In this document: positions 1 to 64,000 of the stretch, piece by piece
How positions within the stretch are numbered: position 1 is the first letter of the stretch
Layout: each line of letters begins with the position of its first letter
Assembly: GCF_024223415.1 (NCBI RefSeq)
Contig: NZ_CP100500.1
Length of the DNA stretch: 64,000 nucleotides
Origin: Escherichia coli
GTDB taxonomy: Bacteria; Pseudomonadota; Gammaproteobacteria; Enterobacterales; Enterobacteriaceae
Strand: one strand, 5' to 3'
Position numbers and translations under genes: made by a program
Notes under the pieces: generated by a model
Databases searched by the model: none
What the model was told of the DNA's origin: nothing
Seen by the model: only the letters and a program-made list of their open reading frames with translations

Positions 1-130
1 TAGTAGATCGTCGGAGAGCAAAAAACGGCGATAACGAATACATGGCATGGGATATGACTCTCGGTTGGATCGTCTGGCAGCAACGAGCTGGTATCCATTT
101 TTCAACAATGACACAGCAAGAGGTGAAATA

Positions 131-502
131 ATGGAGCCATACAGCCTCACACTCGATGAGGCCTGTCAGTTTCTTAAGATATCCAGACCAACCGCCACCA
201 ACTGGATACGAACAGGCCGCCTACAGGCAACACGTAAAGATCCAACCAAGCCAAAATCTCCTTACCTCACAACACGGCAAGCCTGCATTGCGGCGCTTCA
301 GTCTCCGCTGCATACTGTCCAGGTGAGCGCGGGTGATGGCATAACAGAGGAAAGAAAATGTCACTCTTCCGCAGAAATGAAATATGGTATGCCTCGTATT
401 CGCTCCCGGGCGGGAAACGAATTAAGGAATCTCTTGGCACAAAGGACAAGCGGCAAGCTCAGGAGTTGCACGACAAGCGAAAAGCAGAACTCTGGCGAGT
501 AG
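131..502 (+). CDS. xisD: prophage excisionase-like HTH protein, overlaps integrase 5' end
   Basis: ATG at 131 is preceded by AAGAGGTG. An HTH segment [26 protein letters not shown] sits directly upstream of and overlapping int. The 3' extent is uncertain. Confidence 0.5.
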
Positions 503-1521
503 AAAAGCTAGGGGATTTACCTGATGTCACTTTTGAAGAGGCCTGCCTAAGATGGCTTGAGGAAAAAGCTGATAAAAAATCTCTCGATTCAGATAAAAGC
601 CGGATTGAGTTCTAGCTTGAACATTTTGAGGGTATAAGGCTTAAAGATATCTCGGAGGCAAAGATTTACTCTGCTGTAAGCAGAATGCATAACAGAAAGA
701 CGAAAGAAATATGGAAACAGAAAGTTCAGGCCGCCATCAGGAAAGGTAAAGAACCGCCTGTTTATGAACCAAAGCCAGTATCAACTCAGACAAAGGCAAA
801 GCATCTTGCCATGATAAAGGCCATTCTCCGTGCTGCAGAACGCGACTGGAAGTGGCTGGAAAAAGCGCCTGTCATCAAGATACCAGCGGTCAGAAACAAG
901 CGAGTCAGATGGCTGGAAAAGGAGGAAGCAAAACGCCTTATTGATGAGTGCCCCGAACCACTGAAATCTGTCGTCAAGTTTGCGCTGGCAACTGGTCTGA
1001 GAAAGTCGAACATCATAAATCTGGAATGGCAACAAATCGACATGCAGCGACGAGTTGCCTGGGTGAATCCAGAAGAGAGCAAATCAAACCGCGCCATTGG
1101 TGTGGCGCTGAACGATACCGCCTGTAAAGTGTTGCGTGATCAAATAGGCAAGCATCACAAATGGGTGTTTGTACATACCAAGGCGGCTAAGCGAGCAGAT
1201 GGAACATCAACGCCTGCGGTCAGGAAGATGCGCATCGACAGCAAGACATCATGGCTATCAGCTTGTCGTCGTGCAGGAATTGAAGATTTCCGTTTCCATG
1301 ACCTCAGACACACCTGGGCAAGCTGGCTGATCCAGTCAGGCGTCCCATTATCAGTGCTTCAGGAAATGGGCGGATGGGAGTCCATAGAAATGGTTCGTAG
1401 GTATGCTCACCTTGCGCCTAATCATTTGACAGAGCATGCAAGGAAAATAGACGACATTTTTGGTGATAATGTCCCAAATATGTCCCACTCTGGAATTATG
1501 GAGGATATAAAGAAGGCGTAA
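358..1521 (+). pseudogene. intD: DLP12-type tyrosine integrase interrupted by one in-frame TAG (613-615)
   Basis: ORFs 358-615 and 685-1521 are in the same frame. The N-terminus [21 protein letters not shown] and the C-terminal catalytic HDLRHTW...RRYAHL motifs match IntD. The only break is the stop in GAG TTC TAG CTT. Confidence 0.85.
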
Positions 1522-1536
1522 CTGATTGAATTGTAA

Positions 1537-1613
1537 TGGCGCGCCCTGCAGGATTCGAACCTGCGGCCCACGACTTAGAAGGTCGTTGCTCTATCCAACT
1601 GAGCTAAGGGCGC
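1537..1613 (-). tRNA. argU: tRNA-Arg (anticodon UCU)
   Basis: The reverse complement GCGCCCTTAGCTCAGTTGGATAGAGCAACGACCTTCTAAGTCGTGGGCCGCAGGTTCGAATCCTGCAGGGCGCGCCA folds as a 77-nt cloverleaf. The anticodon loop is CU-UCU-AA. Confidence 0.95.
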
Positions 1614-1855
1614 GTTGATACCGCAATGCGGTGTAATCGCGTGAATTATACGGTCAACCCTTGCTGAGTCAATGGCTTTTGATCTGGTTGCTGAACAAGT
1701 GAACGACCGCGTCTGATTTTCTGATTTATTTCGCTATAGCGGCAAACAAATGCACACCGCTGCGCGTCTGAATCAAGAAAACCCGTATTTTCATGTATCA
1801 AAGTACAATTTACCGCCCTAACGGAAAATTGTCCGCTCCTATGAGACTGGTAACT

Positions 1856-2488
1856 ATGAAACCAACGTCGGTGATCATTATGGATACTCATCCTATCATC
1901 AGAATGTCTATTGAAGTTCTGTTGCAAAAAAACAGTGAATTGCAGATTGTCCTGAAAACGGATGATTACCGCATAACCATCGATTATCTCCGAACCCGTC
2001 CTGTTGATTTAATCATTATGGATATAGACTTGCCCGGAACAGACGGTTTTACCTTCCTGAAAAGGATCAAACAAATCCAGAGCACAGTGAAAGTGTTATT
2101 TTTATCATCGAAATCAGAATGCTTTTATGCTGGCAGAGCGATACAAGCTGGTGCTAACGGTTTTGTCAGTAAATGCAATGATCAGAATGATATTTTTCAT
2201 GCCGTTCAGATGATCCTCTCCGGATACACGTTTTTTCCCAGCGAAACGCTCAACTATATAAAAAGCAATAAATGTAGTACGAATAGTTCAACGATCACTG
2301 TACTATCTAATCGTGAAGTGACGATATTACGTTATCTGGTTAGCGGATTATCTAATAAAGAAATTGCCGATAAGTTATTACTTAGTAATAAAACAGTTAG
2401 TGCGCATAAATCTAATATTTATGGCAAGCTAGGTTTGCATTCAATTGTAGAGCTTATCGACTACGCCAAATTATACGAATTAATATAA
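1856..2488 (+). CDS. fimZ: LuxR/FixJ-type response regulator of type-1-like fimbriae
   Basis: 210-aa protein starting MKPTSVIIMDTHPIIRMS, with receiver domain plus C-terminal LuxR HTH. K-12 synteny next to argU and sfm. Confidence 0.9.
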   Translation: MKPTSVIIMDTHPIIRMSIEVLLQKNSELQIVLKTDDYRITIDYLRTRPVDLIIMDIDLPGTDGFTFLKRIKQIQSTVKVLFLSSKSECFYAGRAIQAGANGFVSKCNDQNDIFHAVQMILSGYTFFPSETLNYIKSNKCSTNSSTITVLSNREVTILRYLVSGLSNKEIADKLLLSNKTVSAHKSNIYGKLGLHSIVELIDYAKLYELI

Positions 2489-2490
2489 TA

Positions 2491-3006
2491 TTAATTATAA
2501 TTGATCATAAATATCGCATCCGCTTTCGCCACACCTGGCCGAACACCGCTGGCTAACGCTCGATAATTGGCAAAAAAGTTTAGTGTGACATTGCCATTTG
2601 CATCTACTTCCTCAGTCGGGCTCGCCTCCCCCAGTGCGAGCCGGGAGCGATCGCTATTACGTAATTCGATGGCGACGGTTTGTGCCATTGCGGGATCATC
2701 CAGAGCCAGCAGGTTGACATCAGATGCCGGCGTTCCCGTAAATAAAATCGCAACTGAACCCGGAGGACATCCCTCCAGCCGCAGGCTAAAAGGGACGAGT
2801 GCCGTGGTATCGCCAGCGGTCAGTAGTTGTGTCGTAGGCCATCTGCCTAAATCTACCGTCTTATCCTTATCTGCTGTGTTTACGGTACAGGAGAAATCAA
2901 CCACGTTACCGTGCAAATTGATATTAATCGTTCCTAAAGGGTCAACTGCCCATCCACTGGAACTCCACAGTAGCCCGCAGAAACAGCTAAAGAGTACTCT
3001 TCTCAT
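2491..3006 (-). CDS. sfmF: minor fimbrial subunit
   Basis: 171 aa from MRRVLFSCFCGLL, with a fimbrial subunit C-terminus (ADAIFMINYN). Last gene of the sfm operon. Confidence 0.9.
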   Translation of the reverse strand: MRRVLFSCFCGLLWSSSGWAVDPLGTININLHGNVVDFSCTVNTADKDKTVDLGRWPTTQLLTAGDTTALVPFSLRLEGCPPGSVAILFTGTPASDVNLLALDDPAMAQTVAIELRNSDRSRLALGEASPTEEVDANGNVTLNFFANYRALASGVRPGVAKADAIFMINYN

Positions 3007-3016
3007 TCTCCGTACC

Positions 3017-4024
3017 TCATTGATAATCGACGCGTAAATACCCCAGCGCGCTAAACGGCCCTTCGGTCGGTTTTTGACCGGTAATACTGATAGGCCAGGC
3101 GCGAAGTGTGACATTGGCTACCGCAGCTGCATCCAGACGGAAAGGAATAACGCTATTGAGATCGTTAGGCGTGATCGGCGTATCGTTCTGATCGGCGACA
3201 ATAAAACCTAAATCCTGATTGTCCGACACCATCGCCTGACCAGAAACGGCACTGGCTTCCAGACGCATTGTTAAATAAGCCTGCGCAGCAACATTCGTAC
3301 ATTTGACCGCAATGCTCTTGGTTTGCGGCATGACACCAGCAGGTCGATTACCCGGCCCTGCCGCACTAAATAACGATGCGCCGATATCACCAAAATCAAA
3401 TTCAACAATCTGCCCGGCATTTAATTCGCAGTTTTGCGGTACTTCAACCCGGCCACCAAAACTAATGGTATAAACAGGTGTAACCAACGGATCGTAAGGC
3501 GTTGATGTCACATACACGGTAAACATCACCTGTCTGGGGATCTCCACCATGTTAATAAAGGGCCGAATAACCTTTAAACGAAATATCAAACGAGAATCCA
3601 TCACCCCGAACGGAAGGTTTTGCGAAACGTTAGGATCTGTTCCCATACGAATATAATTTTGCGGGGAAAATTGAATATCCATCACACTATCAACCAGACT
3701 CATCGCACCTAATAGATAATCATTTAATTGCATATATTTATAATTATCTATAGTTTCCTGAACAATAAAGTTAGTGACATAACTACGGTATGTATAATTC
3801 ACCAGCGTGCCGGGTGGACAAATTGCTGACACACCTACCCAGCCGGATTTTTCCGGTAAAACAACAATCTGCCCTGGCTGGTTATTGGTGCTATTAAAGA
3901 CATTTGAGAGATCATAGTGCTCATCTTCTGCTACGCCAGTACTATTTGCACAAACAGTAGCCCAGGATATGTTTGCCAGACACAAACATGCCATCGCCAA
4001 TAATAATCTGCAGATTATCTTCAT
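3017..4024 (-). CDS. sfmH: fimbrial adhesin-like subunit
   Basis: 335-aa ORF with signal peptide and FimH-like two-domain layout. sfm synteny. Confidence 0.85.
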   Translation of the reverse strand: MKIICRLLLAMACLCLANISWATVCANSTGVAEDEHYDLSNVFNSTNNQPGQIVVLPEKSGWVGVSAICPPGTLVNYTYRSYVTNFIVQETIDNYKYMQLNDYLLGAMSLVDSVMDIQFSPQNYIRMGTDPNVSQNLPFGVMDSRLIFRLKVIRPFINMVEIPRQVMFTVYVTSTPYDPLVTPVYTISFGGRVEVPQNCELNAGQIVEFDFGDIGASLFSAAGPGNRPAGVMPQTKSIAVKCTNVAAQAYLTMRLEASAVSGQAMVSDNQDLGFIVADQNDTPITPNDLNSVIPFRLDAAAVANVTLRAWPISITGQKPTEGPFSALGYLRVDYQ

Positions 4025-4036
4025 TGATAATTTCCT

Positions 4037-6646
4037 TTATGAGCCAGGATGTGTGCAAACTGCCGAAATAACAGTGACGGCTTGCTGTAAGCTTTGCTTC
4101 GGCAATACATAGTGCGCAATGCAGCGTGAGTTCGCGCCGTCTCCCCACTGAACCAGTAATTCACCAGACAATGGCGCACCACTTAAATAAACTTGCCCGT
4201 CATCACCCACCATACTGGTTATTCCGGTACTGTTTTCCCGTACCAGTGATCCAAACGGCACCGGTTTTCCGCCCTGGGTAACGGTAATGAGCGCCCGCAC
4301 GCCTATGCGGGTATCAAAATTGGCACGAACCAACGCGCCTTGCGTCGGCACAACGCTGCTAATATTTTTTTCAACATCGATGGAATTCCCCATCGTATTG
4401 GTATCAAGCGCGATACGGTTATACCGATAAACCGTGGCATACGGCATCACCGCATAGCCGCGCCAGTCGGTTAAAATGCCAGTTTGATTTTCAATGCGTA
4501 CACCGCCTGCGCCAGGCGCTTTAATCAAAACATTGGTATCCCCTAAAGGCTGGCTCAGCGTTATGCCATTTTCATGCCCGACCACACCGCCAGACAGCTG
4601 CCAGTTAACGTCATGTTGATCGCGGTCGTAGTTATACCCGATCCCCAGCGTACCGTAAGCGGCCTGCCAGTTTGCCGTGGCGCTGCCCGTGTACCCATTA
4701 TTCGAAGTATCGCCCTGGCTTACGTGATAACTCAGGTTGTGGCCTTCCAGTAAGGTCCCACCAACGCCTGCCAGCCAGCTATTTTGCCCGTTGCTATTAC
4801 GGTTAGCGTTAAAGGAGGCATAAGCGCGGTCGAGCGCATTTTCCCGGGTGTAGCGACGTTTGGTCAAAACATTGAAAGGCACTGAAACATTAAGTCCGAC
4901 AATACGTTCATTATCGGGGATCCCTACAGATTCATTCCACGAAAATGAGAGCGAATAACTGATGCCAACCCAGCTGCTGGTATACCCCACCTGATACCAC
5001 GTATCTGAATCCGAAGTATTCCAGTATTTTTGATGGGTACCAGAAATATAAAGCGAGCCAAAGTCATTAAGTGATTGTGAAATATTTAACTGCAAACGGT
5101 CTTTACGGCTAAAGCGTAAATTGTGGTAATTCACGATTATCGGTTCATCGCGATGCTCACCGTCGTAATCGTAATCATATTCGTACCCCTCCATTCGACG
5201 ATACGCAACATCATCAAGGGTATAAAAACCTTGTGTCGAATAGCGGTAACCCATTAACTGAAAATTGGTGCCGAAGGTGTTCATCGATTTCGCATAGAGG
5301 AAGCGAATAGAATCCCCCTCATGACGACTATCGTCGGCTAACTGACTGCGCGCATGGGTCACATCCAGAGATACTGCCCCCCAGTTTCCGAGATTGCGCC
5401 CCAGCCCTAATAAAAAGGCGGTGTAATTGGCAGATAATTGTGTCCCGCCGTAGGCAGTAAATTCCTGTGGTAAACCACCGAGTGCCGTGCCCTGAAAAAA
5501 GAAAGGTGATGATTGCTGACTATTACCGCTACGAAAATCGCCCGCCGTCAGGTCAAATTTGAAACGCCCTTCGCGTTGTAAAATTGGCACTGTTGAATAC
5601 GGAATTGTGTAATTCTGCTGATTACCATCGCGCTCGTCGATGGTGACGTCCAGATCGCCATTTGAAGATGTCGGGTGCAAATCTGTAATTTCAAAAGCGC
5701 CGGGGGAAACATAGCTTTGATAGATAATAAAACCATTTTGCCGAATCGTTAGCTGGGCCGCCGTACGGGCAATCCCACGTACTGTTGGGGCAAACCCTTG
5801 CTGGCTATCAGGATACATATTATCGGAAGAATAAAGCCGTACACCACGAAATCCAACACCATCGAAAATATCACTTCCTGTATTGCCGTCTCCCATTACC
5901 AGTTCACTTTTCAGTGGAATAATGGCGCGCTGTACCCAGGTGCCAATATTATTCCACTGTTCTGAATGATATCCATTTCCGCGAAAATAGTTCCAGGAAC
6001 CATTGTTGCGTAAACGCCACGGGCCAATATTAATCCCGCTGAGCTCACTAAAAAAATAGCTATCGTTACCATTACCTCTGTTACCGGTGAAATTATAATT
6101 CAGGAGTAAAGCAGGAATACCTTCATCCCACTCTTCAGGCGGAATGTAACCGTGAGCGCTACTCAGCAACGCTATCTGTGGAATAGTGATGTTCAGGCGC
6201 ATCGCTGCAAAATCAAAGTTAATTGTGGCATCAGGTACAGCTTTCAGTAAATTAATACATTTATTATTTTGCTGCTGGGCTAACTCGGGAAATGCACTGC
6301 TATTAAGGCCAATTCGTTCAAGGAGTACCTGGTTAAAACAGGGCATTAACCCACCTGATTTATCACCTGTATTTTCTGTTGTCGATTCAAATACGATATC
6401 CTGTGAACCAATGAACTCATCATTACGCCAGAGATCCACCCGATACACACCCGCAGGTTGATGATTACCTCTCTCAAAGCGCGATAAATCAGCAACGGAT
6501 GTGCCATTCTCTAATAAAAATGCCGGGTTGAAATAACTTTCCGCATAGCTTAAAAAGGAGGGTAAAATGGCAAGAGATGAATAACAAATTCCGGCCAGAC
6601 ACCAGGTATACCTCTGCGGAATATCCGTAGTAGTGGGTATTTTCAT
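4037..6646 (-). CDS. sfmD: fimbrial outer-membrane usher
   Basis: 869-aa usher-family protein between the chaperone and tip subunits. Confidence 0.93.
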
Positions 6647-6676
6647 AATTAGCTCTGATATTGTCAGATGATTCGG

Positions 6677-7369
6677 TTAGTTTAAGTTCACTTCTCTGAC
6701 CGGGGTTACTGAACCATAATCATTAACGGTCTGAAATTTCAGCTTTCCCTGCACTCCTGAGGGTAAGGGAATTTGTGAATTAACTCTGGGTGCAGCCATA
6801 GCATTCCCCAACTTTTGGCTGCCCACTTGTAAGTTAACCAGGGTGACATAAAAAGGTGATGGATTATGAACATTGATATAGTTACCGGATCGCGAAAACT
6901 TGAGTGTGTCCGGCGCTTCTGCGGGTAATTCTTGTAGTTGAATTGGACGGAGAAATAACTTCATGCGCGATAAAATCGCCAGTTGCAAAACATTCCTGCC
7001 GTTCAATGCATTTTTATCTACCGAAGGGATCGTCTTAACATTCATCCAGAACAGAGACTCACGATCTGCCGCCAGCGGTGGACCGGTGTAAATAATACGC
7101 AAAGTATTTTCGCTTTTGGGTTCACTAACAAATAGTGGCGGTGTAATGATGAATGACTTTTCTTTTACACCGCTGCTGTTTTCAATCCACGAATTGACCA
7201 GAAAACGCTCATTGGTATGGCTATTTCTAATCCATACCGCAGTCTGTTTAGCATCAGCGGGATAAATAATACGCGTGGCACCTAATGCGATCCCTCCGGC
7301 AGCATGGGCGCTGGCCGAAATGATTAAATAAAATATAATGAGCATCAATAACTTTATTTTAGTCATCAT
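6677..7369 (-). CDS. sfmC: periplasmic fimbrial chaperone
   Basis: 230 aa with signal peptide, PapD-like. Confidence 0.93.
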
Positions 7370-7588
7370 AGTTAATACGCCTTGTGTATTCCTGACGGCA
7401 AAAATAAGAAATATAAAGAAATGATTGCTTTGGTTTCTTACAACACATCATTCCCTTTTCATTTAATAAAGCGGCATGATACAAAGTGAACATGATTTCG
7501 ATTTACATTGCCACCATACCGCTTCAGACAACCGGTACATTACTTTGTTATAAGACGTGATATATAATTCAAAACAACGTGGTTTTGA

Positions 7589-8131
7589 TTATTCGTATCT
7601 CATAATAAAAGTCGCGTCAGCATTTGCTTGCCCTGCTGATGCACTTGTACCGGTGCCTTTATAACGTGCAGAAAAATGAAGAACGTTGGTCCCGGGGATC
7701 AAGTTCTGGTTGGTTGAGAAGCTATTCCCATCAGGTTTGAGAATTGCGGATGTATTATCAAGTATTTCAATACCGACACCCGTTGCTGTTGTTGTATTGG
7801 TACTGGATGCAATGGCCAATAAATTATCATTGATTGCATCAGCCTGACCAGAAAATGCAACGGCAGCATTAGCGGCAACAACAGGATCGCAGTCGTTCAA
7901 CTGTATAGTGAATGGAATTAATGCAGAGGTATTACCAACAGCATTGAAAATATCGGTACGATATTGACCGAGTGTGACAACCTGGTCTGCCGAGTCAGTA
8001 TTCACTGAACAGGCAGCATTCACCAGTTCGCCTTCAAAGTGAATTGTACCGCCATCTACAACGGCAGCATAACTACCCGTAGCGGCGAATAGTGCGGCAG
8101 CCAGCGCAGACGAAATAAATCTTAATTTCAT
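7589..8131 (-). CDS. sfmA: major type-1-like fimbrial subunit
   Basis: 180 aa from [22 protein letters not shown], with the fimbrial C-terminal beta-strand ATFIMRYE. Confidence 0.9.
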
Positions 8132-8601
8132 ATATATTCCTTCAATCTCATTTATCGACTCCACATCCGTATATAACCGATTACTTTATTTAAGACACTG
8201 ATAGTAGTAAATTCCTTTTTATCCTCTAAGAATGTCTTAATTGAAAATATGCACTCTATTCTAAAAAATAGAGAGCCCCGTTAGATGAATACTTCCGCGC
8301 AAAATATATTCAACACAAATATAGACCTGAAGCGGTAAATTACCAGGCTGAAAATTCTTTTTATATTGTCAGGTATTTCTTAAATTATCTTAATCCTTTG
8401 ACAAGGAAATAAGTCAGTTCCAGATTTACAACGCCATCATGGACGAAAAATGAAGCTTTCAATCTCAGCGACAGTGCGCCTCACCTTCGCAAGAGGTCGC
8501 TTCACGCGATAAATCTGAAACGAAACCTGACAGCGCGCCCCGCTTCTGACAAAATAGGCGCATCCCCTTCGACCTACGTAACAGATGGAATCCTCTCTCT
8601 G

Positions 8602-9468
8602 ATGGCAGCAAAGATTATTGACGGTAAAACGATTGCGCAGCAGGTGCGCTCTGAAGTTGCTCAAAAAGTTCAGGCGCGTATTGCAGCCGGACTGCGGGCA
8701 CCAGGACTGGCCGTTGTGCTGGTGGGTAGTAACCCTGCATCGCAAATTTATGTCGCAAGCAAACGCAAGGCTTGTGAAGAAGTCGGGTTCGTCTCCCGCT
8801 CTTACGACCTCCCGGAAACCACCAGCGAAGCGGAGCTGCTGGAGCTTATCGATACGCTGAATGCCGATAACACCATCGATGGCATTCTGGTTCAACTGCC
8901 GTTACCGGCGGGTATTGATAACGTCAAAGTGCTGGAACGTATACACCCGGACAAAGACGTAGACGGTTTCCATCCTTATAACGTCGGTCGTCTGTGCCAG
9001 CGCGCGCCGCGTCTGCGTCCCTGCACCCCGCGCGGTATTGTCACGCTGCTTGAGCGTTACAACATTGATACCTTCGGCCTCAACGCCGTGGTGATTGGCG
9101 CATCGAATATCGTTGGCCGCCCGATGAGCATGGAACTGTTGCTCGCAGGTTGCACCACCACCGTGACTCACCGTTTCACTAAAAATCTGCGTCACCACGT
9201 AGAAAATGCCGATCTACTGATCGTTGCCGTCGGCAAGCCGGGCTTTATTCCTGGTGACTGGATCAAAGAAGGCGCAATTGTGATTGATGTCGGCATCAAC
9301 CGTCTGGAAAATGGCAAAGTTGTGGGCGACGTCGTGTTTGAAGACGCGGCTAAACGCGCCTCATACATTACGCCTGTTCCGGGCGGCGTTGGCCCGATGA
9401 CGGTTGCCACGCTGATTGAAAACACGCTACAGGCGTGCGTTGAATATCATGATCCACAGGGTGAGTAA
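8602..9468 (+). CDS. folD: bifunctional methylene-THF dehydrogenase/methenyl-THF cyclohydrolase
   Basis: 288 aa, [19 protein letters not shown]. Confidence 0.97.
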
Positions 9469-9469
9469 C

Positions 9470-9682
9470 ATGGCGACATTTTCTTTAGGTAAACATCCGC
9501 ACGTTGAGCTGTGCGACTTGCTGAAACTGGAAGGCTGGAGCGAAAGCGGCGCGCAGGCGAAAATCGCGATTGCCGAAGGCCAGGTGAAAGTCGACGGTGC
9601 GGTTGAAACGCGCAAACGCTGCAAAATCGTCGCCGGGCAGACAGTGAGTTTTGCAGGTCACAGCGTACAGGTTGTTGCCTGA
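9470..9682 (+). CDS. ybcJ: S4-like RNA-binding domain protein
   Basis: 70 aa from MATFSLGKHPHVELCDLLK, immediately after folD. Confidence 0.85.
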   Translation: MATFSLGKHPHVELCDLLKLEGWSESGAQAKIAIAEGQVKVDGAVETRKRCKIVAGQTVSFAGHSVQVVA

Positions 9683-9789
9683 TCCCTTTCCCGGCCTGTA
9701 TCAACAGGCCGGTTCTCTTTTCAGACTTTTGCCCTCTACGCCCCGTTCATCCATGCTGATAGCATCGACATTTTGCCGAAGCGACCATC

Positions 9790-10311
9790 ATGCCAACCGT
9801 TATTACGCACGCCGCCGTTCCCCTATGCATTGGTTTAGGGTTGGGTTCGAAAGTCATCCCTCCGCGTCTGTTATTTGCCGGAATCATCCTGGCGATGCTG
9901 CCCGACGCAGACGTATTGTCGTTTAAATTTGGCCTTGCTTACGGCAATGTTTTTGGTCATCGCGGGTTTACCCATTCGCTGGTGTTTGCGTTTGTTGTCC
10001 CGCTGTTATGTGTGCTGATTGGACGCCGATGGTTCAGGGCTGGGCTGATTCGCTGCTGGCTGTTTTTAACCGTCTCGTTGCTATCGCACAGCATGCTGGA
10101 TTCGGTAACCACTGGCGGTAAGGGTGTTGGCTGGCTGTGGCCGTGGTCAGATGAACGCTTTTTCGCTCCCTGGCAGGTGATTAAAGTCGCGCCGTTTGCA
10201 TTGTCTCGTTACACCACAGCGTACGGGCATCAGGTGATTATTTCTGAATTGATGTGGGTGTGGTTGCCGGGGATGCTACTGATGGGAATATTGTGGTGGC
10301 GCAGACGATAA
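9790..10311 (+). CDS. ybcI: inner-membrane metal-dependent hydrolase family protein (DUF457)
   Basis: 173 aa, multi-TM. K-12 synteny. Confidence 0.85.
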   Translation: MPTVITHAAVPLCIGLGLGSKVIPPRLLFAGIILAMLPDADVLSFKFGLAYGNVFGHRGFTHSLVFAFVVPLLCVLIGRRWFRAGLIRCWLFLTVSLLSHSMLDSVTTGGKGVGWLWPWSDERFFAPWQVIKVAPFALSRYTTAYGHQVIISELMWVWLPGMLLMGILWWRRR

Positions 10312-10334
10312 CCGGATGCGAAAACTCGCATCCG
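10311..10334. terminator. hairpin CCGGATGCG-aaaact-CGCATCCGG between convergent ybcI and cysS
   Basis: Perfect 9-bp stem located between the two convergent stop codons. Confidence 0.6.
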
Positions 10335-10346
10335 GCAATAGCGCAA

Positions 10347-11732
10347 TTACTTACGACGCCAGGTGGTCCCTTGCGGGCCATCTTCCAGCACGATCCCCAT
10401 CTCGTTAAGACGGTCACGCGCCGCATCTGCCGCCGCCCAGTCTTTCGCTTTACGGGCATCCAGACGCTGTTGAATTAACGCTTCAATCTCAGCCACTTCG
10501 CTGTCATCTGCCTGCGCGCCGCTTTGCAGGAACGCTTCCGGTTCTTGCTCCAGCAGGCCCAATACAGCGGAAAGTTTACGCAGGTGAGATGCCATTGCAT
10601 TCGCCGCTGCCATATCTTCTGCTTTCAGACGGTTCACTTCACGCGCCATATCAAACAGCACGGAATAGGCTTCCGGGGTGTTGAAATCGTCGTCCATCGC
10701 TTCAATAAAGCGCGCTTCAAACGCTTCGCCACCGGCAGGCGCAACGGTTTTATCTGTGCCGCGCAGCGCAGTGTAGAGACGCTCCAGCGCCGCACGCGCC
10801 TGCTTCAGGTTCTCTTCGCTATAGTTCAGCTGGCTGCGATAGTGGCCCGACATCAGGAAGTAACGCACGGTTTCCGCGTCGTAGTATTTCAGCACATCGC
10901 GCACGGTAAAGAAGTTACCCAGCGATTTGGACATCTTCTCGCGGTCAACCATCACCATCCCCGAGTGCATCCAGTAGTTAACATACTGACCATCATGGGC
11001 ACAGGTGGACTGCGCGATTTCATTCTCGTGGTGCGGGAACATCAGGTCTGAACCGCCGCCGTGGATGTCAAAGTGGTTACCCAGCTGCTTGCAGTTCATT
11101 GCCGAACATTCAATGTGCCAGCCAGGACGGCCCGCGCCCCACGGAGACGGCCAGCTCGGTTCGCCCTCTTTCGACATCTTCCACAGAACGAAGTCCATCG
11201 GGTTGCGTTTGTCGTCGACCACGTCAACGCGCGCGCCTGCCTGCAGCTGGTCGAGATCCTGACGCGACAGCACGCCATAAGTTGGATCGGTCGGGACGTC
11301 GAACATCACGTCGCCGTTGTCCGCCACATAAGCGTGACCTTTGGCGATCAGTTGTTCAGTGAGTTCAATAATTTCTGCGATATGGTGCGTCGCGCGCGGC
11401 TCCATATCCGGGCGCAGAATGTTCAACGCATCAAAATCTTTGTGCATTTCGGCGATCATGCGATCCACCAGCGCCACAAAGCTTTCGCCATTTTCATTGG
11501 CGCGTTTGATGATTTTGTCGTCGATATCGGTAATGTTGCGTACATACTTCAGCTTATAGCCGAGGAAACGCAGATAGCGCGCAACCACGTCAAAGGCAAC
11601 AAAGGTACGCCCGTGACCGATATGACAGAGATCGTAAACGGTGATTCCACACACGTACATGCCGACTTCCCCGGCGTGAATAGGCTTAAATTCCTCTTTT
11701 TGGCGTGTCAGAGTATTGAAGATTTTTAGCAT
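10347..11732 (-). CDS. cysS: cysteinyl-tRNA synthetase
   Basis: 461 aa, with HIGH (CHIGHGR) and KMSKS motifs present. Confidence 0.97.
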
Positions 11733-11905
11733 CGAAGATTCCGTTTAGACATGTGTGGGTAATTGAGTTGCGTATAATACCCATATTTCCCGCGCGAATC
11801 AGCATACATTGCGTGATGATCCGATCGTGCGGTTATGCTATAACACCACCCTATATATGACCCGAACTGGGTTGAAGCACCAATCAAACGGAACAGGATG
11901 CAAAA

Positions 11906-12400
11906 ATGGTTACTTTCCACACCAATCACGGCGATATTGTCATCAAAACTTTTGACGATAAAGCACCTGAAACAGTTAAAAACTTCCTGGACTACTGCCG
12001 CGAAGGTTTTTACAACAACACCATTTTCCACCGTGTTATCAACGGCTTTATGATTCAGGGCGGCGGTTTTGAACCGGGCATGAAACAAAAAGCCACCAAA
12101 GAACCGATCAAAAACGAAGCCAACAACGGCCTGAAAAATACCCGTGGTACGCTGGCAATGGCCCGTACTCAGGCTCCGCACTCTGCAACTGCACAGTTCT
12201 TCATCAACGTGGTTGATAACGACTTCCTGAACTTCTCTGGCGAAAGCCTGCAAGGTTGGGGCTACTGCGTGTTTGCTGAAGTGGTTGAAGGCATGGACGT
12301 GGTAGACAAAATCAAAGGTGTTGCAACCGGTCGTAGCGGTATGCACCAGGACGTGCCAAAAGAAGACGTTATCATTGAAAGCGTGACCGTTAGCGAGTAA
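11906..12400 (+). CDS. ppiB: peptidyl-prolyl cis-trans isomerase B (cyclophilin)
   Basis: 164 aa, [27 protein letters not shown]. Confidence 0.97.
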
Positions 12401-12402
12401 TC

Positions 12403-13125
12403 GTGGCGACACTCTTTATTGCAGATCTTCATCTCTGCGTGGAAGAACCGGCGATCACCGCCGGTTTTCTGCGTTTTTTAGCGGGGGAAGCTCGCAAGGC
12501 CGACGCGCTGTATATTCTTGGCGATCTGTTTGAAGCGTGGATTGGCGACGACGATCCCAACCCACTCCATCGCCAGATGGCGGCGGCGATCAAAGCGGTG
12601 TCCGATTCCGGCGTTCCCTGTTATTTCATTCATGGCAACCGTGATTTTCTGCTCGGCAAACGCTTTGCCCGTGAAAGCGGCATGACGTTATTGCCGGAAG
12701 AAAAGGTGCTCGAACTTTATGGTCGCCGGGTGTTGATTATGCATGGCGACACGCTGTGCACCGATGACGCGGGTTATCAGGCTTTTCGCGCCAAGGTCCA
12801 CAAACCCTGGCTGCAGACGCTATTCCTCGCCCTGCCGTTGTTTGTGCGCAAACGCATTGCCGCGCGAATGCGCGCGAACAGTAAAGAAGCCAACAGCAGT
12901 AAATCGCTGGCGATCATGGACGTTAACCAAAACGCGGTGGTCAGTGCGATGGAAAAACATCAGGTGCAATGGCTGATTCACGGGCATACCCATCGCCCGG
13001 CGGTACATGAACTTATCGCCAACCAGCAACCTGCTTTTCGCGTGGTACTCGGTGCCTGGCATACAGAAGGTTCGATGGTGAAAGTCACGGCGGATGACGT
13101 TGAGCTGATTCATTTTCCGTTTTAA
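12403..13125 (+). CDS. lpxH: UDP-2,3-diacylglucosamine pyrophosphohydrolase
   Basis: 240 aa with GTG start, and calcineurin-like motifs DLHL, GDLFE, GNRD. Confidence 0.95.
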
Positions 13126-13155
13126 AAAACCCGCAACTTTGCTGATTTCACAGCC

Positions 13156-13171
13156 ACGCAACCGTTTTCCT
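13156..13171. promoter_or_regulatory. PurR operator (PUR box) upstream of purEK
   Basis: ACGCAACCGTTTTCCT matches the PUR-box consensus ACGCAAACGTTTTCNT and lies about 70 bp upstream of purE. Confidence 0.75.
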
Positions 13172-13242
13172 TGCTCTCTTTCCGTGCTATTCTCTGTGCC
13201 CTCTAAAGCCGAGAGTTGTGCACCACAGGAGTTTTAAGACGC

Positions 13243-13752
13243 ATGTCTTCCCGCAATAATCCGGCGCGTGTCGCCATCGTGATGGGGTCCAAAAGCGACT
13301 GGGCTACCATGCAGTTCGCCGCCGAAATCTTCGAAATCCTGAATGTCCCGCACCACGTTGAAGTGGTTTCTGCTCACCGCACCCCCGATAAACTGTTCAG
13401 CTTCGCCGAAAGCGCCGAAGAGAACGGTTATCAGGTGATTATTGCGGGCGCAGGCGGCGCAGCGCACCTGCCAGGCATGATTGCTGCCAAAACGCTGGTG
13501 CCAGTGCTGGGCGTGCCAGTACAGAGCGCCGCACTGAGCGGTGTCGATAGCCTCTACTCCATCGTACAAATGCCGCGCGGCATTCCGGTGGGTACGCTGG
13601 CGATTGGTAAAGCTGGCGCGGCAAACGCGGCGTTACTGGCAGCACAAATTCTTGCGACTCATGATAAAGAACTGCACCAGCGTCTGAATGACTGGCGCAA
13701 AGCCCAGACCGACGAAGTGCTGGAAAACCCGGACCCGCGAGGTGCGGCATGA
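13243..13752 (+). CDS. purE: N5-carboxyaminoimidazole ribonucleotide mutase
   Basis: 169 aa from [19 protein letters not shown]. Confidence 0.97.
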
Positions 13753-14816
13753 AACAGGTTTGCGTCCTCGGTAACGGGCAGTTAGGCCGTATGCTGCGTC
13801 AGGCAGGCGAACCGTTAGGCATTGCTGTCTGGCCAGTCGGGCTGGACGCTGAACCGGCGGCGGTGCCTTTTCAACAAAGCGTGATTACCGCTGAGATCGA
13901 ACGCTGGCCGGAAACCGCATTAACCCGCGAGCTGGCGCGCCATCCGGCCTTTGTGAACCGCGATGTGTTCCCGATTATTGCTGACCGTCTGACTCAGAAG
14001 CAGCTTTTCGATAAGCTCCACCTGCCGACCGCACCGTGGCAGTTACTTGCCGATCGCAGCGAGTGGCCTGCGGTGTTTGATCGTTTAGGTGAGCTGGCGA
14101 TTGTTAAGCGTCGCACTGGTGGCTATGACGGTCGCGGTCAATGGCGTTTACGTGCCGATGAAACCGAACAGTTACCGGCTGAATGCTACGGCGAATGTAT
14201 AGTCGAGCAGGGCATAAACTTCTCTGGTGAAGTGTCGCTGGTTGGCGCGCGCGGCTTTGATGGCAGCACCGTGTTTTATCCGCTGACGCATAACCTGCAT
14301 CAGGACGGTATTTTGCGCACCAGCGTCGCTTTCCCGCAGGCCAATGCACAGCAGCAAGCGCAAGCCGAAGAGATGCTGTCGGCGATTATGCAGGAGCTGG
14401 GCTATGTGGGCGTGATGGCGATGGAGTGTTTTGTCACCCCGCAAGGTCTGCTGATCAACGAACTGGCTCCGCGTGTGCATAACAGCGGTCACTGGACACA
14501 AAACGGTGCCAGCATCAGCCAGTTTGAGCTGCATCTGCGGGCGATTACCGATCTGCCGTTACCGCAACCAGTGGTGAATAATCCGTCGGTGATGATCAAT
14601 CTGATTGGTAGCGATGTGAATTATGACTGGCTGAAACTGCCGCTGGTGAATCTGCACTGGTACGACAAAGAAGTCCGTCCGGGCCGTAAAGTGGGGCATC
14701 TGAATTTGACCGACAGCGACACATCGCGTCTGTCCGCGACGCTGGAAGCCTTAATCCCGCTGCTGCCGCCGGAGTATGCCAGCGGCGTGATGTGGGCACA
14801 GAGTAAGTTCAGTTAA
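13749..14816 (+). CDS. purK: N5-carboxyaminoimidazole ribonucleotide synthase
   Basis: 355 aa, ATP-grasp fold. Its ATGA start overlaps the purE stop. Confidence 0.97.
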
Positions 14817-14834
14817 CCTGGTGCTCATTTGATT

Positions 14835-14923
14835 GCCGGATGCGGCGTGAACGCCTTATCCGGCCTACACCGCTCCGGTACCCATTGTAGGCCTGATAAG
14901 ACGCGTCAAGCGTCGCATCAGGC
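14835..14923. repeat. REP/BIME element (two inverted REP units)
   Basis: GCCGGATGCGGCGTGAACGCCTTATCCGGCCTAC and GTAGGCCTGATAAGACGCG...GCATCAGGC are canonical REP palindromes. Confidence 0.9.
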
Positions 14924-14954
14924 ATGGTGCACCGATTGCTGGATGCTCTCATCA

Positions 14955-15848
14955 CTACAGCGAAATACAGGTCCCCGCTTCGCCCGCCAGCGTCTCTTCA
15001 ATTCGCGATAACGCCCCAATCCACGCGGGTTTACCACGGCTTCTGACATAACCACTCACCGCCGTTACCTTCGGCCCCATCGAACCATCGGCTTTGGCAA
15101 ATGGCGCTAACTCATCCGGTGTGGCATGGCGAATGGCACGTTGCTGCGGCGTTCCCCAGTTTTCATATACCGCATCAGCATCGGTGAGGATCACCAGTCC
15201 ATCTGCATTAATCTGCTCGGCGAGCAACGCAGCGGCGAGATCTTTATCAATCACCGCTTCACTCCCTGCTCCGTCATCCGTCACAGGCACACCGCCGCCG
15301 CCGCTGCAAATCACCACATGCCCCTCTTTGAGCAACAACTCGATGGCTTCGCTGTCGAGAATTTTACGCGGTTGCGGAGACGCCACCACCCGGCGCAAAT
15401 ATTTACCATCACGTTTCATCTGCCAGCCGTAAGCCGCTTCCAGTGCCTCTTGTTCTTCTGGCTGATAAACCGGACCAATAAATTTCTCTGGCTGCAAAAA
15501 CGCCGGATCATCAGGCGAAACTTCAATGCGCGTCAGCACCGTCGTGACAGGCGGCATCTGCGGCTGTGCGCTCAAACTCTGCGCCAGCATATAGCCAATC
15601 ATCCCCTGACTTTCTGCCACCAGCACATCCAGCGGATACGGTTCTACCTCTTTCCACGCCAGATTCTGCAATGCCAGCAACCCCACCTGCGGCCCGTTGC
15701 CGTGAACAATCGCCAGCCGATAAGAACGGGCCAGGCGCGCCAGCGCGGGTACAGCACTGGCGATATTGCGATATTGATTTTCTGCCGTCAGCGCCTCACC
15801 GCGCTGGAGTAAGGCGTTGCCCCCAAGAGCTACAACCAGTGTTTTCAT
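14955..15848 (-). CDS. ybcF: carbamate kinase-like protein of the anaerobic allantoin/oxamate branch
   Basis: 297 aa from [18 protein letters not shown], carbamate kinase family. Confidence 0.92.
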
Positions 15849-16660
15849 GGTTTTCCTTGTAATAATTGTTGGCCAAGCCAAAACCCCAGCAGCGTATCTG
15901 CCCCTGACGTATGCCCCAGCGCCAGCAGCGAATCAATCGCAACAGCGGTACGTTTCGGGCAACTCAGAGCATGAACAAAGTGCAGGAGTGGCGAGGCGAA
16001 ATATCCTTGCGCGGCATAACGTAAATAACTGACGCTCACCGCTGTGGTAACGAGTTGCAGATTGTCGGAACAGGCAAAAAACGGACGACCGGAGCGCGCA
16101 TCTAAAGCGCCATAATACCAGGCCGCCAGCAGCATTCCGCTCAGCGTGTCATCATGACTCGGCGTTAATCCGGGGCCTTTACCCAGCCAGTGCCGCCAGT
16201 CGGTCTTAACGCCATTGAGCGCGGCCTGAAAACAGTGACGAAACTGGCGTAACTCAGCAGGCAGCGGATCGCTTGCCGCCAACGCCAGTGGCCCGAAAAG
16301 CCCGTTTTCCTCCGCGCGTTGCATCCATGCAGCTGCAAGTGGTTGAGGATGCGCAGGCGGCGTAATACGCAGCAAACAATAACGCTGTGGCTGTTTAACC
16401 GTGAAACGCCCGAGGCGAATCCCTTGAGCCACAACCTGTGGTCGTTCATTGCCGCATAATCCACCGCATAACGCATCGAATTGCGCACGGCGAAGCACCC
16501 ATCCTCCGGGGCCGAAACCACTACCCTGACGATGCAGCGTTAACAGTTCGCCGCTTTCCGTCATCAGGTTAATCGCCCGCCGCCACACTCCCGCTAACCG
16601 CCAGGACTGGCGATAATTCGGTGCGCTACTACTGGCAAGCAGAGGATGGATGATCGTCAT
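15845..16660 (-). CDS. ylbF: DUF2877 protein, fdrA-ylbE-ylbF cluster
   Basis: 271 aa from [19 protein letters not shown]-12 synteny. Confidence 0.85.
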
Positions 16661-16670
16661 TGCGCGTTCC

Positions 16671-17930
16671 TCAACCAATCCCCATGCTTTCAGCCAGTGC
16701 TTCCAGCGCCTGTTCAAAACACGCCAGCGGTGCCCGCACGGTGCCTGCGCCAATCTGCCCGATCCCCGCCTCTTTATGGGCGATACCGGTATTGATGAGT
16801 GGCGTAATGCCGGTTTCTACCACGCGACGAATGTCCAGTCCCAGGCACGCGCCCTGAAAATCCCAGCTTGGGATCTGCAACTGCATATTGCGTTCAAGGT
16901 AAATTTCCGCCATCTCTTCAGATACCGCCCTGGCCGCTTCCATGCCACCCGCACCGACAAAGCGCGTTACGCCAGGCGCTGCGATCATTGCCGCACCTCC
17001 GATACCAAAGGTTTCGGTAATCGCGCTATCGCCCATATCCGGGTTCGCCTGCTCCTGCGAGAAGCCGGTGAAAAACAGACCTTGCGGAGTGTTTACAGGC
17101 GCAGTAAACCAGCGTTCGCCCAGCCCGCTTACCCGAATCCCGAACATATTGCCGTTGCGGGTCATTGCCGTGACGATGCTGCCTGCGCGGATCATCGCGC
17201 CAGCATCCATCGCCGCCTTGCAGTAAGCCATCGCGAGGTTGAGGAAGAACTGATCGGTCACGCTGAGGAAATCCATCACTTCCGCGATGTGCTGTTTATC
17301 ATGATCGAGGCGAGCAATTTGTGGGGCCAGCGCACGCATTAACAGTGCTGAGGAAGCAATATTGCGTTGATGGAACTCATCGCCCATCGTAATGCCCTGC
17401 GCCATCATCGCAGTAAGATCGATACCGCGCTCCATGCGCCCCAGCGCCGCGCTTAATACTGGCATTAACACATCGCGCATCCAGCGATGGCGAGTCAGGA
17501 CATCTTCGCCGTAAGCGCCAAAACGCATCACTTTGCCGATACCTTCGTTGAGGTTGCAGTACGCCCGGTTGCCGTCGGTCACGTTCTCGACCACCAGCAT
17601 CGGCATACTGGCAGAAGTAATACCGCCCATTGGCCCGACGGCATTCACATGGTGACAAGGAATGAAGTTCACTTCCCCCAGATCCAGCATCGCCAGTGCC
17701 TGCGCTTCATCTTTCGCCCAGCCTTCAAACAGACATGCGCCCACGCACGCCCCTTTCATTGGCCCGGTCATCTCCTGCCAGCGCATTGGTGGCCCGGCGT
17801 GAAGCAGTGTTTTGCCCTGGTTTAACGCACTGATGAGTGAAGATGCTGGTTTAACATCCAGCCAGTGTGGACGAGCGCGACGAATTTGTTCGATAACCGC
17901 AGCATTGGCTTGCGCCACTGATGTAAACAT
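16671..17930 (-). CDS. ylbE: DUF1116 protein, intact 419 aa here (recalled as frameshifted in K-12)
   Basis: Single uninterrupted [21 protein letters not shown]... Confidence 0.85.
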
Positions 17931-17939
17931 GGGAACCCC

Positions 17940-19607
17940 TTATTGCAAACGTTCTAATAAACGAGCCAGTTTTTTATTGCCGCCGGCGACTGGCGCCCAT
18001 TGGTAATGCACCACCGGTTTGCTGGCGCTTTGTAGTTCCAGCGCAAAACTGCGTAATCCGATGTTAATCACGGCGACGTTTTCCAGTAATGACGGTGTGT
18101 GTTGCTGTGCGGCAGGCGAGAGCGGATGAATTAACGCTGCCGCCAGCAAGGTGGCTTCCGGTAGCGAACTCACGACCGCAATCCCCGCATCTTCCAGCGT
18201 GGCGATTTGCTGCGAGCGGCATTGCGGGTCACGTTCAGTGCCTGTCACCGTGGCAATGGCATACAGTGGTTGATTGTCTGAACGCGCAGCACAGGCTTTT
18301 TGCCAGGCGCTTACCAGCGAGGCGGCAGGATCGGCGGTCGCACCGAAGCCAATCACGACATCAAGCAGCAGCACACGCACTTGCGGTTTAGCGCCGAGAT
18401 CGGCAATTAACTGGTTGCGTAAGGTTGGGTCGATCATCGGATGGGGACGCCCGACTGTGTAGAAATCATCGCCGAGGTCAATAATCTGGTGACCATCGGC
18501 GTCGAGCATCATGCCGTGATGATGGGCATCATCGGCTTCCACGCCAAGGTGTCCGGCAAGTAATCCCGCCGCTTCGGCAGCCAGCGTACCGCCGGTATAC
18601 AAACCGCAAATAAATCCGCTGCTGGCAGGCGTTATCGCGTTACGTCGCGCCGTAACGCGTGAAAGCAGGCAAGCCAGGCGTGCGGCCTCATCCAGCGAGG
18701 AGGCAAACCAGACATTCTCGTCGCGGGCCACCGCCGGGGTATAACCTAAAAACAGCGCCACCGTCGGTTTGCCGGTTGCTTTCATGGCATTAACAATTTT
18801 CAGACGCACCGCTTCGGCAGGTGGTTTTGAAACAAATGCCAGCACTTCGCTTTTCTCGTCTGCACTGAGCATCTCCAGCGCCGTCAGCGCACTGATGCCG
18901 CCCACTTCACGGCTGAGGTCGCGGCCGCCAAGGCCAATCGCGTGAGTAATTCCCTCCCCTGCCAGCGCAATCTGCGAACACAGCTCCTGAATCCCGGTAC
19001 CGGAAGCGCCAATGACGCCAATATTGCCTTCCGGCATCACGTTAGCAAAAGCCAGCGGCGTGGCGGCAATCATCGACGTACCGCAGTCCGGCCCCATCAC
19101 CAGCAAGCCTTTTTCCCGCGCGCGGGTTTTAAGTTGGATTTCATCTTCCAGCGTGACGTTATCGGAGAACATCATCACGTTGAGGTTGCGATCCAGCGCC
19201 TGATTCGCCAGCTCCGCCGCATACTCGCCAGCCACTGAAATCAGCGCCAGATTGGCATCGGGTAATTTCTGACAGGCACTGTCCCAGCGACGCACCTGCG
19301 TCAACGCCTGGCTGCTGCCTGACCCCTGCGCCAGTTGTTTTAGCGCCTCTTCAAGCTGCTGCATAATCGCCTGCGCGATCCCCGCATCCGCCGCTTCGCT
19401 ACGAATTGCCACGCAAATATCGTTCGGCGTGGCGTTATTAAAATCGTCATGCCAGAAACCTGTGGTATCTAATAACGCTTTATTGGCGGGCGTACCCATC
19501 ATTACGGAAACATCATCAACATTTTCTGATTCGCTGAGTTTTCGTGAAATAATCATTAAACTGACCGAATCCTGAAAACACCCTTTTTTAATAAAGGCGT
19601 GGATCAT
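17940..19607 (-). CDS. fdrA: succinyl-CoA-synthetase-alpha-like (CoA-ligase fold) protein
   Basis: 555 aa, MIHAFIKKGCFQDSVSLMIISRKL. Confidence 0.9.
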   Translation of the reverse strand: MIHAFIKKGCFQDSVSLMIISRKLSESENVDDVSVMMGTPANKALLDTTGFWHDDFNNATPNDICVAIRSEAADAGIAQAIMQQLEEALKQLAQGSGSSQALTQVRRWDSACQKLPDANLALISVAGEYAAELANQALDRNLNVMMFSDNVTLEDEIQLKTRAREKGLLVMGPDCGTSMIAATPLAFANVMPEGNIGVIGASGTGIQELCSQIALAGEGITHAIGLGGRDLSREVGGISALTALEMLSADEKSEVLAFVSKPPAEAVRLKIVNAMKATGKPTVALFLGYTPAVARDENVWFASSLDEAARLACLLSRVTARRNAITPASSGFICGLYTGGTLAAEAAGLLAGHLGVEADDAHHHGMMLDADGHQIIDLGDDFYTVGRPHPMIDPTLRNQLIADLGAKPQVRVLLLDVVIGFGATADPAASLVSAWQKACAARSDNQPLYAIATVTGTERDPQCRSQQIATLEDAGIAVVSSLPEATLLAAALIHPLSPAAQQHTPSLLENVAVINIGLRSFALELQSASKPVVHYQWAPVAGGNKKLARLLERLQ

Positions 19608-19923
19608 AACAACTCCTTAAAAATTGCACCCATGGCAATTGCACGAGCAGTGTTAATGTGGCGATTACGGTATCGATGACAACGAGTAAATAAGGTGATG
19701 AATATCACACAGGGATTATTAACAAAAGAATTCAAATAACCGCCAGACTATTACGCGTTATTTTTTAATAAGCATGGTTGTTTTAAAAACCAGGTTAAAA
19801 GCGCGAAGATTATCAAATAAATTCTAACTATATTTTTTTGCCTGTCTGGATCACATAATCCAGATATTTTCCCTGTATGTTAATTGCAGTCATGCTTCAC
19901 ACCGTCGTTAAAAAGGAAGACAG

Positions 19924-20973
19924 ATGAAAATCAGTCGGGAAACACTCCACCAGCTAATTGAGAATAAACTCTGCCAGGCTGGGTTAAAACGTGAGCACGC
20001 TGCAACCGTGGCTGAAGTATTGGTTTACGCCGATGCCAGAGGGATCCACTCTCATGGCGCGGTGCGCGTGGAATACTACGCGGAACGCATTTCAAAAGGC
20101 GGCACCAACCGCGAACCGGAGTTTCGTCTTGAGGAAACCGGGCCGTGCTCGGCAATTTTACATGCCGACAATGCCGCCGGACAGGTCGCGGCGAAAATGG
20201 GTATGGAACATGCCATCAAAACCGCCCAGCAAAATGGCGTTGCGGTGGTCGGTATCAGCCGGATGGGTCACAGCGGCGCAATCTCTTATTTTGTGCAGCA
20301 GGCAGCCCGCGCCGGATTAATTGGCATTTCGATGTGCCAGTCCGATCCAATGGTGGTGCCGTTTGGCGGCGCGGAAATTTACTACGGTACTAACCCACTG
20401 GCCTTTGCCGCGCCGGGAGAAGGCGACGAGATCCTTACCTTTGATATGGCGACTACCGTACAGGCATGGGGAAAAGTGCTCGACGCCCGCTCGCGTAATA
20501 TGTCTATCCCGGATACCTGGGCGGTCGATAAAAACGGTGCACCAACAACCGATCCGTTCGCGGTACATGCTCTGCTCCCCGCAGCCGGGCCGAAAGGGTA
20601 TGGCCTGATGATGATGATTGACGTCCTCTCAGGCGTCTTACTCGGCTTACCGTTCGGGCGACAGGTTAGTTCGATGTATGACGATTTACACGCCGGGCGT
20701 AATTTGGGGCAATTACATGTAGTTATTAACCCGAACTTTTTCTCCTCCAGCGAATTATTCCGTCAACATCTTAGCCAGACCATGCGCGAATTAAATGCCA
20801 TTACCCCCGCGCCCGGTTTTAATCAGGTTTATTATCCCGGACAGGATCAGGATATTAAACAACGCAAAGCCGCCGTCGAAGGCATCGAAATTGTTGATGA
20901 TATTTACCAGTATTTAATTTCCGACGCGCTTTATAACACGTCATACGAAACGAAAAATCCCTTTGCGCAATAA
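19924..20973 (+). CDS. allD: ureidoglycolate dehydrogenase
   Basis: 349 aa, Ldh_2 family, MKISRETLHQLIENKLCQAGL. Confidence 0.95.
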   Translation: MKISRETLHQLIENKLCQAGLKREHAATVAEVLVYADARGIHSHGAVRVEYYAERISKGGTNREPEFRLEETGPCSAILHADNAAGQVAAKMGMEHAIKTAQQNGVAVVGISRMGHSGAISYFVQQAARAGLIGISMCQSDPMVVPFGGAEIYYGTNPLAFAAPGEGDEILTFDMATTVQAWGKVLDARSRNMSIPDTWAVDKNGAPTTDPFAVHALLPAAGPKGYGLMMMIDVLSGVLLGLPFGRQVSSMYDDLHAGRNLGQLHVVINPNFFSSSELFRQHLSQTMRELNAITPAPGFNQVYYPGQDQDIKQRKAAVEGIEIVDDIYQYLISDALYNTSYETKNPFAQ

Positions 20974-20994
20974 TTATTGAGACAGGACTTTCTT

Positions 20995-22230
20995 ATGATT
21001 ACACATTTTCGTCAAGCCATAGAAGAAGCGCTGCCCTGGCTTTCCTCATTTGGCGCTGACCCAACGGGTGGGATGACCCGTTTACTTTATTCGCCGGAAT
21101 GGCTGGAAACCCAGCAGCAATTTAAAAAAAGAATGGCCGCAAGTGGGCTGGAAACACGTTTCGATGAAGTGGGGAATTTATACGGTCGCCTGAGTGGCAC
21201 CGAATATCCACAGGAAGTGGTTCTGAGCGGTTCGCATATCGATACCGTGGTTAACGGCGGTAACCTCGACGGGCAATTCGGCGCGCTGGCGGCGTGGCTG
21301 GCAATTGACTGGCTGAAAACTCAATACGGCGCACCGCTGCGTACGGTTGAAGTGGTGGCGATGGCGGAAGAAGAAGGCAGCCGCTTCCCGTATGTTTTCT
21401 GGGGCAGTAAAAATATCTTTGGGCTGGCGAATCCTGACGACGTGCGGAATATCTGTGATGCCAAAGGAAATAGTTTTGTCGATGCGATGAAGGCTTGCGG
21501 ATTTACTCTGCCGGACGCCCCGCTAACTCCGCGTCAGGATATTAAAGCCTTTGTCGAACTGCATATCGAACAGGGCTGTGTGCTGGAAAGTAATGGGCAA
21601 TCAATTGGCGTGGTGAATGCAATTGTCGGGCAACGTCGCTATACGGTGACGCTGAACGGCGAATCAAACCATGCAGGCACCACGCCGATGGATTATCGTC
21701 GTGATACGGTTTACGCTTTCAGTCGCATTTGCCATCAGTCGATCGAAAAAGCGAAAAAGATGGGCGACCCGCTGGTGCTGACCTTTGGTAAGGTGGAGCC
21801 GCGCCCGAATACGGTGAATGTGGTGCCGGGTAAAACCACGTTCACCATTGATTGTCGTCATACCGACGCCGCCGTGCTGCGTGATTTCACCCAACAGTTA
21901 GAAAACGACATGCGGGCGATTTGCGATGAAATGGACATTGGTATTGATATCGATTTATGGATGGACGAAGAACCCGTGCCGATGAATAAGGACCTGGTCG
22001 CCACCCTGACAGAATTGTGTGAAAGTGAAAAACTGAATTACCGGGTGATGCACAGTGGTGCCGGGCACGACGCGCAAATTTTCGCGCCTCGCGTGCCGAC
22101 CTGCATGATTTTCATTCCCAGCATCAATGGGATCAGCCATAACCCGGCGGAACGCACCAATATTACCGACCTTGCCGAAGGGGTCAAAACGTTGGCACTC
22201 ATGCTTTATCAACTTGCCTGGCAGAAATAA
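20995..22230 (+). CDS. allC: allantoate amidohydrolase
   Basis: 411 aa from MITHFRQAIEE, M20 peptidase family. Confidence 0.95.
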   Translation: MITHFRQAIEEALPWLSSFGADPTGGMTRLLYSPEWLETQQQFKKRMAASGLETRFDEVGNLYGRLSGTEYPQEVVLSGSHIDTVVNGGNLDGQFGALAAWLAIDWLKTQYGAPLRTVEVVAMAEEEGSRFPYVFWGSKNIFGLANPDDVRNICDAKGNSFVDAMKACGFTLPDAPLTPRQDIKAFVELHIEQGCVLESNGQSIGVVNAIVGQRRYTVTLNGESNHAGTTPMDYRRDTVYAFSRICHQSIEKAKKMGDPLVLTFGKVEPRPNTVNVVPGKTTFTIDCRHTDAAVLRDFTQQLENDMRAICDEMDIGIDIDLWMDEEPVPMNKDLVATLTELCESEKLNYRVMHSGAGHDAQIFAPRVPTCMIFIPSINGISHNPAERTNITDLAEGVKTLALMLYQLAWQK

Positions 22231-22237
22231 GGAGTCA

Positions 22238-22249
22238 TAAATGGGATAT
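22238..22249 (+). repeat. left copy of the attachment core/target duplication TAAATGGGATAT
   Basis: Matches 33891-33902 (TAAAAGGGATAT) at 11 of 12 positions. GGGATAT is identical in both. Confidence 0.8.
22241..22249 (+). other. allE: orphaned first three codons of allE (ATG GGA TAT), cut off from the gene body by the satellite insertion
   Basis: The SD GGAG and ATGGGATAT follow the allC stop exactly as in the uninterrupted arrangement. Reading continues into island DNA and stops after 12 codons. Confidence 0.8.
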
Positions 22250-22322
22250 ATCTATAACTTATTTTCAATAAGGTATTGATTTAATTAAACAACTTACACT
22301 ACAAAAAGTGCCAAAAATCGCA

Positions 22323-22348
22323 AATTAACTACACCATTAACTACACCG
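22323..22348 (+). repeat. 26-bp island-internal direct repeat AATTAACTACACCATTAACTACACCG (itself a tandem ATTAACTACACC x2), left copy
   Basis: Identical copy at 33743-33768. Imperfect similarity extends about 50 bp further. Confidence 0.85.
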
Positions 22349-22645
22349 TTCGGCGCACTGTATGAAACAACGTGGAACAAATAGGCACAAGAAATATAAA
22401 GGCGGGTAATTTTAAGGGGGCGTTGCTGTCGATACGGGGATCCACATATCGAGATTGATACCTGGCTTTTTTTCCGGTTAACCTTTAATCAGGCTGGTGG
22501 GCTTTACCTGTTCTGTAGGAGTGGTCATTATGACCATTCAGCCAATGACCTTAATCAGAATTTTTCGCTAAAAAATGACGTTGGCCACGTCATCCGGAAA
22601 GCACAAAATCACGTCGATTTTTAATGGATGGTTAAACCGTCTTTT

Positions 22646-22681
22646 TGTCACGGTGTGTCACTGGTTGTCACGCTCTGTCAC
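22646..22681 (+). repeat. four TGTCAC motifs spaced exactly 10 bp apart
   Basis: TGTCAC starts at 22646, 22656, 22666 and 22676, so the copies are phased by one helical turn. Confidence 0.8.
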
Positions 22682-22693
22682 GATGTCCGGCCT

Positions 22694-23044
22694 CCTCACA
22701 TTGAGGATTGTGGAAGAATCAATGGGTTAGTCTTACTACCCAAACTACGGGTAGTTTCCGTAGTTTCATGGTCGAGTTGCAGATCTGCAACTCCCCCATC
22801 AACCACAGGCGAATTTCCGCCTTCGGTCATTCCTTAATCATCTGCGTAATCATAATGATTATTCAGCCACCTCAATTTTGAGGTTTGCTTTAAGTTCAGC
22901 GAGTTACCGCGCCGACTTCCTCAAATTGAGGTTTCCGAAAATATCAGTGGGTTAGCGATTAAGCTGACCATTAATTAAACTGCGAAAATTTCGTAGTTTG
23001 TGACTGTCTTTCAGGCAGCTTGTTATCAGTCCTCAGATGTGAGG
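22694..23044. promoter_or_regulatory. four dispersed palindromes CCTCA-N3/4-TGAGG
   Basis: Located at 22694-22706, 22870-22883, 22919-22931 and 23031-23044. A perfect 20-bp palindrome GAGTTGCAGATCTGCAACTC lies at 22774-22793. Confidence 0.7.
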
Positions 23045-23087
23045 GATGTAGCCAGCGCAATTTTGCGTTATCGGGAATATCAGCAAG

Positions 23088-23369
23088 TTACCGCCGTAAC
23101 CGTTCCGGCTTCTTCCACTGATAAGTGTTTTTCGCGCTCTCCTGATACATCGCCACGCGTCGACGGTATGCCAGCAACTCTAGTACTCTGATTCGTATGT
23201 CGCGCATATCCACGCCGTTAAGCTCAATACCATCACGGCGCATTACATCAGCAACAACACGCACGTAATTTTCGGCGATCACGCTGTCCGGCTGCGTGGC
23301 CTGTTCGTCATGCTGCTGGCTGATTCCGGTAACGCGGCGGATTAATCCCAGTAGTTCGGCTTCTGTCAT
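23088..23369 (-). CDS. hypothetical 93-aa satellite protein
   Basis: ATG preceded by GGGGGC. No family recognised. Lies just beyond the left cos copy. Confidence 0.55.
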   Translation of the reverse strand: MTEAELLGLIRRVTGISQQHDEQATQPDSVIAENYVRVVADVMRRDGIELNGVDMRDIRIRVLELLAYRRRVAMYQESAKNTYQWKKPERLRR

Positions 23370-23402
23370 TGTGCCCCCATCGCTCTGATAGTCTGGTGTC
23401 GT

Positions 23403-23466
23403 CGGGTCCTTCTGGAATTATGGCCCGTTACGGGGCGTCGACCTCGCGGTTTTTCGCTATTTATGA
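23403..23466 (+). repeat. lambda-type cosQ-cosN sequence, left copy (12-mer GGGCGTCGACCT at 23433-23444)
   Basis: CGGGTCCTT..GTTACGGGGCGTCGACCTCGCGGTTTTTCGCTATTTATGA matches the lambda cos junction ..GGGTCCTTTCCGG..GTTACG/GGGCGGCGACCT/CGCGGGTTTTCGCTATTTATGA (from memory). Confidence 0.8.
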
Positions 23467-23480
23467 GCTTTTTTAGAGGG

Positions 23481-23631
23481 AGGTTGTTGTTTAATTGTTT
23501 GTCATATCCATTTGATAACTAAGTAAAAATAAAGAGCAATACAACAACCTGATAGTGTTTTTTTGATGCTAAAAATAAAAAAATACTAATTGAATCAAAT
23601 AGTTTTAAAAAAATACGTGGTTGTTGTATTG
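23481..23631 (+). promoter_or_regulatory. cosB-like region: three GGTTGTTGT(A/T)TT sites in + - + orientation separated by A-tract DNA
   Basis: Sites at 23481-23497 (+), 23537-23550 (-) and 23618-23631 (+). Their order and orientation mirror lambda R3-R2-R1. Confidence 0.6.
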
Positions 23632-23661
23632 CGTATTTGATGGCGTAACAGAAAGTGATTT

Positions 23662-24102
23662 TTAACTTTGCTGTTCTGTAACGACTGATTGTTCCATGCT
23701 GGCACGGCGAACGCTTACGGCATGACGCCACCCAGCCAGAAAGCCAGCCATTTTATTTCGTGCCTTGCTCACATCTTCCGGTGAATAGCCGTAAATATGC
23801 AAACCTTCATCAAATCGCTGTTCTGTTTCTTCACTGAAATACTCGTCGCGCTCTGACGCAATCAACCTGGCAACCATAATCTTTTCCAGTGCGCTGGTTT
23901 CTCCGTGGTACTCAATAGCATCAAGATGGCTTTTACCCATGCACCAGAATAATGTGTGTCCGATGTGATAACCGCCGGACTTTCCGCGATCCGCATCAAG
24001 ATATGGCATGCCCTGTTTGGTCCATGCGCGAATAGTGGTTCTGTTGACCTTGAAATGTTCTGCTATTTCCTGCTGACTCACAAAACAAGCTTTATCAATC
24101 AT
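23662..24102 (-). CDS. Nu1-like winged-HTH protein (small-terminase N-domain homologue; candidate packaging-redirection protein)
   Basis: VSQQEIAEHFKVNRTTIRAWTKQGMPYL aligns with lambda Nu1 VNKKQLADIFGASIRTIQNWQEQGMPVL. The C-terminal half is unrelated to Nu1. Confidence 0.7.
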   Translation of the reverse strand: MIDKACFVSQQEIAEHFKVNRTTIRAWTKQGMPYLDADRGKSGGYHIGHTLFWCMGKSHLDAIEYHGETSALEKIMVARLIASERDEYFSEETEQRFDEGLHIYGYSPEDVSKARNKMAGFLAGWRHAVSVRRASMEQSVVTEQQS

Positions 24103-24169
24103 AATGTTACCTTAATCATGCGATTAAATGTTAATCAAGTGGTGGTGGTGTCACCTTCACGGAAAAACG

Positions 24170-24234
24170 TCATAAATAGCGAAAACGCGCGAGGTCGACG
24201 CCCCGTAACGGGTCCACATGCCGGAAAGGACCCG
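24170..24234 (-). repeat. lambda-type cosQ-cosN sequence, right copy, inverted (12-mer at 24192-24203)
   Basis: The reverse complement CGGGTCCTTTCCGGCATGTGGACCCGTTACGGGGCGTCGACCTCGCGCGTTTTCGCTATTTATGA matches the left copy and lambda cos. Confidence 0.8.
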
Positions 24235-24235
24235 C

Positions 24236-24258
24236 AAAAAAAGCCGGATTTCTCCGGC
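24236..24258 (-). terminator. intrinsic terminator after orf137
   Basis: On the minus strand, the GCCGGAGAAATCCGGC hairpin is followed by a U7 run, 7 nt after the stop codon. Confidence 0.8.
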
Positions 24259-24264
24259 CTTGTC

Positions 24265-24678
24265 TCAGATGGTTTTCAGTATGCGATCGATGTCGCCGTC
24301 ATCGCCCTGGTTTGTGCCATCGTATGCCATGCCAGCTGATACGGCTTTCGGGCTGTGCATGTCCATAAAGTTTTCAAAGGCTGAAGTAAGCTCTGGTGCA
24401 ACCTTCGGGCGTTCCTGCTCTATGGTCATGCTAAGGATGCTTTTAGCCGTACCAACATCGATACAAGGCACGTTAGCCATTGCACGTAACAGCGGCTGGT
24501 AGTCGTCAGATTCATGAAGCGCCATAATCGCATCAGCGCGCGGCTTGTCCTGTTCTTCCAGTTTGTTGAGTCGGTGTATGGCCTCGTAGGTTGATAAACC
24601 TCTGTCAGCCATTGCCCGCGCTTCGGCTTTAAATTTACTCGCCAGCGGTAGCTTCATGATACTTTCATTCGTTGCCAT
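24265..24678 (-). CDS. hypothetical 137-aa head-module protein
   Basis: Strong SD AGGGGGAA. Tightly packed after the decoration gene. No family recognised. Confidence 0.6.
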   Translation of the reverse strand: MATNESIMKLPLASKFKAEARAMADRGLSTYEAIHRLNKLEEQDKPRADAIMALHESDDYQPLLRAMANVPCIDVGTAKSILSMTIEQERPKVAPELTSAFENFMDMHSPKAVSAGMAYDGTNQGDDGDIDRILKTI

Positions 24679-24690
24679 CGTTCCCCCTGC

Positions 24691-25026
24691 TTATCGTGCC
24701 AGCGGCTGAACGGATACGCCGGAACCCGCAAAGGCGGCGCATTTTTTCGCATCGGTGTCGACGCTATCAGGCCAGTTAACGGCGGCAATATTGAATATCC
24801 CCGTTTTGTAACACTGTGCTGATTTCTGCTTTGACGTGTCCACGGGGTGCGAAGTCAGATAAACAGCTTTGCCAGATTCCTGACCATCCCACGCCTTAAA
24901 CTCGCCATTGTCTGCCAGCATCAGCGGGGTAAATTCCTGAATAACGCCAGCATCAGCGGCAAAATGTACCAGCGTCGTGGATACCTGCTGGCTGCCTGAA
25001 AATAACTCAATGTATGGAGCGTCCAT
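24691..25026 (-). CDS. head decoration protein, lambda gpD-like
   Basis: 111 aa. TPLMLADNGEFKAWDG and KKCAAFAGSGVSV align with gpD TPLMLDTSSRKLVAWDG and KKRTAFAGTAISIV. Confidence 0.8.
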   Translation of the reverse strand: MDAPYIELFSGSQQVSTTLVHFAADAGVIQEFTPLMLADNGEFKAWDGQESGKAVYLTSHPVDTSKQKSAQCYKTGIFNIAAVNWPDSVDTDAKKCAAFAGSGVSVQPLAR

Positions 25027-25037
25027 AGAATCCCCCG

Positions 25038-26093
25038 TTAAGCAATTTTGACGGTAACAAATTTGCGAATATCTGCCGGTACCGGCTGCGGTGCGCTGTG
25101 CGTCTGCACGTACTCAATCGCCGGATCGCCGTCCTCAATCCAGTTTTTCGGGTAGTACATGTTTTGCGTTGCGCCCGTTCTTACCGCTTCCTGATCCATA
25201 ATCGCACCATATGCCACCAGCCCTTTATTGTTGGTGTTACCCAGGACCAGCAAATCAGGCTCAAGGAAATATTTTTCGGTGCCGTCGCTGTCAGTGTATT
25301 TGCCGGAATAGACGATAAGGGCCAGATCACCAAGATAGCCTTTAAAGCTCACCACTTCGCCCAGGTTTTTACAGGCCAGCTCGGCGGCGGATTCTGACCC
25401 ACGGGAAAGATCGTACAGTTCACGGAATTTTTTAAAGCTGCGTAATGTGCGCCATACCTCACCGCCCATAATCATGACGTTGGCGGGGCAACCTGCCTGA
25501 TCAGCATAAAGCTCGATGTCATAGATTGGGTCGTGCATGTCTTTATCCTGCTGGGACCATTTTTTACCACTGGCCTGCTGTATGATGCAGTTTTCCGGTA
25601 TTTTCCAGTCGATTTCATAGCGTTCTATGCCTTCGCCCTCAATGATGTTTTTTCCGGTCGTTACCGCATTCACCGCCAGCCATTCAACACGCGCTTTAAT
25701 GGCGTTTACCTGGCGGCGCATGTTGCCAGTAATCAGGCGCATACGGCGATAGGTTGGGTCGTTAAGCTGTGCCGGATCTTCTCCAGCCATGCGCATGATG
25801 GTCTTTGTTGGATCGATTTCGTGCTTTGGCTTCATGTAGCCTGGTTTAATCGTGCTGGTTTCGTACCCTTTATCGCGCTGGACCTGACTACCCACCATAG
25901 GAGAACAGAACGCAGACATCGTAACCTCTTCAATGTCCAGGGTGTCCAGCATGATGTTTTGGGTGTTGAAGGTCGCCACGTTCGGGAAAAACAGCGTGGT
26001 AAACAGCGGACTAAATTTAAATTCCGAAATATCCCCGCGATTCAGGTACGCGAAAAGCTGGTTAGTTGTAAGTGCCGTTGCTTTGCCTGTCAT
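25038..26093 (-). CDS. major capsid protein, lambda gpE family
   Basis: 351 aa. KFSPLF, PGYMKPKHE, YPKNW and HSAP align with gpE KFDPLF, PGYVKPKHE, YPKNW and QSAP. SD GGAGGTG, with a TAATG overlap with the upstream ORF. Confidence 0.9.
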   Translation of the reverse strand: MTGKATALTTNQLFAYLNRGDISEFKFSPLFTTLFFPNVATFNTQNIMLDTLDIEEVTMSAFCSPMVGSQVQRDKGYETSTIKPGYMKPKHEIDPTKTIMRMAGEDPAQLNDPTYRRMRLITGNMRRQVNAIKARVEWLAVNAVTTGKNIIEGEGIERYEIDWKIPENCIIQQASGKKWSQQDKDMHDPIYDIELYADQAGCPANVMIMGGEVWRTLRSFKKFRELYDLSRGSESAAELACKNLGEVVSFKGYLGDLALIVYSGKYTDSDGTEKYFLEPDLLVLGNTNNKGLVAYGAIMDQEAVRTGATQNMYYPKNWIEDGDPAIEYVQTHSAPQPVPADIRKFVTVKIA

Positions 26094-26299
26094 TATTCAC
26101 CTCCGTGAACCTGATTGATACCCAGCGCCGCACGTAAATAGGTGCGCACCTGCCAGCCTGTTGACGGCTCAACCATCGCCAGCGGATCAAGTCCTGCCGC
26201 AATGCCTGCTTTTACATTCTGCTGGTGGCGTTCCTTGAGCGCCTCCACGATGTCGGGGCTTATGTAGACCGTCACCCCGCCTTTTTTCTCTTCTGCCAT
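26093..26299 (-). CDS. hypothetical 68-aa protein, first gene of the capsid operon
   Basis: Translationally coupled to the capsid gene. No family recognised. Confidence 0.55.
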   Translation of the reverse strand: MAEEKKGGVTVYISPDIVEALKERHQQNVKAGIAAGLDPLAMVEPSTGWQVRTYLRAALGINQVHGGE

Positions 26300-26332
26300 A
26301 GTCAGAAATTCCTCTTTGACTTAAAAAATCAT

Positions 26333-26383
26333 AACTGGATGTTCATCCAGTCCTGATTATAATCATGATTGCATTTTGTGCAA
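26333..26383 (-). promoter_or_regulatory. sigma70 promoter of the capsid operon (TTGCAC-16-TATAAT) with an overlapping LexA-like palindrome
   Basis: On the minus strand, the -35 is at 26378-26383 and the -10 at 26356-26361. AACTGGATGTTCATCCAGTC (26333-26352) has CTG-N10-CAG and starts 5 nt after the -10. Confidence 0.6.
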
Positions 26384-26466
26384 TAATGTTGAGTTGTGTT
26401 GCAAATTATGAAATGATTATCCCGATCATGTGTGTCAGTGCACCATAAAAAACCTCGTATACAAAA

Positions 26467-26504
26467 GCCCGATAAGCCCCCTGTGACCTTATCGGGCTTT
26501 TTTT
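26467..26504. terminator. hairpin GCCCGATAAG..CTTATCGGGC with T7 on the plus strand and UUUUGU on the minus strand (bidirectional)
   Basis: 10-bp stem flanked by A/T runs. Confidence 0.7.
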
Positions 26505-26510
26505 AGGCGT

Positions 26511-26532
26511 AAAAAAGCCGGATTGCTCCGGC
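26511..26532 (-). terminator. intrinsic terminator after the PerC-like gene
   Basis: On the minus strand, the GCCGGAGCAATCCGGC hairpin is followed by U6. Near-identical to the terminator at 24236-24258. Confidence 0.8.
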
Positions 26533-26539
26533 TGTGTGC

Positions 26540-26812
26540 TCACTTCTGCGGGTAGTTGCGCCATATTGCTTTGCCAATACCAGCTATCCCCATTTGTTTT
26601 TCAGTGCGATTAACTGACCTTTTCAGAGCGCCTAAATCATCCGGCGGCTCCGGTGGCCTCTGTGCCTTCCGTGAACATTCCAGCCGTCGCATTGCCACCT
26701 GTGCGCGTTCCTTGTCTGTCTCCACCAGCATCATCACTTCACCCCATCGCGCGGCCGCCCTCCGGTAAAATCCTTTCGCCTCCAGTTCCTCCGCTATCCG
26801 GTCATGTACCAT
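26540..26812 (-). CDS. PerC/Pch-family transcriptional activator-like protein
   Basis: 90 aa from MVHDRIAEELEAKGFYRRAAARWGEVM, with SD GAGGGGG. The motif resembles PerC-family A..LE..GLWRRAA.RW (from memory). Confidence 0.55.
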   Translation of the reverse strand: MVHDRIAEELEAKGFYRRAAARWGEVMMLVETDKERAQVAMRRLECSRKAQRPPEPPDDLGALKRSVNRTEKQMGIAGIGKAIWRNYPQK

Positions 26813-26822
26813 CGTCACCCCC

Positions 26823-27233
26823 TCAGAACGGAATATCATCACCGTAAGGGTCATCGCCTCCCGCTGGTGGCTGATTACCCTGTGTGCCTGTGGTTTTGCG
26901 TCTGTTCCCGCCAGGACGTGCCGCACGGGCACTGATTACGCTGTCTGCGATGACCTGCCAGCCCTGCCGCGTTTCGCCGTTCTGGCCTGTCCACTGGCTT
27001 ACCTGCATGTTACCCGCCACGCTCACCAGTTCGCCTTTGTGGTGTCTGGCCAGTGCGTCGGCCTGTCTGCCAAACGCCAGGACGGATAACCACATCGTCG
27101 CCGTTCCGTCATCTGCCTGGCTGCATGGCAGGGGAACCGCCATACTCGCCATCGCCATTTGTGTCCCTTTGCTGGTCTGTTTTGTCTGCGGGTCGTCCAC
27201 CAGCCGCCCGTAAGCCGCTATCTGTGCTGTCAT
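26823..27233 (-). CDS. ssb: single-stranded DNA-binding protein
   Basis: 136 aa with an OB-fold-like N-terminus, a Gly/Pro-rich linker and the canonical acidic tip DDIPF. Confidence 0.85.
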   Translation of the reverse strand: MTAQIAAYGRLVDDPQTKQTSKGTQMAMASMAVPLPCSQADDGTATMWLSVLAFGRQADALARHHKGELVSVAGNMQVSQWTGQNGETRQGWQVIADSVISARAARPGGNRRKTTGTQGNQPPAGGDDPYGDDIPF

Positions 27234-27487
27234 GCTGTCTGCTCTCCGGTTTTAACATTGATGGTTGTCACCTGTTCCGCTCCGGCAATCTCCCGCTCTG
27301 TCAGCGTGGCAAAGTTTGCCGCCGTCGTTGTCATGAATGCGCTTATCAGTTCGGGATGTGCTTTCGCGTATCCTTCCCCCGTGTTGCGGTCGATGATTTT
27401 TATCGCCACCCTCAGCCAGTGCTCTGTAAGGTCAATGGCGCGGTTATGTGATTTCTTCTGATTGTTAAATTTTTCTGATGTGTGCAT
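27230..27487 (-). CDS. hypothetical 85-aa protein
   Basis: ATGA overlap with the ssb start. No family recognised. Confidence 0.5.
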   Translation of the reverse strand: MHTSEKFNNQKKSHNRAIDLTEHWLRVAIKIIDRNTGEGYAKAHPELISAFMTTTAANFATLTEREIAGAEQVTTINVKTGEQTA

Positions 27488-27534
27488 TTTTATTTTTACC
27501 CCCTCGTTTAAAAAGTTTTGAGTTGTGGTGCACC

Positions 27535-27760
27535 TCCTCTACCTCTCTACACAATCATCTTTCAGGTCAGTAATGGCGCGGCTTTCAGCGGGGTAGAGGG
27601 CTTTTTTGGCCCTCTACCCGCCATCTACCACCCCCTCACAAATGCCCTGAATTATGGTAGAGGGTGTAGAGGGCTTTTAAGTACCTTCTACCTGCCATCC
27701 ACCCAATCTATCCACATGAAATATATGTAATTATTTTCTTAAGGTAGAAGGGGTAGAGGG
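27535..27760. repeat. iteron array, at least 10 copies of (G/T)GTAGA(G/A)GG in both orientations; candidate satellite replication origin
   Basis: Includes GGGTAGAGGGC-ttttttg-GCCCTCTACCC (27590-27618), GGTAGAGGGTGTAGAGGGC (27655-27673) and GGTAGAAGGGGTAGAGGGC (27742-27760). Lies directly downstream of the primase-helicase gene. Confidence 0.7.
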
Positions 27761-27773
27761 CTTTTGTCTAAAA

Positions 27774-29522
27774 CTATAAAAACGCGTCGCAGTCGTCTGT
27801 TGTTGTCACGTTGGTTTGCGTAAACCCTTTAATCCTGCGCGTTATATATTCATGACCGTAAACTTTCGCCGCTGGCTTCATGGCCTTGCTGAACTCAGCC
27901 ACGTTCAGCGGTTTGCTCCTGCCTGCATACGCCATAAACGCCAGATAGACGCGGTAAAGGCTGTTTCTGGTCGTGTACTTCACTGAATCGCCACCGCCGC
28001 CCATCATCAGGCCACGTGCTTCCTCCAGAAAATTCAGGAACTGGCAAAACTCAATAACCGGATCCGTCTGTTGCTTTATTGCCAGAGCTTCATCACCGTC
28101 TCGCTGTTCAATGAGTAAAGCCCGTGCCTTTTCAGGGTCGGCAAAGTTCGCCAGCAAGCGGCGGATAATGACAGGGATTTCAGCCGCGATCTTTTCCGGT
28201 AGCTCCCTGTCTTTTTCTGCCTCGCTTACGATGTTATCGAACCGGAATATCACCCGACGACGTGACACGCCTCCTGCCCGTTCGGTGAATATCATCGGGT
28301 TATTATTGGTTGCCAGCACAACCGCCCTGATTACCGCCGTGAATCGCTTTTCATATTTCGGGTTGATTTCCACGGGGTCGCCGCCCGTGATTTTCTTGAT
28401 GCCCGTTCCTTCGCCTGTATATTTCGGCTGGTCTGCCAGGACAATAAGCCTACTCCCGACAACCTGCGCACGCCCACCAGCATCATCAAGCGATGTCATC
28501 TCAGCGCTTACCGTGTTCTGTTTCCCTGCCAGAAGGCTGGCTATGTGTGTGAATGTACTTTTACCGCTCCCGCCGTCTCCGGTGGCCTCAATAAACATCT
28601 GCCAGTCGTACCGGTTCGCCATAATCATGTACAGCGCGGCACATATACGCATCATCTTGCGCGGGTCTTTTCCGGCAGCGTGATCAAGCCATTTATGAAA
28701 GTTTGGCGCGTTGTCGCGGATATTCTCACCTGGTACTGGCGGCGTGTACTCAATGCCGTTGTGTGTGGTGATCCAGTTCTCCGGCGTGTGCGGGGAAAAT
28801 TCCCCCGTTTTCAGGTCAAGCGCACCATTGGCGAACGGCAGCAAATCGCCGGACGGCTCGCCCATTGGTTCGGCAATAACTTTTAACGCTTCCACGGCGT
28901 TACTGATTACGCGCTTGCTGAAAGTGGCCCTGTGCTCTGAATAGATCGCCACCATTTCGCGGCTCAGTTCCATTGTGCTGACCGGACACCATACCCCGCC
29001 GCGCCATACGTGAACGATTTCACTTTCCAGATGCACACAAACGCCATCAAATCGACCAGCAAGCATCTGTGCGCGCTCACTGTCTGCCATTTGTGCCAGT
29101 TGCGTATTTTTCTGCTCCGGCATGGTAAGCCCTGCGGCAATATTTTCACGCTCAGCATTCAGATAGCGCCGCCAGTTTTCACACTTCTGACCGTGCATTC
29201 CTTCAGAGTAAAAATTCGCATCCTGAATATCTGCCGCCGCCAGCTTCTGACCAATCTTTTTGGTCTCCACTAAATCCAGTTCTCCGGCCTGGTACAGCCT
29301 TACGCGTTTTTTTCCATCCGGAACAATTTTCAGCGCATCAAGTTCAGCAAGCTGATTTGGCCCAAGCCACACAGGCGGCACATTATCGCCGGATGCGGGA
29401 CCGTCCTTCTCCTGCCACTGTTGTGCATGCGACCAGGCATCACTACCCGCAAAGATAATTACCTCTGTGTCTTTGTGTTTTATTCCGCGTGGCTGTTTTT
29501 TTACGTTCGGTGCCAGTTTCAT
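27774..29522 (-). CDS. P4-alpha-type primase/SF3 helicase (replication initiator)
   Basis: 582 aa with Walker A GDGGSGKST and a D5_N/P4-family C-terminal layout. Confidence 0.85.
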   Translation of the reverse strand: MKLAPNVKKQPRGIKHKDTEVIIFAGSDAWSHAQQWQEKDGPASGDNVPPVWLGPNQLAELDALKIVPDGKKRVRLYQAGELDLVETKKIGQKLAAADIQDANFYSEGMHGQKCENWRRYLNAERENIAAGLTMPEQKNTQLAQMADSERAQMLAGRFDGVCVHLESEIVHVWRGGVWCPVSTMELSREMVAIYSEHRATFSKRVISNAVEALKVIAEPMGEPSGDLLPFANGALDLKTGEFSPHTPENWITTHNGIEYTPPVPGENIRDNAPNFHKWLDHAAGKDPRKMMRICAALYMIMANRYDWQMFIEATGDGGSGKSTFTHIASLLAGKQNTVSAEMTSLDDAGGRAQVVGSRLIVLADQPKYTGEGTGIKKITGGDPVEINPKYEKRFTAVIRAVVLATNNNPMIFTERAGGVSRRRVIFRFDNIVSEAEKDRELPEKIAAEIPVIIRRLLANFADPEKARALLIEQRDGDEALAIKQQTDPVIEFCQFLNFLEEARGLMMGGGGDSVKYTTRNSLYRVYLAFMAYAGRSKPLNVAEFSKAMKPAAKVYGHEYITRRIKGFTQTNVTTTDDCDAFL

Positions 29523-29818
29523 TTTTTACCCCTGAATACGTTAAGCATCTTTTTTATTTCCTGAATATTGGCGCGTGCTTTCTCCCTGCTGGTTGGTTTA
29601 CTGCGGGGCGCTGCCTGTACCAGAGAAAAATCACGCCGGAACTGATAAACAGGCATCACGCAATCATATTCGTAGCCTTCACGGCGGTAAGTGATGCGCC
29701 GTTCCTCCACGCCTTTAATCGTTACCGTGCCGCCGTACTGGTCGCGGTAAATATCGCCGTTCATAAATTCAGGCCGAGCGGGGCCGCTGGCATTAACGCC
29801 AGTATTTTTCATTCCCAT
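29519..29818 (-). CDS. hypothetical 99-aa protein
   Basis: ATGA overlap with the primase start. Basic C-terminus. Confidence 0.55.
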   Translation of the reverse strand: MGMKNTGVNASGPARPEFMNGDIYRDQYGGTVTIKGVEERRITYRREGYEYDCVMPVYQFRRDFSLVQAAPRSKPTSREKARANIQEIKKMLNVFRGKK

Positions 29819-29822
29819 ATAA

Positions 29823-30065
29823 TTAAATTCCGTTTGTGTGGTGTTTTAATTCGTCAATTTTTTCTAATGCTTTGTTTATCTTGCTGGTGGAAATATCCAG
29901 CAATTCAGAAATAGCAAATATAAGTCTTGCCGTTGATTCATCTCTTTCGTTGTTTGACAGCAATTGAAACCACACGTTTGTAATTTCAATTGCCGAATTA
30001 TTATAGGTTATTGCACTGTTCATGTATTCCGACACCTCTGCAAGCGAAAGTTTATTATTCTCCAT
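29823..30065 (-). CDS. hypothetical 80-aa protein (AT-rich)
   Basis: Predicted helical, with markedly lower GC than its neighbours. Confidence 0.5.
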   Translation of the reverse strand: MENNKLSLAEVSEYMNSAITYNNSAIEITNVWFQLLSNNERDESTARLIFAISELLDISTSKINKALEKIDELKHHTNGI

Positions 30066-30246
30066 AACGTTCTACCCTCTCATCAATTAACCACAGTGCA
30101 ACACTTCCTGACAGTCTTGCCAGAAGGCCAGCTAATGCGGATATATCATCATCATTTAATTTATTAGGGTACGCTTCAAGAAGTCTGCAAATAATTTCGG
30201 TTTGGTGGGCGCGTTCAGCGGCTTCGTGTAATGTAATTTCCTTCAT
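30055..30246 (-). CDS. hypothetical 63-aa protein (AT-rich)
   Basis: Overlaps the next ORF by 11 nt. Confidence 0.5.
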   Translation of the reverse strand: MKEITLHEAAERAHQTEIICRLLEAYPNKLNDDDISALAGLLARLSGSVALWLIDERVERYGE

Positions 30247-30431
30247 TAATGCACCTCTTTTAATTCATACACTGCTGAAATAATGACTTGTGATAAGCCA
30301 TATTCTGATGATTCGCTTCTCACCGCAGCAATAGCCGTCTGAACATTAACAGCCTTCACATTCTGAGCGATACCAATTGTGTGGCCTAGTGGGTTAACAG
30401 CTCGGGCAAATACACGGAAGGTTTTAAGCAT
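30246..30431 (-). CDS. hypothetical 61-aa protein
   Basis: Its start overlaps the upstream stop, and its own stop overlaps the next start by 1 nt. Confidence 0.5.
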   Translation of the reverse strand: MLKTFRVFARAVNPLGHTIGIAQNVKAVNVQTAIAAVRSESSEYGLSQVIISAVYELKEVH

Positions 30432-30789
30432 GGCGCACCCCCTGAATAACCTGATATCCGCAACTGGTCAGCAATTCGATAAATTCCGGCAGAGTGCCAA
30501 AACAGCAATCAGTGCGTAGCTGTTCGCAGGATACCTCAACGCCGTTTTCGTAATGGCTCACTATGCGCCCGGTAAAATGCGGATCATCATCGTGATGGCA
30601 CGTTGACGGTTTCATCAGCCGCGCGCGTTCCGCCAGTTCCAGCAATGCTTCAACGCTTCCGGCAATTGCACCATCCGGCAGGTGATAATTACTTACTACG
30701 CGTCCATTCTCTACATTGACCAGTAGCTGTCCGGTAAATTTCTCACGAAACTGAACGCGGTTAAGATCGGTAAGTGACAGGTTAATCAT
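30424..30789 (-). CDS. hypothetical 121-aa protein
   Basis: Start MINLSLTDLNR, chosen because ATGATTAA overlaps the upstream stop codon. Confidence 0.55.
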   Translation of the reverse strand: MINLSLTDLNRVQFREKFTGQLLVNVENGRVVSNYHLPDGAIAGSVEALLELAERARLMKPSTCHHDDDPHFTGRIVSHYENGVEVSCEQLRTDCCFGTLPEFIELLTSCGYQVIQGVRHA

Positions 30790-30979
30790 GGCACACCTCC
30801 TGACGAATACGGGCGGCGAATACAGCGACACAACCGGACGGGCAACGGTTACGCGCTTCGCGTTCTGTCCAGGCGGTCACGTGGATAATTTGAGATTCTC
30901 CGGCACTCAGTGCCAGAAAACGCCACACAAAGGCGGTTTGTGTGTGCGCAAGGCGTGGGGTATGCTGTGTTCCAGCCAT
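30782..30979 (-). CDS. small Icd-like (P4-family cell-division-inhibitor-like) protein
   Basis: 65 aa MAGTQHTPRLAHTQTAFVWRFLALS...TEREARNRC...FAARIRQE, with SD GAGGT. The family call is from memory of P4-like prophage annotations. Confidence 0.4.
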   Translation of the reverse strand: MAGTQHTPRLAHTQTAFVWRFLALSAGESQIIHVTAWTEREARNRCPSGCVAVFAARIRQEVCHD

Positions 30980-31070
30980 AATCGTTACCTCAATTAATGG
31001 TTTGGTTAGAAGCCCGTTGGTGTTCATAGCGCCAGCGGGCTTTGTCTTTTCATCGATTACCTCAATAAAG

Positions 31071-31151
31071 GTGTCAGCCACTATACTAGTAACAGGTGTC
31101 AGCCACGTCAATAGTGTTTTTCCATTTTCTTGTGTGTATACTGTCAGCCAC
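31071..31151. promoter_or_regulatory. divergent control region with three (G/C)TGTCAGCCAC repeats interleaved with TATACT -10-like hexamers
   Basis: Copies at 31071-31081, 31096-31106 and 31141-31151. TATACT at 31082-31087 and 31137-31142. Confidence 0.65.
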
Positions 31152-31172
31152 CTAATAACAAGGAAATCAGAT

Positions 31173-31352
31173 ATGGCAACGAAAGCAGTTAATGGAAAAT
31201 CCAAAAAACTTGAGGCACGAGTCCCCCATGCAATAGCTGACGCTTTAGAAAATTTAAAGGAAGAAGGCGAAAGCACTGGGCAATTTATCGTTTCGGCACT
31301 TGAAGGCGAGATCAAACGCCGCCAGCGCCGGAAGGCCAAAGAATCAGAATAA
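31173..31352 (+). CDS. ribbon-helix-helix (Arc/MetJ/CopG-like) DNA-binding protein, candidate satellite repressor
   Basis: 59 aa. KKLEARVPHAIADALENLKEEGESTGQFIVSALEGEIKRRQ fits a beta-strand/helix/helix pattern. Divergent from the early operon. Confidence 0.6.
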   Translation: MATKAVNGKSKKLEARVPHAIADALENLKEEGESTGQFIVSALEGEIKRRQRRKAKESE

Positions 31353-31409
31353 TCACTATCAGCGCCGTGGTGTGAGGTACTGCGGCGCATTGTTTTAAAG
31401 GTGATAATT

Positions 31410-31601
31410 ATGAATAACCAAGAACTACAAAATAAAGCATTATCAATTATCATGCGCCAGCGTGAGAAAACCCGCAGGGAAATAAATAAGGCATTAACCC
31501 GCACTGAAAATCTTAAAGTTCCTGATAAGTTCGCCCTTGATCCTTTTGTCGAGAAATACCCTCGGCGCTTAAAAGCAAACAAAAACCGCCCACCTGGCTG
31601 A
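31410..31601 (+). CDS. hypothetical 63-aa basic protein
   Basis: ATG with SD AAGGTG. Followed by an intrinsic terminator. Confidence 0.5.
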   Translation: MNNQELQNKALSIIMRQREKTRREINKALTRTENLKVPDKFALDPFVEKYPRRLKANKNRPPG

Positions 31602-31635
31602 CAATCCACCAGCAAGCCAGGACACTGATCACATT

Positions 31636-31663
31636 GGCCACCGTGACAGGTGGCCTTTTCTTT
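31636..31663 (+). terminator. intrinsic terminator of the rhh operon
   Basis: GGCCACC-gtgaca-GGTGGCC followed by TTTTCTTT. Confidence 0.8.
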
Positions 31664-31716
31664 GCCCGTTATCCGGCAATTGTGGCGCTTCGCCACACGG
31701 TTGATATAATCCCACT

Positions 31717-31787
31717 GCTCATATTCATTTTTTGCGCAGTAGGTTAATTGTTCAGAAAGGCGGCTCCTTATCGGGGCCGCTTTTTTT
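31717..31787 (+). ncRNA. candidate ~70-nt small RNA, antisense to the alpA-early operon transcript
   Basis: An extended -10 TGATATAAT (31702-31710) lies upstream of an 8-bp-stem hairpin plus T7 (31760-31787). There is no credible plus-strand CDS between them. Confidence 0.35.
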
Positions 31788-31928
31788 ATGTCTGAAAAAC
31801 CGCGATTTTGTTGTTTTTCAGTTTCACAAGGCCGAACGAAGCCCCGCCCCTGTTCGGGCGTATATCCAGTCTTCATGGTTAAATCTCTGTATTAGTGGAT
31901 GGGTGGCGGCTGTGTGCCGCCAGTCTTT

Positions 31929-32117
31929 TTAGTGAACTGCCTCGCAGCTTTCCTTCCATGCCAGAACTTCGGATAAAGACCAGCCAACGGAACGACCGCC
32001 CAGCTTACGCCGTGATGGGAATTGTCCGGCCTTTTCCAGGCGGTAGCGGCATGAGCGGCTAAGCCCTGTTAGCTTTTCGCATTCTTTTTCACGTATAAAC
32101 CGATCAGTGCTTAACAC
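31929..32117 (-). CDS. alpA: AlpA-family HTH regulator/excisionase-like protein
   Basis: 62 aa, GTG start with SD AAAGGGGG. The LTGLSRSCRYRLEKAGQFPSRRKLGGRSVGWSLSEVLAW motif is typical of AlpA. Confidence 0.85.
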   Translation of the reverse strand: MLSTDRFIREKECEKLTGLSRSCRYRLEKAGQFPSRRKLGGRSVGWSLSEVLAWKESCEAVH

Positions 32118-32409
32118 TATTGCCCCCTTTCGTTTCTTAAAGAGTTATTTCGTGTTCTATTGCGTTGGTATGTGTCTGATTGTGTCAGGGTGATTCAGAG
32201 TTGGCAAATGTTGGTGGCGGGTATTTTACAGAAACGGGGTTATTTTAATAAAAAACATTTTAATTCAGTATTATGCAAAGGCATAAAATCTCGTTTTATG
32301 CCTTTTTTCTCACTATTTAAAGCGTTATTCGCTAATGTATAAAAAACCAGTTGAGCATTAAAAATCAGCAACTTATAAATCTGTATACTTTTTGGCCTCT
32401 TGTTCGTGG

Positions 32410-32443
32410 TTGTTTCACGTTGTTGCGTATTGTTTCACGTTGT
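32410..32443 (+). repeat. two direct copies of TTGTTTCACGTTGT, 20 bp apart
   Basis: The same 13-mer family occurs inverted near both island ends (22364-22379 and 33787-33800). Confidence 0.75.
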
Positions 32444-32491
32444 ATCTGTGCACTTATCCAGTATGCGCATACTGAAAAAACACGAAAAAAA

Positions 32492-33742
32492 TTATTTTCT
32501 TCTGGTTACTGGTAGCGTGGTTACGTTTTCATGTGCTCCCGCCAGTATCTCCAACCGCTCCACCCACATATCCAGCGCATTGCGTTTCGCATCCAGATAA
32601 CGGGAATGATTATAAACTCGCTGCATTCCTGGCATCTGGTGGCCTGTAAGCTGCTCCACGACGTGAGGATCCACGCCTAAATCGTTCAGCATCGTTGTAA
32701 AGGTGCGCCGGATGTCATGCAGTGACCAGTGAGGGTGTTTAAGCCTCCTGTGCGCTAATCTTCCATACTGCGATACGCTGGCCTCCTGTTTCACTTCCCC
32801 CAGCAATAAGCCCGTGTGCCTGTTCTGCTCCACCAGCTGCGTGACGAACGGCAGTATCGCTTCCGGTATGGGCCGGAATATGGCTACCTTCGTTTTGCTG
32901 TGCTCCTTCGGAACGGTCCATAGCATTTCGGTAAAATCCCACTCCCCGATCTCCGATAGCCTCAGTTCTACTGTCCTGGCTCCGAAGACAATCAGGAGGC
33001 GGATTAGTGCGACGTAGTAAGGGGAAAATATTTTTTTGTCCAGTGCCTGCAATAATTCGCCAAGTTCTTTGTTACTTAAGACACGCTGACTTATATCCGG
33101 TTTTTTCCCAACGTCAGCAACACTCATATCATCAAGAACGTTGCTGATTGCATAGCGCCGCTTCCGGCAGAACTTAAGCGCCTGTTTGCATGTCTGTAGC
33201 AGGAATCCGGCGGAAACAGGGGCTTGCTTTGCCACCCGATCAAAACAGGCCAGCCAGTGCCGTAGCTCGCATTTATCCAGCGGCATAGCACCAATCTGCT
33301 GTATTACGTGATTATTAAGTCGCCTTTTCAGGGCGATATAATCCACGCGGTTTTCCTTTACGTAATACTCAAGCCAGTAGGTAAGCGCATCGCCAACCGT
33401 TACAGGCTTTAACGCTTCCTGTACGGTGTAATTCATCTCATGACGTGGATTTTTCCCCTCAGCCAGCCATGCGCGGCACTGTGCGGCTTTTTCCCTGGCT
33501 GCTTTCAGGCTCAGATCAGGATAATTTCCCAGCTTAATCCGTTCCGGTCGTGCTCCCCTTCCCGTTCCGGCCCTGTAGGTGAAATACCAGGTTAAAAGGC
33601 CGCTGGTTGAATGCCTGACGGTCAGGTTTCCACCGTCATTAAGAAAGACTGTTTTTTGGGCGGGTGTGCCGTTGATTTTCCTTAGCTGTGTATCGCTCAG
33701 TTTGTTAAGTGCTCTGCGCATAATTTTGATTCCGGTCATCAC
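32492..33742 (-). CDS. int: P4-family tyrosine integrase
   Basis: About 410 aa with catalytic HDIRRT...GH...Y motifs. Adjacent to the right attachment site. The start is ambiguous (GTG 33742, ATG 33739 or the ATG of MRRALNKL). Confidence 0.9.
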   Translation of the reverse strand: MMTGIKIMRRALNKLSDTQLRKINGTPAQKTVFLNDGGNLTVRHSTSGLLTWYFTYRAGTGRGARPERIKLGNYPDLSLKAAREKAAQCRAWLAEGKNPRHEMNYTVQEALKPVTVGDALTYWLEYYVKENRVDYIALKRRLNNHVIQQIGAMPLDKCELRHWLACFDRVAKQAPVSAGFLLQTCKQALKFCRKRRYAISNVLDDMSVADVGKKPDISQRVLSNKELGELLQALDKKIFSPYYVALIRLLIVFGARTVELRLSEIGEWDFTEMLWTVPKEHSKTKVAIFRPIPEAILPFVTQLVEQNRHTGLLLGEVKQEASVSQYGRLAHRRLKHPHWSLHDIRRTFTTMLNDLGVDPHVVEQLTGHQMPGMQRVYNHSRYLDAKRNALDMWVERLEILAGAHENVTTLPVTRRK

Positions 33743-33768
33743 AATTAACTACACCATTAACTACACCG
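33743..33768 (+). repeat. right copy of the 26-bp repeat, immediately upstream of the integrase start
   Basis: Identical to 22323-22348. Candidate integrase arm-type or RDF binding site. Confidence 0.85.
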
Positions 33769-33890
33769 ATCGTTGCACAAAGGGCTACAACGTGAAACAA
33801 GCTGGAACAAGAAAAATCACAAATTTGTTTATAATCAAAAACATAATGCACAACCTGAAACATTATGAAACGGCAAAAAACACTAATTGA

Positions 33891-33902
33891 TAAAAGGGAT
33901 AT
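33891..33902 (+). repeat. right copy of the attachment core TAAAAGGGATAT
   Basis: See the left copy. The allE reading frame resumes inside this repeat. Confidence 0.8.
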
Positions 33903-34679
33903 TTAAATAACGTCACCGGTTACCGCGATGATTTACTGGCTAACCGTGCGATTGTGAAACACGGTAATTTCGCACTGTTAACACCAGACGGTCTGGTAAA
34001 AAATATTATTCCGGGCTTTGAAAATTGTGACGCGACAATCCTCTCCACGCCAAAGCTGGGTGCCTCTTTTGTTGATTATCTGGTCACACTGCATCAAAAC
34101 GGTGGCAACCAACAGGGCTTCGGTGGCGAAGGCATTGAAACGTTCCTGTATGTGATCTCTGGAAATATCACTGCCAAAGCCGAAGGCAAAACATTTGCCT
34201 TAAGCGAAGGTGGCTATCTTTATTGCCCGCCAGGCTCCTTAATGACGTTTGTTAACGCCCAGGCCGAAGACAGCCAAATCTTTTTATATAAGCGCCGCTA
34301 TGTTCCGGTAGAAGGCCATGCACCGTGGCTGGTTTCTGGCAATGCCAGCGAACTGGAACGCATTCACTATGAAGGTATGGATGATGTGATCCTGCTGGAT
34401 TTTCTGCCCAAAGAGTTAGGTTTTGATATGAACATGCATATCCTCTCTTTTGCACCAGGTGCCAGCCATGGTTATATCGAAACACACGTTCAGGAACACG
34501 GTGCCTATATTCTTTCCGGTCAGGGGGTTTATAACCTCGACAATAACTGGATCCCGGTGAAAAAAGGCGATTACATCTTTATGGGCGCTTATTCTTTACA
34601 GGCTGGTTATGGCGTAGGGCGTGGTGAAGCGTTCAGCTATATTTACTCGAAAGATTGCAACCGCGACGTAGAGATTTAA
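33897..34679 (+). pseudogene. allE: (S)-ureidoglycine aminohydrolase body lacking its start codon (codons 2-261)
   Basis: GYLNNVTGYRDDLLANRAIVKHGNF... continues to the native stop. ATG is replaced by AAG and preceded by an in-frame TAA. The first possible internal start is GTG 33954. Confidence 0.8.
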
Positions 34680-34721
34680 GTCATACCACTCGCCTGATTA
34701 TTTTTAGCTATGTTGGATTTT

Positions 34722-34748
34722 GCCACGGTTTATACCGTGGCTTTTTTT
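34722..34748 (+). terminator. intrinsic terminator after allE
   Basis: GCCACGG-tttata-CCGTGGC followed by T7. Confidence 0.8.
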
Positions 34749-34756
34749 GTAACATT

Positions 34757-34785
34757 GCCTGATGCGCTTCGCTTATCAGGCCTAC
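34757..34785. repeat. REP element
   Basis: GCCTGATGCGCTTCGCTTATCAGGCCTAC. Confidence 0.85.
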
Positions 34786-34906
34786 ATGATCTCTGCAATA
34801 TATAGAATTTGCGCGATTTTCAGGAAGGATATAGTGCTCATGCAGCATCCGGCATGAGCACTGCGCTCTTATACGAAATAAATCGCATCCGCTTTAAAGG
34901 TAAGGG

Positions 34907-36052
34907 TCAGTTTTTAATTCCCTGACCTATTTTAATGGCGCAGGCAATATTTCGCGCGCTGTTGAAGAGATTGGTTTCACCGCTGGCGAGCACTTCGGCT
35001 AAAGGTGCCAGACGAGGCAAAATGCTGAATACCGCGTCAATGCCGTACTGGTGCACCACTTCCACGCCATCACCCAATACGCCAGCAATCCCAATCACCG
35101 GTACATTAAACTGCTTCGCCACCGACGCAACGCCCAGCGGCGCTTTACCGCCTGCCGTTTGCGAGTCAATGCGCCCTTCCCCGGTGATCACCAGTGCTGC
35201 CCCCTGCACCGCCTGCTCCAGGTTGACCGCACGCAGTACAATCTCAATACCCGGTTTAATATCCGCATTGAGAAATACCGCCGCCGCAATACCCATACCG
35301 CCCGCAGCGCCGCCGCCCGCCATCTGACAGACATTAATTTCAGTTTGCTGTTGTAAAACACGGGCGTAATTTTGCAGCCCCTGTTCCAGCTCTTCGACCA
35401 TCTCCGGCGTTGCCCCTTTTTGCGGGCCAAACACCGCCGCCGCGCCGCGTGCCCCTACCAGCGGGTTATCAACGTCACATGCTACTTCAATATGGCAGTT
35501 CGCCAGACGCGGATCGCATTCATCCATCTCAATGCTTGCCACGCGCGCTAAATTGCCGCCGTTAGCCACCAGCACCTGACCGTCGGCATCAAGGAAACGC
35601 ACACCGAGCGCCTGCGCCATGCCCATACCGCCGTCGACCGTCGCACTGCCGCCAATGCCGAGAATAATATGGCGAATGCCGTTATCCAGCGCATGACGAA
35701 TTAACTCCCCCGTACCAAAACTGGAGGCCAGCAACGGATTACGCTTTTCAGGCGCGACCAGCATCAGGCCACTTGCTGCCGCCATCTCAATCACCGCCGT
35801 TTTCCCGTCGCCGGTAAGGCCATAAAAAGCATTCACTTTTTCGCCCATCGGCCCGCAGACTTCAAGCGTCACGATGTTGCCGCCCGTCGCGGCGACCATC
35901 GCATCCACCGTCCCTTCGCCGCCATCCGCTATCGGCAAACAGATATAGTTCGCATCGGGAAAGAGGGTCGAAAACCCGGCTTTAATTGCCTGACAACATT
36001 TTTCTGCACTTAAGCTCTCTTTAAAAGAGTCTGGCGCAATGACAATCTTCAT
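34907..36052 (-). CDS. glxK: glycerate 2-kinase
   Basis: 381 aa from [18 protein letters not shown]. Confidence 0.95.
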
Positions 36053-36073
36053 TATCAATCCTTTTTCAACAAA

Positions 36074-37375
36074 TTATTCGATGCGTTCCCACGGAATAAG
36101 GTTATCCATAAGAACAGCCAGTAAAATCCCGACCAATAAGCCGTTACTGAGCAGAGGACGAAGCGTTAATGGAAGGTCTTGCAGATACACAGGCGGTAAT
36201 GCCATTAAAAATATGCCGACAAATAACGGCAATGCGAGTCGATAAATATTGCGAGCGGTAAACGTTATTTGCTGGCTAAACACCAGCGCGGAAAAGAGTA
36301 AAGGCAGATAAGAAACCAGCATGACCGCACTACTCACGGGTAAAGGGATACTGCAAAACAGTCGCGTGAGTGCAGGAACCAGCGCCACCAGCAGGCAAAT
36401 AACGCTGCCATAAATAAACGAACGCCGCGTGTAATCGCCAGTCTGGGTTAATAAACCAATGGATGAAACAAACGGTGAAAATGGAATTACCGCCAGCGGT
36501 ACGGTTATCAGCGTCATAAATCCGGTCGCCACAAAGCTGCGACGATAACGCGTATTCCCCGCGCCCTGCTGCGGATAAAAAACATCCGTGCCCCGAATCG
36601 CACCGTAGGTATTGCTGATATTCACCAGACCTGTAATCACCGCCGTCAGAATAATCCCCGGAGACAAAGCACCGCCACTGCCGAGCGGGAACCACTGCCA
36701 GTGCAACTCACCGGAGAGCGAATGCGAAGAAGGAAAGCAAAAGTACCACAACAACCAGCCGGTTATGGTGCCGACCAGCAGGCCATAACGGGCAAAACGT
36801 TGCGGCAGGAAAATAATCATCGCCAGTACCAGGCACATCACCGCCACCGAGAGCGCGAACGGCGGTAACTGAATTTTAAAATTCGGGTCGGCTATGCCAA
36901 ACGGCAGCCCGAGCATACCTTTGAAAAAGATAGTGGTCAGCTGCGCGCCCAGCATCAACATAAACAAGACCATCACCGACGGCGTAAATAACCGCGCCAG
37001 GCGATGACCTAATCCGCTAAAACCAATCAACATCGTCAGCACGCCGGAGAGCGCAATCCCCACTGCCAGGCTGGTGGCGATATCGTTGATCGGTGTCCCG
37101 CGCGATGCTTCGCCAAGGGTGATAGTTAGGATGGTTCCCCACCACAGGCCCCCCGGCCCTTCCATAATAGCGCGACGATGGCCACAGAACGCCTGAGCGA
37201 AGCAGGCCAGTGCGGTAGCAAGAAAAGCATATTGCGTGAGCGTAAGCAGGCTACTTTGCGGCAACTGAAAAGCAGAAAGTAGCGTAGGAGGAACCACAAC
37301 CGTGTTGCAAAAAATAAAGAAAAACCACTGAAATCCTGATAACAGGCTTTCGCGGCTGACTGCAAAATTGAACAT
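36074..37375 (-). CDS. ybbY: putative purine/uracil permease family transporter
   Basis: 433 aa, multi-TM. K-12 synteny. Confidence 0.9.
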   Translation of the reverse strand: MFNFAVSRESLLSGFQWFFFIFCNTVVVPPTLLSAFQLPQSSLLTLTQYAFLATALACFAQAFCGHRRAIMEGPGGLWWGTILTITLGEASRGTPINDIATSLAVGIALSGVLTMLIGFSGLGHRLARLFTPSVMVLFMLMLGAQLTTIFFKGMLGLPFGIADPNFKIQLPPFALSVAVMCLVLAMIIFLPQRFARYGLLVGTITGWLLWYFCFPSSHSLSGELHWQWFPLGSGGALSPGIILTAVITGLVNISNTYGAIRGTDVFYPQQGAGNTRYRRSFVATGFMTLITVPLAVIPFSPFVSSIGLLTQTGDYTRRSFIYGSVICLLVALVPALTRLFCSIPLPVSSAVMLVSYLPLLFSALVFSQQITFTARNIYRLALPLFVGIFLMALPPVYLQDLPLTLRPLLSNGLLVGILLAVLMDNLIPWERIE

Positions 37376-37431
37376 AAACACACCTTAACCGGAGAATGCC
37401 CGCCGCAAGGACGGGCATTGCAGGGGCCAGA

Positions 37432-38793
37432 TTACTGCTGATGTTTAAGGATAAATTGACCTTTCGGCGCAACAGGGAAGCCCAGTTCAATGTCGTAAAT
37501 CACATCACCACGTAAGATGGTTTTCGTGATACGCGCGCCAATGGTACGGCCAACATACGGGCTGACTTTGTGGCGATATTCCAGATCGTCATTGGTAAGA
37601 ACATAGCTGCTATTCGGCTGAATGAAGACGAAGTCGGCATCTTTTCCTGGGGCGATACGGCCTTTTTGCTGCAGACCGAAAATATCTGCTGCGTTAGTCG
37701 CCATTAATTTGCCGAACATTGGCAGAGACATTCCGCGTTTCTGTACCGCTTCATCGAACATCACGTCCATACAGTTTTGCAGACCGGCAATACCGCCCCA
37801 TGCTTCCATGATGTTGCCGGCTTTCATTTCCGGAGGGCATGGTGAGTGGTCGGAAACCAGGCAGTCGATTTCACCGTTAAACAGTTTTTCCCACATGCCT
37901 TTCTGGTTTTCCAGATCGCGGATCGGCGGTGAACACTTCGCCAGAGTGCCGATTTCTTCGAACTGATCGGTATCCAGTACAAAGTAATGCGGGCAGGATT
38001 CACAAGTAACATCCTGACCTTCCTGACGTGCACGAGTCACTTCTTCAACGCCTTCCGGGCTGCTGATATGGCAAACGTGCAGACGGCAACCGGCAACTTT
38101 CGCCAGATACAGCACGCGGCGAATCGCTTCCACTTCGGTAAATACCGGACGCGAAGCCACATAGTCATGGGCAGTTACGCGACCTTCACGTTTCGCTTCT
38201 TCGCCCAGTGCGTCACAGATCAGCGCGTTTTCGCAGTGCACCAGCACCGGCTGCCCCAGTTCGCCCAGCTTCTGCGCACCTTTGAAGAACTGCCAGTCGT
38301 TTACATCACGGAAGTCGTTGTCGATACCGCGATCGCCACAGGTCGCAACGAAGCATTTGAAGCCGACAACGCCCACTTCATCCAGCTCATGCAGACGGTC
38401 GATGTTGTAAGACACCAGGCCACCGAGTTGTGCCGCATCGATAGTCAGCTTGCCTTTAGCGGCATCGAACTTCAGTTCAATTGAAGCGCGGTCAACCGTT
38501 GCAGGCAGCTGGTTGAGCGGCATTTCGATCATGGTGGTGATACCACCTTTTGCCGCTGCGCGAGTACCGGTTTCATAACCTTCCCAGTGGCTACGACCCG
38601 GTTCAGAAATATGGGTGTGCGCATCAACCATGCCCGGCGAAACCACCAGACCAGACGCATCCATAACTTCTTTTGCATCGCCCAGATCCTGACCGATAGC
38701 AGCAATTTTGCCGCCTTTAACGGCGATATCTACAACGCGAGCTTCGTTTTCTAAAATAACGGTGCCGTTTTTAATGATTAAATCAAAAGACAT
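37432..38793 (-). CDS. allB: allantoinase
   Basis: 453 aa, [25 protein letters not shown], amidohydrolase fold. Confidence 0.97.
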
Positions 38794-38852
38794 AACAAAC
38801 TCCTTGTAAAATACAGATTGGTTTTTAACTCAATGTTCAATATCGGGATTAA

Positions 38853-40307
38853 TTAACCTATGGTTTTTTGCTCTCCTGTTTTTTCTGCTGTTGTACGTTT
38901 CTTTAATAAGGCGTAGGCCGCAAAGGCGACGATGACGCCGACAAACCATGAAACACGCGATAACGGTTCCATAAAGGGAATAAACTTACCGCCAAGAGAT
39001 AAAATAACGGCCACCAGAGTTACTGAAAACGCGGTGAGGTTAAAACCGTTATCGTAATATTTATAATCGCCAGGTGCGGTGTACAGTTCATCAAGATTAA
39101 TTTGCCCACGCATCACCACAAAATAATGCGCCATCATGACACCAATTACCGGACCCAGCATTCCGCCGATGATATCGAGGAACAGATAAATACTGTCCTG
39201 ATTTTCCATTAATTTCCACGGGCAGATCAGCAGGCTGATAATACTGGCAATCAGTACGCCGTTTTTATAGGTCAGTTTTGTCGGTGCAATGGCAGCAATC
39301 TAATAACCGGCCGGAATAATATTACCGGTGGCGTTAGTGGAAATGGTCGTCATCAGAATAACCAGTACCGCAAAGAACGAGGCAAACAGGCTGTCCCAAC
39401 GCTGAACAATATCCAGCACGTTCCAGGTGTCAGCGCCGTAGTGAATACTGGCTCCGGCAATAATACATACCCCAGCGACCGCAAACAGAATATAGGCCAC
39501 AACTAAACCCAGCGTTTGCCCCAGCGCTTGCTCACGAAACGAGTGGGCGTTTTGCGTAAAGTCGGATGCGCTCACCGCCGGTGCCGCCCAGACCGCAACT
39601 ACCGCATTAATCACTACCAGGAACAAGAATCCACTGTTTTCTGCTTTCTGAATACCGCTCGGAATGTAGTCAAAGATTGGACCGAGCCCGACCAGCGAAA
39701 TCGCCCAAATCGCCATACCGCCGAAAACGATATAGATGCACGGGTTAAGAATAGCAGTGAATTTATTTAAAACTTTGCCACCGCCAAAACCTATACCAAC
39801 GTTGACCAGCCAGAAGAGTAAGAAAGTAATTAAGCCCGGTAGAGAAAGGCCTAACAGAGTGAAATCACCACCGAGAGTCAAAAATCCCGGCCAGATTTTG
39901 CCAATCAGAATCAAGCAGGCCAGTGACCCCGCGTAACATTGCAGGCCAAACCACATAATGGCAGCAATACCGCCTCTTAATAATCCGGGAAACAGTGCGC
40001 CACGTACGCCGTAAGAAGCACGCAGGATCATGGCAAACGGTACGCCGTATTTACTGCCCGCAGCGCCGTTTAATACCATTACCGCGGCAATGAAAAAGGC
40101 GCTGAGGATAATTGCCAGCATAATACTAAAGGTAGACAAGCCGAGAATAAAAAAGCCGCCGACCATCACATAATTGGGAACGTTATGAACCGAACCCATC
40201 CATAAGGTAAAATAGTTAAATGTTTTCCAGGTCCGCTGGCTTTGCGTTTTCGGCAATAGATCTTCGCTATAGCCGCGTTGCTGGAATAGTTTTCTCTGAT
40301 GTTCCAT
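38853..40307 (-). pseudogene. allP: NCS1-family allantoin permease split by one in-frame TAG (39300-39302)
   Basis: ORFs 39300-40307 and 38853-39209 share one frame. The frame reads ..NIIPAGY*IAAIAPTKLTYKNG.. with no other stop, giving 485 codons in total. Confidence 0.85.
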
Positions 40308-40475
40308 AAATCCCTCTTAATTTCACGTATCGAATAACGTTGTTTTAATCTAGCTATGAGGAACAAATAAAATAAAAATATTATTTTTAATACTGAAGCA
40401 ACATCTTTGGCTGCTTTCTTTTTTAATATTGCTGGCCGATTCATTTTCTGATATCGGCCATTTTTATTGCGGGTA

Positions 40476-41354
40476 TCAGGCCAGTTTATGGTTAGCCATT
40501 AATTCCAGCGCCTGCACTAACGCAGAGTGATCCAACTGGCTGCCACCGTTTGCCGCACAGGTATTAAATAGCTCCTGGCAGGTCGCAGTGTTTGGCAGGT
40601 TCAGCGCCAGTGCTTTCGCACTTTGCAGTGCCTGGTTGAGATCTTTCTGGTGCAGCGCAATTTTGAAACCTGGATTAAAGGTGCGTTTAATCATGCGCTC
40701 ACCGTGAACTTCCAGAATACGTGAGGAAGCAAAGCCGCCCATCAGCGCCTGGCGCACGCGTACCGGGTCTGCACCGGCTTTTGAAGCAAACAGCAGAGCT
40801 TCAGAGACCGCTTCAATATTGAGCGCCACAATAATCTGATTTGCCACTTTGCAGGTTTGTCCGTCGCCGTTACCGCCCACAAGGGTGATATTTTTACCGA
40901 GCAGTTCAAATAGCGGTTTAACACGTTCAAATACCGCTTCGTCACCGCCAACCATAATTGACAACGTACCTTCACGCGCGCCGATTTCGCCGCCGGAGAC
41001 TGGCGCATCGAGATAATCACCGCCCAGTTCATTCACCTGACGAGCGAAACGTTTAGTTTCAATCGGGGAAATGGAGCTCATATCAACAATGGTTTTGCCC
41101 TTCAGCGAGGCTTTGGTACAACCATTTTCACCGAACAGAACTTCTTCAACCTGTGGTGTATCCGGCACCATAATAAAAATGATGTCCGATGCTTCCGTTA
41201 CCTGGTGCGCAGTTTCAACACTGACGGCACCCAGTGACAGTAATTCATCAGCAACCGGACCAATGGTTGTGACATGCAGTTGATGACCGGCACGCGCCAG
41301 ATTAATGGCCATCGGTGTACCCATAATGCCTAAGCCAATAAATCCCAGTTTCAT
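40476..41354 (-). CDS. glxR: tartronate semialdehyde reductase 2
   Basis: 292 aa, MKLGFIGLGIMGTPMAINL. Confidence 0.96.
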   Translation of the reverse strand: MKLGFIGLGIMGTPMAINLARAGHQLHVTTIGPVADELLSLGAVSVETAHQVTEASDIIFIMVPDTPQVEEVLFGENGCTKASLKGKTIVDMSSISPIETKRFARQVNELGGDYLDAPVSGGEIGAREGTLSIMVGGDEAVFERVKPLFELLGKNITLVGGNGDGQTCKVANQIIVALNIEAVSEALLFASKAGADPVRVRQALMGGFASSRILEVHGERMIKRTFNPGFKIALHQKDLNQALQSAKALALNLPNTATCQELFNTCAANGGSQLDHSALVQALELMANHKLA

Positions 41355-41453
41355 AATTAACCTCTTTTAAATTTTGCTTTTCCTGGATTCAGACAACACG
41401 ATCCCCTGCCAACTTAGCGGCCTAAAAAAGCATTGCCTGAATAGCGTTACGTT

Positions 41454-42230
41454 TTAACGGTACGGATCCATCCAGCGTAAACCGGCTTCCGTGGTGGTTT
41501 GGGGTTTATATTCACAACCAACCCAACCGTTGTAGTCAGAATTTTCGATTACCTTAAAGAGATAATCATAATTAATTTCTCCGGTCCCCGGTTCGCCGCG
41601 ATGCGGATTATCGGCAATTTGCAGGTGACCAATTTTATCGGCCCACTGAGTCATGGTGTTGGTTAATTCACCTTCCATCCGCTGCATGTGATAAATGTCA
41701 TACTGAATTTTCAAATTGCAGCAACCAACATCATCAATCAATTTCAGCGCCTGCCGAGTTCCGGTGAGATGGAAACCAGGAATATCAAAATGGTTAATAG
41801 GTTCAATCAGTAATAAAATATCTTCTTTCATCAGCATATTCGCGGCATAACGCAGGTTTTCTACAAGCGTTGCGTGAATCTGTTCACTGCTGAAACCAGC
41901 CGGCGTTTTACCGACCAGACAGTTAATTTTTTTATTACCCAGCGCACGGGCATAACGAATCGCTGCTGCTACGCCATCCCGAAACTCTTCTTCACGACCA
42001 GGAATACAGGCAATACCGCGCTCCCCCGCCGCCCAGTCACCCGCCGGTAAATTGTGCAGCGTATGTTCGAGTTTATTACTCGCCAGCACCTGTTTTAATT
42101 CTTCAATGTCGTAGTCATAAGGAAACATAAATTCAACGCCGCGAAAACCACACTGCGCAGCTTTCTCAAAACGGGCGAGAAAATCATATTCACCAAATAA
42201 CATCGATAAATTAGCAGAGAAACGTAACAT
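41454..42230 (-). CDS. hyi: hydroxypyruvate isomerase
   Basis: 258 aa, MLRFSANLSMLFGEYDFLARF. Confidence 0.96.
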   Translation of the reverse strand: MLRFSANLSMLFGEYDFLARFEKAAQCGFRGVEFMFPYDYDIEELKQVLASNKLEHTLHNLPAGDWAAGERGIACIPGREEEFRDGVAAAIRYARALGNKKINCLVGKTPAGFSSEQIHATLVENLRYAANMLMKEDILLLIEPINHFDIPGFHLTGTRQALKLIDDVGCCNLKIQYDIYHMQRMEGELTNTMTQWADKIGHLQIADNPHRGEPGTGEINYDYLFKVIENSDYNGWVGCEYKPQTTTEAGLRWMDPYR

Positions 42231-42242
42231 TATTTATCTCCC

Positions 42243-44024
42243 TTATTCATAGTGCATGAAGCAGGTTTCAGTCGGTGCATCCGCTGCGTTATCGGCGATA
42301 TCTTCAAATTCCATGACGTTATCCAGTTCGCTGCCCATCGAAATATTGGTCACACGCTCGAGAATAACTTCCACGACTACCGGTACCCGATATTGCGCCA
42401 TTAAGGCTTTCGCCTGTTCAAAGGCCGGTGCAATATCTTCCGGTTTGAAGACGCGAATCGCTTTACAACCTAAACCTTCCGCTACTTTTACGTGGTCGAC
42501 GCCGTAACCGTTCACTTCGCTGGAGTTGATATTCTCGAAAGCGAGTTGCACGCAGTAGTCCATGTCAAAGGCGCGTTGTGACTGACGAATCAGGCCGAGA
42601 TAGGCGTTATTCACCAGCACATGGATGTACGGAATGTTGAACTGCGCGCCAACGGCTAACTCTTCAATCAGGAACTGGAAGTCGAAGTCACCGGAAATCG
42701 CCACCACATTGCGTTTCGGATCAGCGGCACAAACCCCTAGCGCCGCCGGAATCGTCCAGCCTAACGGACCAGCCTGACCACAGTTGATCCAGTGGCGGTC
42801 TTTAAAGACATGCAGCATTTGTGCCGCAGCGATTTGTGACAGACCGATGGTGGTAACATAACAAACATCGCGACCAAAGGCTTTGTTCATCTCTTCATAC
42901 ACGCGCTGCGGTTTCACCGGCACGTTGTCGAAGTGGGTTTTGCGCAGCAAAGTGCGTTTGCGCTGCTGGCAGTCGGCGACCCATTCTTTACGACACGGCA
43001 GACGACCCGCTTTTTGCATCTCCTGCGCCACTTCAACCAGCAGTGTCAGCGCCGCTTTAGCATCAGAGACAATGCCGAGATCCGGACACAGCACGCGGCC
43101 AATTTGCGTCGGCTCAATATCGATATGAACGATTTTGCGCCCTTCGGTGTATTTCTCTACCGAACCGGTATGACGGTTAGCAAAACGGTTACCGATACCA
43201 AACACCATGTCGGACGCCAGCAGCGTTGCGTTACCGTAACGATGCGCGGTTTGCAGACCGACCATCCCGGCCATCAGTTCATGATCGTCCGGGATACAGC
43301 CCCAGCCCATCAGTGTTGGGATCACCGGAACGCTGGTCAGTTCAGCAAACTGTTGTAACAGTGCAGCTGCGTCAGCATTGATTACCCCACCCCCGGCAAC
43401 AATCACCGGACGTTCGGCCTGGATTAACATTTCTACAGCTTTTTCGATCTGCATACGGCTGGCAGCAGGTTTGTAGACCGGCAGCGGTTCGTACATGTCA
43501 GGATCAAACTCGATTTCCGCAACCTGAACGTCGAACGGTAAATCCACCAGTACCGGACCCGGACGACCAGAACGCATCAGGTGAAATGCCTGTTGCAGCA
43601 CGCGAGGCACCAGCGCCGCTTCACGAACTGTAACCGCCATTTTGCTGACCGGTTTAGCGATTGCTTCAATATCTACGGCCTGAAAATCTTCTTTATGCAG
43701 ACGGGCGCGCGGTGCCTGGCCGGTAATGCACAGAATAGGAATGGAATCAGCAGAAGCGGAATAGAGCGCGGTGATCATGTCCGTGCCCGCAGGACCGGAA
43801 GTCCCCAGACATACGCCGATATTCCCTGCCGTTGCGCGGGTATAACCTTCCGCCATGTGCGAAGCACCTTCCACATGACGCGCCAGAATGTGACGAATAC
43901 CGCCGTGCTTACGCATCGCTGAGTAGAACGGATTGATTGCAGCTCCCGGAACGCCGAAGGCGGTGGTGATACCTTCTTTCTCCAGCACATACATTGCCGC
44001 GTCAACGGCTCTCATTTTTGCCAT
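42243..44024 (-). CDS. gcl: glyoxylate carboligase
   Basis: 593 aa from [18 protein letters not shown], a ThDP enzyme. Confidence 0.96.
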
Positions 44025-44044
44025 TTTATTCCTACCTCTATTAA

Positions 44045-44061
44045 TTGGAAAAATTTTCCAA
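44045..44061. promoter_or_regulatory. AllR operator in the gcl promoter
   Basis: TTGGAAAAATTTTCCAA palindrome, 20 bp upstream of the gcl start. Confidence 0.75.
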
Positions 44062-44113
44062 CCTTCAAATTTTGTCAAAAAAACCCGCTCCGCAGAGCGG
44101 GATGCGACAGACA

Positions 44114-44929
44114 CTATGGATGTGCTTTCAGTCCCAACGCCGTGCTGATATCGCGGGCGGTGTCTCTGACCAGCTCACCCTGACTGACAAAACGATCTTC
44201 TGTCAGTCTTGATGAAGGCCCGGAGATGGAGATAGCGGCAACAACACTACCGACATCATCGTAAATTGCTGAAGCTATGCAATTCAGACCTACAACATGC
44301 TCTTCTTTATCTACGGTATAGCCCAGTTCACGCGCTTGTTCCAGGTCCTTCAGCAAGGTGAGCATATCCACAAGCGTAGTTGGCGTAAACTGCTGCAAAC
44401 CGGTTTGCAGAATGATGCTCATCAACTCCTCTTCCGCCAGCGGATAAAGCAGCGCTTTGCCCGCACCGGAAGCATGCAGTGGCAGACGACTGCCCAGTGG
44501 CGCACACATCCTGACCATCGATTTACACTCTAACTGACCAATTAATACCGCTTCATTGCCGTTACGGATCGCGACATTGACCGTTTCGCCGGAAAGTAAC
44601 ATCAGGCGGCGCATAAACGGCCCGGCGACGGAGAGGACATCGCGGTTATGGATGTACGCTGCACCGACGTTAAAGACACCTAATCCTATATGCCACCAGC
44701 CTAACTGACTGTCCTGATAGACAAAATCCGCTGCCTGTAAAACCTTCAGCAAGCGAAAGGTCGTGGAGAGCGGCAAATCCAGATTGAGAGAAATATCGCT
44801 AACCGACGAACTTCCCCCACTTTTTTCCAAATATTGCAGAATCGCAATTCCCCGCTCTAACGCCTGTGCGCCCTTCTGTGCCACAGGCTCCGCCTGTCCT
44901 GGCCTGCCGCGCCGTCTAACTTCCGTCAT
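44114..44929 (-). CDS. allR: IclR-family repressor of the allantoin regulon
   Basis: 271 aa, [27 protein letters not shown]. Confidence 0.96.
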
Positions 44930-45006
44930 ACCTACGTTAACTCCGACCTACAAGTGAGCATAAACAATGAACAATTAGTTTATCTTATGCAAGTCGGTTG
45001 CAGGCG

Positions 45007-45489
45007 TCACGCAAAACAGAGTTCCTGTTCAGGAATACTTTCAACATCACAGTTGTCACTGCCGCCGCGATCGATGGTCAGAAAATCGGTGACGCGCTGC
45101 CAGGCGAAAAGTGGGTGATGCCAGACGTTACGATGGTAATTCACTCCCTGTTCGCCGTTGGTGATAAACGCCCGCAGCGTTGACAGGTCTGGTTTGTCGT
45201 CGCCTAACGCCACGACCACCACAAACACCTCACCTTTCATCGGGATAAAGGCCTGAGTACCCAGCGGATGACGTTCGAGTTCGTGAATGGTCAGCGGCAG
45301 ATTCGCCGGTTGCGCGCGGTTAATGCTGATAAGCGTACGGTCTTGCTCAAGAATCTCAACCAGCGCCAAATCGTGGTAACGCTCCACCAGGCCATTGTTA
45401 ATATGGAAAAAATCCCGTTGCTGCGTTTCGATTACGTCGCCATAAGCACTAAAGGCTTTCTGACTTAACGGTAATACCTGAAGTTTCAT
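45007..45489 (-). CDS. allA: ureidoglycolate lyase
   Basis: 160 aa, [21 protein letters not shown]. Confidence 0.96.
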
Positions 45490-45594
45490 CTTTTTGTCCT
45501 TGTAACATAATTCCGTTCAACCACCGCCGACCGGTCAGCTTGGTTTCAATAACAGGCAATCTAAAACCTTAAGAGAACAACATCAACACAAAAG

Positions 45595-45611
45595 TTGGAA
45601 TATTTTTCCAA
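45595..45611. promoter_or_regulatory. AllR operator in the allA-allS intergenic region
   Basis: TTGGAATATTTTTCCAA palindrome. Confidence 0.7.
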
Positions 45612-45718
45612 AACTAGATTTAGTCCACAAATTGAACAGGGTTATCATGTAAAAATACTGATAAATCAGAGGATAAGAAAATCACGCAACTTGCGGATTT
45701 AAAAGGGGATACCTGAAG

Positions 45719-46645
45719 ATGTTCGATCCAGAAACCTTGCGGACTTTCATTGCGGTTGCTGAAACAGGAAGTTTTTCAAAAGCGGCAGAACGATTATGTA
45801 AAACCACGGCGACGATCAGTTATCGCATTAAACTTCTGGAAGAGAATACCGGAGTAGCGCTGTTTTTCCGCACGACTCGCAGCGTGACGTTGACAGCGGC
45901 TGGCGAGCATCTACTTTCCCAGGCCAGAGACTGGCTGAGCTGGCTGGAAAGTATGCCAAGCGAGCTGCAACAGGTGAATGATGGCGTGGAACGCCAGGTG
46001 AATATTGTCATCAACAACCTGCTCTATAACCCCCAGGCCGTCGCCCAGTTGCTGGCGTGGCTGAATGAGCGTTACCCCTTTACCCAGTTTCACATCTCCC
46101 GACAAATCTATATGGGCGTCTGGGACTCGCTATTGTACGAAGGTTTTTCGCTGGCTATCGGCGTCACGGGAACTGAGGCGCTGGCAAATACCTTTAGTCT
46201 TGATCCCTTAGGATCGGTGCAATGGCGATTTGTCATGGCGGCGGATCATCCGCTGGCGAACGTTGAAGAGCCGCTAACAGAAGCGCAGTTGCGGCGCTTT
46301 CCGGCGGTCAATATTGAAGACAGCGCCCGCACCTTAACCAAACGCGTCGCCTGGCGATTGCCAGGGCAAAAAGAGATTATTGTTCCTGATATGGAAACGA
46401 AAATCGCCGCCCATCTGGCGGGCGTTGGCATTGGTTTTTTGCCAAAATCGCTTTGCCAGTCAATGATCGATAATCAACAACTGGTCAGCCGGGTAATCCC
46501 AACGATGCGCCCTCCTTCGCCATTGAGTCTGGCATGGCGCAAATTTGGCAGCGGCAAAGCGGTAGAAGATATTGTGACCTTGTTTACCCAGCGCAGGCCG
46601 GAAATCAGCGGATTTTTAGAAATTTTCGGCAACCCACGCAGTTAA
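45719..46645 (+). CDS. allS: LysR-type activator of allD
   Basis: 308 aa, [24 protein letters not shown]. Confidence 0.95.
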
Positions 46646-46698
46646 AAATCAAGTTTCCTTGCGCGTTGGCGCGTAAAATAACGCGCAAGCTGATTTGA

Positions 46699-47808
<1,110 letters not shown>

Positions 47809-47923
47809 TGAGGGACGTATTTGTATTAGTCGCGACTTGATCTGACACATGGCCTTGAAAGGTTGAGAGTTACCGGTTTTGATATGAGTGTCGAATCCTT
47901 ATCCAAAACAAGAGGTAACTCTC

Positions 47924-48346
47924 ATGCTTCATACTGCCAATCCCGTCATCAAACACAAAGCCGGTTTGCTCAATCTGGCTGAAGAACTCAGCAACGTATC
48001 AAAAGCCTGTAAAATCATGGGCGTTTCGCGTGATACGTTTTATCGTTACCGCGAACTGGTCGCTGAAGGCGGTGTGGATGCGCAGATTAATCGTAGTCGC
48101 CGCGCTCCTAACCTTAAGAACCGTACCGATGAGGCAACTGAACAGGCTGTTGTTGATTACGCCGTCGCTTTCCCGACACATGGTCAGCACCGGGCCAGCA
48201 ACGAGCTGCGTAAACAGGGGGTTTTTATCTCCGACAGTGGTGTCCGTTCTGTCTGGTTACTCCATAACCTTGAGAATCTCAAAAGACGATACTGAACAAA
48301 TTTTATCAGGTGACGTTCCGTAAAAAGTTGTATGGAGTTCTCGATG
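47924..48346 (+). pseudogene. ylbG: IS481-family transposase remnant: N-terminal HTH part, then an internal deletion and a short C-terminal piece
   Basis: MLHTANPVIKHKAGLLNLAEELSNVSKACKIMGVSRDTFYRYR... stops at 48295. FYQVTFRKKLYGVLDA (48299-48346) resembles a segment from far downstream in full-length transposases. Confidence 0.65.
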
Positions 48347-48349
48347 CAG

Positions 48350-48443
48350 TCGGCGCGACTATCAGTACCCCCGCTGAACCCTGGACTATCGGGCCGCCGT
48401 ACTGGGGCATGTCACCCTGGCGTGCCGCTGGTTTTCCGCTAAT
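48350..48443 (-). pseudogene. diverged orphan 5' fragment of an rhs gene (PAAR-like N-terminus) with ATG changed to ATT
   Basis: The reverse complement encodes ISGKPAARQGDMPQYGGPIVQGSAG. It is about 80 percent identical in DNA to 53425-53521, the start of the main rhs gene. Confidence 0.75.
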
Positions 48444-48809
48444 GGTTTATTTCCTCTTTCTTTCCCGGCAAGAATTTATTTTAATCCGGAAGGATTATTT
48501 ATTTTCAGATAGGGACTCACATTAAACACGTAACATTTTAATTAATGCATGGCTGAATATGTATTACACAATGTCAGATATCGTAAAAGACCAGTGCAAT
48601 TCTATGTAAACTCTCTGACTGTTTATTTTATTTGTTGTTTCAGGGTCGGAACTCACCCTCAATAAACAACTGAATACGAGTAGATATTCATCGTCTGAGC
48701 TATATGGCTTTACACAATAGCCGACATGTCTTTTCTCAGTCAGAAATTTTACTTTTCCTCACTACGAAGTTGACGACTTCGATATGGGATAGACTCTTAA
48801 TTCAAGCAA

Positions 48810-49007
48810 TTACTCTGCACAAGCATCAGGCAATCCAGCTCCAATATTTGTTATAAAATAATGCGTAACATTAATTTCACCAACAAAAAAAAGGTTTACG
48901 CTATCCCCTTGCCCTGGTATTTTACCATATTTACACCACACTTTTTTTGTATCTGGATCATTCTCTGATACGATTTTCGCCACTTGTTCCCTGGCCCTCA
49001 CTGTCAA
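48810..49007 (-). CDS. hypothetical 65-aa ORF (TTG start), possibly the frameshifted 3' part of the immunity gene
   Basis: AT-rich. Its frame stays open upstream into the 86-aa ORF as far as the T7/A7 tract. Confidence 0.35.
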   Translation of the reverse strand: MTVRAREQVAKIVSENDPDTKKVWCKYGKIPGQGDSVNLFFVGEINVTHYFITNIGAGLPDACAE

Positions 49008-49039
49008 TGTTTTCTTAAACCTACCCCCATCATCATTTG

Positions 49040-49300
49040 TTAGGGAAAAATAAGAAAAAAATAATCATCTTCTACATTTGTGTATATTGATATATCCACC
49101 GCTACGTGCGGAAAAAAATCTGGGAGCCATGTAAAAACTCCATCATTTTCTGGTATTGCCATATAGTTTATGTAATGTTTACTTACAAGAGATTCATCTT
49201 TGTATAAATAAAGATAAGTAATTACGCATAAAACAACAATGATTATAATAGCAAAAATAAATATTATCATCTTTGATAGATTACTTGAGATAGCCAGCAT
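49040..49300 (-). CDS. candidate Rhs immunity protein, small membrane-anchored
   Basis: 86 aa with N-terminal [24 protein letters not shown]. Overlaps the rhs stop by 20 nt. AT-rich like the toxin tip. Confidence 0.55.
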
Positions 49301-52300
49301 CTTGTAAAGCCTTTATCGTTTTTTTATGCTCTGGATTAATATAATCACTACATCTATCTGAGCAATCTGTTGTTGATGGACATGTCAACCCATGGTCATT
49401 TACAGCCAAGTCTTTTTTATTATCTTCAATCATTTCAGAATGGGATAGCTTTACTTTTCTGCCGTACATACCGAACAGATTTAACCCGTAATCTCTAATC
49501 TCTTTTTCATAACCCAGCCCTTTCGCCGATCGGCTAACACCAGCGTCATTTAATTTAGACACTCGACAAAATGCCATACAATGGAAAAATTGATCAGTCC
49601 CACCTAAATTTAATCTCTTCATATCTTCATAAGTATCAGATAATATATCCCATGCTCTTTGATGGTTTAGTTGATCTTTTCTTCTTATTAGCGCTACATC
49701 TGCGGGACTTAACCCTAATGGATCAATACCATTCACCGGATTCAGCGGATACGCATACAGACTCCATCCCCCCTCCAGCCCTATCGGGTCCTGAGTGATA
49801 TACCGCCCCTGCAACGGATCGTAGTACCGGTTCCGGTTGTAGTACAGCCCCGACTCCTTATCATACTGCTGCCCCGGCAGCCGGTACGGCTGGTGCAGGT
49901 GATGCGGGTTCTCCTCATTAAGCTGGTTGCCCCATTCATCATATTCCGCGCTCCACGCCGTATTGCCGTCTTCACTGATAAGCGCCAGCGGCAGGCCCCG
50001 GTAGTCACAGTGATAAAGATGTATTTTTCGCTCAGGCAAATAAACCGGCTCTATCTGTGCCGCCAGCCGCTCCACCGTCAGCCCGCACTGCGCAAGCCAC
50101 TGGCGGCTTTCACTGCTCACGCAGTTTGCCCGGATTTCCCCCTCCAGCCTGTCCAGCAGCCCCACCAGTTCAGCCGGGAACACCACACCGTGGCCGTCTT
50201 CGCTCCCTTCCTGCTGCAGCTTCTCCGCCAGGCTGCGGCACTGCGCTTTCTCCCGTTCACCGTTGTCTGTTTCGATGCGGATGAGCGGCGCGAAGCTCCC
50301 CGGCTGGTATACCGTCTGGATACGCGTGGTGTCGGTCTGTACCGTCGTCAGCCGGTCGCCGTCCCATCCGTACCACGTCACCTCCGGTTTACGCGACAGC
50401 GACATCCATCCCGTCAGGTCACGCTCCCGCCGCCATACCCGTTTCGCCATTCGCCGTCCCAGCGGGTCACAGAGGTAGCGGCTCTCGACCAGTGGCTCGC
50501 CATGCTGTATCCGCGTGTGGAACACCAGGCGGTGCTGGCTGTCGTAGTGATAGTGGTGGGTCCGCTCGTCGTCCGTCCGTATCACACCCGCCGGGATGCG
50601 GTCCGTCTTCTCCGTCAGCCTGCCGTATTCATCGTGGCGGTAGACATAGTGCGCATCCTCCGCGATGCGGTTATCCGGCCACACTGTGAGTGTACTGTCC
50701 GGGTGCAGCTCCGGGTCCGGCAGCCGGTTTCCCGCCGGGTCGGTCGCATACGGGATGCGGATGTCCAGGTCCGGTGCGAGGGTGCGCACGCTCTCCAGCC
50801 TGCCCGTGGCGCTGTAGCCGTATTCCCGCGTCTGCCGGGGGGCGCTGATGCGCACCAGGTCGCCGTTGTCACTCCACCCGTAGTCACGGTCATATACCAG
50901 GCTGTTCAGGTGCTGGCTCTGTAACCGGCCTGCGGGGGTGTATGTGTTGGTCAGTTCATATGCGGCATTACTGCCTGCCATGCTGCCGAAGCTGCGCACC
51001 GTCTCCCGGTGCAGGCGGTCGCGCGTGAACTCCAGCAGCGGCGTCCCGCCCAGCTTCATTCCCGCCAGGTAACCGCTGCCATACGTCAGCCACTCCACCG
51101 GCGGCAGGCTGTCCGGCGTGACGCGGTTTGCCAGCCCCTGTTCGTTGTATGCGTGTTTCGTCTCATGCTGCCACAGCAGTTCCCCCGTCTCCGGGTTCTC
51201 CACCGTCTGGCGTTCGCCGGTCAGGCGGCCCTTATCGTCGTAGCCGTAGTGGGCAGCGACACGGTGGCCTTCACTGAGATGGCTGATGTCTGTCAGCCAG
51301 CCGTGGCCGTCATACTGCCACTGCTCTGCCGGTTCACCGTTTACCGTGCGGTGAGTGATACAGTCCGATTCATCGTAGTACCAGAGGGTGACAAGCCCCT
51401 CATCTTCACTCTGCGTGAGTTTTCCTGTCAGGTCATAATGATAACGCAGCGTCCGCCCGTCAAAGCCGCCCTGCTGTACCAGGCGGTCCAGCGCATCGTA
51501 ACTGAAATCACTGTGGCTGCCGTTCTCGTTAGTCAGACTGATGACACGTCCGGCAACATCGTACTCCATACTGCGCGTCAGCCCGCCCTGCGTGGTGCTG
51601 ACCGCCTTTCCCCACGCATCGTACTGTGTCTCGCTCCGGTTGCCGTCCGGGGTGATAACGGCAGTCAGGTCGCCTGCGGCGTTGTACTCATACCGCGTTT
51701 CATGGCCCTGTGCGTCTTTCACCGAGATTAACCGGCCACGGTTGTCATAGCGGCGGTAAAGGCTGATGCCTTCCTCGCGGTGGACCGCCGTCATCTGGCC
51801 GAAGCGGTCGTATTCATAGCGGGTCTGGTAGCCCGAGCAGTCGGTGAACGCCAGCAACTGACCGTAGCGGCTCCAGGTCATCTGCCGGGTGCTGCCCGTC
51901 GCATCTGTTGTCGTGGCCGGTAATTCACTGTGCGGATTATCATAAGCATGCCGGATGACGTCCCCGCTGCGCGATGTCTCCGATACCAGCCTGCCCGGTT
52001 CATCATATGCCCGGCGGCTCTCCAGCCCGTCCGGGGACACCACCGCCGTCAGCTGGTTCCCGTCGTTATAGTAAAATTTCGTCTCCCGCCCGTCCGGTGT
52101 GGTGATGTCCGTGATATCGCCGGACACCACATTCAGACCGTACTCTGTCCGCCGTCCCGCCGCGTCCGTCTGCGCCGTGAGCCTTCCTGCCGCGTCATAC
52201 CCGCTGTGCGTGACGCTGCCGTCCGCCAGTTCTTTTTTCACCACCCGCTTCAGCCCGGCCCCGCCTTCTGTATGCAGCACCTCACGCCGGTTCAGGCTAT

Positions 52301-53521
52301 CCGTGACGGTGATGCGGTCCTGCTCATACTGGTAGCGGTAACTCAGGCCTGCCGGGTTCAGCTGCTCCACCACCCGCCCGGTATCGTCGTAGCGGTAGCG
52401 CATCTCCGGCCTTCCCGCATAACGGTGCCCCACCATCCGGCCCGGGTGCTGCGCGTCATACGTGAAAGCGCGCACCTGCGTATTGCTGCGGTCATATACC
52501 GCCAGCAGTTCACCGGCTTCCGTATACGTGTACCGCACCAGTGGCGCACCGGGCAGGCTCTCCGGGTATGCCGGATCGTGCATCAGCCACACCGCCGAAA
52601 GGCGGATGCCCCTGTCGGGGCCGTATTCGGTACCGGGCAGTGTGTCGGGGAACGCTGAGGCTGAGAGAGGGCGGGAACGGTCAGAAGAAGATAGCGAAGA
52701 GGTGCGGGCCTCTTCCGCACGCTGCGCCTGCGTGGTCAGCACCAGACGGAACTCCCGCCCGGCACCGTCCGTCACGCCGGTGATTCCCCCGGCCAGGTCA
52801 CCGGCGGCCTCACGCCGGTGATTCCCCCGGCCAGGTCACCGGCGGCCTCACGCCGGTACGTCAGCGTCCGCCCGAAGCGGTCCGCCATCCCGGTAAGCAC
52901 CCGGTACGGCGGCAGCGGCGCTGGCAGTACGTCCTCAGCACCCGGCACCCGCTCAGACCACCCCAGTATCCACCACGGCCCCTGTGCGCTGTTGGTCGCC
53001 AGGTAAAGATGCGGGCTTAACCGGATATCCGGCGGCAGCGACGCCCACAGCCGTGCCAGCGTATGGCCGTCCGGCTGTGCTGCCTTACCACCGCGCACCA
53101 GCCACAGGGACTCGCTGCGGCTGTACACCGCCTCACCCGGCAGCAGCGGCTCAAAGTGAATGCTCCGTCCGCCGTTGTCGTTGAGTACCAGTGCATCATC
53201 GCGTAGCTGTAAGCGGATATCAGAAGGCGCTTTCCAGCCGGGGCCAAAAATCCCCACCGGTGCAGGCGTCTTCGTCCGGTAGCTGCTGTAGGTGCGGGAG
53301 AGAATGAACGGCAGCGGGCCGGGCAGCGCAAGGTCCGTCTCGCCGGGCAGCACCTTCGCCCCCAGCAGCGGATTTACCGGGTTGCCCGAAGTCATCCCGC
53401 CCGGACACACCGAGCACGCCACGCCAGTTGGCGCGCCAATTCTTACACCTGCCGAACCCTGGACAATGGGACCGCCATACTGAGTCATATCTCCCTGACG
53501 CGCCGCTGGTTTTCCGCTCAT
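49281..53521 (-). pseudogene. rhsD: RhsD-type polymorphic toxin gene, frameshifted by a 38-bp tandem duplication
   Basis: N-terminal MSGKPAARQGDMTQYGGPIVQG, YD-repeat core and DPLGL demarcation (49710-49724). The reading frame is broken between ORFs 52772-53521 and 49281-52775. Confidence 0.85.
52773..52848. repeat. perfect tandem duplication, 2 x 38 bp (CACGCCGGTGATTCCCCCGGCCAGGTCACCGGCGGCCT), followed by a third 9-bp CACGCCGGT
   Basis: Copies at 52773-52810 and 52811-52848 are identical. Because 38 is not a multiple of 3, the duplication causes a frameshift. Confidence 0.95.
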
Positions 53522-53949
53522 ATAAAGTGCCCTTTTAGTTATTGTTCATATCCCTGTGTTAGTAACAAAAAAATAAAATGACACACAAGACCAGCTAATG
53601 TATTTATATATTTTTCACATAAACTTATTTGTTCTCAATCAACAACAACTGTTATTACAGGTCACTTTCAATATTTTATTAAACTAAAATTTTTAGCACA
53701 GATGAATTCATCATCAACAAATTCACTATATGGATAATATCCATTCAACGCATATGATTTATGATTTTATTAGTCTGAGTTATTTTTGTAGGGCTATATT
53801 TAAAATTATTAAACTCCACCGATTCAGATTAATATCAGCAATAGAAAGATAGGAAATCACCAATTCAATAACATCATCAATGAAACATATTGTAGAATTA
53901 ATTTAAACAAGGCGTTCCATTCAACCAGAACGCCCCTTATTTACTCTCA

Positions 53950-56364
53950 TCACCCCGCAAACTGCCTGAACAGCGCCTTACCCTTAACCAGTCGCGCACC
54001 CAGCCAGCCGCCGAAAAGCGACAGCAGCAGCGCACCGCTGCACGGCAGAACAATCCACAATCGCCAGTCTGGCTCCCACGGAAAATCAAACACTTTCGCC
54101 TGCAACACTGCCAGCGCCGTTTCCGCACCAATTGCGGCCACCAGGCCGGAAACAAACCCAAGCATGGCGAACTCACACCACAACGTGGTACGCAGCAGTT
54201 TTTTCCCCGCACCGAGTGTGCGCCACACCACCAGCTCCTGATGACGCTGACGCATTCCCACCTGCACCTGTGCCAGCAACAGCAACATACCGCAGGCGGT
54301 GACCAGCACTACCATCACTTCCAGCGCCCGACTTACCTGCTCCAGCACCTGGCCGACCTGTTTTAAAATCGCGCCAATGTCTAACAGGCTAATGGTCGGG
54401 AACTGGCGGTTGAGTTGCGTCAACATGCCGTTGCCATTCTCCCAGCGGAAACTGGTAAGCCAGCTCTGCGGTTGCCCGTCTAATGCCCCTTCAGGGAAAA
54501 TAAAATAGAAATTAGGCCGCAGACTTTCCCAGTCCACTTTGCGCAGGCTGGTCACTTTAGCACGGAACTCCTGGGTATCGCCCATAAAAGTCACGGTATC
54601 ACCGAGGGCAACGTTTAAGCGTTTCGCCAGCCCCTCTTCCATCGACACTTCATCGGCTTTTGGCGGCCAGTTACCGGCGACAATCGGATTATGATCGGGC
54701 CGCGTATTTTGCCAGGTAAGATTGAGTTCGCGATTGAGCGCCTCATCTTCATTGCCTTCTGTCGGCTTGCCGTTAATCGCCGTCAGTCTCGCCCGCACCA
54801 CCGGATAAAACGATTCCGGGACTATCTGATGTTCCGCGAGGAACGCTTTTAGCGGTGCTACCTGTTCTGTGGCGATGTTGATTAAAAAGTAGTTCGGGCT
54901 TTCTGGAGGTAGCTGCTGCTGCCAGCGGTCGAGCAGATCGCCACGCAACACCAGCAGCAGTGCCAGCAGCATAAAGGAGAGCGAAAATGCCGAAAGCTGG
55001 CTTAACGTTGACCACGGCTGACGTAACAGGCGGCTAACCGCCAGGCGCAGAGGCAGCGATTTCAGCGTCATGCGGCGAAGTACATTCAGCAGCATCCAGC
55101 CCAGCACACCGCACAGCAAAGCCAGTACTACCGCGCCCGCCAGCACCGCCCAAAGCAGCATGCTGCCACCCATTAATCCGACGAGCAGCAGCACAACCAC
55201 CACACTGACAATCGGCAGATAAAACTTCAGCGGCCAGACGTTCGCAACCACATCATTACGTAATACGCGTAAAGGCTGCGTTGCCAGCAACAAGCGGTAT
55301 GGTCGTAGCCCCACCAGCAGCGAGATGACTGTCATGGTGCCAAGCGCCCACAGCCACGGCCAGAGGCTGGCAGGCGGTAGTGCAGCAGGCAGAACGGGCT
55401 TGAGCAGCACCATCAACACGTTTTCGAACAACAGGCCTATCGCCCCACCGGTAACGGCTGAAAGCGCCAGCACCATCAACCACTGACCGACGATTAGCTT
55501 ACGCAGTTGCGCACGCCCTGCCCCCAGCGTTTTGAGGATCGCCACCAGATCGTAGCGACTGCGACAGTAATGATTCATCGCTACCGCCACTGCTGCCACT
55601 GCCAGCAGCAAGGTCAGAAGCGCCGAAAGCAGCAGGAACTGTTGCGAGCGTTCCATCGATCGCCCCAGCGCGCCTTCGTCCTGTTCCAGACCGTACCAGC
55701 GTTGTTCGGGTTTAAGCTGAGGTAACAACCATTTCTCATAGCCGTCGAGTTGGTTCTCGTTGCCGCCGAATTTATAGCGCCAGTTGACCCGACTCCCCGG
55801 CTGCACGGCTCCGGTTTTATCGACATCCGCCAGATTCATCATCAGACGCGGAGCCATCTGGAAGGGGTTAAAACCGGAATCCGGTTCCTGAATCACTTCT
55901 CCGGCAATCCGCAAAGTGGCATCGCCCACGTCAATGGTGTCGCCCGTTTTCAGGTTAAGCAGTGCCATCAGGCGTGGGGCCAGCAATACGCTGCCCGCCT
56001 GCGGTTTCAGGCCAGGGGGATTGGTTTGCAGATCGCCATACATCGGGTAGATATCATCCACCGCTTTGACGTTCGCCAGCTGCGGTGTGTCGCCTGCAAA
56101 TGTCATGGTGGCGAAAGTCAGCTGCTTGCCGACTTTCAGGCCGCGCTTTTGCGCTTCCTCCAGCCATGCTTGCGGCACTTCGCGCGAACTGCGCAACGCC
56201 CGATCGCCCGCCATAAACTCCCGGCTTTGTTGGCTTAAGCCCTTCTCCATGCGATCGCTGATATTGCCCAGCGCCAGCACGCAGGCCACCGCCAGGCTTA
56301 GCGCCAGCCAGACAATTAATAGCGACGGCGAACGCCATTCGCGCCAGAACCAACGTGCAATCAT
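53950..56364 (-). CDS. ybbP: FtsX-like ABC transporter permease
   Basis: 804 aa, multi-TM. Its ATGA start overlaps the ybbA stop. Confidence 0.93.
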   Translation of the reverse strand: MIARWFWREWRSPSLLIVWLALSLAVACVLALGNISDRMEKGLSQQSREFMAGDRALRSSREVPQAWLEEAQKRGLKVGKQLTFATMTFAGDTPQLANVKAVDDIYPMYGDLQTNPPGLKPQAGSVLLAPRLMALLNLKTGDTIDVGDATLRIAGEVIQEPDSGFNPFQMAPRLMMNLADVDKTGAVQPGSRVNWRYKFGGNENQLDGYEKWLLPQLKPEQRWYGLEQDEGALGRSMERSQQFLLLSALLTLLLAVAAVAVAMNHYCRSRYDLVAILKTLGAGRAQLRKLIVGQWLMVLALSAVTGGAIGLLFENVLMVLLKPVLPAALPPASLWPWLWALGTMTVISLLVGLRPYRLLLATQPLRVLRNDVVANVWPLKFYLPIVSVVVVLLLVGLMGGSMLLWAVLAGAVVLALLCGVLGWMLLNVLRRMTLKSLPLRLAVSRLLRQPWSTLSQLSAFSLSFMLLALLLVLRGDLLDRWQQQLPPESPNYFLINIATEQVAPLKAFLAEHQIVPESFYPVVRARLTAINGKPTEGNEDEALNRELNLTWQNTRPDHNPIVAGNWPPKADEVSMEEGLAKRLNVALGDTVTFMGDTQEFRAKVTSLRKVDWESLRPNFYFIFPEGALDGQPQSWLTSFRWENGNGMLTQLNRQFPTISLLDIGAILKQVGQVLEQVSRALEVMVVLVTACGMLLLLAQVQVGMRQRHQELVVWRTLGAGKKLLRTTLWCEFAMLGFVSGLVAAIGAETALAVLQAKVFDFPWEPDWRLWIVLPCSGALLLSLFGGWLGARLVKGKALFRQFAG

Positions 56365-57047
56365 GCTTCCTCCTGCAACTGCCCGTTCACCAGCCGTAAG
56401 CAGCGGTCGCAGCGTGCCGCCAGTTGCAGGTCGTGGGTCACCATAATCAACGTGGTGCCATGTTCACGGTTGAGGGAAAACAGCAGGTCGGCAATTTTAT
56501 CGCCGGTCTGGCGGTCAAGGTTGCCGGTGGGTTCGTCGGCAAACAGCACATCAGGTCGACCGTTAAAGGCTCGTGCCAGCGCCACTCGTTGCTGTTCACC
56601 GCCGGAAAGCTGTGCCGGAAGATGATCCAGACGTTTACCCAGCCCTAACTGTTCGAGCAACGCTTTCGCTCCGTTACGACTTTCCGCGCTACTCTCACCG
56701 CGCAGCAGCGCCGGAAGCTCGACGTTTTCCAGCGCGTTAAGGGTAGGAATTAACATAAATGACTGAAAAACAAAGCCGACGTGCTTCGCGCGCAACTTTG
56801 CCCGCGCTTCTTCGTCCATATTATGTAGCGGTTGTCCCACCAAACTCACTTCGCCACTGCTGCCGTCATCCAGCCCGGCGAGGATCGCCAGCAAGGTTGA
56901 CTTACCCGATCCCGACTCGCCCACCAGCGCGATGGTCTCGCCGCGTTTGACAACCAACTCAACTCCGGTGAGGATGGAGAGTTCATGCTCCCCCTGACCG
57001 ACGGACTTCTTAAGATGATGAACTTCAACAATGTTTTCCGCTGGCAT
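56361..57047 (-). CDS. ybbA: ABC transporter ATP-binding protein
   Basis: 228 aa with Walker A GESGSGKST and signature LSGGEQQR. Confidence 0.95.
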   Translation of the reverse strand: MPAENIVEVHHLKKSVGQGEHELSILTGVELVVKRGETIALVGESGSGKSTLLAILAGLDDGSSGEVSLVGQPLHNMDEEARAKLRAKHVGFVFQSFMLIPTLNALENVELPALLRGESSAESRNGAKALLEQLGLGKRLDHLPAQLSGGEQQRVALARAFNGRPDVLFADEPTGNLDRQTGDKIADLLFSLNREHGTTLIMVTHDLQLAARCDRCLRLVNGQLQEEA

Positions 57048-57641
57048 TTGCCCTTCCTGTTCCTGGTCCTGTTAACCTTCCGTGCCGCCGCAGCGGACAC
57101 GTTATTGATTCTGGGTGATAGCCTGAGCGCCGGGTATCGAATGTCTGCCAGCGCGGCCTGGCCTGCCTTGTTGAATGATAAGTGGCAGAGTAAAACGTCG
57201 GTAGTTAATGCCAGCATCAGCGGCGACACCTCGCAACAAGGGCTGGCGCGCCTTCCGGCTCTGCTGAAACAGCATCAGCCGCGCTGGGTGCTGGTTGAAC
57301 TGGGCGGCAATGACGGTTTGCGTGGTTTTCAGCCACAGCAAACCGAGCAAACGCTGCGCCAGATTTTGCAGGATGTCAAAGCCGCCAACGCTGAACCATT
57401 GTTAATGCAAATACGTCTGCCTGCAAACTATGGCCGCCGTTATAATGAAGCCTTTAGCGCCATTTACCCCAAACTCGCCAAAGAGTTTGATGTTCCGCTG
57501 CTGCCCTTTTTTATGGAAGAGGTCTACCTCAAGCCACAATGGATGCAGGATGACGGTATTCATCCCAACCGCGACGCCCAGCCGTTTATTGCCGACTGGA
57601 TGGCGAAGCAGTTGCAGCCTTTAGTAAATCATGACTCATAA
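57015..57641 (+). CDS. tesA: periplasmic thioesterase I/protease I/lysophospholipase L1
   Basis: 208 aa from MMNFNNVFRW, with the SGNH motif GDSLSAGY. Confidence 0.95.
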   Translation: MMNFNNVFRWHLPFLFLVLLTFRAAAADTLLILGDSLSAGYRMSASAAWPALLNDKWQSKTSVVNASISGDTSQQGLARLPALLKQHQPRWVLVELGGNDGLRGFQPQQTEQTLRQILQDVKAANAEPLLMQIRLPANYGRRYNEAFSAIYPKLAKEFDVPLLPFFMEEVYLKPQWMQDDGIHPNRDAQPFIADWMAKQLQPLVNHDS

Positions 57642-58440
57642 AGCAACGGAGATCCTGACAGGTAAAGTTATGCAAAAATCGGTCTTAATTACCGGATGTT
57701 CCAGTGGAATTGGCCTGGAAAGCGCGCTCGAATTAAAACGCCAGGGTTTTCATGTGCTGGCAGGTTGCCGGAAACCGGATGATGTTGAGCGCATGAACAG
57801 CATGGGATTTACCGGCGTGTTGATCGATCTGGATTCACCAGAAAGTGTTGATCGCGCAGCCGACGAGGTGATCGCCCTGACCGATAATTGTCTGTATGGG
57901 ATCTTTAACAATGCCGGATTCGGCATGTATGGCCCCCTTTCCACCATCAGCCGTGCGCAGATGGAACAGCAGTTTTCCGCCAACTTTTTCGGCGCACACC
58001 AGCTCACCATGCGCCTGTTACCCGCGATGTTACCGCACGGTGAAGGGCGTATTGTGATGACATCATCGGTGATGGGATTAATCTCCACGCCGGGTCGTGG
58101 CGCTTACGCGGCCAGTAAATATGCGCTGGAGGCGTGGTCAGACGCGCTGCGCATGGAGCTACGCCACAGCGGAATTAAAGTCAGCCTGATCGAACCCGGT
58201 CCCATTCGTACTCGCTTCACCGACAACGTCAACCAGACGCAAAGTGATAAACCAGTCGAAAATCCCGGCATCGCCGCCCGCTTTACGTTGGGACCGGAAG
58301 CGGTGGTGGACAAAGTACGCCATGCTTTTATTAGCGAGAAGCCGAAGATGCGCTATCCGGTAACGCTGGTGACCTGGGCAGTAATGGTGCTTAAGCGCCT
58401 GCTGCCGGGGCGCGTGATGGACAAAATATTGCAGGGGTGA
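57631..58440 (+). CDS. ybbO: short-chain dehydrogenase/NADP-dependent aldehyde reductase
   Basis: 269 aa with the SDR motif TGCSSGIG. Confidence 0.9.
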   Translation: MTHKATEILTGKVMQKSVLITGCSSGIGLESALELKRQGFHVLAGCRKPDDVERMNSMGFTGVLIDLDSPESVDRAADEVIALTDNCLYGIFNNAGFGMYGPLSTISRAQMEQQFSANFFGAHQLTMRLLPAMLPHGEGRIVMTSSVMGLISTPGRGAYAASKYALEAWSDALRMELRHSGIKVSLIEPGPIRTRFTDNVNQTQSDKPVENPGIAARFTLGPEAVVDKVRHAFISEKPKMRYPVTLVTWAVMVLKRLLPGRVMDKILQG

Positions 58441-58458
58441 GTTGAAGCGCGCGCTTAA

Positions 58459-59355
<897 letters not shown>

Positions 59356-59417
59356 TATTCCGTTGATCGGCACATGAACCACAACGCCGGATGCGATGCT
59401 GCGCATCCGGCATCGCA

Positions 59418-60197
59418 TCATTTCTTCTTCAATTGCGTCACCACCAACTGGTGGCGCGAATTATAAAACTTACGATAGGTTAAATAGCAGGCAATAATGG
59501 TCGACAAGCTGGCGGTTGAGAGCAGCATAAAAGTCACCATAATCTGATATTTAATCGCCTTCACCGGATCAATCCCGGCAAATATCAGCCCGGACATCAT
59601 TCCTGGTAAACTCACTAAGCCAACCGTTTTTGCTGAATCGACCGTCGGAATTAAAGCCGCGCGAATACTGTCGCGAATCAATATCGCTGAAGCCTGCTTC
59701 GGCGTCGCGCCAAGACTCAGTTTCTCCTGAATCTGTTGCTGTTCGCTAATGACCCGTTGCCCTAAATTGTTGTAACACAACCCCACCGCTACCATGGCGT
59801 TACCGGCAATCATCCCGGCGATAGGGATCACCTGCATCGGGATAAATTCAATCGACCCTGAGAGAATCAGCACCGCCAGGGTAATTCCCGCCCCGACCGT
59901 AATGGCAATAAACGATGAGATAAAAGCTTTAGCAATATATTTACTGCGTTTTTGCGCGTTCCACGCCGCATTAAAGCAGATAAATAACACCATCAATAAT
60001 GTCAGGCTGGCATCATCCACGCTGAAAATATACTTCAGCACATAGCCGACAATAATCAGCTGAATTATCGCTCGCCCGACGCTCCAGAGAATATCTTTCT
60101 CCAGCGCCAGTTTTTCTTTATGGCTAATTAAGATTGCCACCACCACCAGCATTAATGCCAGTGCTAATGATTCGTTAGTAATATTATGCGAGTTCAT
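59418..60197 (-). CDS. fetB: iron-export ABC permease
   Basis: 259 aa from MNSHNITNESLALALML. Confidence 0.92.
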   Translation of the reverse strand: MNSHNITNESLALALMLVVVAILISHKEKLALEKDILWSVGRAIIQLIIVGYVLKYIFSVDDASLTLLMVLFICFNAAWNAQKRSKYIAKAFISSFIAITVGAGITLAVLILSGSIEFIPMQVIPIAGMIAGNAMVAVGLCYNNLGQRVISEQQQIQEKLSLGATPKQASAILIRDSIRAALIPTVDSAKTVGLVSLPGMMSGLIFAGIDPVKAIKYQIMVTFMLLSTASLSTIIACYLTYRKFYNSRHQLVVTQLKKK

Positions 60198-60861
60198 AGC
60201 GTGCTTCCTGCATTTCTCCGGCATGCGGTTGCAGTGTAATCACTTTATCCGCATGATTAATTTCGTCTTTATCGTGTGTCACCCACAGCACGGCAATATT
60301 TTGCTCGCGCACATAACGATGGATCATCTCATTAACGTTATGTTTATTACTTTCATCCAGCGCACTGGTGATTTCATCCAGCAATAAAACCTTCGGCATA
60401 AATTGCAGGTTACGAATCAGTGAGATGCGTTGTTTTTCACCACCAGATAGCTCGGCGATATTTTTCGTCAAAATGCTGTCCGGCAAGGCGAAGCGTTCGA
60501 GAAAATCGAGAAAAATGGCTGGGTCAGGCTGCCGGTTACGGATCTGCCAGGGAAAGATCAGATTATCGTATACCGTATCGCCAAACAGCGTCGGTGTCTG
60601 GGCGCAGTAAGAGACTTGTTGGCGGTAGATTTCTGGCTTTAGTGTGCTGACATCCTCACCTTCAAACAGTAACGTTCCGCTGGTTGGGCTGATCAATGAA
60701 GCAACTATTTTTAGCAACGTACTTTTGCCACAACCAGAAGGACCGGTAATTAACTTAAATTCGCCAGCACGCAGCGAAAAATTGATGTTATTAAGAATCT
60801 TCGCATCACCCGCCAGATATCCTACGTTTTGTAGCTGAAGCAAAGGACTATTTTCCTGCAT
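60184..60861 (-). CDS. fetA: iron-export ABC ATPase
   Basis: 225 aa with Walker A GPSGCGKST. Confidence 0.93.
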   Translation of the reverse strand: MQENSPLLQLQNVGYLAGDAKILNNINFSLRAGEFKLITGPSGCGKSTLLKIVASLISPTSGTLLFEGEDVSTLKPEIYRQQVSYCAQTPTLFGDTVYDNLIFPWQIRNRQPDPAIFLDFLERFALPDSILTKNIAELSGGEKQRISLIRNLQFMPKVLLLDEITSALDESNKHNVNEMIHRYVREQNIAVLWVTHDKDEINHADKVITLQPHAGEMQEARYELA

Positions 60862-61006
60862 CGCTGTTCCCTTTTTCTGATTTTTACTAAAAACAGTTTA
60901 TCCTTCGCAGGAATAAGGGGGAACTCTCTTTCAGTAATCAGGTATAATTTGTTTAATCAAGCAGCAATTTTGCTGATTATGGACGGTACAACAGGAGGTT
61001 TTTCCG

Positions 61007-61924
61007 ATGCTTATCTTTATCCCGATTCTCATTTTTGTCGCGCTGGTCATTGTCGGCGCGGGCGTCAAAATCGTGCCGCAGGGCTATCAATGGACGGTAG
61101 AACGTTTTGGTCGCTATACCAAAACGTTACAGCCGGGGCTCAGTCTGGTGGTGCCGTTTATGGATCGCATTGGTCGCAAGATCAATATGATGGAGCAAGT
61201 GCTCGATATCCCTTCCCAGGAAGTTATCTCGAAAGATAACGCCAACGTTACCATCGACGCCGTGTGCTTTATTCAGGTGATTGATGCGCCGCGCGCGGCT
61301 TATGAAGTCAGCAATCTGGAGCTGGCGATCATCAACCTGACCATGACTAACATCCGTACCGTGCTGGGTTCAATGGAACTTGACGAAATGCTCTCTCAGC
61401 GCGACAGCATCAACTCACGCCTGCTGCGTATTGTCGATGAAGCCACTAACCCGTGGGGGATTAAAGTCACCCGTATTGAAATTCGCGACGTGCGCCCACC
61501 GGCAGAGCTTATCTCTTCAATGAACGCGCAGATGAAAGCGGAACGTACCAAACGTGCTTACATTCTTGAAGCGGAAGGGATCCGTCAGGCGGAAATCCTC
61601 AAAGCCGAAGGTGAAAAACAGTCGCAAATCCTGAAAGCGGAAGGCGAACGTCAGTCGGCGTTTTTACAGGCTGAAGCGCGTGAACGTTCCGCTGAAGCAG
61701 AAGCCCGCGCCACCAAAATGGTGTCTGAAGCCATCGCCTCCGGTGATATTCAGGCGGTGAACTACTTCGTAGCGCAGAAATACACCGAAGCGTTACAGCA
61801 GATCGGTTCGTCCAGTAACAGCAAAGTGGTGATGATGCCATTAGAGGCCAGCAGCCTGATGGGGTCGATTGCCGGGATTGCCGAGCTGGTGAAAGACAGC
61901 GCCAACAAGCGGACTCAGCCATGA
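61007..61924 (+). CDS. qmcA: SPFH/band-7 (stomatin-like) membrane protein
   Basis: 305 aa, [29 protein letters not shown]. Confidence 0.95.
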
Positions 61925-62379
61925 TGGAGTTAATGGTCGTTCATCCACATATTTTCTGGCTCAGTCTCGGCGGTTTGCTGCTGGCAGCCGAGATGCTGGG
62001 CGGAAATGGTTATTTGTTGTGGAGCGGCGTGGCAGCGGTGATTACCGGCCTGGTGGTCTGGCTGGTGCCGCTGGGTTGGGAGTGGCAAGGGGTGATGTTT
62101 GCCATCCTGACGCTGCTCGCCGCCTGGCTGTGGTGGAAATGGTTGTCGCGGCGGGTGCGCGAACAAAAGCACAGCGACAGTCATTTAAACCAGCGCGGGC
62201 AGCAGCTGATTGGCCGACGTTTTGTGCTGGAATCTCCGCTGGTCAACGGGCGCGGTCATATGCGCGTCGGTGACAGTTCATGGCCTGTCAGCGCCAGCGA
62301 GGATCTCGGCGCAGGTACGCATGTTGAAGTCATTGCGATAGAAGGGATAACGCTGATCATCCGTGCGGTCATCGCCTGA
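61921..62379 (+). CDS. ybbJ: NfeD-family membrane protein
   Basis: 152 aa. Its ATGA start overlaps the qmcA stop. Confidence 0.9.
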
Positions 62380-62460
62380 TGCGACGCTGACGCGTCTTAT
62401 CATGCCTACAAAATATGCCCGAATCGTAGGCCAGATAAGGCGCTTGCGCCGCATCCGGCA
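62374..62460. repeat. REP/BIME element
   Basis: GCCTGATGCGACGCTGACGCGTCTTATCATGCCTAC and GTAGGCCAGATAAGGCGCTTGCGCCGCATCCGGCA. Confidence 0.9.
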
Positions 62461-62481
62461 TATAGCCGAGTAGAGGCAAAA

Positions 62482-62844
62482 TTACTCTTCCCTGCCTTTA
62501 CCCATACTTTTTTGGTCTTCATCCGGATAGTGTTTTTTTAGATATTCCAGGACGTTTTTATTGACCTTGTGTTGGGTATACACCCACCCTTTCCAGTAAT
62601 CAGGCTGGTCCAGGTAAACTTCTGGCGGAATGGTGAAATCAGAAAGCGTTAACCATTCGGCTAACAGATCGGGGTTTCGTTTCTGTATCAACTGCAACAG
62701 CATAATCAGCGACATGGCAGAGGCAGGAGCCGTACTATCGCCGCTTAAATACTTCCACACTGTCGACCGGTTCGAACGAAAAAGGATCGGTAGCAATGCC
62801 CGGTCCAGATTCATTTCATTAAAAATCTTCTCAAATTCATTCAT
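62482..62844 (-). CDS. hypothetical 120-aa protein with possible N-terminal HTH
   Basis: RSTVWKYLSGDSTAPASAMSLIMLLQ resembles an XRE-type HTH. AT-rich. Divergent from the repeat-protein gene. Confidence 0.45.
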   Translation of the reverse strand: MNEFEKIFNEMNLDRALLPILFRSNRSTVWKYLSGDSTAPASAMSLIMLLQLIQKRNPDLLAEWLTLSDFTIPPEVYLDQPDYWKGWVYTQHKVNKNVLEYLKKHYPDEDQKSMGKGREE

Positions 62845-63210
62845 TTAAATTTTCCTGCCTGGCGTAAACCTCTTAAAAATTGAGATTTATCAAAGAAACG
62901 CATTTTAGCACACATCAGGAACCGCTTCACGTTTAGTCCAGAAACAGAATTTATTTCGCTTATCAAAACAAGTCTTTACTCTTTTTTACATTGAAAGAGC
63001 ACGAAATGTTTTCCTTTTTTATTTATAAAAGAAACAATTTTTGTTTCTTATTGGTGGTGTTTACGCTTACACCAAACAAAAATGCGCTTTACATCACATA
63101 AATGGCGGCGTAGATTTCGATCAAATTGCAACGCAGTTTATTTCTTAAAACAATATTATTTGTTTCTTATAGAAACATTAATACGACTTATTTTGAACAA
63201 GAGAAAATGA

Positions 63211-64000
63211 ATGAAAACTGTAAACGTAGCTTTACTGGCACTCATAATTTCAGCAACATCCAGCCCTGTTGTTTTAGCTGGTGATACCATTGAAGCAGCG
63301 GCAACAGAGCTTTCAGCCATTAACTCTGGCATGTCGCAATCGGAGATTGAGCAGAAGATTACCCGCTTTTTAGAACGCACAGACAACAGCCCCGCTGCGT
63401 ATACCTATTTGACTGAACATCACTACATCCCTTCTGAAACACCTGATACCACTCAGACTCCCACTGTCCAGACAGATCCTGACGCAGGACAAAAAACCGT
63501 TGCCGCTACAGGTGATGTACAGACAACTGCCCGTTATCAGAGCATGATCAACGCCCGACAGTCTGCGGTAACTGACGCCCAGCAAACGCAAATTACAGAG
63601 CAACAGGCGCAGATCGTAGCCACACAAAAAACGCTCGCCGCGACTGGAGATACGCAAAATACCGCGCATTATCAGGAGATGATTAATGCCAGACTGGCGG
63701 CTCAAAATGAGGCTAATCAGCGCACCGCCACTGAACAAGGGCAGAAAATGAATGCGCTGACAACCGATGTGGCAGCACAACAGCAAAATGAAAGGACTCA
63801 ATACGATAAACAAATGCAAAGTCTGGCGCAGGAGTCTGCCCAGGCACATGAACAAATTGACAGCCTGTCACAAGACGTAACCCAAACGCACCAACAGTTA
63901 ACCAACACCCAAAAACGGGTTGCAGATAACAGCCAGCAAATTAACACGCTCAATAACCATTTCAGTTCGCTAAAAAACGAAGTTGATGACAATCGTAAAG
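63211..64000 (+). CDS. secreted Q/T-rich coiled-coil repeat protein, 5' part only; possibly the stalk of a trimeric-autotransporter-type adhesin
   Basis: Not in the ORF track because no stop falls inside the window. ATG 63211, signal peptide MKTVNVALLALIISATSSPVVLA/GD, 263 codons open to the window end. Ends NHFSSLKNEVDDNRK, which is typical just before YadA-like anchors (from memory). Confidence 0.5.
   Translation, partial: MKTVNVALLALIISATSSPVVLAGDTIEAAATELSAINSGMSQSEIEQKITRFLERTDNSPAAYTYLTEHHYIPSETPDTTQTPTVQTDPDAGQKTVAATGDVQTTARYQSMINARQSAVTDAQQTQITEQQAQIVATQKTLAATGDTQNTAHYQEMINARLAAQNEANQRTATEQGQKMNALTTDVAAQQQNERTQYDKQMQSLAQESAQAHEQIDSLSQDVTQTHQQLTNTQKRVADNSQQINTLNNHFSSLKNEVDDNRK

Follow-up and report, generated by a model that had tools for sequence, protein, structure and literature searches.

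A candidate LexA operator at the capsid-gene promoter of an EcCICFT073-type phage-inducible chromosomal island in Escherichia coli

Introduction

Among phage satellites, the closest described case of a morphogenesis promoter under the control of a host SOS repressor is operon I of the staphylococcal SaPIs, for which regulation by LexA has been demonstrated experimentally (Ubeda et al. 2007, Mol Microbiol 65:41; cited in PMC6092414 and PMC6739421). The Escherichia coli locus analysed here resembles it in that a late morphogenesis promoter of a satellite would be governed by the host SOS repressor, apart from the helper-dependent switch (Stl in the SaPIs, AlpA here); for the E. coli island, this likeness is read from the DNA. 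The LexA motif of the SaPIs is of the Firmicutes type, whereas that of the island is CTG-N10-CAG. In addition, terS, cpmA/B, ppi and packaging specificity are part of the LexA-controlled unit in SaPIs, while the unit discussed here comprises E, D and Nu3-like genes, with rpp and cos placed outside. The island genes (lambda E/D/Nu3-like) are not homologous to those of SaPI operon I, hence, the relation is one of functional resemblance and not of membership.

By gene content, the island belongs to the same family as EcCICFT073 (Fillol-Salom et al. 2018 ISME J; 2019 Mol Cell), sharing int, alpA, a primase/helicase gene, ssb, perC, the orthologues of c1498–c1501, cos and rpp. In the two defining papers, EcCICFT073 is regulated by AlpA only, which is induced by the helper phage rather than by SOS; LexA is mentioned there only in citing the SaPI operon I work, and neither a LexA site nor SOS control of c1498–c1501 is described. 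Helper-phage induction, excision and packaging have been shown for the CFT073 prototype only, and deletion of c1499 or c1500 affected neither transfer nor interference with lambda (PMC6092414). CFT073 itself carries the promoter and the box described below, with a heterology index (HI) of 6.81.

A second relative, the capsid-forming phage-inducible chromosomal island (PICI) CP-933C of strain EDL933, is integrated at the same site as the island and shares its early genes (int, alpA, DUF4222, ssb, perC), but for its late functions it carries a complete set of HK97-type head and terminase genes, and there is no LexA box in the region of its capsid promoter. The ciprofloxacin RNA-seq and proteome data for EDL933 (PMC11125564), in which the "CP-933C major capsid protein" changes by −1.8-fold, were considered as counter-evidence and set aside, since that protein belongs to the HK97-type head with no box at its promoter. 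The dataset is uninformative for the E/D island, because CP-933C occupies the site at which other O157 strains have it. An olaquindox study of ATCC 25922 and a paper on the prophage pool of O157 Sakai likewise yielded nothing usable for the genes considered here.

Host LexA boxes with similar half-sites are known from the core genome. Those of ruvAB (CGCTGGATATCTATCCAGCA, HI 9.19) and cho/ydjQ (CACTGGATAGATAACCAGCA, HI 9.54) have the CTGGAT...ATCCAG half-sites in common with the box of the island, at HI values that are similar or worse; however, they regulate DNA-repair genes, whereas the box of the island sits on the promoter of structural genes of a mobile element. LexA-regulated genes are also present on other mobile elements, such as the colicin operons, tum of coliphage 186 and rstA of CTXphi, where the box is located at or just downstream of the −10 hexamer. 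In these cases, the host SOS repressor has likewise been co-opted, however, for the control of toxins, antirepressors or early genes and not of capsid structural genes.

Sequences and Approach

The window is a contiguous stretch of 64,000 nucleotides of E. coli DNA (assembly GCF_024223415.1, contig NZ_CP100500.1), and all coordinates refer to it. Promoters were scanned at a threshold of at least four matches out of six per hexamer. For the scoring of LexA sites, the Lewis HI matrix, which is additive per position, was recovered by constrained least squares from 140 pairs of 20-mers and HI values (Table S1 of PMC12527982). With a maximum residual of 5e-5, the fit is exact; it is also strand-symmetric, and the recovered matrix reproduces the classical values for recA (4.31), umuDC (2.77), ruvAB (9.19) and polB (12.09). 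Chance expectations were computed with the base composition of the window.

For the comparison of homologous promoters, relatives of the first gene of the capsid unit (68 amino acids) at 57–75% identity were traced to their contigs by exact-protein look-ups, and capsid homologues were gathered from IMG/VR, resulting in about 75 distinct promoter regions after de-duplication. A species-representative genome collection, scanned with the alignment of the 68-aa protein and with that of the capsid protein, yielded no matches.

An Insulated Capsid-Shell Unit within the Island

Judged by its gene content, the element is a PICI of the EcCICFT073 type, encoded on the minus strand. Its early part comprises the following genes:

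32492–33742, minus strand: integrase gene int (PF00589, PF13356)
31929–32117, minus strand: alpA (PF05930, E 5e-18)
27774–29522, minus strand: D5-type primase/helicase gene (D5_N/DUF5906/Pox_D5 domain matches), part of the island's own replication module
26823–27233, minus strand: gene for a single-stranded DNA-binding protein (ssb), replication module
26540–26932, minus strand: perC, in the upstream early unit together with ssb

The genes int and alpA lie at one end of the island and have the same orientation. In the spacer between them, weak LexA-like boxes were evaluated as a second SOS input and rejected, as they have HI values of 10.5–12.2 or a broken core; that alpA is not SOS-responsive in CFT073 according to published data also counts against them. 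The island contains both a helper-type cos site and a homologue of the packaging-redirection protein Rpp. Its gene order is the same as that of the CFT073 island, with 93% identity in the promoter region, and 605 of 5426 complete E. coli genomes carry this region, including those of CFT073, most O157:H7 lineages and ATCC 25922.

Downstream of the early unit, the following elements succeed one another in the direction of transcription:

26463–26533, minus strand: two tandem intrinsic terminators (−12.6 kcal/mol, z −3.6; −24.2 kcal/mol, z −6.3), both with a T run behind the hairpin
26310–26316, minus strand: ribosome-binding site AAGAGGA of the first gene, conserved among homologues
26093–26299, minus strand: first gene, 68 aa, orthologue of c1498 (phrog_3255)
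25038–26093, minus strand: lambda gpE-type major capsid protein gene, orthologue of c1499 (PF03864, E 1.1e-50; phrog_29, E 3.5e-109)
24691–25026, minus strand: lambda gpD-type head decoration protein gene, orthologue of c1500 (PF02924, E 2.2e-17; phrog_49, E 3e-27)
24265–24678, minus strand: gene for a 137-aa protein, orthologue of c1501 (phrog_1999, E 2.6e-61; phrog_53 positions 495–568 of 583, E 5e-8)
24236–24261, minus strand: strong intrinsic terminator closing the unit (GGCCGGAGAAATCCGGCC stem followed by T7, −18.6 kcal/mol, z −2.9)
24152–24239, minus strand: lambda-like cos site (GGGGCGTCGACCTCGCG...TTTTCGCTATTTATGA), 81–89% identical to unannotated cos regions of lambdoid phages
23662–24102, minus strand: homologue of rpp (redirecting phage packaging; phmmer against PDB: RppC 6HLK, E 1.7e-32; phrog_57, TerS-like helix-turn-helix)

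The tandem terminators, one of which was listed by the promoter/terminator scan itself (26533–26516), are predicted to end the ssb-perC unit and thereby to insulate the capsid promoter. Homologues of the 68-aa gene always precede a capsid gene. From its profile matches, the 137-aa protein resembles the C-terminal end, at the Nu3/scaffold position, of head maturation proteases. The order downstream is 137-aa gene, terminator, cos and rpp, so that the boxed promoter, flanked by terminators, drives four genes only—the orthologues of c1498–c1501—and both cos and rpp are excluded. The earlier note on this DNA had placed "head and packaging genes" under SOS control; this applies to the head genes, while the packaging gene rpp is not in the unit because the terminator precedes both cos and rpp.

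These boundaries are borne out by published RNA-seq data for CFT073 upon a shift from 23 to 37 °C (PMC12890032, supplement), which give the following log2 fold changes:

c1497 (ssb): 0.24, not significant
c1498: 2.24, significant
c1499: 2.05, significant
c1500: 1.45, significant
c1501: 1.17, significant
c1503 (rpp): 0.33, not significant

Since c1498–c1501 shift as one block and c1503/rpp does not, the limits of the four-gene unit are confirmed in CFT073.

The Promoter and the Candidate LexA Box

On the minus strand, the intergenic sequence upstream of the first gene of the capsid unit reads ...ATTGCACAAAATGCAATCATGATTATAATCAGGACTGGATGAACATCCAGTTATGATTTTTTAAGTCAAAGAGGAATTTCTGACTATG and comprises these elements:

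26378–26383, minus strand: −35 hexamer TTGCAC, matching TTGACA at three of six positions (TTG only); TTGC is invariant across lineages
26356–26361, minus strand: −10 hexamer TATAAT, matching the consensus at six of six positions, 16 nt from the −35 hexamer
26333–26352, minus strand: candidate LexA (SOS) box, 20-mer GACTGGATGAACATCCAGTT (plus-strand form AACTGGATGTTCATCCAGTC), with the CTG-N10-CAG core at 26350–26335 and an HI of 8.15

The positions given for the hexamers, their spacer and the 16-mer CTGGATGAACATCCAG (26350–26335) by the earlier note are exact, as is the distance of 57 nt between the −10 hexamer and the first ATG (26356 minus 26299). The description of the promoter as almost perfect is apt for the −10 hexamer (6/6), but not for the −35 hexamer (3/6) and the 16-nt spacer; due to the former, the consensus scan did not list it. 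Moreover, the combination TTG-N19-TATAAT is by itself not rare, occurring twice in the window versus 0.48 times expected. The location behind two terminators and in front of the first gene fits a candidate sigma-70 promoter.

The 16-mer is separated from the −10 hexamer by the five nucleotides CAGGA. The 20-mer starts 3 nt past the −10 hexamer, thus over the predicted transcription start, and ends 33 nt before the ATG. Its CTG-N10-CAG core, which had been recognised as having the spacing of SOS boxes, surrounds an A/T-rich centre and is invariant in all box-bearing homologues. A perfect palindrome, as had been claimed, it is not: the arms CTGGATG/CATCCAG pair over 7+7 positions (8+8 with the flanking A/T) around an AA/TT centre that is not self-complementary.

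With an HI of 8.15, the box scores better than those of ruvAB (9.19), uvrD (8.80) and lexA box 2 (8.32), and other alleles reach 7.61 and 6.27 (both O157). The value is well within the range of LexA-binding sites (roughly up to 12.6–13.6). In the K-12 table, the low-HI class extends to about 13.6, and the agreement with 24 validated sites is reported as 100% (PMC12527982). The calculation of the index, which had been proposed as a check, thus turned out in favour of the box, and the ruvAB sequence with which it had been compared is correct (HI 9.19 in Table S1 of PMC12527982). A CTG-N10-CAG 20-mer with an HI of 8.15 or less is expected at 1.4e-7 per position, which amounts to 0.009 sites in 64 kb and 0.74 in 5.2 Mb. 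The window contains 23 CTG-N10-CAG sites, among which that at 26333–26352 is the best by more than 3 HI units, the next having 11.5 and 12.15. It also matches, in geometry and HI, the boxes of LexA-dependent Salmonella genes, which overlap the start site close to the coding sequence and have an HI of about 6.3.

Conservation of the Box among Homologous Promoters

A CTG-N10-CAG box in the same slot is found in about 64 of the 75 distinct promoters (60 of 70 anchored by the dyad described below and four of five further ones). In these promoters, exactly 3 nt separate the −10 hexamer from the 20-mer, which occurs in 15 different versions with HI values of 5.36–9.86. Invariant columns are CTG, A7, T8, A11, A13, T14 and CAG; all of these except A11 are the ones most penalised by the LexA matrix, and the variable columns hold low-penalty bases. 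In diverged lineages, whose capsid proteins are 63–68% identical, the LexA fit is kept or improved while the potential RNA hairpin collapses, as is seen from the following boxes:

L015: GACTGGATGCACATACAGTT, HI 8.08, hairpin −3.2 kcal/mol
L031: AACTGGATGAACATACAGTT, HI 5.41, hairpin −2.8 kcal/mol
L016: CACTGTATATAAATTCAGTT, HI 7.69, hairpin −1.6 kcal/mol
L017: TACTGTATATAAATTCAGTT, HI 5.36, hairpin −1.5 kcal/mol
E. coli type, for comparison: hairpin −8.3 to −8.7 kcal/mol

When an equal number of random substitutions is introduced into the common allele, the observed HI is reached with P values of 0.03 for L010, 0.03 for L015, and 6e-5 to 6e-4 for L017/L016. Because the substitutions keep the HI at values rarely matched at random, the conserved property is the fit to LexA and not RNA structure or generic symmetry.

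The −10 hexamer is TATAAT in all 60 box-bearing, dyad-anchored regions, and two further box-bearing variants have TGTAAT or TATAAC. Promoters without the box have the weaker TAAAAT, with the sole exception of an E. coli-type island in which a 1-nt insertion has changed the spacing to N11, with loss of the box. The pairing of a strong −10 hexamer with the box fits the expectation that a strong promoter needs a repressor. Overall, the box is missing from about 11 of the 75 promoters (about 15%), including the Edwardsiella lineage, whose module additionally encodes a portal and an S49 protease, and the L019/L021/L111/L234 lineage; LexA control is, thus, dispensable for the module.

A Second Dyad and Inputs Other than SOS

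The promoter contains a further symmetric element, parts of which are repeated upstream:

26368–26384, minus strand: dyad ATTGCA-N5-TGCAAT (TTGC-N7-GCAAT), over the −35 hexamer and the spacer, centred near −27
26398–26405, minus strand: TTTGCAAC element, 21 nt upstream of the main dyad, whose TTGC...GCAA motif it repeats in degenerate form; conserved in the alignments

The main dyad is present in all lineages, boxed or box-less, with (near-)invariant arms and a variable spacer. The second copy, full or degenerate, sits two or three helical turns upstream; a full copy about 32 nt upstream is found in the L012 (Edwardsiella) and L016 lineages. By its position and conservation, the dyad looks like an operator of a regulator other than LexA. 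When TTGC-N7-GCAA was sought elsewhere in the island, for instance at the alpA promoter, the copy at the capsid promoter proved to be the only exact one, and its count across the whole window is at chance level.

The 68-aa protein was considered as a ribbon-helix-helix autoregulator acting on a dyad. Its AF2 model (pLDDT 75.6) consists of a beta-hairpin and two helices, and a Foldseek search of the PDB gave no significant fold match (best E 4.8), leaving this idea unsupported.

In the temperature-shift data for CFT073, c1498–c1501 rise 2- to 4.7-fold, with sulA (log2 fold change 0.25), umuD (0.24) and umuC (0.44) unchanged (PMC12890032), so that SOS is not required for their expression. LexA is not the sole control, because the unit rises with temperature without induction of sulA/umuD; in CFT073, repression by LexA is either leaky or subordinate to another control.

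Weighing the Possible Roles of the Box

We consider it probable that the 20-mer at 26333–26352 is truly a LexA operator of the E. coli type, placed on the sigma-70 promoter that serves the four-gene capsid-shell unit. Binding of LexA to the box is highly probable, and a meaningful SOS control of the unit is likely, if somewhat less so than binding. The strongest competing view is that LexA can bind but is minor in vivo, with another factor—a dyad-binding protein or thermoregulation of the H-NS type—governing the promoter and the box contributing at most a modest SOS boost. The induction by a temperature upshift without SOS markers in CFT073, the conservation of the dyad arms in every lineage including the box-less ones in spite of a variable spacer, and the lack of the box in roughly 15% of the distinct promoters all speak for this view. 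On the other hand, the LexA-specific pattern of substitutions at 63–68% capsid identity is difficult to account for unless LexA binding is under selection, and the stronger −10 hexamer tracks the presence of the box, which makes a merely minor role of LexA rather unlikely, although it deserves more weight than any other alternative. Less probable still is that the palindrome serves as operator for a different dimeric protein whose specificity resembles CTG-N10-CAG and which is encoded by the satellite (e.g., the 68-aa protein as an autoregulator) or by the helper phage. Dyad symmetry at the start site is typical of operators, the first gene product is small with no function assigned to it, and many SOS boxes fall behind the E. 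coli-type box (CTGGAT..ATCCAG) in symmetry. Box-less lineages, however, still encode the 68-aa protein, so that box and protein are uncoupled; the model of the protein has no significant match to a DNA-binding fold; and in L016/L017 the site turns into a textbook SOS box (TACTGTATATAAATTCAGTT) at reduced symmetry.

A role at the RNA level would mean either a 5′-terminal hairpin that stabilises the mRNA or an attenuator/terminator with a downstream U-run that is read through conditionally, for instance upon helper antitermination. The scan did flag 26352–26333 together with ATGATTTTTT as terminator-like, and the RNA folds at −11.9 kcal/mol (z −3.7). Yet, the stability of the hairpin in box-bearing promoters lies anywhere between −10.3 and −1.5 kcal/mol, in several variants the stem is disrupted and the LexA fit improved, the stem has only three G–C pairs, the U-run begins 4–5 nt past it, and no Rfam family matches. 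Given that LexA fit is conserved and stability is not, and that stem and U-run fall short of an intrinsic terminator, the hairpin or attenuator reading was rejected as very improbable. The slightest probability is assigned to a chance match without function: TTG-N19-TATAAT alone is statistically ordinary, but chance would yield only 0.009 boxes of this quality in 64 kb, and the distance of the box from the −10 hexamer is constant in about 64 distinct promoters and four diverged lineages. The reading of the box as a LexA operator on the capsid-shell promoter is, thus, the one that we adopt in the following.

A Possible Mode of Action

In the undamaged cell, a LexA dimer would occupy about positions −4 to +16 of the capsid-cassette promoter and, lying over the predicted start, would block either the binding of RNA polymerase or the formation of the open complex. 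Upon DNA damage, activated RecA would bring about self-cleavage of LexA and the release of the promoter, which would coincide with SOS induction of a lambdoid helper prophage. Synthesis of the shell proteins could, in this way, start early and would not depend on the AlpA switch, through which the helper drives excision and replication.

For Gram-negative PICIs of the E/D type, a two-key design is slightly favoured by these observations, in which the helper would act through AlpA on excision and replication and host LexA would act on the insulated capsid-shell cassette, the latter being also under the influence of the TTGC-N7-GCAAT operator and of temperature.

Significance

The box is very likely a LexA operator that has been co-opted by a mobile element and, judged from the DNA of the island and its relatives, a functional analogue of the control of SaPI operon I. 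What had been suggested as a LexA/SOS box on a satellite capsid promoter after the manner of SaPI operon I holds with regard to the HI, the recurrence in the same slot (about 64 of 75 promoters) and the substitutions that preserve the LexA fit; promoter quality, palindrome and the inclusion of packaging genes had been overstated. A full-text search of the literature (open-access papers and bioRxiv) did not retrieve LexA control of Gram-negative PICIs and, provisionally, a LexA operator on the capsid cassette of such an island appears to be unreported.

If the reading is true, a host-controlled second input would be added to the one-input model of helper-induced AlpA, and the parallel with the staphylococcal SaPIs would suggest that phage satellites have come under SOS licensing by convergent evolution, the logic of SaPI operon I having arisen anew in Enterobacteria. 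Exposure to fluoroquinolones or mitomycin would then directly trigger the expression of satellite capsid genes in roughly one out of nine E. coli genomes; with the region being present in 605 of 5426 genomes, structural genes of the satellite could be turned on by SOS-inducing antibiotics in many clinical strains. Neither transfer nor interference with lambda and phi80 requires c1498–c1501, and SOS, possibly at 37 °C, is a candidate condition for the expression of these genes. The operator would, thus, offer a handle on the role of capsid-shell genes that are not needed for lambda-mediated transfer and interference.

Dyad over the Capsid Promoter

The promoter of the four-gene capsid unit of the island carries an inverted repeat, of which a second copy lies further upstream:

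26368-26384, minus strand: dyad TTGC-N7-GCAAT, covering the -35 element and the spacer of the capsid promoter
26398-26405, minus strand: second dyad copy, degenerate in the window

When the window was compared with the upstream regions of the homologous loci L010, L012 (Edwardsiella lineage), L015, L016 and L019, the dyad arms were found to be kept and the spacer to be variable in every lineage, including those devoid of a LexA box, with a further copy, full or degenerate, located 21 or ~32 nt upstream. The dyad probably serves as the operator of some regulator.

Published RNA-seq data of CFT073 report that c1498-c1501, the orthologues of the genes at 24265-26299 of the window, are upregulated 2- to 4.7-fold upon a shift from 23 to 37 °C, while SOS markers are not induced. 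This suggests that the AT-rich capsid promoter is thermoregulated; possibly, the temperature response of c1498-c1501 is mediated by H-NS-like silencing or by a dyad-binding factor.

The first gene of the unit (26093-26299, minus strand), encoding a 68-aa protein, always precedes the capsid gene, the start of which is overlapped by its stop. The AF2 model of the protein (pLDDT 75.6) comprises an N-terminal β-hairpin and two helices; a search for structural matches to this model returned none that was significant.

LexA-Like Elements between int and alpA

Between the int stop and alpA, the following elements are present:

32444-32463, minus-strand reading: weak LexA-like box TACTGGATAAGTGCACAGAT (heterology index, HI, 12.15)
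32333-32352, minus-strand reading: element AACTGGTTTTTTATACATTA, resembling the uvrB SOS box AACTGTTTTTTTATCCAGTA

The weak box, with an HI of 10.5-11.6 in other alleles, is found in six of the seven aligned int-alpA spacers, CFT073 having a deletion, and precedes three to four directly repeated copies of ACAACGTGAAACAA; these repeats may represent arm-type sites or sites for AlpA. In the uvrB-like element, the right core is broken (CAT or CAC in place of CAG), and its core is invariant in all seven aligned alleles, CFT073 among them. Since alpA is reported not to be SOS-responsive, this element may have another role, e.g., as a promoter or arm site.

Outside the island, another CTG-N10-CAG site, TGCTGGTTTAACATCCAGCC (17844-17863, HI 11.5), is located close to the 3′ end of a 555-aa ORF (17940-19607).

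cos Sequences and Late-Module Exchange

The packaging-redirection gene homologue rpp is flanked by two lambda-like cos sequences in mutually inverted orientation, which are the counterparts of cos1 and cos2 of the prototype island EcCICFT073:

24152-24239: first cos, immediately past the terminator of the capsid unit and ahead of rpp
about 23410-23460: second cos, other flank of rpp

Comparison of the EDL933 locus (L275; 1678000-1700000) with those of TW14359 (L276) and CFT073 (L001) revealed that the three islands are integrated at the same site, roxA-phoQ, and have early modules that are almost identical, but that their late modules are alternatives. While most O157 strains and CFT073 contain E/D/Nu3 together with Rpp or a TerS-like gene, EDL933 possesses the full HK97-type head and terminase set of the capsid-forming PICI CP-933C. 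Satellite late regions are exchanged here as modules. Furthermore, the 401-nt promoter region of the window is 100% identical to that of E. coli TUM9803, whose island, however, encodes a RepA-type helicase in place of the D5-type primase and occupies a different chromosomal site; the islands are, therefore, mosaic.

Follow-up and report, generated by a model that had tools for sequence, protein, structure and literature searches.

The left (early) operon of P4 contains kil, eps, orf151, and alpha, and P1 carries the icd-ant operon; in both, small early proteins are encoded upstream of, and co-transcribed with, a primase or antirepressor, and they include killing or division-blocking proteins and a helper-directed protein. 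The prototype Gram-negative PICI is EcCICFT073 of E. coli CFT073 (Fillol-Salom et al. 2018, PMC6092414), in which helper phages induce alpA, AlpA switches on the ORF that follows its own gene, and deletion of pri-rep by itself abolishes replication. Helper-phage induction, replication, and high-frequency transfer have been demonstrated for EcCICFT073 only (PMC6092414). A published regulator, RgdR, is ECs1581 of O-island 51 (Flockhart et al. 2012, PMC3378721); it activates LEE1, represses motility, raises Congo-red binding (LEE up, motility down, curli up), and binds DNA weakly. The RGD motif at residues 20–22 is important for LEE activation, ECs1581 activated type III secretion less well when residue 20 was N, and deletion of OI-51 reduces LEE expression and colonization (PMC3378721).

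It has also been reported that ECOR61 carries a prophage-encoded superinfection exclusion/PCD system triggered by the phage accessory gene orf24 (Silas et al., bioRxiv 10.1101/2023.04.06.535777). Death was suppressed by Tn5 insertions in 192-nt, 186-nt, and 366-nt Icd-like genes, which overlap by 1 and 8 nt and adjoin a primase; reconstitution needed six linked genes, was weak in a laboratory strain, and failed when the Icd-like gene was removed. The Tn5 insertions in these first three genes could act partly through downstream polarity, and none was listed in the much larger primase. In the same study, a P4-type island of ECOR15 with AlpA, Icd-like, and primase genes also yielded phage-gene-triggered death.

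The window (the whole 64,000-nt stretch of E. coli DNA analyzed) contains an 11.4 kb element inserted between allC and allE and bounded by a perfect 26-bp direct repeat (att) at 22323–22348 and 33743–33768. As shown in Table 1, its gene set comprises int, alpA, divergent ylcI/ynfO, a chain of small genes, a D5-type primase, iterons, SSB, and capsid genes between the att repeats; most genes run in one direction, and the minus strand carries the whole chain together with the primase, SSB, and capsid genes. Other ORFs encode a capsid-like protein, a terS-like HTH protein, and PHROG unknowns, and neither tail nor lysis genes were seen among the PICI ORFs. The iterons are the presumed origin, and their placement agrees with the rule that ori comes after pri (PMC10111431). 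The element thus has the int and AlpA end, the pri/rep gene followed by an iteron origin, the att-bounded size of about 10–15 kb, and the lack of tail and lysis genes of Gram-negative PICIs. The island carrying the six small ORFs is an EcCICFT073-type PICI, an E. coli phage satellite of known kind; the first-pass annotation had recognized a satellite correctly, but its type is that of EcCICFT073 and not P4-like. In the divergent promoter/operator region, a sigma-70-like promoter (TTGACG-17-TAGTAT, 31111..31083, minus strand) is overlapped by the TGTCAGCCAC repeats, a motif that, among the 27 related loci compared below, recurs only in L007, the locus with the same YlcI allele.

Table 1. Features of the PICI in the window.
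Feature	Coordinates	Strand	Matches or basis	Remark
Iteron cluster (GGGTAGAGGGC)	27536..27765	.		presumed PICI origin, just 3' of primase
Primase/replicase (D5_N + DUF5906)	27774..29522	-	Pfam, TIGR01613, phrog_864	downstream partner of chain
RgdR orthologue (DUF4222), 99 aa	29519..29818	-		fixed 3' module end, ATGA-coupled to replicase
80-aa AT-rich protein, family E	29823..30065	-	phrog_5796, E 2e-26	NERD-type motif
63-aa protein, family D	30055..30246	-	phrog_1478, E 8e-33	predicted helical
61-aa protein, family C	30246..30431	-	phrog_3672, E 6.5e-46	
121-aa protein	30424..30789	-	phrog_340 (two stretches), phrog_2512	two tandem ~50-aa beta-hairpin + helix domains ("domain X")
Icd-like protein, 65 aa	30782..30979	-	NF033153, phrog_29966/1743	first operon gene, fixed 5' module end
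Divergent promoter/operator region	31069..31151	.		three TGTCAGCCAC direct repeats over sigma-70-like promoter
alpA	31929-32117		PF05930, 65 bits	same end of PICI as int
int	32492-33742			one end of PICI

Six minus-strand ORFs of 65, 121, 61, 63, 80, and 99 aa were confirmed at 29519–30979 and are genuine, translationally chained genes at the front of what is probably a phage-inducible PICI operon. The Icd-like and 121-aa genes overlap by 8 nt (ATGATTAA), the 121-aa and 61-aa genes by 8 nt (ATGCTTAA), the 61-aa and 63-aa genes by 1 nt (TAATG), and the 63-aa and 80-aa genes by 11 nt; a 4-nt gap separates the 80-aa and 99-aa genes, and a 4-nt overlap (ATGA) links the 99-aa gene to the primase. 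The earlier description of a chain linked by ATGA/TAATG-type overlaps is therefore accurate for the 61/63 and 99/primase junctions but not for the others. Shine-Dalgarno sequences are clear and purine-rich at five of the six starts and weak for the 99-aa gene; together with the short junctions, they bear out the proposed co-translation, from a single early operon whose genes are translationally coupled and precede the replicase. All six ORFs match PHROG families (E 1e-26 to 1e-46), and the median pairwise dN/dS across homologous islands is, in chain order, 0.27, 0.21, 0.21, 0.18, 0.19, and 0.34 (overall range 0.13–0.35); the ORFs are conserved with a coding signature, and purifying selection acts on all six. 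The chain genes gave no sign of a toxin-antitoxin or PADLOC defence system, no Pfam, PADLOC, or PDB relatives were found for the interior proteins, and a search for C4 or IsrK antisense RNA found neither.

A family call had earlier been offered for the first ORF only. That call stands, with the 48-residue domain NF033153 (phage_ICD_like) matching residues 17–60 of the protein (64.9 bits vs cutoff 25), but the last ORF can be named as well: the 99-aa protein matches DUF4222 (PF13973, 84.8 bits vs cutoff 27) and shows 85% identity across 99 aa with the rgdR-annotated protein of the CP-933C type, which is encoded at the same operon position. The Icd-like start lies within a mechanical 364-aa ORF and has a GAGGT Shine-Dalgarno sequence 8 nt upstream; the gene is intact in all 27 related loci. 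A block of host cell division by the Icd-like protein is suggested by its name and by analogy with the effector proposed at ECOR61. In RgdR, residue 20 is N (NGD) in place of the R of the RGD motif at 20–22, and NGD, PGD, and RGD are about equally common among 120 close homologues. The substitution that cut type III secretion activation in ECs1581 speaks against the window RgdR acting like that protein. The AF2 model of the 99-aa protein (pLDDT 75.7, core ~90) has an SH3/Tudor/KOW-like barrel with a C-terminal helix, a ubiquitous fold for which Foldseek gave no PDB match at E<=0.001. The targets of RgdR, with its modelled Tudor/KOW-like barrel and basic helix, might be RNA polymerase or promoters silenced by H-NS.

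Comparison was made with 27 related loci, which include EcCICFT073 itself (L006) and a CP-933C-type island (L001), and the same gene order was found across them. Two genes are fixed in 27/27 loci, the Icd-like gene as the 5' boundary and DUF4222, always ATGA-coupled to the replicase, as the 3' boundary, while the interior differs among loci and is drawn from families C, D, E, F, G, and X. Family C, where present, always directly follows the Icd-like or the 121-aa gene, and a family E member lies immediately upstream of DUF4222 in 24 loci; D occurs without C in L006 and L009, and E without D in L002, L005, and L010. The Icd-121 block of the window is closest to L005 and the 61-63-80 block to L004 and L019, with the mosaic breakpoint precisely where the 121-aa and 61-aa genes meet. 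Other assemblies contain the exact six-gene chain as well, and across three integration sites it is paired with a replicase of either the RepA-helicase or the D5-primase kind. For the window, the analysis establishes gene structure, coupling, purifying selection, module architecture, and mosaicism.

The 121-aa gene is a polymorphic cassette of the window lineage, GC-normal, and a tandem duplication of a ~50-aa domain. Its N-terminal and C-terminal halves align by hhalign with 87% probability (E 4e-6), the AF2 secondary structure is twice E-E-H in an otherwise poor model (pLDDT 49.5), deletions between the repeats occur in natural variants, and the nearest relative, L019, has no copy. The 61-aa family has just 7 cluster representatives among 1.84 billion proteins, and the exact 61-aa sequence is found in 1821 blocks of the assembly index; dN/dS of the 63-aa gene is 0.13–0.18. 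GC falls to 0.33–0.40 (200-nt windows, 29800–30300) vs about 0.50–0.56 on either side, which upholds the AT-rich patch noted from the letters, but the patch consists of three genes and not only of the 63-aa and 80-aa pair, because per-gene GC is 0.42, 0.42, and 0.34 for the 61-aa, 63-aa, and 80-aa genes and 0.53, 0.50, and 0.50 for the Icd-like, 121-aa, and 99-aa genes. This triad occurs in L019, which shares the chromosomal site, and in CP-933C-type and helper-embedded islands. Family E has a GC of 0.32–0.40 in every island and is under purifying selection, so that low GC is an old property of the 80-aa family.

The six ORFs are probably the promoter-proximal, translationally coupled part of a helper-phage- and AlpA-dependent operon of an EcCICFT073-family PICI. 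The module has the Icd-like gene as its fixed 5' end and DUF4222/RgdR as its fixed 3' end, with exchangeable cassettes for unrelated small proteins between them, and the short Shine-Dalgarno-ATG-stop linkers that join the cassettes would double as recombination joints. Once a phage switches the operon on, the Icd-like, 61-aa, and 63-aa proteins may arrest the host cell through a division or growth block, which would be seen as "programmed cell death/superinfection exclusion"; RgdR and the replicase would then begin satellite replication and reprogram transcription, with the variable interior proteins as putative phage- or host-facing adaptors. Dependence on AlpA and a helper, the RgdR phenotypes, and the requirement of the Icd-like, 186-nt, and 192-nt genes for death were shown elsewhere, for homologues or probable homologues; we infer that the window copy behaves like them and which protein does what. 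The ECOR61 locus (contig QOYT01000045.1) is presumably homologous to the window module, as judged by gene lengths, overlaps, annotation, and neighbourhood and not by sequence. Four of the related loci (L018, L020, L023, L025) have exactly the ECOR61 geometry, the exact 61-aa protein of the window, and a 63-aa gene that is ~76% identical. The first-pass suggestion that genes in this position serve helper-facing or abortive functions thereby gains a published precedent, provided that the homology drawn from this geometry holds.

The AT-rich 63-aa and 80-aa genes had been taken for a recently acquired moron, possibly a toxin-antitoxin or stand-alone abortive-infection pair, a reading to which the drop in GC, the adjacency of two small proteins with an 11-nt overlap, and one sigma-70-like match within the patch (30083..30054) lend some colour. 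However, promoter-like matches are at chance (8 found vs 6.7±2.6 expected), the pair has no terminator on either side, and the low-GC block takes in the 61-aa gene and is wholly embedded in the coupled chain. The whole triad is kept in the nearest relative and in many islands, and the gene whose presence varies there is the GC-normal 121-aa gene; composition deviates, but a promoter/terminator pair is missing, and E is AT-rich wherever it occurs. The type II toxin-antitoxin candidate was rejected likewise: there are no Pfam, PADLOC, or PDB matches and no promoter signal above chance, the families occur separately, and Tn5 in the 186-nt and 192-nt ECOR61 genes, the probable counterparts of the 61-aa and 63-aa genes, suppresses toxicity and does not cause it. 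An independent pair is thus very improbable and largely refuted already.

The 80-aa protein and DUF4222/RgdR could instead be replication accessory factors, such as loaders or regulators acting on the replicase (shared N-terminal domain) or on the origin, in which case the virulence phenotypes of RgdR would be side effects of over-expression. This is unlikely: the DUF4222 fold is ubiquitous and brought no PDB match at the Foldseek threshold, and the published deletion of pri-rep alone stops replication (PMC6092414), while the highest dN/dS of the chain and the variable residue 20 of DUF4222 fit a partner-specific adaptor with any partner. Still less probable is that the small genes are lysogenic-conversion regulators that tune host virulence, motility, and surface, as RgdR does for LEE, with no role in the satellite life cycle. 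The lowered LEE expression and colonization after OI-51 deletion and the effects of ECs1581 on LEE1, motility, and Congo-red binding (PMC3378721) would fit, as would the effect on LEE of PerC-family genes of the same islands, but the genes lie within a presumably AlpA/helper-switched operon and are coupled to the replicase, the window RgdR is without R20, uropathogenic as well as commensal strains carry the islands (CFT073; ED1a and CFT073 variants), and a related module is matched in ~29% of complete E. coli genomes.

A more specific and rather doubtful extension of the AlpA-dependent operon model is that the interior is a recombining adaptor array that sets which phage accessory proteins trigger Icd-dependent arrest or which host or helper targets are hit. 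If true, it would be a compact, cassette-swappable phage-sensing system in roughly a quarter of E. coli genomes, and the 121-aa protein, with its tandem domain X, would represent a sensor fold not described before. The six-ORF finding itself is genuine but largely charted already, because one gene is the published RgdR and three match the published cell-death module by sizes and overlaps; the window yielded nothing unprecedented. A related Icd-to-DUF4222 module was matched in ~29% of complete E. coli genomes (1587/5426), and the small genes of this satellite family are annotated "hypothetical" almost everywhere. PICI biology, the EHEC regulator RgdR, and the ECOR61 death locus become readable as one conserved module, which offers a cheap experimental handle on host arrest by Gram-negative PICIs, on phage sensing, and on why a "virulence regulator" is hard-wired to a satellite replicase.

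Compared with the known systems, P4 and P1 resemble the window in having small early proteins with a primase or antirepressor, the related parts being only AlpA/Vis, the primase, and the Icd-like domain, but the interior proteins of the window are without P4 or P1 homologues. CP-933C/O-island 51 of EHEC O157:H7 shares the chain of Icd-like, 61-aa, 63-aa, E, and DUF4222 genes, with identities of 98% (61 aa), 92% (63 aa), 59% (80 aa), and 85% (99 aa); the 121-aa gene is missing there, the replicase is DUF927, an HK97-type capsid, protease, and portal are present, and its RgdR has R20 (RGD) where that of the window has N20 (NGD). At the ECOR61 locus, the Icd-like gene precedes genes of 186 nt and 192 nt, the overlaps being 8 and 1 nt, and a DNA primase closes the six-gene unit; the 61-aa and 63-aa genes of the window have these same 186/192-nt lengths and the 1-nt overlap, with the 121-aa gene sitting between the Icd-like and 61-aa genes. 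Unlike the window, ECOR61 has the long 121-aa Icd-like form, which in L018-type loci is only ~56% identical to the short 65-aa protein, an E member of the 73-aa type, and no 121-aa domain-X gene. EcCICFT073 shows the same order of int, alpA, divergent ylcI/ynfO, Icd-like gene, small-gene cassette, DUF4222, and D5-type primase, and further 3' a small ORF, SSB, PerC, and a lambda-E-type capsid with a decoration protein; identities are 89% for the primase, 73% for DUF4222, and 54% for the 63-aa family. It differs in its interior, which is D-F-G-E77 against X2(121)-C(61)-D(63)-E80 in the window, in an Icd-like protein of another allelic type (50% identical), and in its integration at roxA-pepT, whereas the window PICI lies at allC/allE.

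Six small, apparently co-translated ORFs had been placed ahead of the primase by the first-pass annotation, and all of them are present exactly there on the minus strand; this observation is confirmed, and its interpretation is supported in part. The six ORFs are real genes: all six proteins match PHROG families (E values of 1e-26 to 1e-46), all six genes are under purifying selection across homologous islands (median dN/dS of 0.18–0.34), so that both conservation and a coding signature are found. A purine-rich Shine–Dalgarno sequence is clear at five of the six starts and weak for the 99-aa gene. The junctions that couple them are listed in the table. The plus-strand ORFs of the chain region are shadows; three of them have no PHROG match, and a 69-aa ORF antisense to the Icd-like gene, which matches phrog_4106 (E 5e-37), was rejected as a gene because stop codons interrupt its frame in 7 of 27 related loci, the Icd-like frame being intact in all 27. 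The phrog_4106 family was probably built from mis-called shadow ORFs.

Features of the island and of the six-gene chain (positions in the window)
Feature	Position	Strand	GC	Detail
Direct repeat, 26 bp	22323-22348			AATTAACTACACCATTAACTACACCG, perfect
Iteron cluster	27536-27765	both		GGGTAGAGGGC(TTTT), directly downstream of primase stop
Primase, 582 aa	27774-29522			directly after chain
Shared replicase N-terminus	29043-29522			primase residues 1-160
99-aa gene (RgdR/DUF4222)	29519-29818	minus	0.50	4-nt overlap with primase, ATGA
80-aa gene	29823-30065	minus	0.34	4-nt gap to 99-aa gene, no overlap
Inverted repeat, 15 nt	29960-29993			GCAATTGAAACCACA/TGTAATTTCAATTGC, 4-nt loop, inside 80-aa gene
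63-aa gene	30055-30246	minus	0.42	11-nt overlap with 80-aa gene
61-aa gene	30246-30431	minus	0.42	1-nt overlap with 63-aa gene, TAATG
121-aa gene	30424-30789	minus	0.50	8-nt overlap with 61-aa gene, ATGCTTAA
Icd-like gene, 65 aa	30782-30979	minus	0.53	8-nt overlap with 121-aa gene, ATGATTAA
69-aa shadow ORF	30788-30997	plus		antisense to Icd-like gene
364-aa mechanical ORF	30782-31876	minus		from just past alpA into Icd-like gene, antisense to ylcI
Hairpin, 16-bp stem	31009-31043			in 5' leader, between promoter-like site and Icd-like start codon
Three direct repeats	31069-31151			TGTCAGCCAC, spacing 25 and 45 nt
Direct repeat, 26 bp	33743-33768			AATTAACTACACCATTAACTACACCG, perfect

The chain lies in an 11.4 kb island that is bounded by the 26-bp repeats and integrated between allC and allE/ylbA. 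Besides the chain and the D5_N/DUF5906 primase that follows it, the island encodes an integrase, AlpA (PF05930), a divergently oriented member of the YlcI/YnfO family, an SSB, a lambda-E-type capsid protein and a small terS-like protein; no tail or lysis genes were found among its ORFs. This is the architecture of a Gram-negative phage-inducible chromosomal island (PICI), and the earlier description of the element as a satellite holds, with the correction that its family is PICI rather than P4. In other strains, integrases 91–94% identical to that of the window are found at tqsA or at roxA-pepT. The iteron cluster is presumed to be the island origin. A sigma-70-like promoter of the operon strand (31083-31111) is overlapped by the three direct repeats, which lie upstream of the Icd-like gene, in the space that separates it from the divergent ylcI/ynfO gene; elsewhere among the 27 loci the same motif occurs only in L007 (5316-5395), a locus whose YlcI is 95% identical, which suggests that the repeats and YlcI form a cognate operator–regulator pair. 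The leader hairpin, read on the plus strand, is terminator-like and has a T-run. A C4/IsrK-type antisense RNA, as in P1, was not found upstream of icd in an Rfam scan of 22000-34000 (E ≤ 1), in which the sole match was a sub-threshold manA located elsewhere. The N-terminus of the 364-aa mechanical ORF (MKTGYTPEQGRGFVRP) matches that of AntA-type genes that follow alpA in other islands (as in the protein P0055), and this ORF probably represents what is left of an antirepressor-like gene after the ylcI block took its place.

The 27 loci compared comprise the window, 15 E. coli loci from complete genomes, loci from Shigella and E. albertii, and 10 found via the exact 61-aa protein. The Icd-like gene at the 5' end and the DUF4222 gene (PF13973) at the 3' end were found in 27/27, and DUF4222 stands directly before the replicase in every locus, whether the latter is a D5 primase, a DUF927 protein or a RepA helicase, with 4-nt overlaps seen both in the window and in those loci that are annotated. 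These replicases have in common only their first ~140–160 residues (42–79% identity; L001, L004, L005, L010 and L011), a segment that may constitute a common docking domain. Between the fixed ends lie one to five small genes, belonging to families C (61 aa), D (63–76 aa), E (73–86 aa, with a NERD-type motif and directly upstream of DUF4222 in 24/27 loci), F and G and to domain X, of which the 121-aa protein is the tandem form, X2. Two interior sets recur, C-D-E and (D)-F-(X2)-G-E, and F and X2 each occur naturally fused to G. The complete six-gene chain is also present in other assemblies, where it accompanies either type of replicase and occupies three integration sites. In the loci L018 and L020–L026, found via the 61-aa protein, many modules of the order Icd-61-63-73-DUF4222-primase lie inside a prophage lambda-type major capsid gene, which divides the Phage_cap_E gene into portions of 91 aa and 346 aa; such islands are the 'helper-embedded PICIs' described in PMC10111431.

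The possibility that the interior proteins are diverged paralogues of one family was rejected, since hhalign gives every pair a probability below 2%, apart from the two halves of the 121-aa protein, and profile–profile comparison likewise finds the interior families mutually unrelated with that one exception. The N- and C-terminal halves align with a probability of 87% (E 4e-6), and the 121-aa protein is therefore a tandem duplication of a ~50-residue domain; variants with deletions between the two repeats exist. The AF2 model predicts a beta-hairpin and helix twice, at a low confidence that is too poor for fold search (pLDDT 49.5). A sequence search against solved structures gave no real match for the chain proteins; matches of the 121-aa protein to designed armadillo repeats are spurious, because one 29-residue stretch was summed over the designed repeats and none passes alone. 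In P0055 an AntA domain is fused to the C-terminal half of the 121-aa protein; as antirepressor evidence this fusion carries little weight, as it reflects a single-contig deletion that also removes the Icd-like gene.

The AT-rich patch is real, with a GC of 0.33–0.40 across 29800-30300 compared with ~0.50–0.56 on the flanks. The per-gene values show that it is formed by the 61-63-80 triad, with the 80-aa gene most extreme, and not by the 63-80 pair alone as had been proposed. Its interpretation as a recently acquired moron is not sustained: E-family genes have a GC of 0.32–0.40 in every island, and those of C and D 0.41–0.48, so that low GC is an old property of these cassettes; no promoter/terminator pair bracketing the AT-rich genes was found, promoter-like matches being at chance level. 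The nearest relative, L019, occupies the same glxK-ylbA site and retains the triad (identities: 61 aa 100%, 63 aa 94%, 80 aa 100%, RgdR 98%, primase 98%) but lacks the 121-aa gene. The window combines an L019-like backbone with a ylcI/Icd-like/121-aa block resembling that of strain Ch1 (L005), and the breakpoint falls exactly at the 121/61 junction, where a linker of ~20 nt (Shine–Dalgarno, ATG and stop; CAGG[A/G]GGTG[T/C]GCCATG[A/C]TTAA) is shared with the Icd/121 junction. What varies in this lineage is therefore the 121-aa gene, whose GC is normal, and shuffling occurs at the coupling linkers; modular mosaicism is a direct observation here, as are gene structure, coupling and selection.

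In the mechanism we propose for this PICI early operon, a phage cue would act via AlpA and the YlcI-controlled divergent promoter to turn on one coupled transcript; the Icd-like protein together with the 61- and 63-aa proteins would arrest the cell; DUF4222 and the replicase would start satellite replication; and the exchangeable interior proteins may serve as adaptors toward phage or host targets. This explanation as a whole is considered reasonably probable. Dependence on AlpA and helpers, the RgdR phenotypes and the ECOR61 genetics were established elsewhere; the window's copy would behave in the same way, and the roles given to individual proteins are proposed. A reading in which the AT-rich genes form a stand-alone toxin–antitoxin or abortive-infection moron is largely refuted, as they have neither recognisable domains (Pfam, PADLOC, the latter without a match for any of the six chain proteins) nor transcription signals of their own, their families lack strict co-occurrence, and the ECOR61 suppressors point the opposite way. 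That the E family and DUF4222 are replication accessory factors would be compatible with their invariant coupling to the replicase, and is judged rather unlikely. A purely lysogenic-conversion role of the chain, although consistent with EHEC data, is at odds with its wide distribution and operon position and appears highly doubtful. The window locus is a particular mosaic haplotype of an already known element type; the remaining interest of the early operon lies in its small-protein biochemistry, in its cassette-and-linker organisation, and in how PICI biology connects with RgdR and with cell death triggered by phage.

It has been reported that RgdR (ECs1581, O-island 51) activates LEE1, represses motility, raises Congo-red binding and binds DNA weakly, and that N at residue 20 lowers its activation of type III secretion (PMC3378721). 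The 99-aa protein of the window is a DUF4222 protein (84.8 bits), 85% identical to a CP-933C-type protein annotated rgdR, and has N at residue 20; NGD, PGD and RGD are roughly equally frequent among 120 homologues. The annotated EcCICFT073 locus has the same gene order as the window, with a primase 89% identical; in EcCICFT073, helper phages switch on alpA, and AlpA activates the ORF downstream of it (PMC6092414). In strain ECOR61, the T7-group phage accessory gene orf24 triggers cell death; Tn5 suppressors fall in three genes of 192, 186 and 366 nt, the last of them Icd-like, which overlap by 1 and 8 nt, and reconstitution needs six linked genes including a primase, the effect being lost without the Icd-like gene (Silas et al., bioRxiv 10.1101/2023.04.06.535777). 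The geometry of L018, L020, L023 and L025 matches this exactly, with a 121-aa Icd-like gene followed by genes of 61, 63 and 73 aa, DUF4222 and the primase. These loci encode the window's exact 61-aa protein; their 63-aa gene is ~76% and their Icd-like protein ~56% identical to those of the window. From this geometry we infer that the ECOR61 locus is related to the window module; one gene of the chain, rgdR, has been characterised already, and three probably match the published ECOR61 genetic system.

Follow-up and report, generated by a model that had tools for sequence, protein, structure and literature searches.

In the immI region of phage P22, the ribbon-helix-helix (RHH) repressors Mnt and Arc, the sar antisense RNA and the ant gene are found together: a small RHH repressor gene lies divergent from the operon that is silenced, the operators sit at face-to-face promoters, the repressor regulates its own synthesis, and a short cis-antisense RNA with a terminator of its own covers the ribosome site of the controlled gene. 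In Arc, a strand of alternating polar and hydrophobic residues ends in arginine, a hydrophobic residue and proline (R-hydrophobic-P), and residues of this strand face the DNA. The RHH proteins Omega (pSM19035), with its heptads, and CopG (pMV158), with its element, bind cooperatively to contiguous operator units. In satellite P4 (CI RNA, seqA/seqC) and in the immI region of P1/P7 (c4 RNA, icd, ant) the first gene is Icd- or Kil-like and its start is targeted by a small RNA; the P4 CI and c4 RNAs are processed from the leader on the sense strand, their target sites being in the same transcript, and P4 has neither a protein repressor nor operators at PLE.

In the SaPIs and other Gram-positive PICIs, Stl/Rpr is encoded divergently from the xis-pri-rep early operon and presumably serves maintenance. 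Stl itself is a large helix-turn-helix (HTH) protein that includes an inducer-binding part and is removed by proteins of the helper; its gene and int share one direction of transcription (PMC6092414). For the Gram-negative PICIs, the 2018 paper that defined them calls a global repressor unclear and the inducer unidentified (PMC6092414). For EcCICFT073, AlpA was shown to be an activator necessary for transfer, helper phages were shown to raise alpA transcription and to induce and transfer the island, and over-expression of AlpA alone, with no helper, was sufficient for excision and runaway replication (PMC6092414). In P4, as a later paper summarises, a late upstream promoter reads through and thereby overrides immunity; in the same paper, immunity is placed in the variable zone after alpA, for which CI-like RNAs only are mentioned and no protein repressor (PMC10111431).

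We analysed a stretch of 64,000 nucleotides of Escherichia coli DNA (the window), which, judged from its genes, carries an EcCICFT073-type Gram-negative phage-inducible chromosomal island (PICI). This element has a length of 11.4 kb (approximately 22323-33768), is bounded by 26-bp att direct repeats (22323 and 33743) and is inserted between allC and ylbA. It encodes an integrase, AlpA, a P4-type primase (D5_N and DUF5906 domains), an SSB, a lambda-E-type capsid protein, a decoration protein and a connector-like protein; int, alpA and the primase gene share one direction, and the size and the att repeats agree with this type of island. Its structural genes are limited to capsid E, decoration protein and connector-like gene, and no tail or lysis genes are present. 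The gene order is that of islands in E. coli Ch1 and CFT073, the latter located between phoQ and roxA and presumably identical with EcCICFT073, the model Gram-negative PICI. In the otherwise leftward array, the only rightward genes are a gene for a 59-aa RHH protein and the 63-aa open reading frame that follows it. As a side observation, the sequence GGGGTAGAGGGCTTTT occurs three times adjoining the primase gene, and TTGTTTCACGTTGT adjoins both att ends. The features of the switch region and its neighbours are collected in Table 1.

Table 1. Observed and predicted features of the island's switch region and flanking genes (positions in the window).
Feature	Position	Strand	Remarks
Early/replication operon	27774..30979	-	icd-like gene, four small ORFs, DUF4222, P4-type primase
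First early gene, Icd-like, 65 aa	30782..30979	-	NCBIfam NF033153, 64.9 bits
Candidate -10 of antisense RNA, TATGCT	30961..30966	+	inside icd codons 5-7
Predicted cis-antisense RNA, about 77 nt	30974..31050	+	two hairpins and T-run between icd and O1
Exchangeable specificity cassette	31000..31300		62-76% identical to E. coli Ch1, flanks about 100%
O1, predicted operator, GTGTCAGCCAC	31071..31081	+	directly downstream of PL -10; over predicted PL start (about 31076)
PL, candidate early-operon promoter	31083..31111	-	TTGACG (31111-31106), 17 nt, TAGTAT (31088-31083)
O2, predicted operator, GTGTCAGCCAC	31096..31106	+	within PL spacer; touches PL -35
Candidate PR -10 for RHH gene, TATACT	31137..31142	+	adjoins O3; poor -35 in the window
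O3, predicted operator, CTGTCAGCCAC	31141..31151	+	overlaps final base of PR -10 and predicted PR start
RHH gene, predicted repressor, 59 aa	31173..31352	+	YlcI/YnfO family
Terminator-like hairpin and T-run	31362..31397	+	directly 3' of RHH stop codon
orf63, 63 aa	31410..31601	+	accessory gene outside the conserved module
Predicted terminator after orf63	31636..31665	+	
Further predicted terminator	31904-31930	+	
alpA	31929..32117	-	Pfam Phage_AlpA, 5e-18
Integrase	32492..33742	-	

The RHH gene and the first early gene are divergent, and the spacer between their start codons (31173 on the plus strand and 30979 on the minus strand) measures 193 bp. This length had been given correctly in an earlier, sequence-only reading of the locus, in which the start of the RHH gene needs to be corrected from 31174 to 31173. 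Within the spacer, TGTCAGCCAC occurs in exact copies at 31072, 31097 and 31142 and at no other position on either strand of the 64-kb window; allowing up to one mismatch, 12 matches are found in the window compared to 3.1 expected, and 12 or more were reached in none of 100 shuffles. The same reading had described repeats at 31071, 31096 and 31141, TATACT hexamers adjoining two of them (31082-31087 and 31137-31142, plus strand) and a leftward promoter TTGACG-17-TAGTAT with the middle repeat in its spacer, and all of these elements are present. This promoter, PL, is the single call of a promoter scan in the spacer, with 9 of 12 matches, and its -10 is bracketed by O1 and O2. The promoter proposed for the RHH gene, PR, was not called by the scan of the window, and no good -35 precedes the TATACT at 31137-31142. 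O3 carries CTG instead of GTG as its left arm.

Scanning one genome per species resulted in 66 related loci from the Enterobacterales, 63 of them with enough upstream sequence. The arrangement of the spacer recurs in 58-63 loci, in which three GTG-N5-CAC sites are located at approximately -101, -76 and -31 from the RHH start codon; the outer triplets are constant and the N5 core varies by lineage. The 10-mer of each locus's own O3 is repeated upstream at least once in 60/63 loci and at least twice in 56/63, at fixed positions of about -76 and about -100 or -111. O3 itself lies at -31 in all loci, its core departing from that of O1 and O2 in several lineages, and for O2 the position is -76 relative to the RHH ATG in almost every locus, the PL -35 following it in all cases as (N)TCAA. 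An equivalent of O1 is found in 56/63 loci, 22-27 or 35-37 bp from O2 and in either orientation. The promoter elements are conserved as well, with a PL -35 of the form TTGAnn in 58/58 loci, a TAnnnT -10 at a distance of 17-18 nt in 56/58 and a TAnnnT hexamer adjoining O3 in 55/58, which reads TATACT in 43. The CFT073 island carries the three-site module as well (GTGTGGCCCAC twice, CTGTCCCCCAC once) together with a gene of the YlcI/YnfO family. A blastn search of 30780-31420 against 50,697 phage records gave no match. The geometry does not support the expectation that the protein binds tandem direct repeats as dimers of dimers, because the sites are 25 bp (O1-O2 in the window) and 45 bp (O2-O3) apart and O1 is inverted in 22/53 loci; in contrast to the contiguous operators of Omega and CopG, the units of this module are separated by 22-45 bp.

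The 59-aa protein matches NCBIfam NF041551 (YlcI/YnfO) over residues 9-50 with 62.1 bits (cut-off 30, E = 3.6e-17) and also matches phrog_949. Pfam gave no match for it at E <= 1, the Pfam model RHH_1 was touched by only 1 of 25 relatives (at 0.009), and a PDB profile search by sequence returned noise only. An AlphaFold2 model built on the alignment of 25 relatives (pLDDT 87) shows an extended segment at residues 10-18 and helices at 19-28 and 35-58, i.e., a strand-helix-helix topology of approximately 45 residues. The strand follows the RHH pattern with K12-L13-E14-A15-R16-V17-P18, in which R16 is invariant and P18 nearly so, and the turn in front of the second helix, G32-E33-S34-T35, conforms to the RHH pattern G-x-S/T/N and is nearly invariant. 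As no curated RHH model and no PDB entry was matched, the membership in the RHH superfamily is based on the fold and on these motifs; together with the YlcI/YnfO match they bear out the identification as a ribbon-helix-helix protein that had been made from the letters of the sequence. By analogy to Arc, residues 12, 14 and 16 would face the DNA. All specificity classes described below share an unchanged C-terminal motif, GEIKRRQR, and no separate sensor or other further domain is present.

The variable parts of the protein and of the sites change together. Among the related loci, 21 β-strand types map almost one-to-one onto operator cores: KKLEARV goes with TCAGC, KRFDVRV with TCGGA or TCCGA, LQVSVRL with AACAC, QQLNARF with AATCG, QMTTVRI with AAATA, and both QSLKSRV and QALKARV with TGGCC. 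Information on the core is highest in residue 14 (0.72 of the core entropy), followed by residues 12 and 13. Operator distance correlates with β-strand distance at r = 0.78-0.87, and when the rest of the protein is controlled for, the partial Mantel correlation between operator and strand is r = 0.51, a value not reached in any of 2000 permutations. A partial correlation of 0.35 is still found between the operators and the rest of the RHH protein, and part of the covariation is attributed to shared descent, because the operators adjoin the RHH gene. It is from the covariation of residues 12-14 with the core, and from this solely, that we infer an RHH dimer inserting a two-stranded sheet into the major groove.

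Direct repeats close to alpA and int could also serve recombination or replication, and in P4 origin repeats are located close to the regulatory region, so the three sites might be read as sites for AlpA, as arm-type sites of the integrase or as primase iterons at an origin. The operator type, however, does not track these proteins: the correlation of operator distance is weak for AlpA (0.25) and Int (0.28) and absent for Pri (-0.10), and 49 locus pairs have near-identical AlpA proteins and different operators. Better candidates for such functions are found elsewhere in the island, namely GGGGTAGAGGGCTTTT by the primase gene and TTGTTTCACGTTGT by the att ends, and we regard this explanation as extremely improbable. 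The reading of the repeats as operators of the RHH protein is supported by the three-site layout in 56/63 loci and by a core that tracks residues 12-14 and not AlpA, Int or Pri.

The comparison with E. coli Ch1 shows how specificities are exchanged. Between the two islands, identity is 100% for the Icd-like proteins and only 66% for the RHH proteins, and the DNA is approximately 100% identical at 30450-30950 and 31300-32200 and 62-76% identical at about 31000-31300. Within this 300-bp difference, Ch1 carries the operators GTGTGGCCCAC and the strand QALKARV. Since Ch1 differs in this segment alone while the flanks match, the operators and the DNA-reading part of the protein are swapped as one cassette, which comprises the terminator hairpin of the antisense RNA, O1-O3, both promoters and the β-strand and helix A of the RHH protein. 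A weak terminator candidate on the minus strand (31228-31211) lies inside the variable, strand-coding part of the RHH gene. Such an exchange resembles that of phage immunity regions, and the repressor/operator cassette gives at least 14 specificity classes.

A small RHH protein next to a short open reading frame may also suggest a type II toxin-antitoxin system, in which the RHH protein would be the antitoxin, orf63 the toxin and the repeats the autoregulatory operator. A conserved toxin gene co-transcribed with the RHH gene was not found: orf63 has no homologue in the 66 related loci and matches no family, including the toxin families searched and PADLOC, a terminator-like hairpin separates it from the RHH gene, and in most loci the RHH gene stands alone and is then followed by the convergent alpA. 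Moreover, two of the three sites are on the opposite promoter. We consider a type II system very improbable. Downstream of orf63, two terminators (31636-31665 and 31904-31930) are predicted to stop rightward transcription short of alpA, and all intrinsic terminators between the RHH stop codon and alpA are on the plus strand. Convergent with the RHH cassette, alpA lies to the right of the RHH stop codon at a distance of 580 bp; it points in the direction of the early operon and is found downstream of the RHH gene in 42/66 related loci.

Next to the operators, the region between icd and O1 appears to encode a second regulator. On the plus strand, hairpin 1 is complementary to the start codon and the ribosome site of icd, and hairpin 2 together with the T-run has the form of an intrinsic terminator. 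The fold of the 79-nt copy found in the window reaches z = -7.4, and the plus strand folds better than the minus strand in 61/61 distinct loci (means of -41.2 and -29.3 kcal/mol). In an alignment of 36 loci, 97.3% of the cells are paired and compensatory changes are present in 15/21 pairs; none of 500 shuffles reached this, and none of the slid registers came near the observed pairing. The structure is assigned to the plus strand because 100 G-U pairs stand against 7 A-C pairs. Nine bases upstream of hairpin 1, the hexamer TATGCT is a candidate -10. In this hexamer, the T at positions 1 and 6 never changes and the A at position 2 is at least 90% conserved, whereas positions 3-5 vary. The A corresponds to the wobble base of icd codon 6; this codon reads CAT, TCT or AGT depending on the locus, and since this base is conserved while the codon differs, the constraint acts on the DNA and not on the protein. 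These data suggest that an antisense RNA of about 77 nt, transcribed from this predicted promoter, would block icd translation.

A relative of the P4 CI or P1 c4 RNAs (Rfam C4, isrK) was considered and rejected: the switch region gave no Rfam match, neither at gathering score in the whole window nor at E <= 10 in 30300-32600, and the RNA is antisense here. A covariance model of the antisense RNA matches the copies in the window, Ch1 and CFT073 only and nothing in P4 or the DLP12 region, and the P4 PLE/cI region viewed by eye does not resemble it. The earlier equation of the locus with the P4 immunity region thus holds as a loose likeness: the place in the satellite, between an alpA/vis homologue and the primase operon, is the same, and the Icd-like first gene and the start targeted by a small RNA are shared with P4 and P1/P7; the C4/CI-type RNA is not found, and a different, cis-antisense RNA is present on the opposite strand. 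The module also differs from P4 in its protein repressor and operators.

The Icd-like family comprises cell-division inhibitors, and the region could therefore be seen as toxin control, with an Icd-like toxin held down by the antisense RNA in the style of a type I system and at the transcriptional level by the RHH protein, in order to stabilise the island or to abort infection. A plus-strand open reading frame at 30788-30997 that matches phrog_4106 was rejected as a shadow of icd, the minus frame being better conserved in 13/13 loci. Toxin control by the icd-RNA pair would be compatible with control of the life cycle. As the main function of the region, though, we judge it to be improbable. 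DUF4222 and the primase are likewise transcribed from PL, their reading frames overlapping or abutting, and the control thereby reaches replication; PADLOC gave nothing meaningful, and the existence of specificity classes and the exchange of the cassette agree with an immunity function.

On strong comparative evidence, we consider it likely that the RHH gene and the three sites form a repressor/operator specificity cassette which controls the early operon, with the antisense RNA as a second layer; the RHH protein would then probably be the silencer of the early genes of these islands. RHH dimers would bind the three 11-bp GTG-N5-CAC sites, the invariant outer triplets being read by invariant residues, with R16 as the likeliest candidate, and the N5 core by the variable, outward-facing β-strand residues 12 and 14. 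Occupancy of O1 and O2 would block transcription of the early operon from the icd-like gene to the primase gene, and occupancy of O3 would let the RHH gene limit itself; both effects are proposed because O1 and O2 cover the spacer and start of PL and O3 covers the -10 and start of PR. O3 may be the weaker site, because of its CTG in place of GTG and its deviating core in several lineages. The antisense RNA would be made constitutively and pair with the icd ribosome site and start codon, thereby silencing leaky transcripts. In its logic this switch appears closest to immI of P22, with which it shares the small divergent RHH repressor, the operators at face-to-face promoters, the predicted autoregulation and the predicted short cis-antisense RNA with its own terminator over a ribosome site.

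The sequence-only reading had gone further and taken the RHH protein for an equivalent of Stl and its operators for the point at which a helper signal must act. As a master repressor of this kind, the RHH protein would silence the whole island and a helper-phage protein would bind and remove it for induction. Its gene is indeed divergent from the early operon with predicted operators in the shared spacer and sites on PL, and like Stl/Rpr it may serve maintenance; the invariant GEIKRRQR could be a common docking site of inducers, and the global repressor and inducer were left unsettled in 2018 (PMC6092414). However, the gene for the HTH protein Stl runs in the direction of int (PMC6092414), whereas the RHH gene is opposite to int and its product, with only 59 aa, has no separate sensor domain or other further domain. 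Moreover, the CFT073 island has the same module, and EcCICFT073 is induced by AlpA alone, with no helper, and belongs to an island family in which helpers act by raising alpA transcription (PMC6092414). The equivalence with Stl is not supported by these data, and we find it unlikely that the RHH protein is a master repressor of this type.

Since AlpA over-expression alone induces EcCICFT073 (PMC6092414), the RHH protein is not an absolute lock but at most one that AlpA can open, and therefore it does not follow that a helper signal must act here. Within the cassette reading, the helper would raise alpA transcription, and induction would probably not require a helper protein to inactivate the repressor. 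AlpA-dependent leftward transcription, or AlpA itself, might override or bypass the control at PL, and transcripts from the alpA promoter may read through into the early operon, by analogy to the late promoter of P4. Going one step further, it can be speculated that the RHH cassette and the antisense RNA are the missing immunity of Gram-negative PICIs including EcCICFT073, with at least 14 exchangeable immunity or incompatibility groups, and that induction occurs by AlpA-driven transcription running against the RHH gene and through the operators; we put this forward tentatively, as a possible but doubtful extension.

As a kind of switch, a small RHH repressor that acts at divergent promoters and on its own gene is already known and in this respect ordinary. 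No account of the RHH family and its occurrence in Gram-negative PICIs, of the exchangeable classes or of the antisense RNA appears to exist in the searchable literature, as searches on PICIs and ribbon-helix-helix proteins and on Icd-like proteins and antisense RNA returned no description of the module. With 89 cluster representatives among 1.84 billion, the YlcI/YnfO-type family is small, and for its namesakes in E. coli K-12, YlcI (DLP12) and YnfO (Qin), no described function was found in the literature. The NF041551 N-terminal domain is shared between these namesakes and the protein of the window; YlcI, encoded at one end of a lambdoid prophage and next to cos/nohD, matches Pfam DUF3950, in contrast to the window protein, which has no DUF3950 match.

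With these results, one specific protein can be named together with three sites and a predicted antisense RNA in the variable zone after alpA. Because the CFT073 island, presumably the tractable EcCICFT073, has the same module, the cause of the silence of these islands becomes directly testable. Furthermore, the natural series of 59-aa proteins, in which residues 12-14 track a 5-bp core, forms a recognition table for the DNA specificity of RHH proteins, and the series of repressors and operators is a possible source of orthogonal pairs. Finally, nine genomes harbour 2-4 of these islands each, and in their 16 within-genome pairs co-resident islands never share a type (0 same-type pairs compared to 2.4 expected, P = 0.06), a result that is only suggestive.

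When the window is aligned with the related island of E. coli Ch1 (L001, 9300-9600), identity falls to 62-76% over about 31000-31300 and is close to 100% on either side. The operators and the DNA-reading part of the 59-aa RHH protein, the predicted repressor of the early operon, have been swapped here as a cassette. The right edge of the swapped cassette is the part of the RHH gene encoding the invariant C-terminus of the protein. Residues 45-53 (31305-31331) form the motif G-E-I-K-R-R-Q-R-(K/R), which is nearly invariant among the 25 aligned members from all specificity classes, i.e., all types of RHH protein and operator; E46 to R52 are present in 25 of 25 and G45 in most. The motif could serve in oligomerisation, in DNA backbone contact or in docking of a partner.

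Moreover, a conserved two-hairpin RNA lies antisense to the start of the Icd-like gene icd (Table). It was assigned to the plus strand because of covariation and G-U bias; the second of its hairpins forms an intrinsic terminator, and no match to the RNA was found in Rfam. On the sense strand of icd, a terminator-like hairpin with a T-run is seen at 30924-30944 (-), within codons 12-19, the T-run being made up of the conserved W-R-F codons, and the hairpin's location is reminiscent of the site where early termination occurs in P4 immunity. The sequence TTACCTCAAT(T/A)AA is present twice (30985-30997 and 31057-31069), so that the 5' end of the leader transcribed from PL, the leftward early-operon promoter, repeats the icd ribosome-site region. 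In many other loci the predicted operator O1 is adjoined by a CCTTGA...TCAAGG inverted repeat in place of this repeat.

Coordinates of repeats, antisense RNA and terminators in the window
Feature	Position	Strand	Remark
26-bp direct repeats AATTAACTACACCATTAACTACACCG	22323-22348 and 33743-33768		
Two-hairpin RNA, conserved	30974-31050	+	antisense across the ribosome site and the start codon of icd
Candidate -10 of the antisense RNA	30961-30966		
Terminators	31636-31665 and 31904-31930	+	

Several overlapping frames are found around icd. In the frame of icd, 364 codons stay open (30782-31876, -), a stretch that crosses the spacer, the RHH gene and orf63 in antisense. In the CFT073 island (L068, 9680-10153), RefSeq calls an 'Icd-like' gene of 157 aa that overlaps the YlcI/YnfO gene, which is probably an over-extended call. 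Furthermore, the ORF at 30788-30997 (+) matches phrog_4106 (4.7e-37); it was rejected as a gene, being the opposite-strand shadow of icd, and the phrog_4106 family may consist of mis-called ORFs.

The slot between icd and alpA appears to take differing small repressors. In the E. coli Rb-3 island (L071, 3781-4093) it holds a 59-aa protein that is unrelated to the RHH protein, has an Arc-like N-terminal pattern and gave no hit in Pfam. The spacer of this island (133 bp) contains four TGTAAT(G)/CATTACA sites, and antisense-RNA hairpins of the window type are also present there. The namesake of the YlcI/YnfO family, ylcI, lies in the cryptic E. coli K-12 prophage DLP12 (L069, 4752-5340), where it and nohD diverge from either side of the cos region, and it matches Pfam DUF3950, whereas the RHH protein of the window does not.

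Between the RHH cassette and alpA, two terminators protect alpA against rightward transcription; an additional hairpin with a T-run was seen by eye at about 31752-31780, where the scan made no call. Directly after alpA, a short ORF begins at 31877 and reads leftward. Its CFT073 counterpart is longer, lacks annotation and could be what is left of a Bro-type gene.

The 11.4-kb island is located between allC and ylbA and bounded by the AATTAACTACACCATTAACTACACCG repeats. Directly downstream of the primase gene, GGGGTAGAGGGCTTTT occurs three times within 27590-27765 with spacings of 73 and 87 bp, and these copies are likely iterons of the replication origin. TTGTTTCACGTTGT is present twice between int and alpA (32410-32443) and in inverted orientation beside both att repeats (33787-33800 and 22367-22380), with no copy near PL; the copies likely serve as arm-type sites for the integrase or as AlpA/excisionase sites. 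Outside the island, between ylbA and glxK, 34686-34820 (-) matches the enterobacterial sRNAs STnc480 and ES036 in Rfam.

Follow-up and report, generated by a model that had tools for sequence, protein, structure and literature searches.

The question raised by this locus is how a Gram-negative PICI is kept silent, and whether a short non-coding gap beside its alpA gene takes part in that silence. The repressor function of Gram-negative PICIs has long been sought. In the window analysed here, a stretch of 64,000 nt of Escherichia coli DNA, the gap between two plus-strand genes and alpA (31602-31928) holds several hairpins and a promoter-like motif, from which an earlier note had proposed a plus-strand antisense RNA of about 70 nt. 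The comparative evidence described below points to a candidate RNA of this kind. It lies opposite the 5' part of a long minus-strand open reading frame (ORF) and is a candidate for the missing brake that keeps PICIs silent.

The island and the interval beside alpA

Judged by its gene content, the island is a Gram-negative PICI with int, alpA, a regulatory "Bro zone", primase and capsid genes; the genes identified in the window are those for int, AlpA, primase, SSB, the major head protein and the head decoration protein. Their order, from int through alpA and a primase/replication module to captured capsid genes within an island of about 10-15 kb, is that of a PICI, and the architecture agrees with published descriptions (PMC6092414; PMC10111431). 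Gram-negative elements have been described as unidirectional (PMC6092414), whereas the island in the window is an exception with counter-transcribed genes. The features of the interval and its surroundings are as follows.

30782-31876, minus strand: eta/kil-like ORF of 364 codons, ATG at 31874-31876, Icd-like domain (NCBIfam NF033153, 61 bits) at residues 316-359 of 364 (about 30800-30931)
31173-31352, plus strand: YlcI/YnfO-family gene, ribbon-helix-helix (RHH)-like (NCBIfam NF041551, 62 bits; PHROG 949, 1.7e-22)
31410-31601, plus strand: orf63, second plus-strand gene, no family match
31636-31655, T-rich tail to 31663, plus strand: hairpin 1, GGCCACC/GGTGGCC, predicted intrinsic terminator of the RHH-orf63 operon
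31681-31697: palindrome TGTGGCGCTTCGCCACA, spanning the -35/spacer region of the predicted sRNA promoter
31702-31710, plus strand: extended -10 TGATATAAT, predicted Type I promoter of the candidate sRNA, without a good -35
31717-31787, plus strand: predicted sRNA of about 71 nt, 5' end placed from the -10, 3' end at U7
31759-31780, plus strand: hairpin 2, GGCGGCTCC-TTATC-GGGGCCGC, followed by T7 at 31781-31787
31905-31921, to 31930 with tail: hairpin 3, GGCGGC-TGTGT-GCCGCC, with AGTCTTTTT after the stem (T5 in the window)
31929-32117, minus strand: alpA, Phage_AlpA HTH regulator (Pfam PF05930, 65 bits), convergent with the sRNA

The RHH gene runs against the direction of the island, on the strand opposite the eta-like ORF and wholly inside its bounds. 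In relatives it is annotated by PGAP and is highly variable and mosaic among islands, and the position of orf63 is taken by other small genes. The earlier note had described the RNA as complementary to a leader that connects alpA to the early operon. Complementarity extends to any leftward alpA transcript, as that description implied, but the intervening DNA is no plain leader, with two plus-strand genes (31173-31352 and 31410-31601) lying in between. Three TGTCAGCCAC repeats are found at 31072-31151.

The interval was compared with about 300 related loci, mostly from E. coli and Shigella and not independent of one another. The subsets counted were Type I (n=111), Type II (n=97), a set for checking the minus-strand frame (n=165) and a set chosen by alpA allele (n=69). 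Terminator-like sites are abundant, with 10 in a region of 2.5 kb compared with 3.2 +/- 1.6 in shuffled sequences. Hairpins are present at all three sites where the earlier note had placed plus-strand terminators. Hairpin 1 is listed by a terminator scan and folds at -15.7 kcal/mol; relatives have a different hairpin at this site (GGCGACC..GGTCGCC followed by a T-run), and Type II islands have none. Hairpin 3 occupies the space that separates the eta-like ATG from the stop codon of alpA (31929-31931). Its stem is conserved, but the T-run is found only in a minority of relatives, most of which have AGCGTGATTAA or AGCCTGATTAG instead, and the third site is thus no conserved plus-strand terminator. 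The statement that the minus-strand ORF reads through all three hairpins does not hold, since the ORF starts at 31876 and crosses hairpins 1 and 2 only; hairpin 3 is therefore outside the ORF, in the spacer between alpA and the ORF.

The candidate plus-strand RNA, its terminator and its promoter

The predicted sRNA is composed of a U-rich 5' part, a conserved box (GCGCAGTAGGTTAATTGTTC, 31734-31753), the terminator hairpin (31759-31780) and U7. It contains neither an ATG nor a Shine-Dalgarno sequence and is thus non-coding. The 20-nt box is the best-conserved stretch of the region, and this is so in loci that were retrieved without reference to the box. As RNA, the 74-nt stretch 31717-31790 has a predicted fold of -24.2 kcal/mol (z = -4.0). 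Hairpin 2 was missed by a simple terminator scan, probably because its stem can extend into the T-run by pairing of the Ts with an upstream AAA. Variation among relatives assigns this hairpin to the plus strand. Terminator variants a, b and c are distinguished by one added base pair, by C-G replaced with A-U and by C-G replaced with U-A, and the stem is kept in all of them, while single substitutions give G.U pairs on the plus strand that correspond to A.C mismatches on the minus strand. A MAFFT alignment set variants a and b out of register, and each variant was therefore folded separately on both strands. Each of the 20 unique variants is more stable when folded as the plus-strand RNA (mean -19.0 kcal/mol, against -10.5 for the minus strand, a difference of about 8.5); the covariation itself rests on few events. 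The U7, the stability of the variants and the preserved structure place the predicted 3' end at a plus-strand intrinsic terminator, as is expected of a cis-antisense RNA.

The promoter is best judged by comparison. Both the perfect extended -10 and the palindrome noted previously are present, at 31702-31710 and 31681-31697, respectively. The motif TGNTATAAT occurs once in the window against 1.9 occurrences expected, so that the -10 as a lone motif is not significant, and it gains its weight from being conserved among Type I loci: TGATATAAT is intact in 108 of 111, and the 24-nt spacing from the -10 to the GCGCAG box is kept in 110 of 111. At the equivalent site Type II islands have a different predicted promoter, TTGCCC-17-TATCAT (93/97 loci), which is listed by a promoter scan, and a Type III locus (L233) has GCTATAAT. 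By sequence, then, three unrelated upstream modules each set a near-consensus -10 before one shared RNA body. Sequence and conservation together thus point to a promoter of the RNA's own on the strand opposite its presumed target, which is a further feature of cis-antisense RNAs. The palindrome may be an operator or a hairpin. In a variant found in relatives, TGGTCATTTCGACCA, the dyad is preserved by changes in both arms, and several variants with changes in one arm also occur. Type II promoters feature a different palindrome (TGATAGC-G-GCTATCA), which lies over the -10. Among the relatives no association was found between the variant of the promoter palindrome and the variant of the RHH gene, the modules being freely shuffled.

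Taken together, these observations give strong comparative backing to the proposed plus-strand unit of about 70 nt, bounded by the extended -10 and the second terminator. They make 31702-31787 a candidate gene in its own right, on the plus strand, for a non-coding RNA of about 71 nt whose transcription and 5' end we infer; for Type II the predicted length is about 83 nt. The unit persists with at least five different junctions on the alpA side, with either of two unrelated AlpA alleles and beside many RHH/orf2 variants, and 66 of the 69 loci picked by alpA allele alone have it no more than 420 nt downstream of alpA. The 3' half of the unit is present in 1091 of 5426 complete E. coli genomes (about 20%) and the full Type I unit in 285; carriers include O157:H7 Sakai, whose prophage Sp7 has the Type II unit, and EDL933. 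In Sakai (NC_002695.2) the match to the 3' half spans 1596812-1596873, with the full RNA region reaching slightly beyond it. When one genome per species was searched, the box pattern was found only in Shigella flexneri and in three chance matches, and the unit is therefore either taxonomically narrow or fast-diverging. A DNA search of a phage collection with 31600-31935 gave no similarity.

No Rfam family reached its gathering score in the interval, and none reached threshold for the predicted sRNA. The weak Rfam matches in the interval (isrD, Atu_C8 and leaders) fall below gathering score and were rejected as terminator look-alikes. A literature search found no description of the candidate RNA, and among the O157 Sakai sRNAs catalogued by Hfq-CRAC (Tree et al., 2014, supplement) none lies in Sp7. 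In Type II islands no terminator separates the upstream plus-strand gene from the RNA region, and there the RNA could be merely the 3' UTR and terminator of the upstream plus-strand operon.

The long frame on the minus strand

The strand opposite the candidate RNA carries a long frame that the earlier note had considered probably not real. This view is not sustained, since its openness is non-random and conserved and it ends in the Icd-like domain of P4 Eta/Kil. The annotation of a near-identical strain, AR_0085 (NZ_CP029741, island at about 3.79 Mb), has a kil-like short form nested in the frame, with its start at about 31093 of the window, and the 261 codons upstream of this short form contain 0 stops, compared with 15 and 20 in the other two minus-strand frames. 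The gap 31602-31873 alone is open in 0.9% of shuffles, and the joint shuffle probability of the open frame is about 1e-4 for this window alone. Of 165 related loci, 164 keep this frame open, giving an ORF of 247-484 codons despite module swaps; in some relatives the Icd-like domain is in another frame. The frame is kept open without amino-acid conservation, which lends indirect support to the idea that translating the long form might prevent Rho-dependent termination. Its first 47 codons show no third-position bias (13, 16 and 14 variable sites by codon position), the ATG at 31876 is preceded by a poor Shine-Dalgarno sequence, and searches with Pfam and NCBIfam profiles found no match in the N-terminal 315 residues, including the first 91. 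The RefSeq label of "Icd-like pseudogene" for these first 91 residues is thus without HMM support, the domain being at the far C-terminus. More generally, annotation pipelines turn parts of this frame into pseudogenes named "Icd-like" or "ash family", and they miss the candidate RNA and, in O157, the plus-strand genes.

In its position and its ending the frame resembles an eta/kil gene, being a long ORF on the same strand after an AlpA/Vis homologue and upstream of the primase operon, with an in-frame C-terminal Icd-like (Kil) domain. Its ATG is 53 nt past the alpA stop codon, and in one relative (L004) the corresponding distance is 5-20 nt. The candidate sRNA is antisense to codons 30-54, and in every relative the RNA is found at the 5' end of the long ORF. 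In 59 loci the first ATG of the ORF lies 8-12 nt from the complement of the RNA 3' end, and pairing there would cover the ribosome footprint; in the type represented by the window this distance is 89 nt. Conservation and translation of the minus-strand ORF had been named previously as an observation that would speak against the sRNA. The ORF is indeed conserved, but this does not refute the sRNA, because both features coexist.

Proposed role, alternatives and known RNA switches

The comparison with P4 drawn in the earlier note proved apt, as the candidate RNA lies at the site that CI/seqA occupies in P4, inside an eta-like ORF downstream of an AlpA/Vis homologue. P4 eta (L228, 8168-8812) follows vis/ORF88, overlapping the end of vis. 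It matches NF033153 with 73 bits at residues 161-208 of 214 and contains both C4 (CI, 74.9 bits; gathering score 45) and isrK/seqA (60.8 bits). P4 and the window thus have in common the position within the element, after the AlpA/Vis homologue and in an Icd-ending long ORF before the primase operon. The RNAs of P4 are on the same strand as eta, are processed from its leader and act in trans on repeated target sites. In contrast, the window RNA is on the opposite strand, with a predicted promoter and terminator of its own, and a counter-transcribed RHH gene goes with it. It therefore falls outside the C4 class, in which the RNA is on the same strand as icd/kil, in the leader, and has separate targets. 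The Rfam models C4 (RF01695), isrK and c4-a1b1 gave no match at gathering score in the window and none with E <= 10 in 30800-32500, whereas P4, as a positive control, matches both the isrK and the c4-a1b1 model. BLASTP of the long ORF of the window against P4 Eta gave no significant alignment outside the common family domain, so the eta relationship rests on the common NCBIfam domain and on position; tblastn of the Icd-like part against the phage collection gave four weak matches, with P4 absent among them. For PICI Bro zones, one paper reports C4/isrK-type RNAs only (PMC10111431). In P4, as the paper summarises, an RNA governs the progress of transcription, and termination is prevented when eta is translated (PMC10111431, citing Forti, 1999).

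On balance, it seems modestly probable that 31702-31787 is an sRNA gene antisense to codons 30-54 of the eta-like ORF, whose product blocks eta-like translation and alpA read-through; both target and effect are inferred. In the quiescent island the RNA would be made constitutively or under operator control, and it would pair with any leftward transcript from the alpA promoter. Pairing would block or abort eta-like translation and may also form an RNase III substrate, and the long untranslated RNA would be terminated or degraded short of the presumably toxic Icd-like domain and of the genes for replication and packaging. Once alpA is raised by a helper phage, sense transcripts would exceed the RNA, the ORF would be translated and read-through would follow. 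The plus-strand RHH gene would repress a divergent internal promoter, the counterpart of P4 PLE, and the RHH protein and the antisense RNA would together stand in for the same-strand CI/seqA RNA immunity of P4. If true, this would mean that the P4 logic of translating eta to read through has passed from the control of a processed RNA on the same strand to that of a convergent antisense one, and it would provide an easily mutated handle on PICI quiescence and induction. In any case, a conserved module of counter-transcribed genes, consisting of an RHH gene and the candidate antisense RNA, is common to a large group of PICIs from E. coli and Shigella and sits in the exact place of P4 RNA immunity.

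Some observations weigh against this mechanism. An RNA acting as antisense only in cis needs no conserved box, and the conservation of the box hints at another constraint, such as a target in trans, protein binding or the mRNA. In the type represented by the window, the RNA would pair 89 nt downstream of the ATG and so outside the ribosome-binding site. By base composition, the minus-strand transcript has no clear C-rich, G-poor stretch for Rho just after the target. A more tentative proposal, which we regard as possible yet rather doubtful, is that the eta-like frame of 300-480 codons is a "ribosome track" selected for translation itself, with the sRNA gating ribosome entry. Such a track would run antisense through the counter-transcribed immunity unit (the RHH gene, the second small gene and the sRNA gene), and the gating of ribosomes would decide whether transcripts from the alpA promoter reach the replication genes, amounting to an RNA-gated, translation-coupled antitermination. 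If true, sRNA gating would be the repressor function of Gram-negative PICIs.

The same features could also be explained without a cis-antisense gene. Hairpins 1 and 2, and 3 in the window, might be tandem terminators that merely insulate alpA and int from transcription of the RHH operon, in which case the -10 would be non-functional and there would be no separate RNA function. Such an insulator fits Type II islands, where no terminator precedes the T7 hairpin and this hairpin must therefore end the plus-strand operon, and it fits the chance-level count of TGNTATAAT in the window and the absence of an Sp7 sRNA from the Sakai Hfq data set. It is nevertheless unlikely, as in Type I islands a good terminator is present some 100 nt further upstream, three promoter modules hold a near-consensus -10 at a fixed distance, and conservation in the region is highest in the 20-nt box that separates the -10 from the hairpin, which would not be expected of a mere spacer. 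Similarly low in probability is an sRNA acting in trans, whose box would pair with a host or helper-phage mRNA for interference or sensing, its overlap with eta being incidental. Hfq-dependent sRNAs typically combine a U-rich stretch with a terminator that ends in a long run of U. The candidate RNA has both, and its box is more conserved than cis-antisense pairing needs. Against action in trans, RNAduplex found no convincing second target in the 64-kb window, where only the site of the RNA itself stands out; the best non-self duplex (8611-8690, -33 kcal/mol) is antisense to a chromosomal ORF and is probably due to chance. The lack of DNA similarity in the phage collection, the missing Sakai Hfq entry and the invariant location at the 5' end of the long ORF also disfavor this explanation.

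Two further explanations place the emphasis on the minus strand. The hairpins could be structures of the alpA-eta mRNA, acting as AlpA-bypassed terminators or processing sites rather than as plus-strand terminators. A precedent exists in Pseudomonas, where RNA polymerase can pass intrinsic terminators when AlpA is at work (PMC7969949; PMC9371919). Hairpin 3 would suit such a role, being a perfect G+C palindrome that folds on both strands (-13.9 kcal/mol on the minus strand, z = -4.3), and a change in one relative (L017) keeps its pairing on the minus strand only. On that strand, however, hairpin 2 is weaker in all 20 variants, contains A.C mismatches and is followed by UUUCUG with no U tract, hairpin 3 is followed by ACCCAUCC, and the long ORF would have to be read through hairpins 2 and 3, all of which make this explanation improbable. 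Least credible, to the point of being highly improbable, is the original reading of a plain non-coding leader with a minus-strand frame open by chance. It accords with the unconserved first 47 codons, the unmatched N-terminal 315 residues and the poor Shine-Dalgarno sequence, but it leaves unexplained the count of 0 stops against 15 and 20, the joint shuffle probability, the open frame of 247-484 codons in 164 of 165 relatives, and the C-terminal Icd-like domain in the position of P4 eta.

Several known RNAs resemble the candidate cis-antisense RNA in part. The OOP RNA of lambda, 77 nt long, runs from a promoter of its own to an intrinsic terminator, converges with cII, to whose mRNA it is complementary, and acts in the lysis-lysogeny switch as a cis-antisense RNA with RNase III. 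The likeness lies in a short RNA with its own promoter and terminator that is complementary to a regulatory mRNA in a switch, but OOP overlaps the 3' end of cII, whereas the window RNA overlaps the 5' part of its target ORF, and the two have no known sequence relation. In the immunity regions of P22 (sar) and P1/P7 (c4; immI, icd-ant), small RNAs restrain an icd/ant-type gene; sar covers the ribosome-binding site of ant, and c4 is a same-strand processed RNA. An Icd-like product likewise lies downstream of the window RNA. Unlike the window RNA, sar and c4 are not known to lie inside an open frame of 300-480 codons, and no covariance model matched. Type I toxin-antitoxin pairs such as hok/Sok and symE/SymR offer a further parallel, with a cis antisense RNA over the 5' region of an mRNA and, in the window, an Icd-like cell-division inhibitor domain that is predicted to be harmful. 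In the present case, by contrast, about 1 kb separates the pairing site from the presumably toxic domain downstream, and the pair would act in the switch region of a mobile element.

Island setting and layout of the region beside alpA

The window consists of E. coli chromosome with an island adjoining allE/glxK, of which strain AR_0085 carries a near-identical copy. The island follows the gene order given for Gram-negative phage-inducible chromosomal islands (PICIs) (PMC6092414; PMC10111431), and its relevant features are as follows.

Features of the island and of the alpA-proximal region
32492-33742, minus: integrase
31929-32117, minus: alpA, AlpA-family HTH gene (Pfam Phage_AlpA, 65 bits)
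31905-31921: hairpin 3, followed by AGTCTTTTT
31759-31780, plus: hairpin 2, followed by T7 at 31781-31787
31702-31710, plus: extended -10, TGATATAAT
31681-31697: palindrome
31636-31655, plus: hairpin 1, with a T-rich tail to 31663
31410-31601, plus: orf63, the second small gene between alpA and the leftward operon
31173-31352, plus: YlcI/YnfO-family, ribbon-helix-helix-like (RHH) gene (NCBIfam, 62 bits)
30782-31876, minus: eta-like ORF, 364 codons
27774-29522, minus: primase, left of alpA
Left of alpA on the island, minus: SSB gene, major head protein, head decoration protein

The motifs named in the earlier note are all present in the sequence. Its minus-strand ORF was said to cross all three hairpins; it does cross hairpins 1 and 2, whereas hairpin 3 lies outside it because the ORF starts at 31876. 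Among relatives, hairpin 3 keeps its stem and has a T-run only in a minority, and its single variants differ in the strand that they favor. The 2.5-kb region holds more terminator-like sites than its shuffles (10 vs. 3.2 ± 1.6), and for the predicted 74-nt RNA the folding energy is -24.2 kcal/mol (z = -4.0). The motif TGNTATAAT occurs only once in the window against 1.9 copies expected, and is thus not significant by itself. Overall, what the earlier note observed is partly confirmed, and its interpretation, a cis-antisense RNA directed at an alpA leader, is partly supported.

Conservation of a candidate plus-strand RNA gene

Judging from its pattern of conservation, the region 31702-31787 is very probably a genuine unit of plus-strand transcription. 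Searches with megablast and blastn found the box and terminator, which make up the 3′ half of the unit, in 1,091 of 5,426 complete E. coli genomes, and the full unit with the promoter type of the window in 285. A degenerate box pattern, run on IMG/VR and metagenomes, yielded about 200 true homologues; the related loci are almost all from Escherichia or Shigella and are not independent. One shared RNA body is preceded by three unrelated promoter modules. Type I, that of the window, combines the palindrome with TGATATAAT; of 111 such loci, 108 have an undamaged -10, and 110 keep the 24-nt distance from -10 to box. Type II (TTGCCC-17-TATCAT in 93/97 loci), which is listed by a promoter scan and occurs in O157 Sakai prophage Sp7 and in EDL933, has its own palindrome, TGATAGC-G-GCTATCA, over its -10. 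Type III is GCTATAAT, in the related locus L233.

The terminator varies in sequence while keeping its stem, through an inserted base pair and C-G to A-U or U-A exchanges.

Terminator variants
a: GGCGGCTCC / GGGGCCGC
b: GGCGCTCCG / CGGGGCGC
c: GGCGCTCAGG / CTGGGCGC

Single-base changes produce G.U pairs in the plus-strand RNA, where a minus-strand RNA would have A.C mismatches, and each of the 20 unique variants has its lower folding energy in the plus-strand form (means -19.0 vs. -10.5 kcal/mol). In samples drawn independently of the box, by terminator alone or by alpA protein alone, the 20-nt box (31734-31753; GCGCAG-N-AGGTTAATTGTTC) is more conserved than any other stretch. Terminator b retrieved 114 loci, of which 110 keep the box, as do all 63 BLAST-found loci of the alpA-based sample, and the unit lies ≤420 nt downstream of alpA in 66 of 69 loci chosen only by alpA allele.

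The RNA sequence contains no ATG or ribosome-binding site and matches no Rfam family at threshold; no description of it was found in Rfam 15 or the searchable literature. The Hfq cross-linking catalogue of Sakai has no entry from prophage Sp7. In Type II islands, the upstream plus-strand gene is followed by the RNA region with no intervening terminator, and some of the RNA there could be produced as a 3′ UTR.

The eta-like frame on the opposite strand

The minus-strand ORF had been dismissed as probably not real, a view contradicted by several observations. The frame contains no stops in the 261 codons that precede the short Icd-like gene annotated by PGAP in AR_0085, against 15 and 20 in the other two minus frames. 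When the gap 31602-31873 was shuffled, the frame stayed open in only 0.9% of trials; multiplied together, the segment probabilities come to about 1e-4. The frame relative to the RNA box is fixed in 164 of 165 relatives and open for 247-484 codons (about 18-24 stops in other frames), and it persists across at least five alpA-side junctions and many RHH/orf2 modules. At its C-terminal end, residues 316-359 form an Icd-like domain (NF033153, 61 bits). The first 47 codons have 13, 16, and 14 variable sites by codon position, with no third-position bias and a synonymous fraction not above that of wrong frames. Selection seems to act on the openness of the frame rather than on its product, matching the behavior reported for phage P4 (PMC10111431), where "Eta translation prevents termination" (PMC10111431, summarizing Forti et al., 1999).

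The predicted RNA invariably maps to the 5′ end of the long ORF. From the first ATG downstream to the complement of the RNA 3′ end, the distance is 8 nt (35-36 loci), 12 nt (24 loci), or 89 nt (the type of the window, about 50 loci); loci with an inserted Bro-N-like segment have 242 nt. With spacings of 8-12 nt, the duplex would lie within the ribosome footprint.

Some relatives have a Bro-N/AntA-like segment within the eta-like ORF, which fits the "Bro zone" of PMC10111431. Islands with Bro-N/AntA-like or antirepressor-like eta-like ORFs include L006 (3510-3700), L253, L303, L305, and L306. In some islands the segment sits between the eta-like ATG and the sRNA gene; in others the ORF continues into a full antirepressor-like domain, and the sRNA unit was not found within 420 nt. 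RefSeq features downstream of alpA in loci L001 and L002-L005, named "Icd-like" and "ash family" and tagged "incomplete, missing C-terminus," are pieces of one eta-like open frame, not decayed genes. O157 carries equivalent plus-strand genes that PGAP leaves unannotated: in L002 (O157:H7 FRIK2069), two small ORFs, one Arc/RHH-like and one encoding a 62-aa basic protein, lie at 2527-2700 and 2743-2931, with an equivalent place in Sakai Sp7, and on the opposite strand PGAP annotates a 594-nt "Icd-like pseudogene." By eye, an inverted repeat CCGAAC...GTTCGG (31826-31858, plus strand) lies within the opening codons of the eta-like ORF; O157-type relatives retain it as GAACG...CGTTC.

Proposed mechanism, alternatives, and related systems

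The candidate is well supported, but unverified, as an antisense RNA gene. In the silent island, the RNA would pair with transcripts running leftward out of the alpA promoter, stopping or aborting translation of the eta-like ORF and possibly triggering cleavage, such that the transcript would be lost ahead of the Icd-like domain and the replication genes. By base composition, the minus-strand transcript just past the pairing site has no clear C-rich, G-poor segment of the type bound by Rho. The RHH protein would repress the divergent internal promoter, the site of three exact TGTCAGCCAC repeats. Helper phages induce alpA (PMC6092414; PMC11773190); the sense transcripts would then titrate the RNA, allowing translation and read-through.

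Other readings appear less probable. It is unlikely that the hairpins merely insulate, stopping the RHH operon downstream of an unused promoter. A trans-acting sRNA with the box as seed for a distant target is equally unlikely; conservation of the box favors it, but a target was looked for in the window and in a phage collection and none was found. That the hairpins are minus-strand structures bypassed by an AlpA-type antiterminator (PMC7969949) is more doubtful still, as on that strand they have no U tract and contain A.C mismatches. The plain leader of the earlier note is the least credible and is opposed by the open-frame evidence.

Among the closest known systems, the P4 vis-eta/kil-CI region shares place and logic, with an RNA of a different kind; lambda OOP is a convergent cis-antisense RNA in a switch; and P22 sar, P1 c4, and type I antitoxin RNAs also belong here. 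P4 eta, a frame of 214 codons, opens at the 3′ end of vis/ORF88 and finishes with an NF033153 domain (73 bits), a design common to the window ORF, including the C-terminal Icd-like domain; P4 Kil is a short nested form of eta. Within P4 eta lie two same-strand RNAs, CI (Rfam C4, 74.9 bits) and seqA (isrK, 60.8 bits), neither of which was found in the window by Rfam search. In their place, the eta-like ORF of the window houses three genes in antisense orientation: the RHH gene, orf63, and the candidate small-RNA gene. Such a counter-transcribed immunity unit within a frame of the eta type would be an arrangement without earlier description.

Several minor features were also recorded. The TGTCAGCCAC repeats (31072-31151; at 31072, 31097, and 31142) are placed in the divergent promoter region, which is flanked by the RHH gene (31173) and the start, at about 31093, of the short Icd-like (kil-like) form, and may be an operator or iteron set. 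The best non-self duplex of the sRNA 5′ part in the window (8611-8690, minus; -33 kcal/mol; 12 and 13 paired bases, including UUGCGCAGUAGG) is antisense to the chromosomal ORF 8602-9468 and probably due to chance. Between int and alpA, a strong hairpin, AAAGGCAUAAAA-UCUCG-UUUUAUGCCUUU (32277-32310), shows U6 on the plus strand and is preceded by an A-run (z = -4.3 plus, -3.6 minus); it does not match the Rfam int-alpA motif, causes the weak look-alike matches to GibS, rli52, and SpF10, and may be a bidirectional terminator after int. Just beyond the island, beside allE, 34686-34820 (minus) has Rfam matches to the enterobacterial sRNAs STnc480 (87.6 bits) and ES036/CssrF (38.1 bits). A tRNA lies at 1540-1613.
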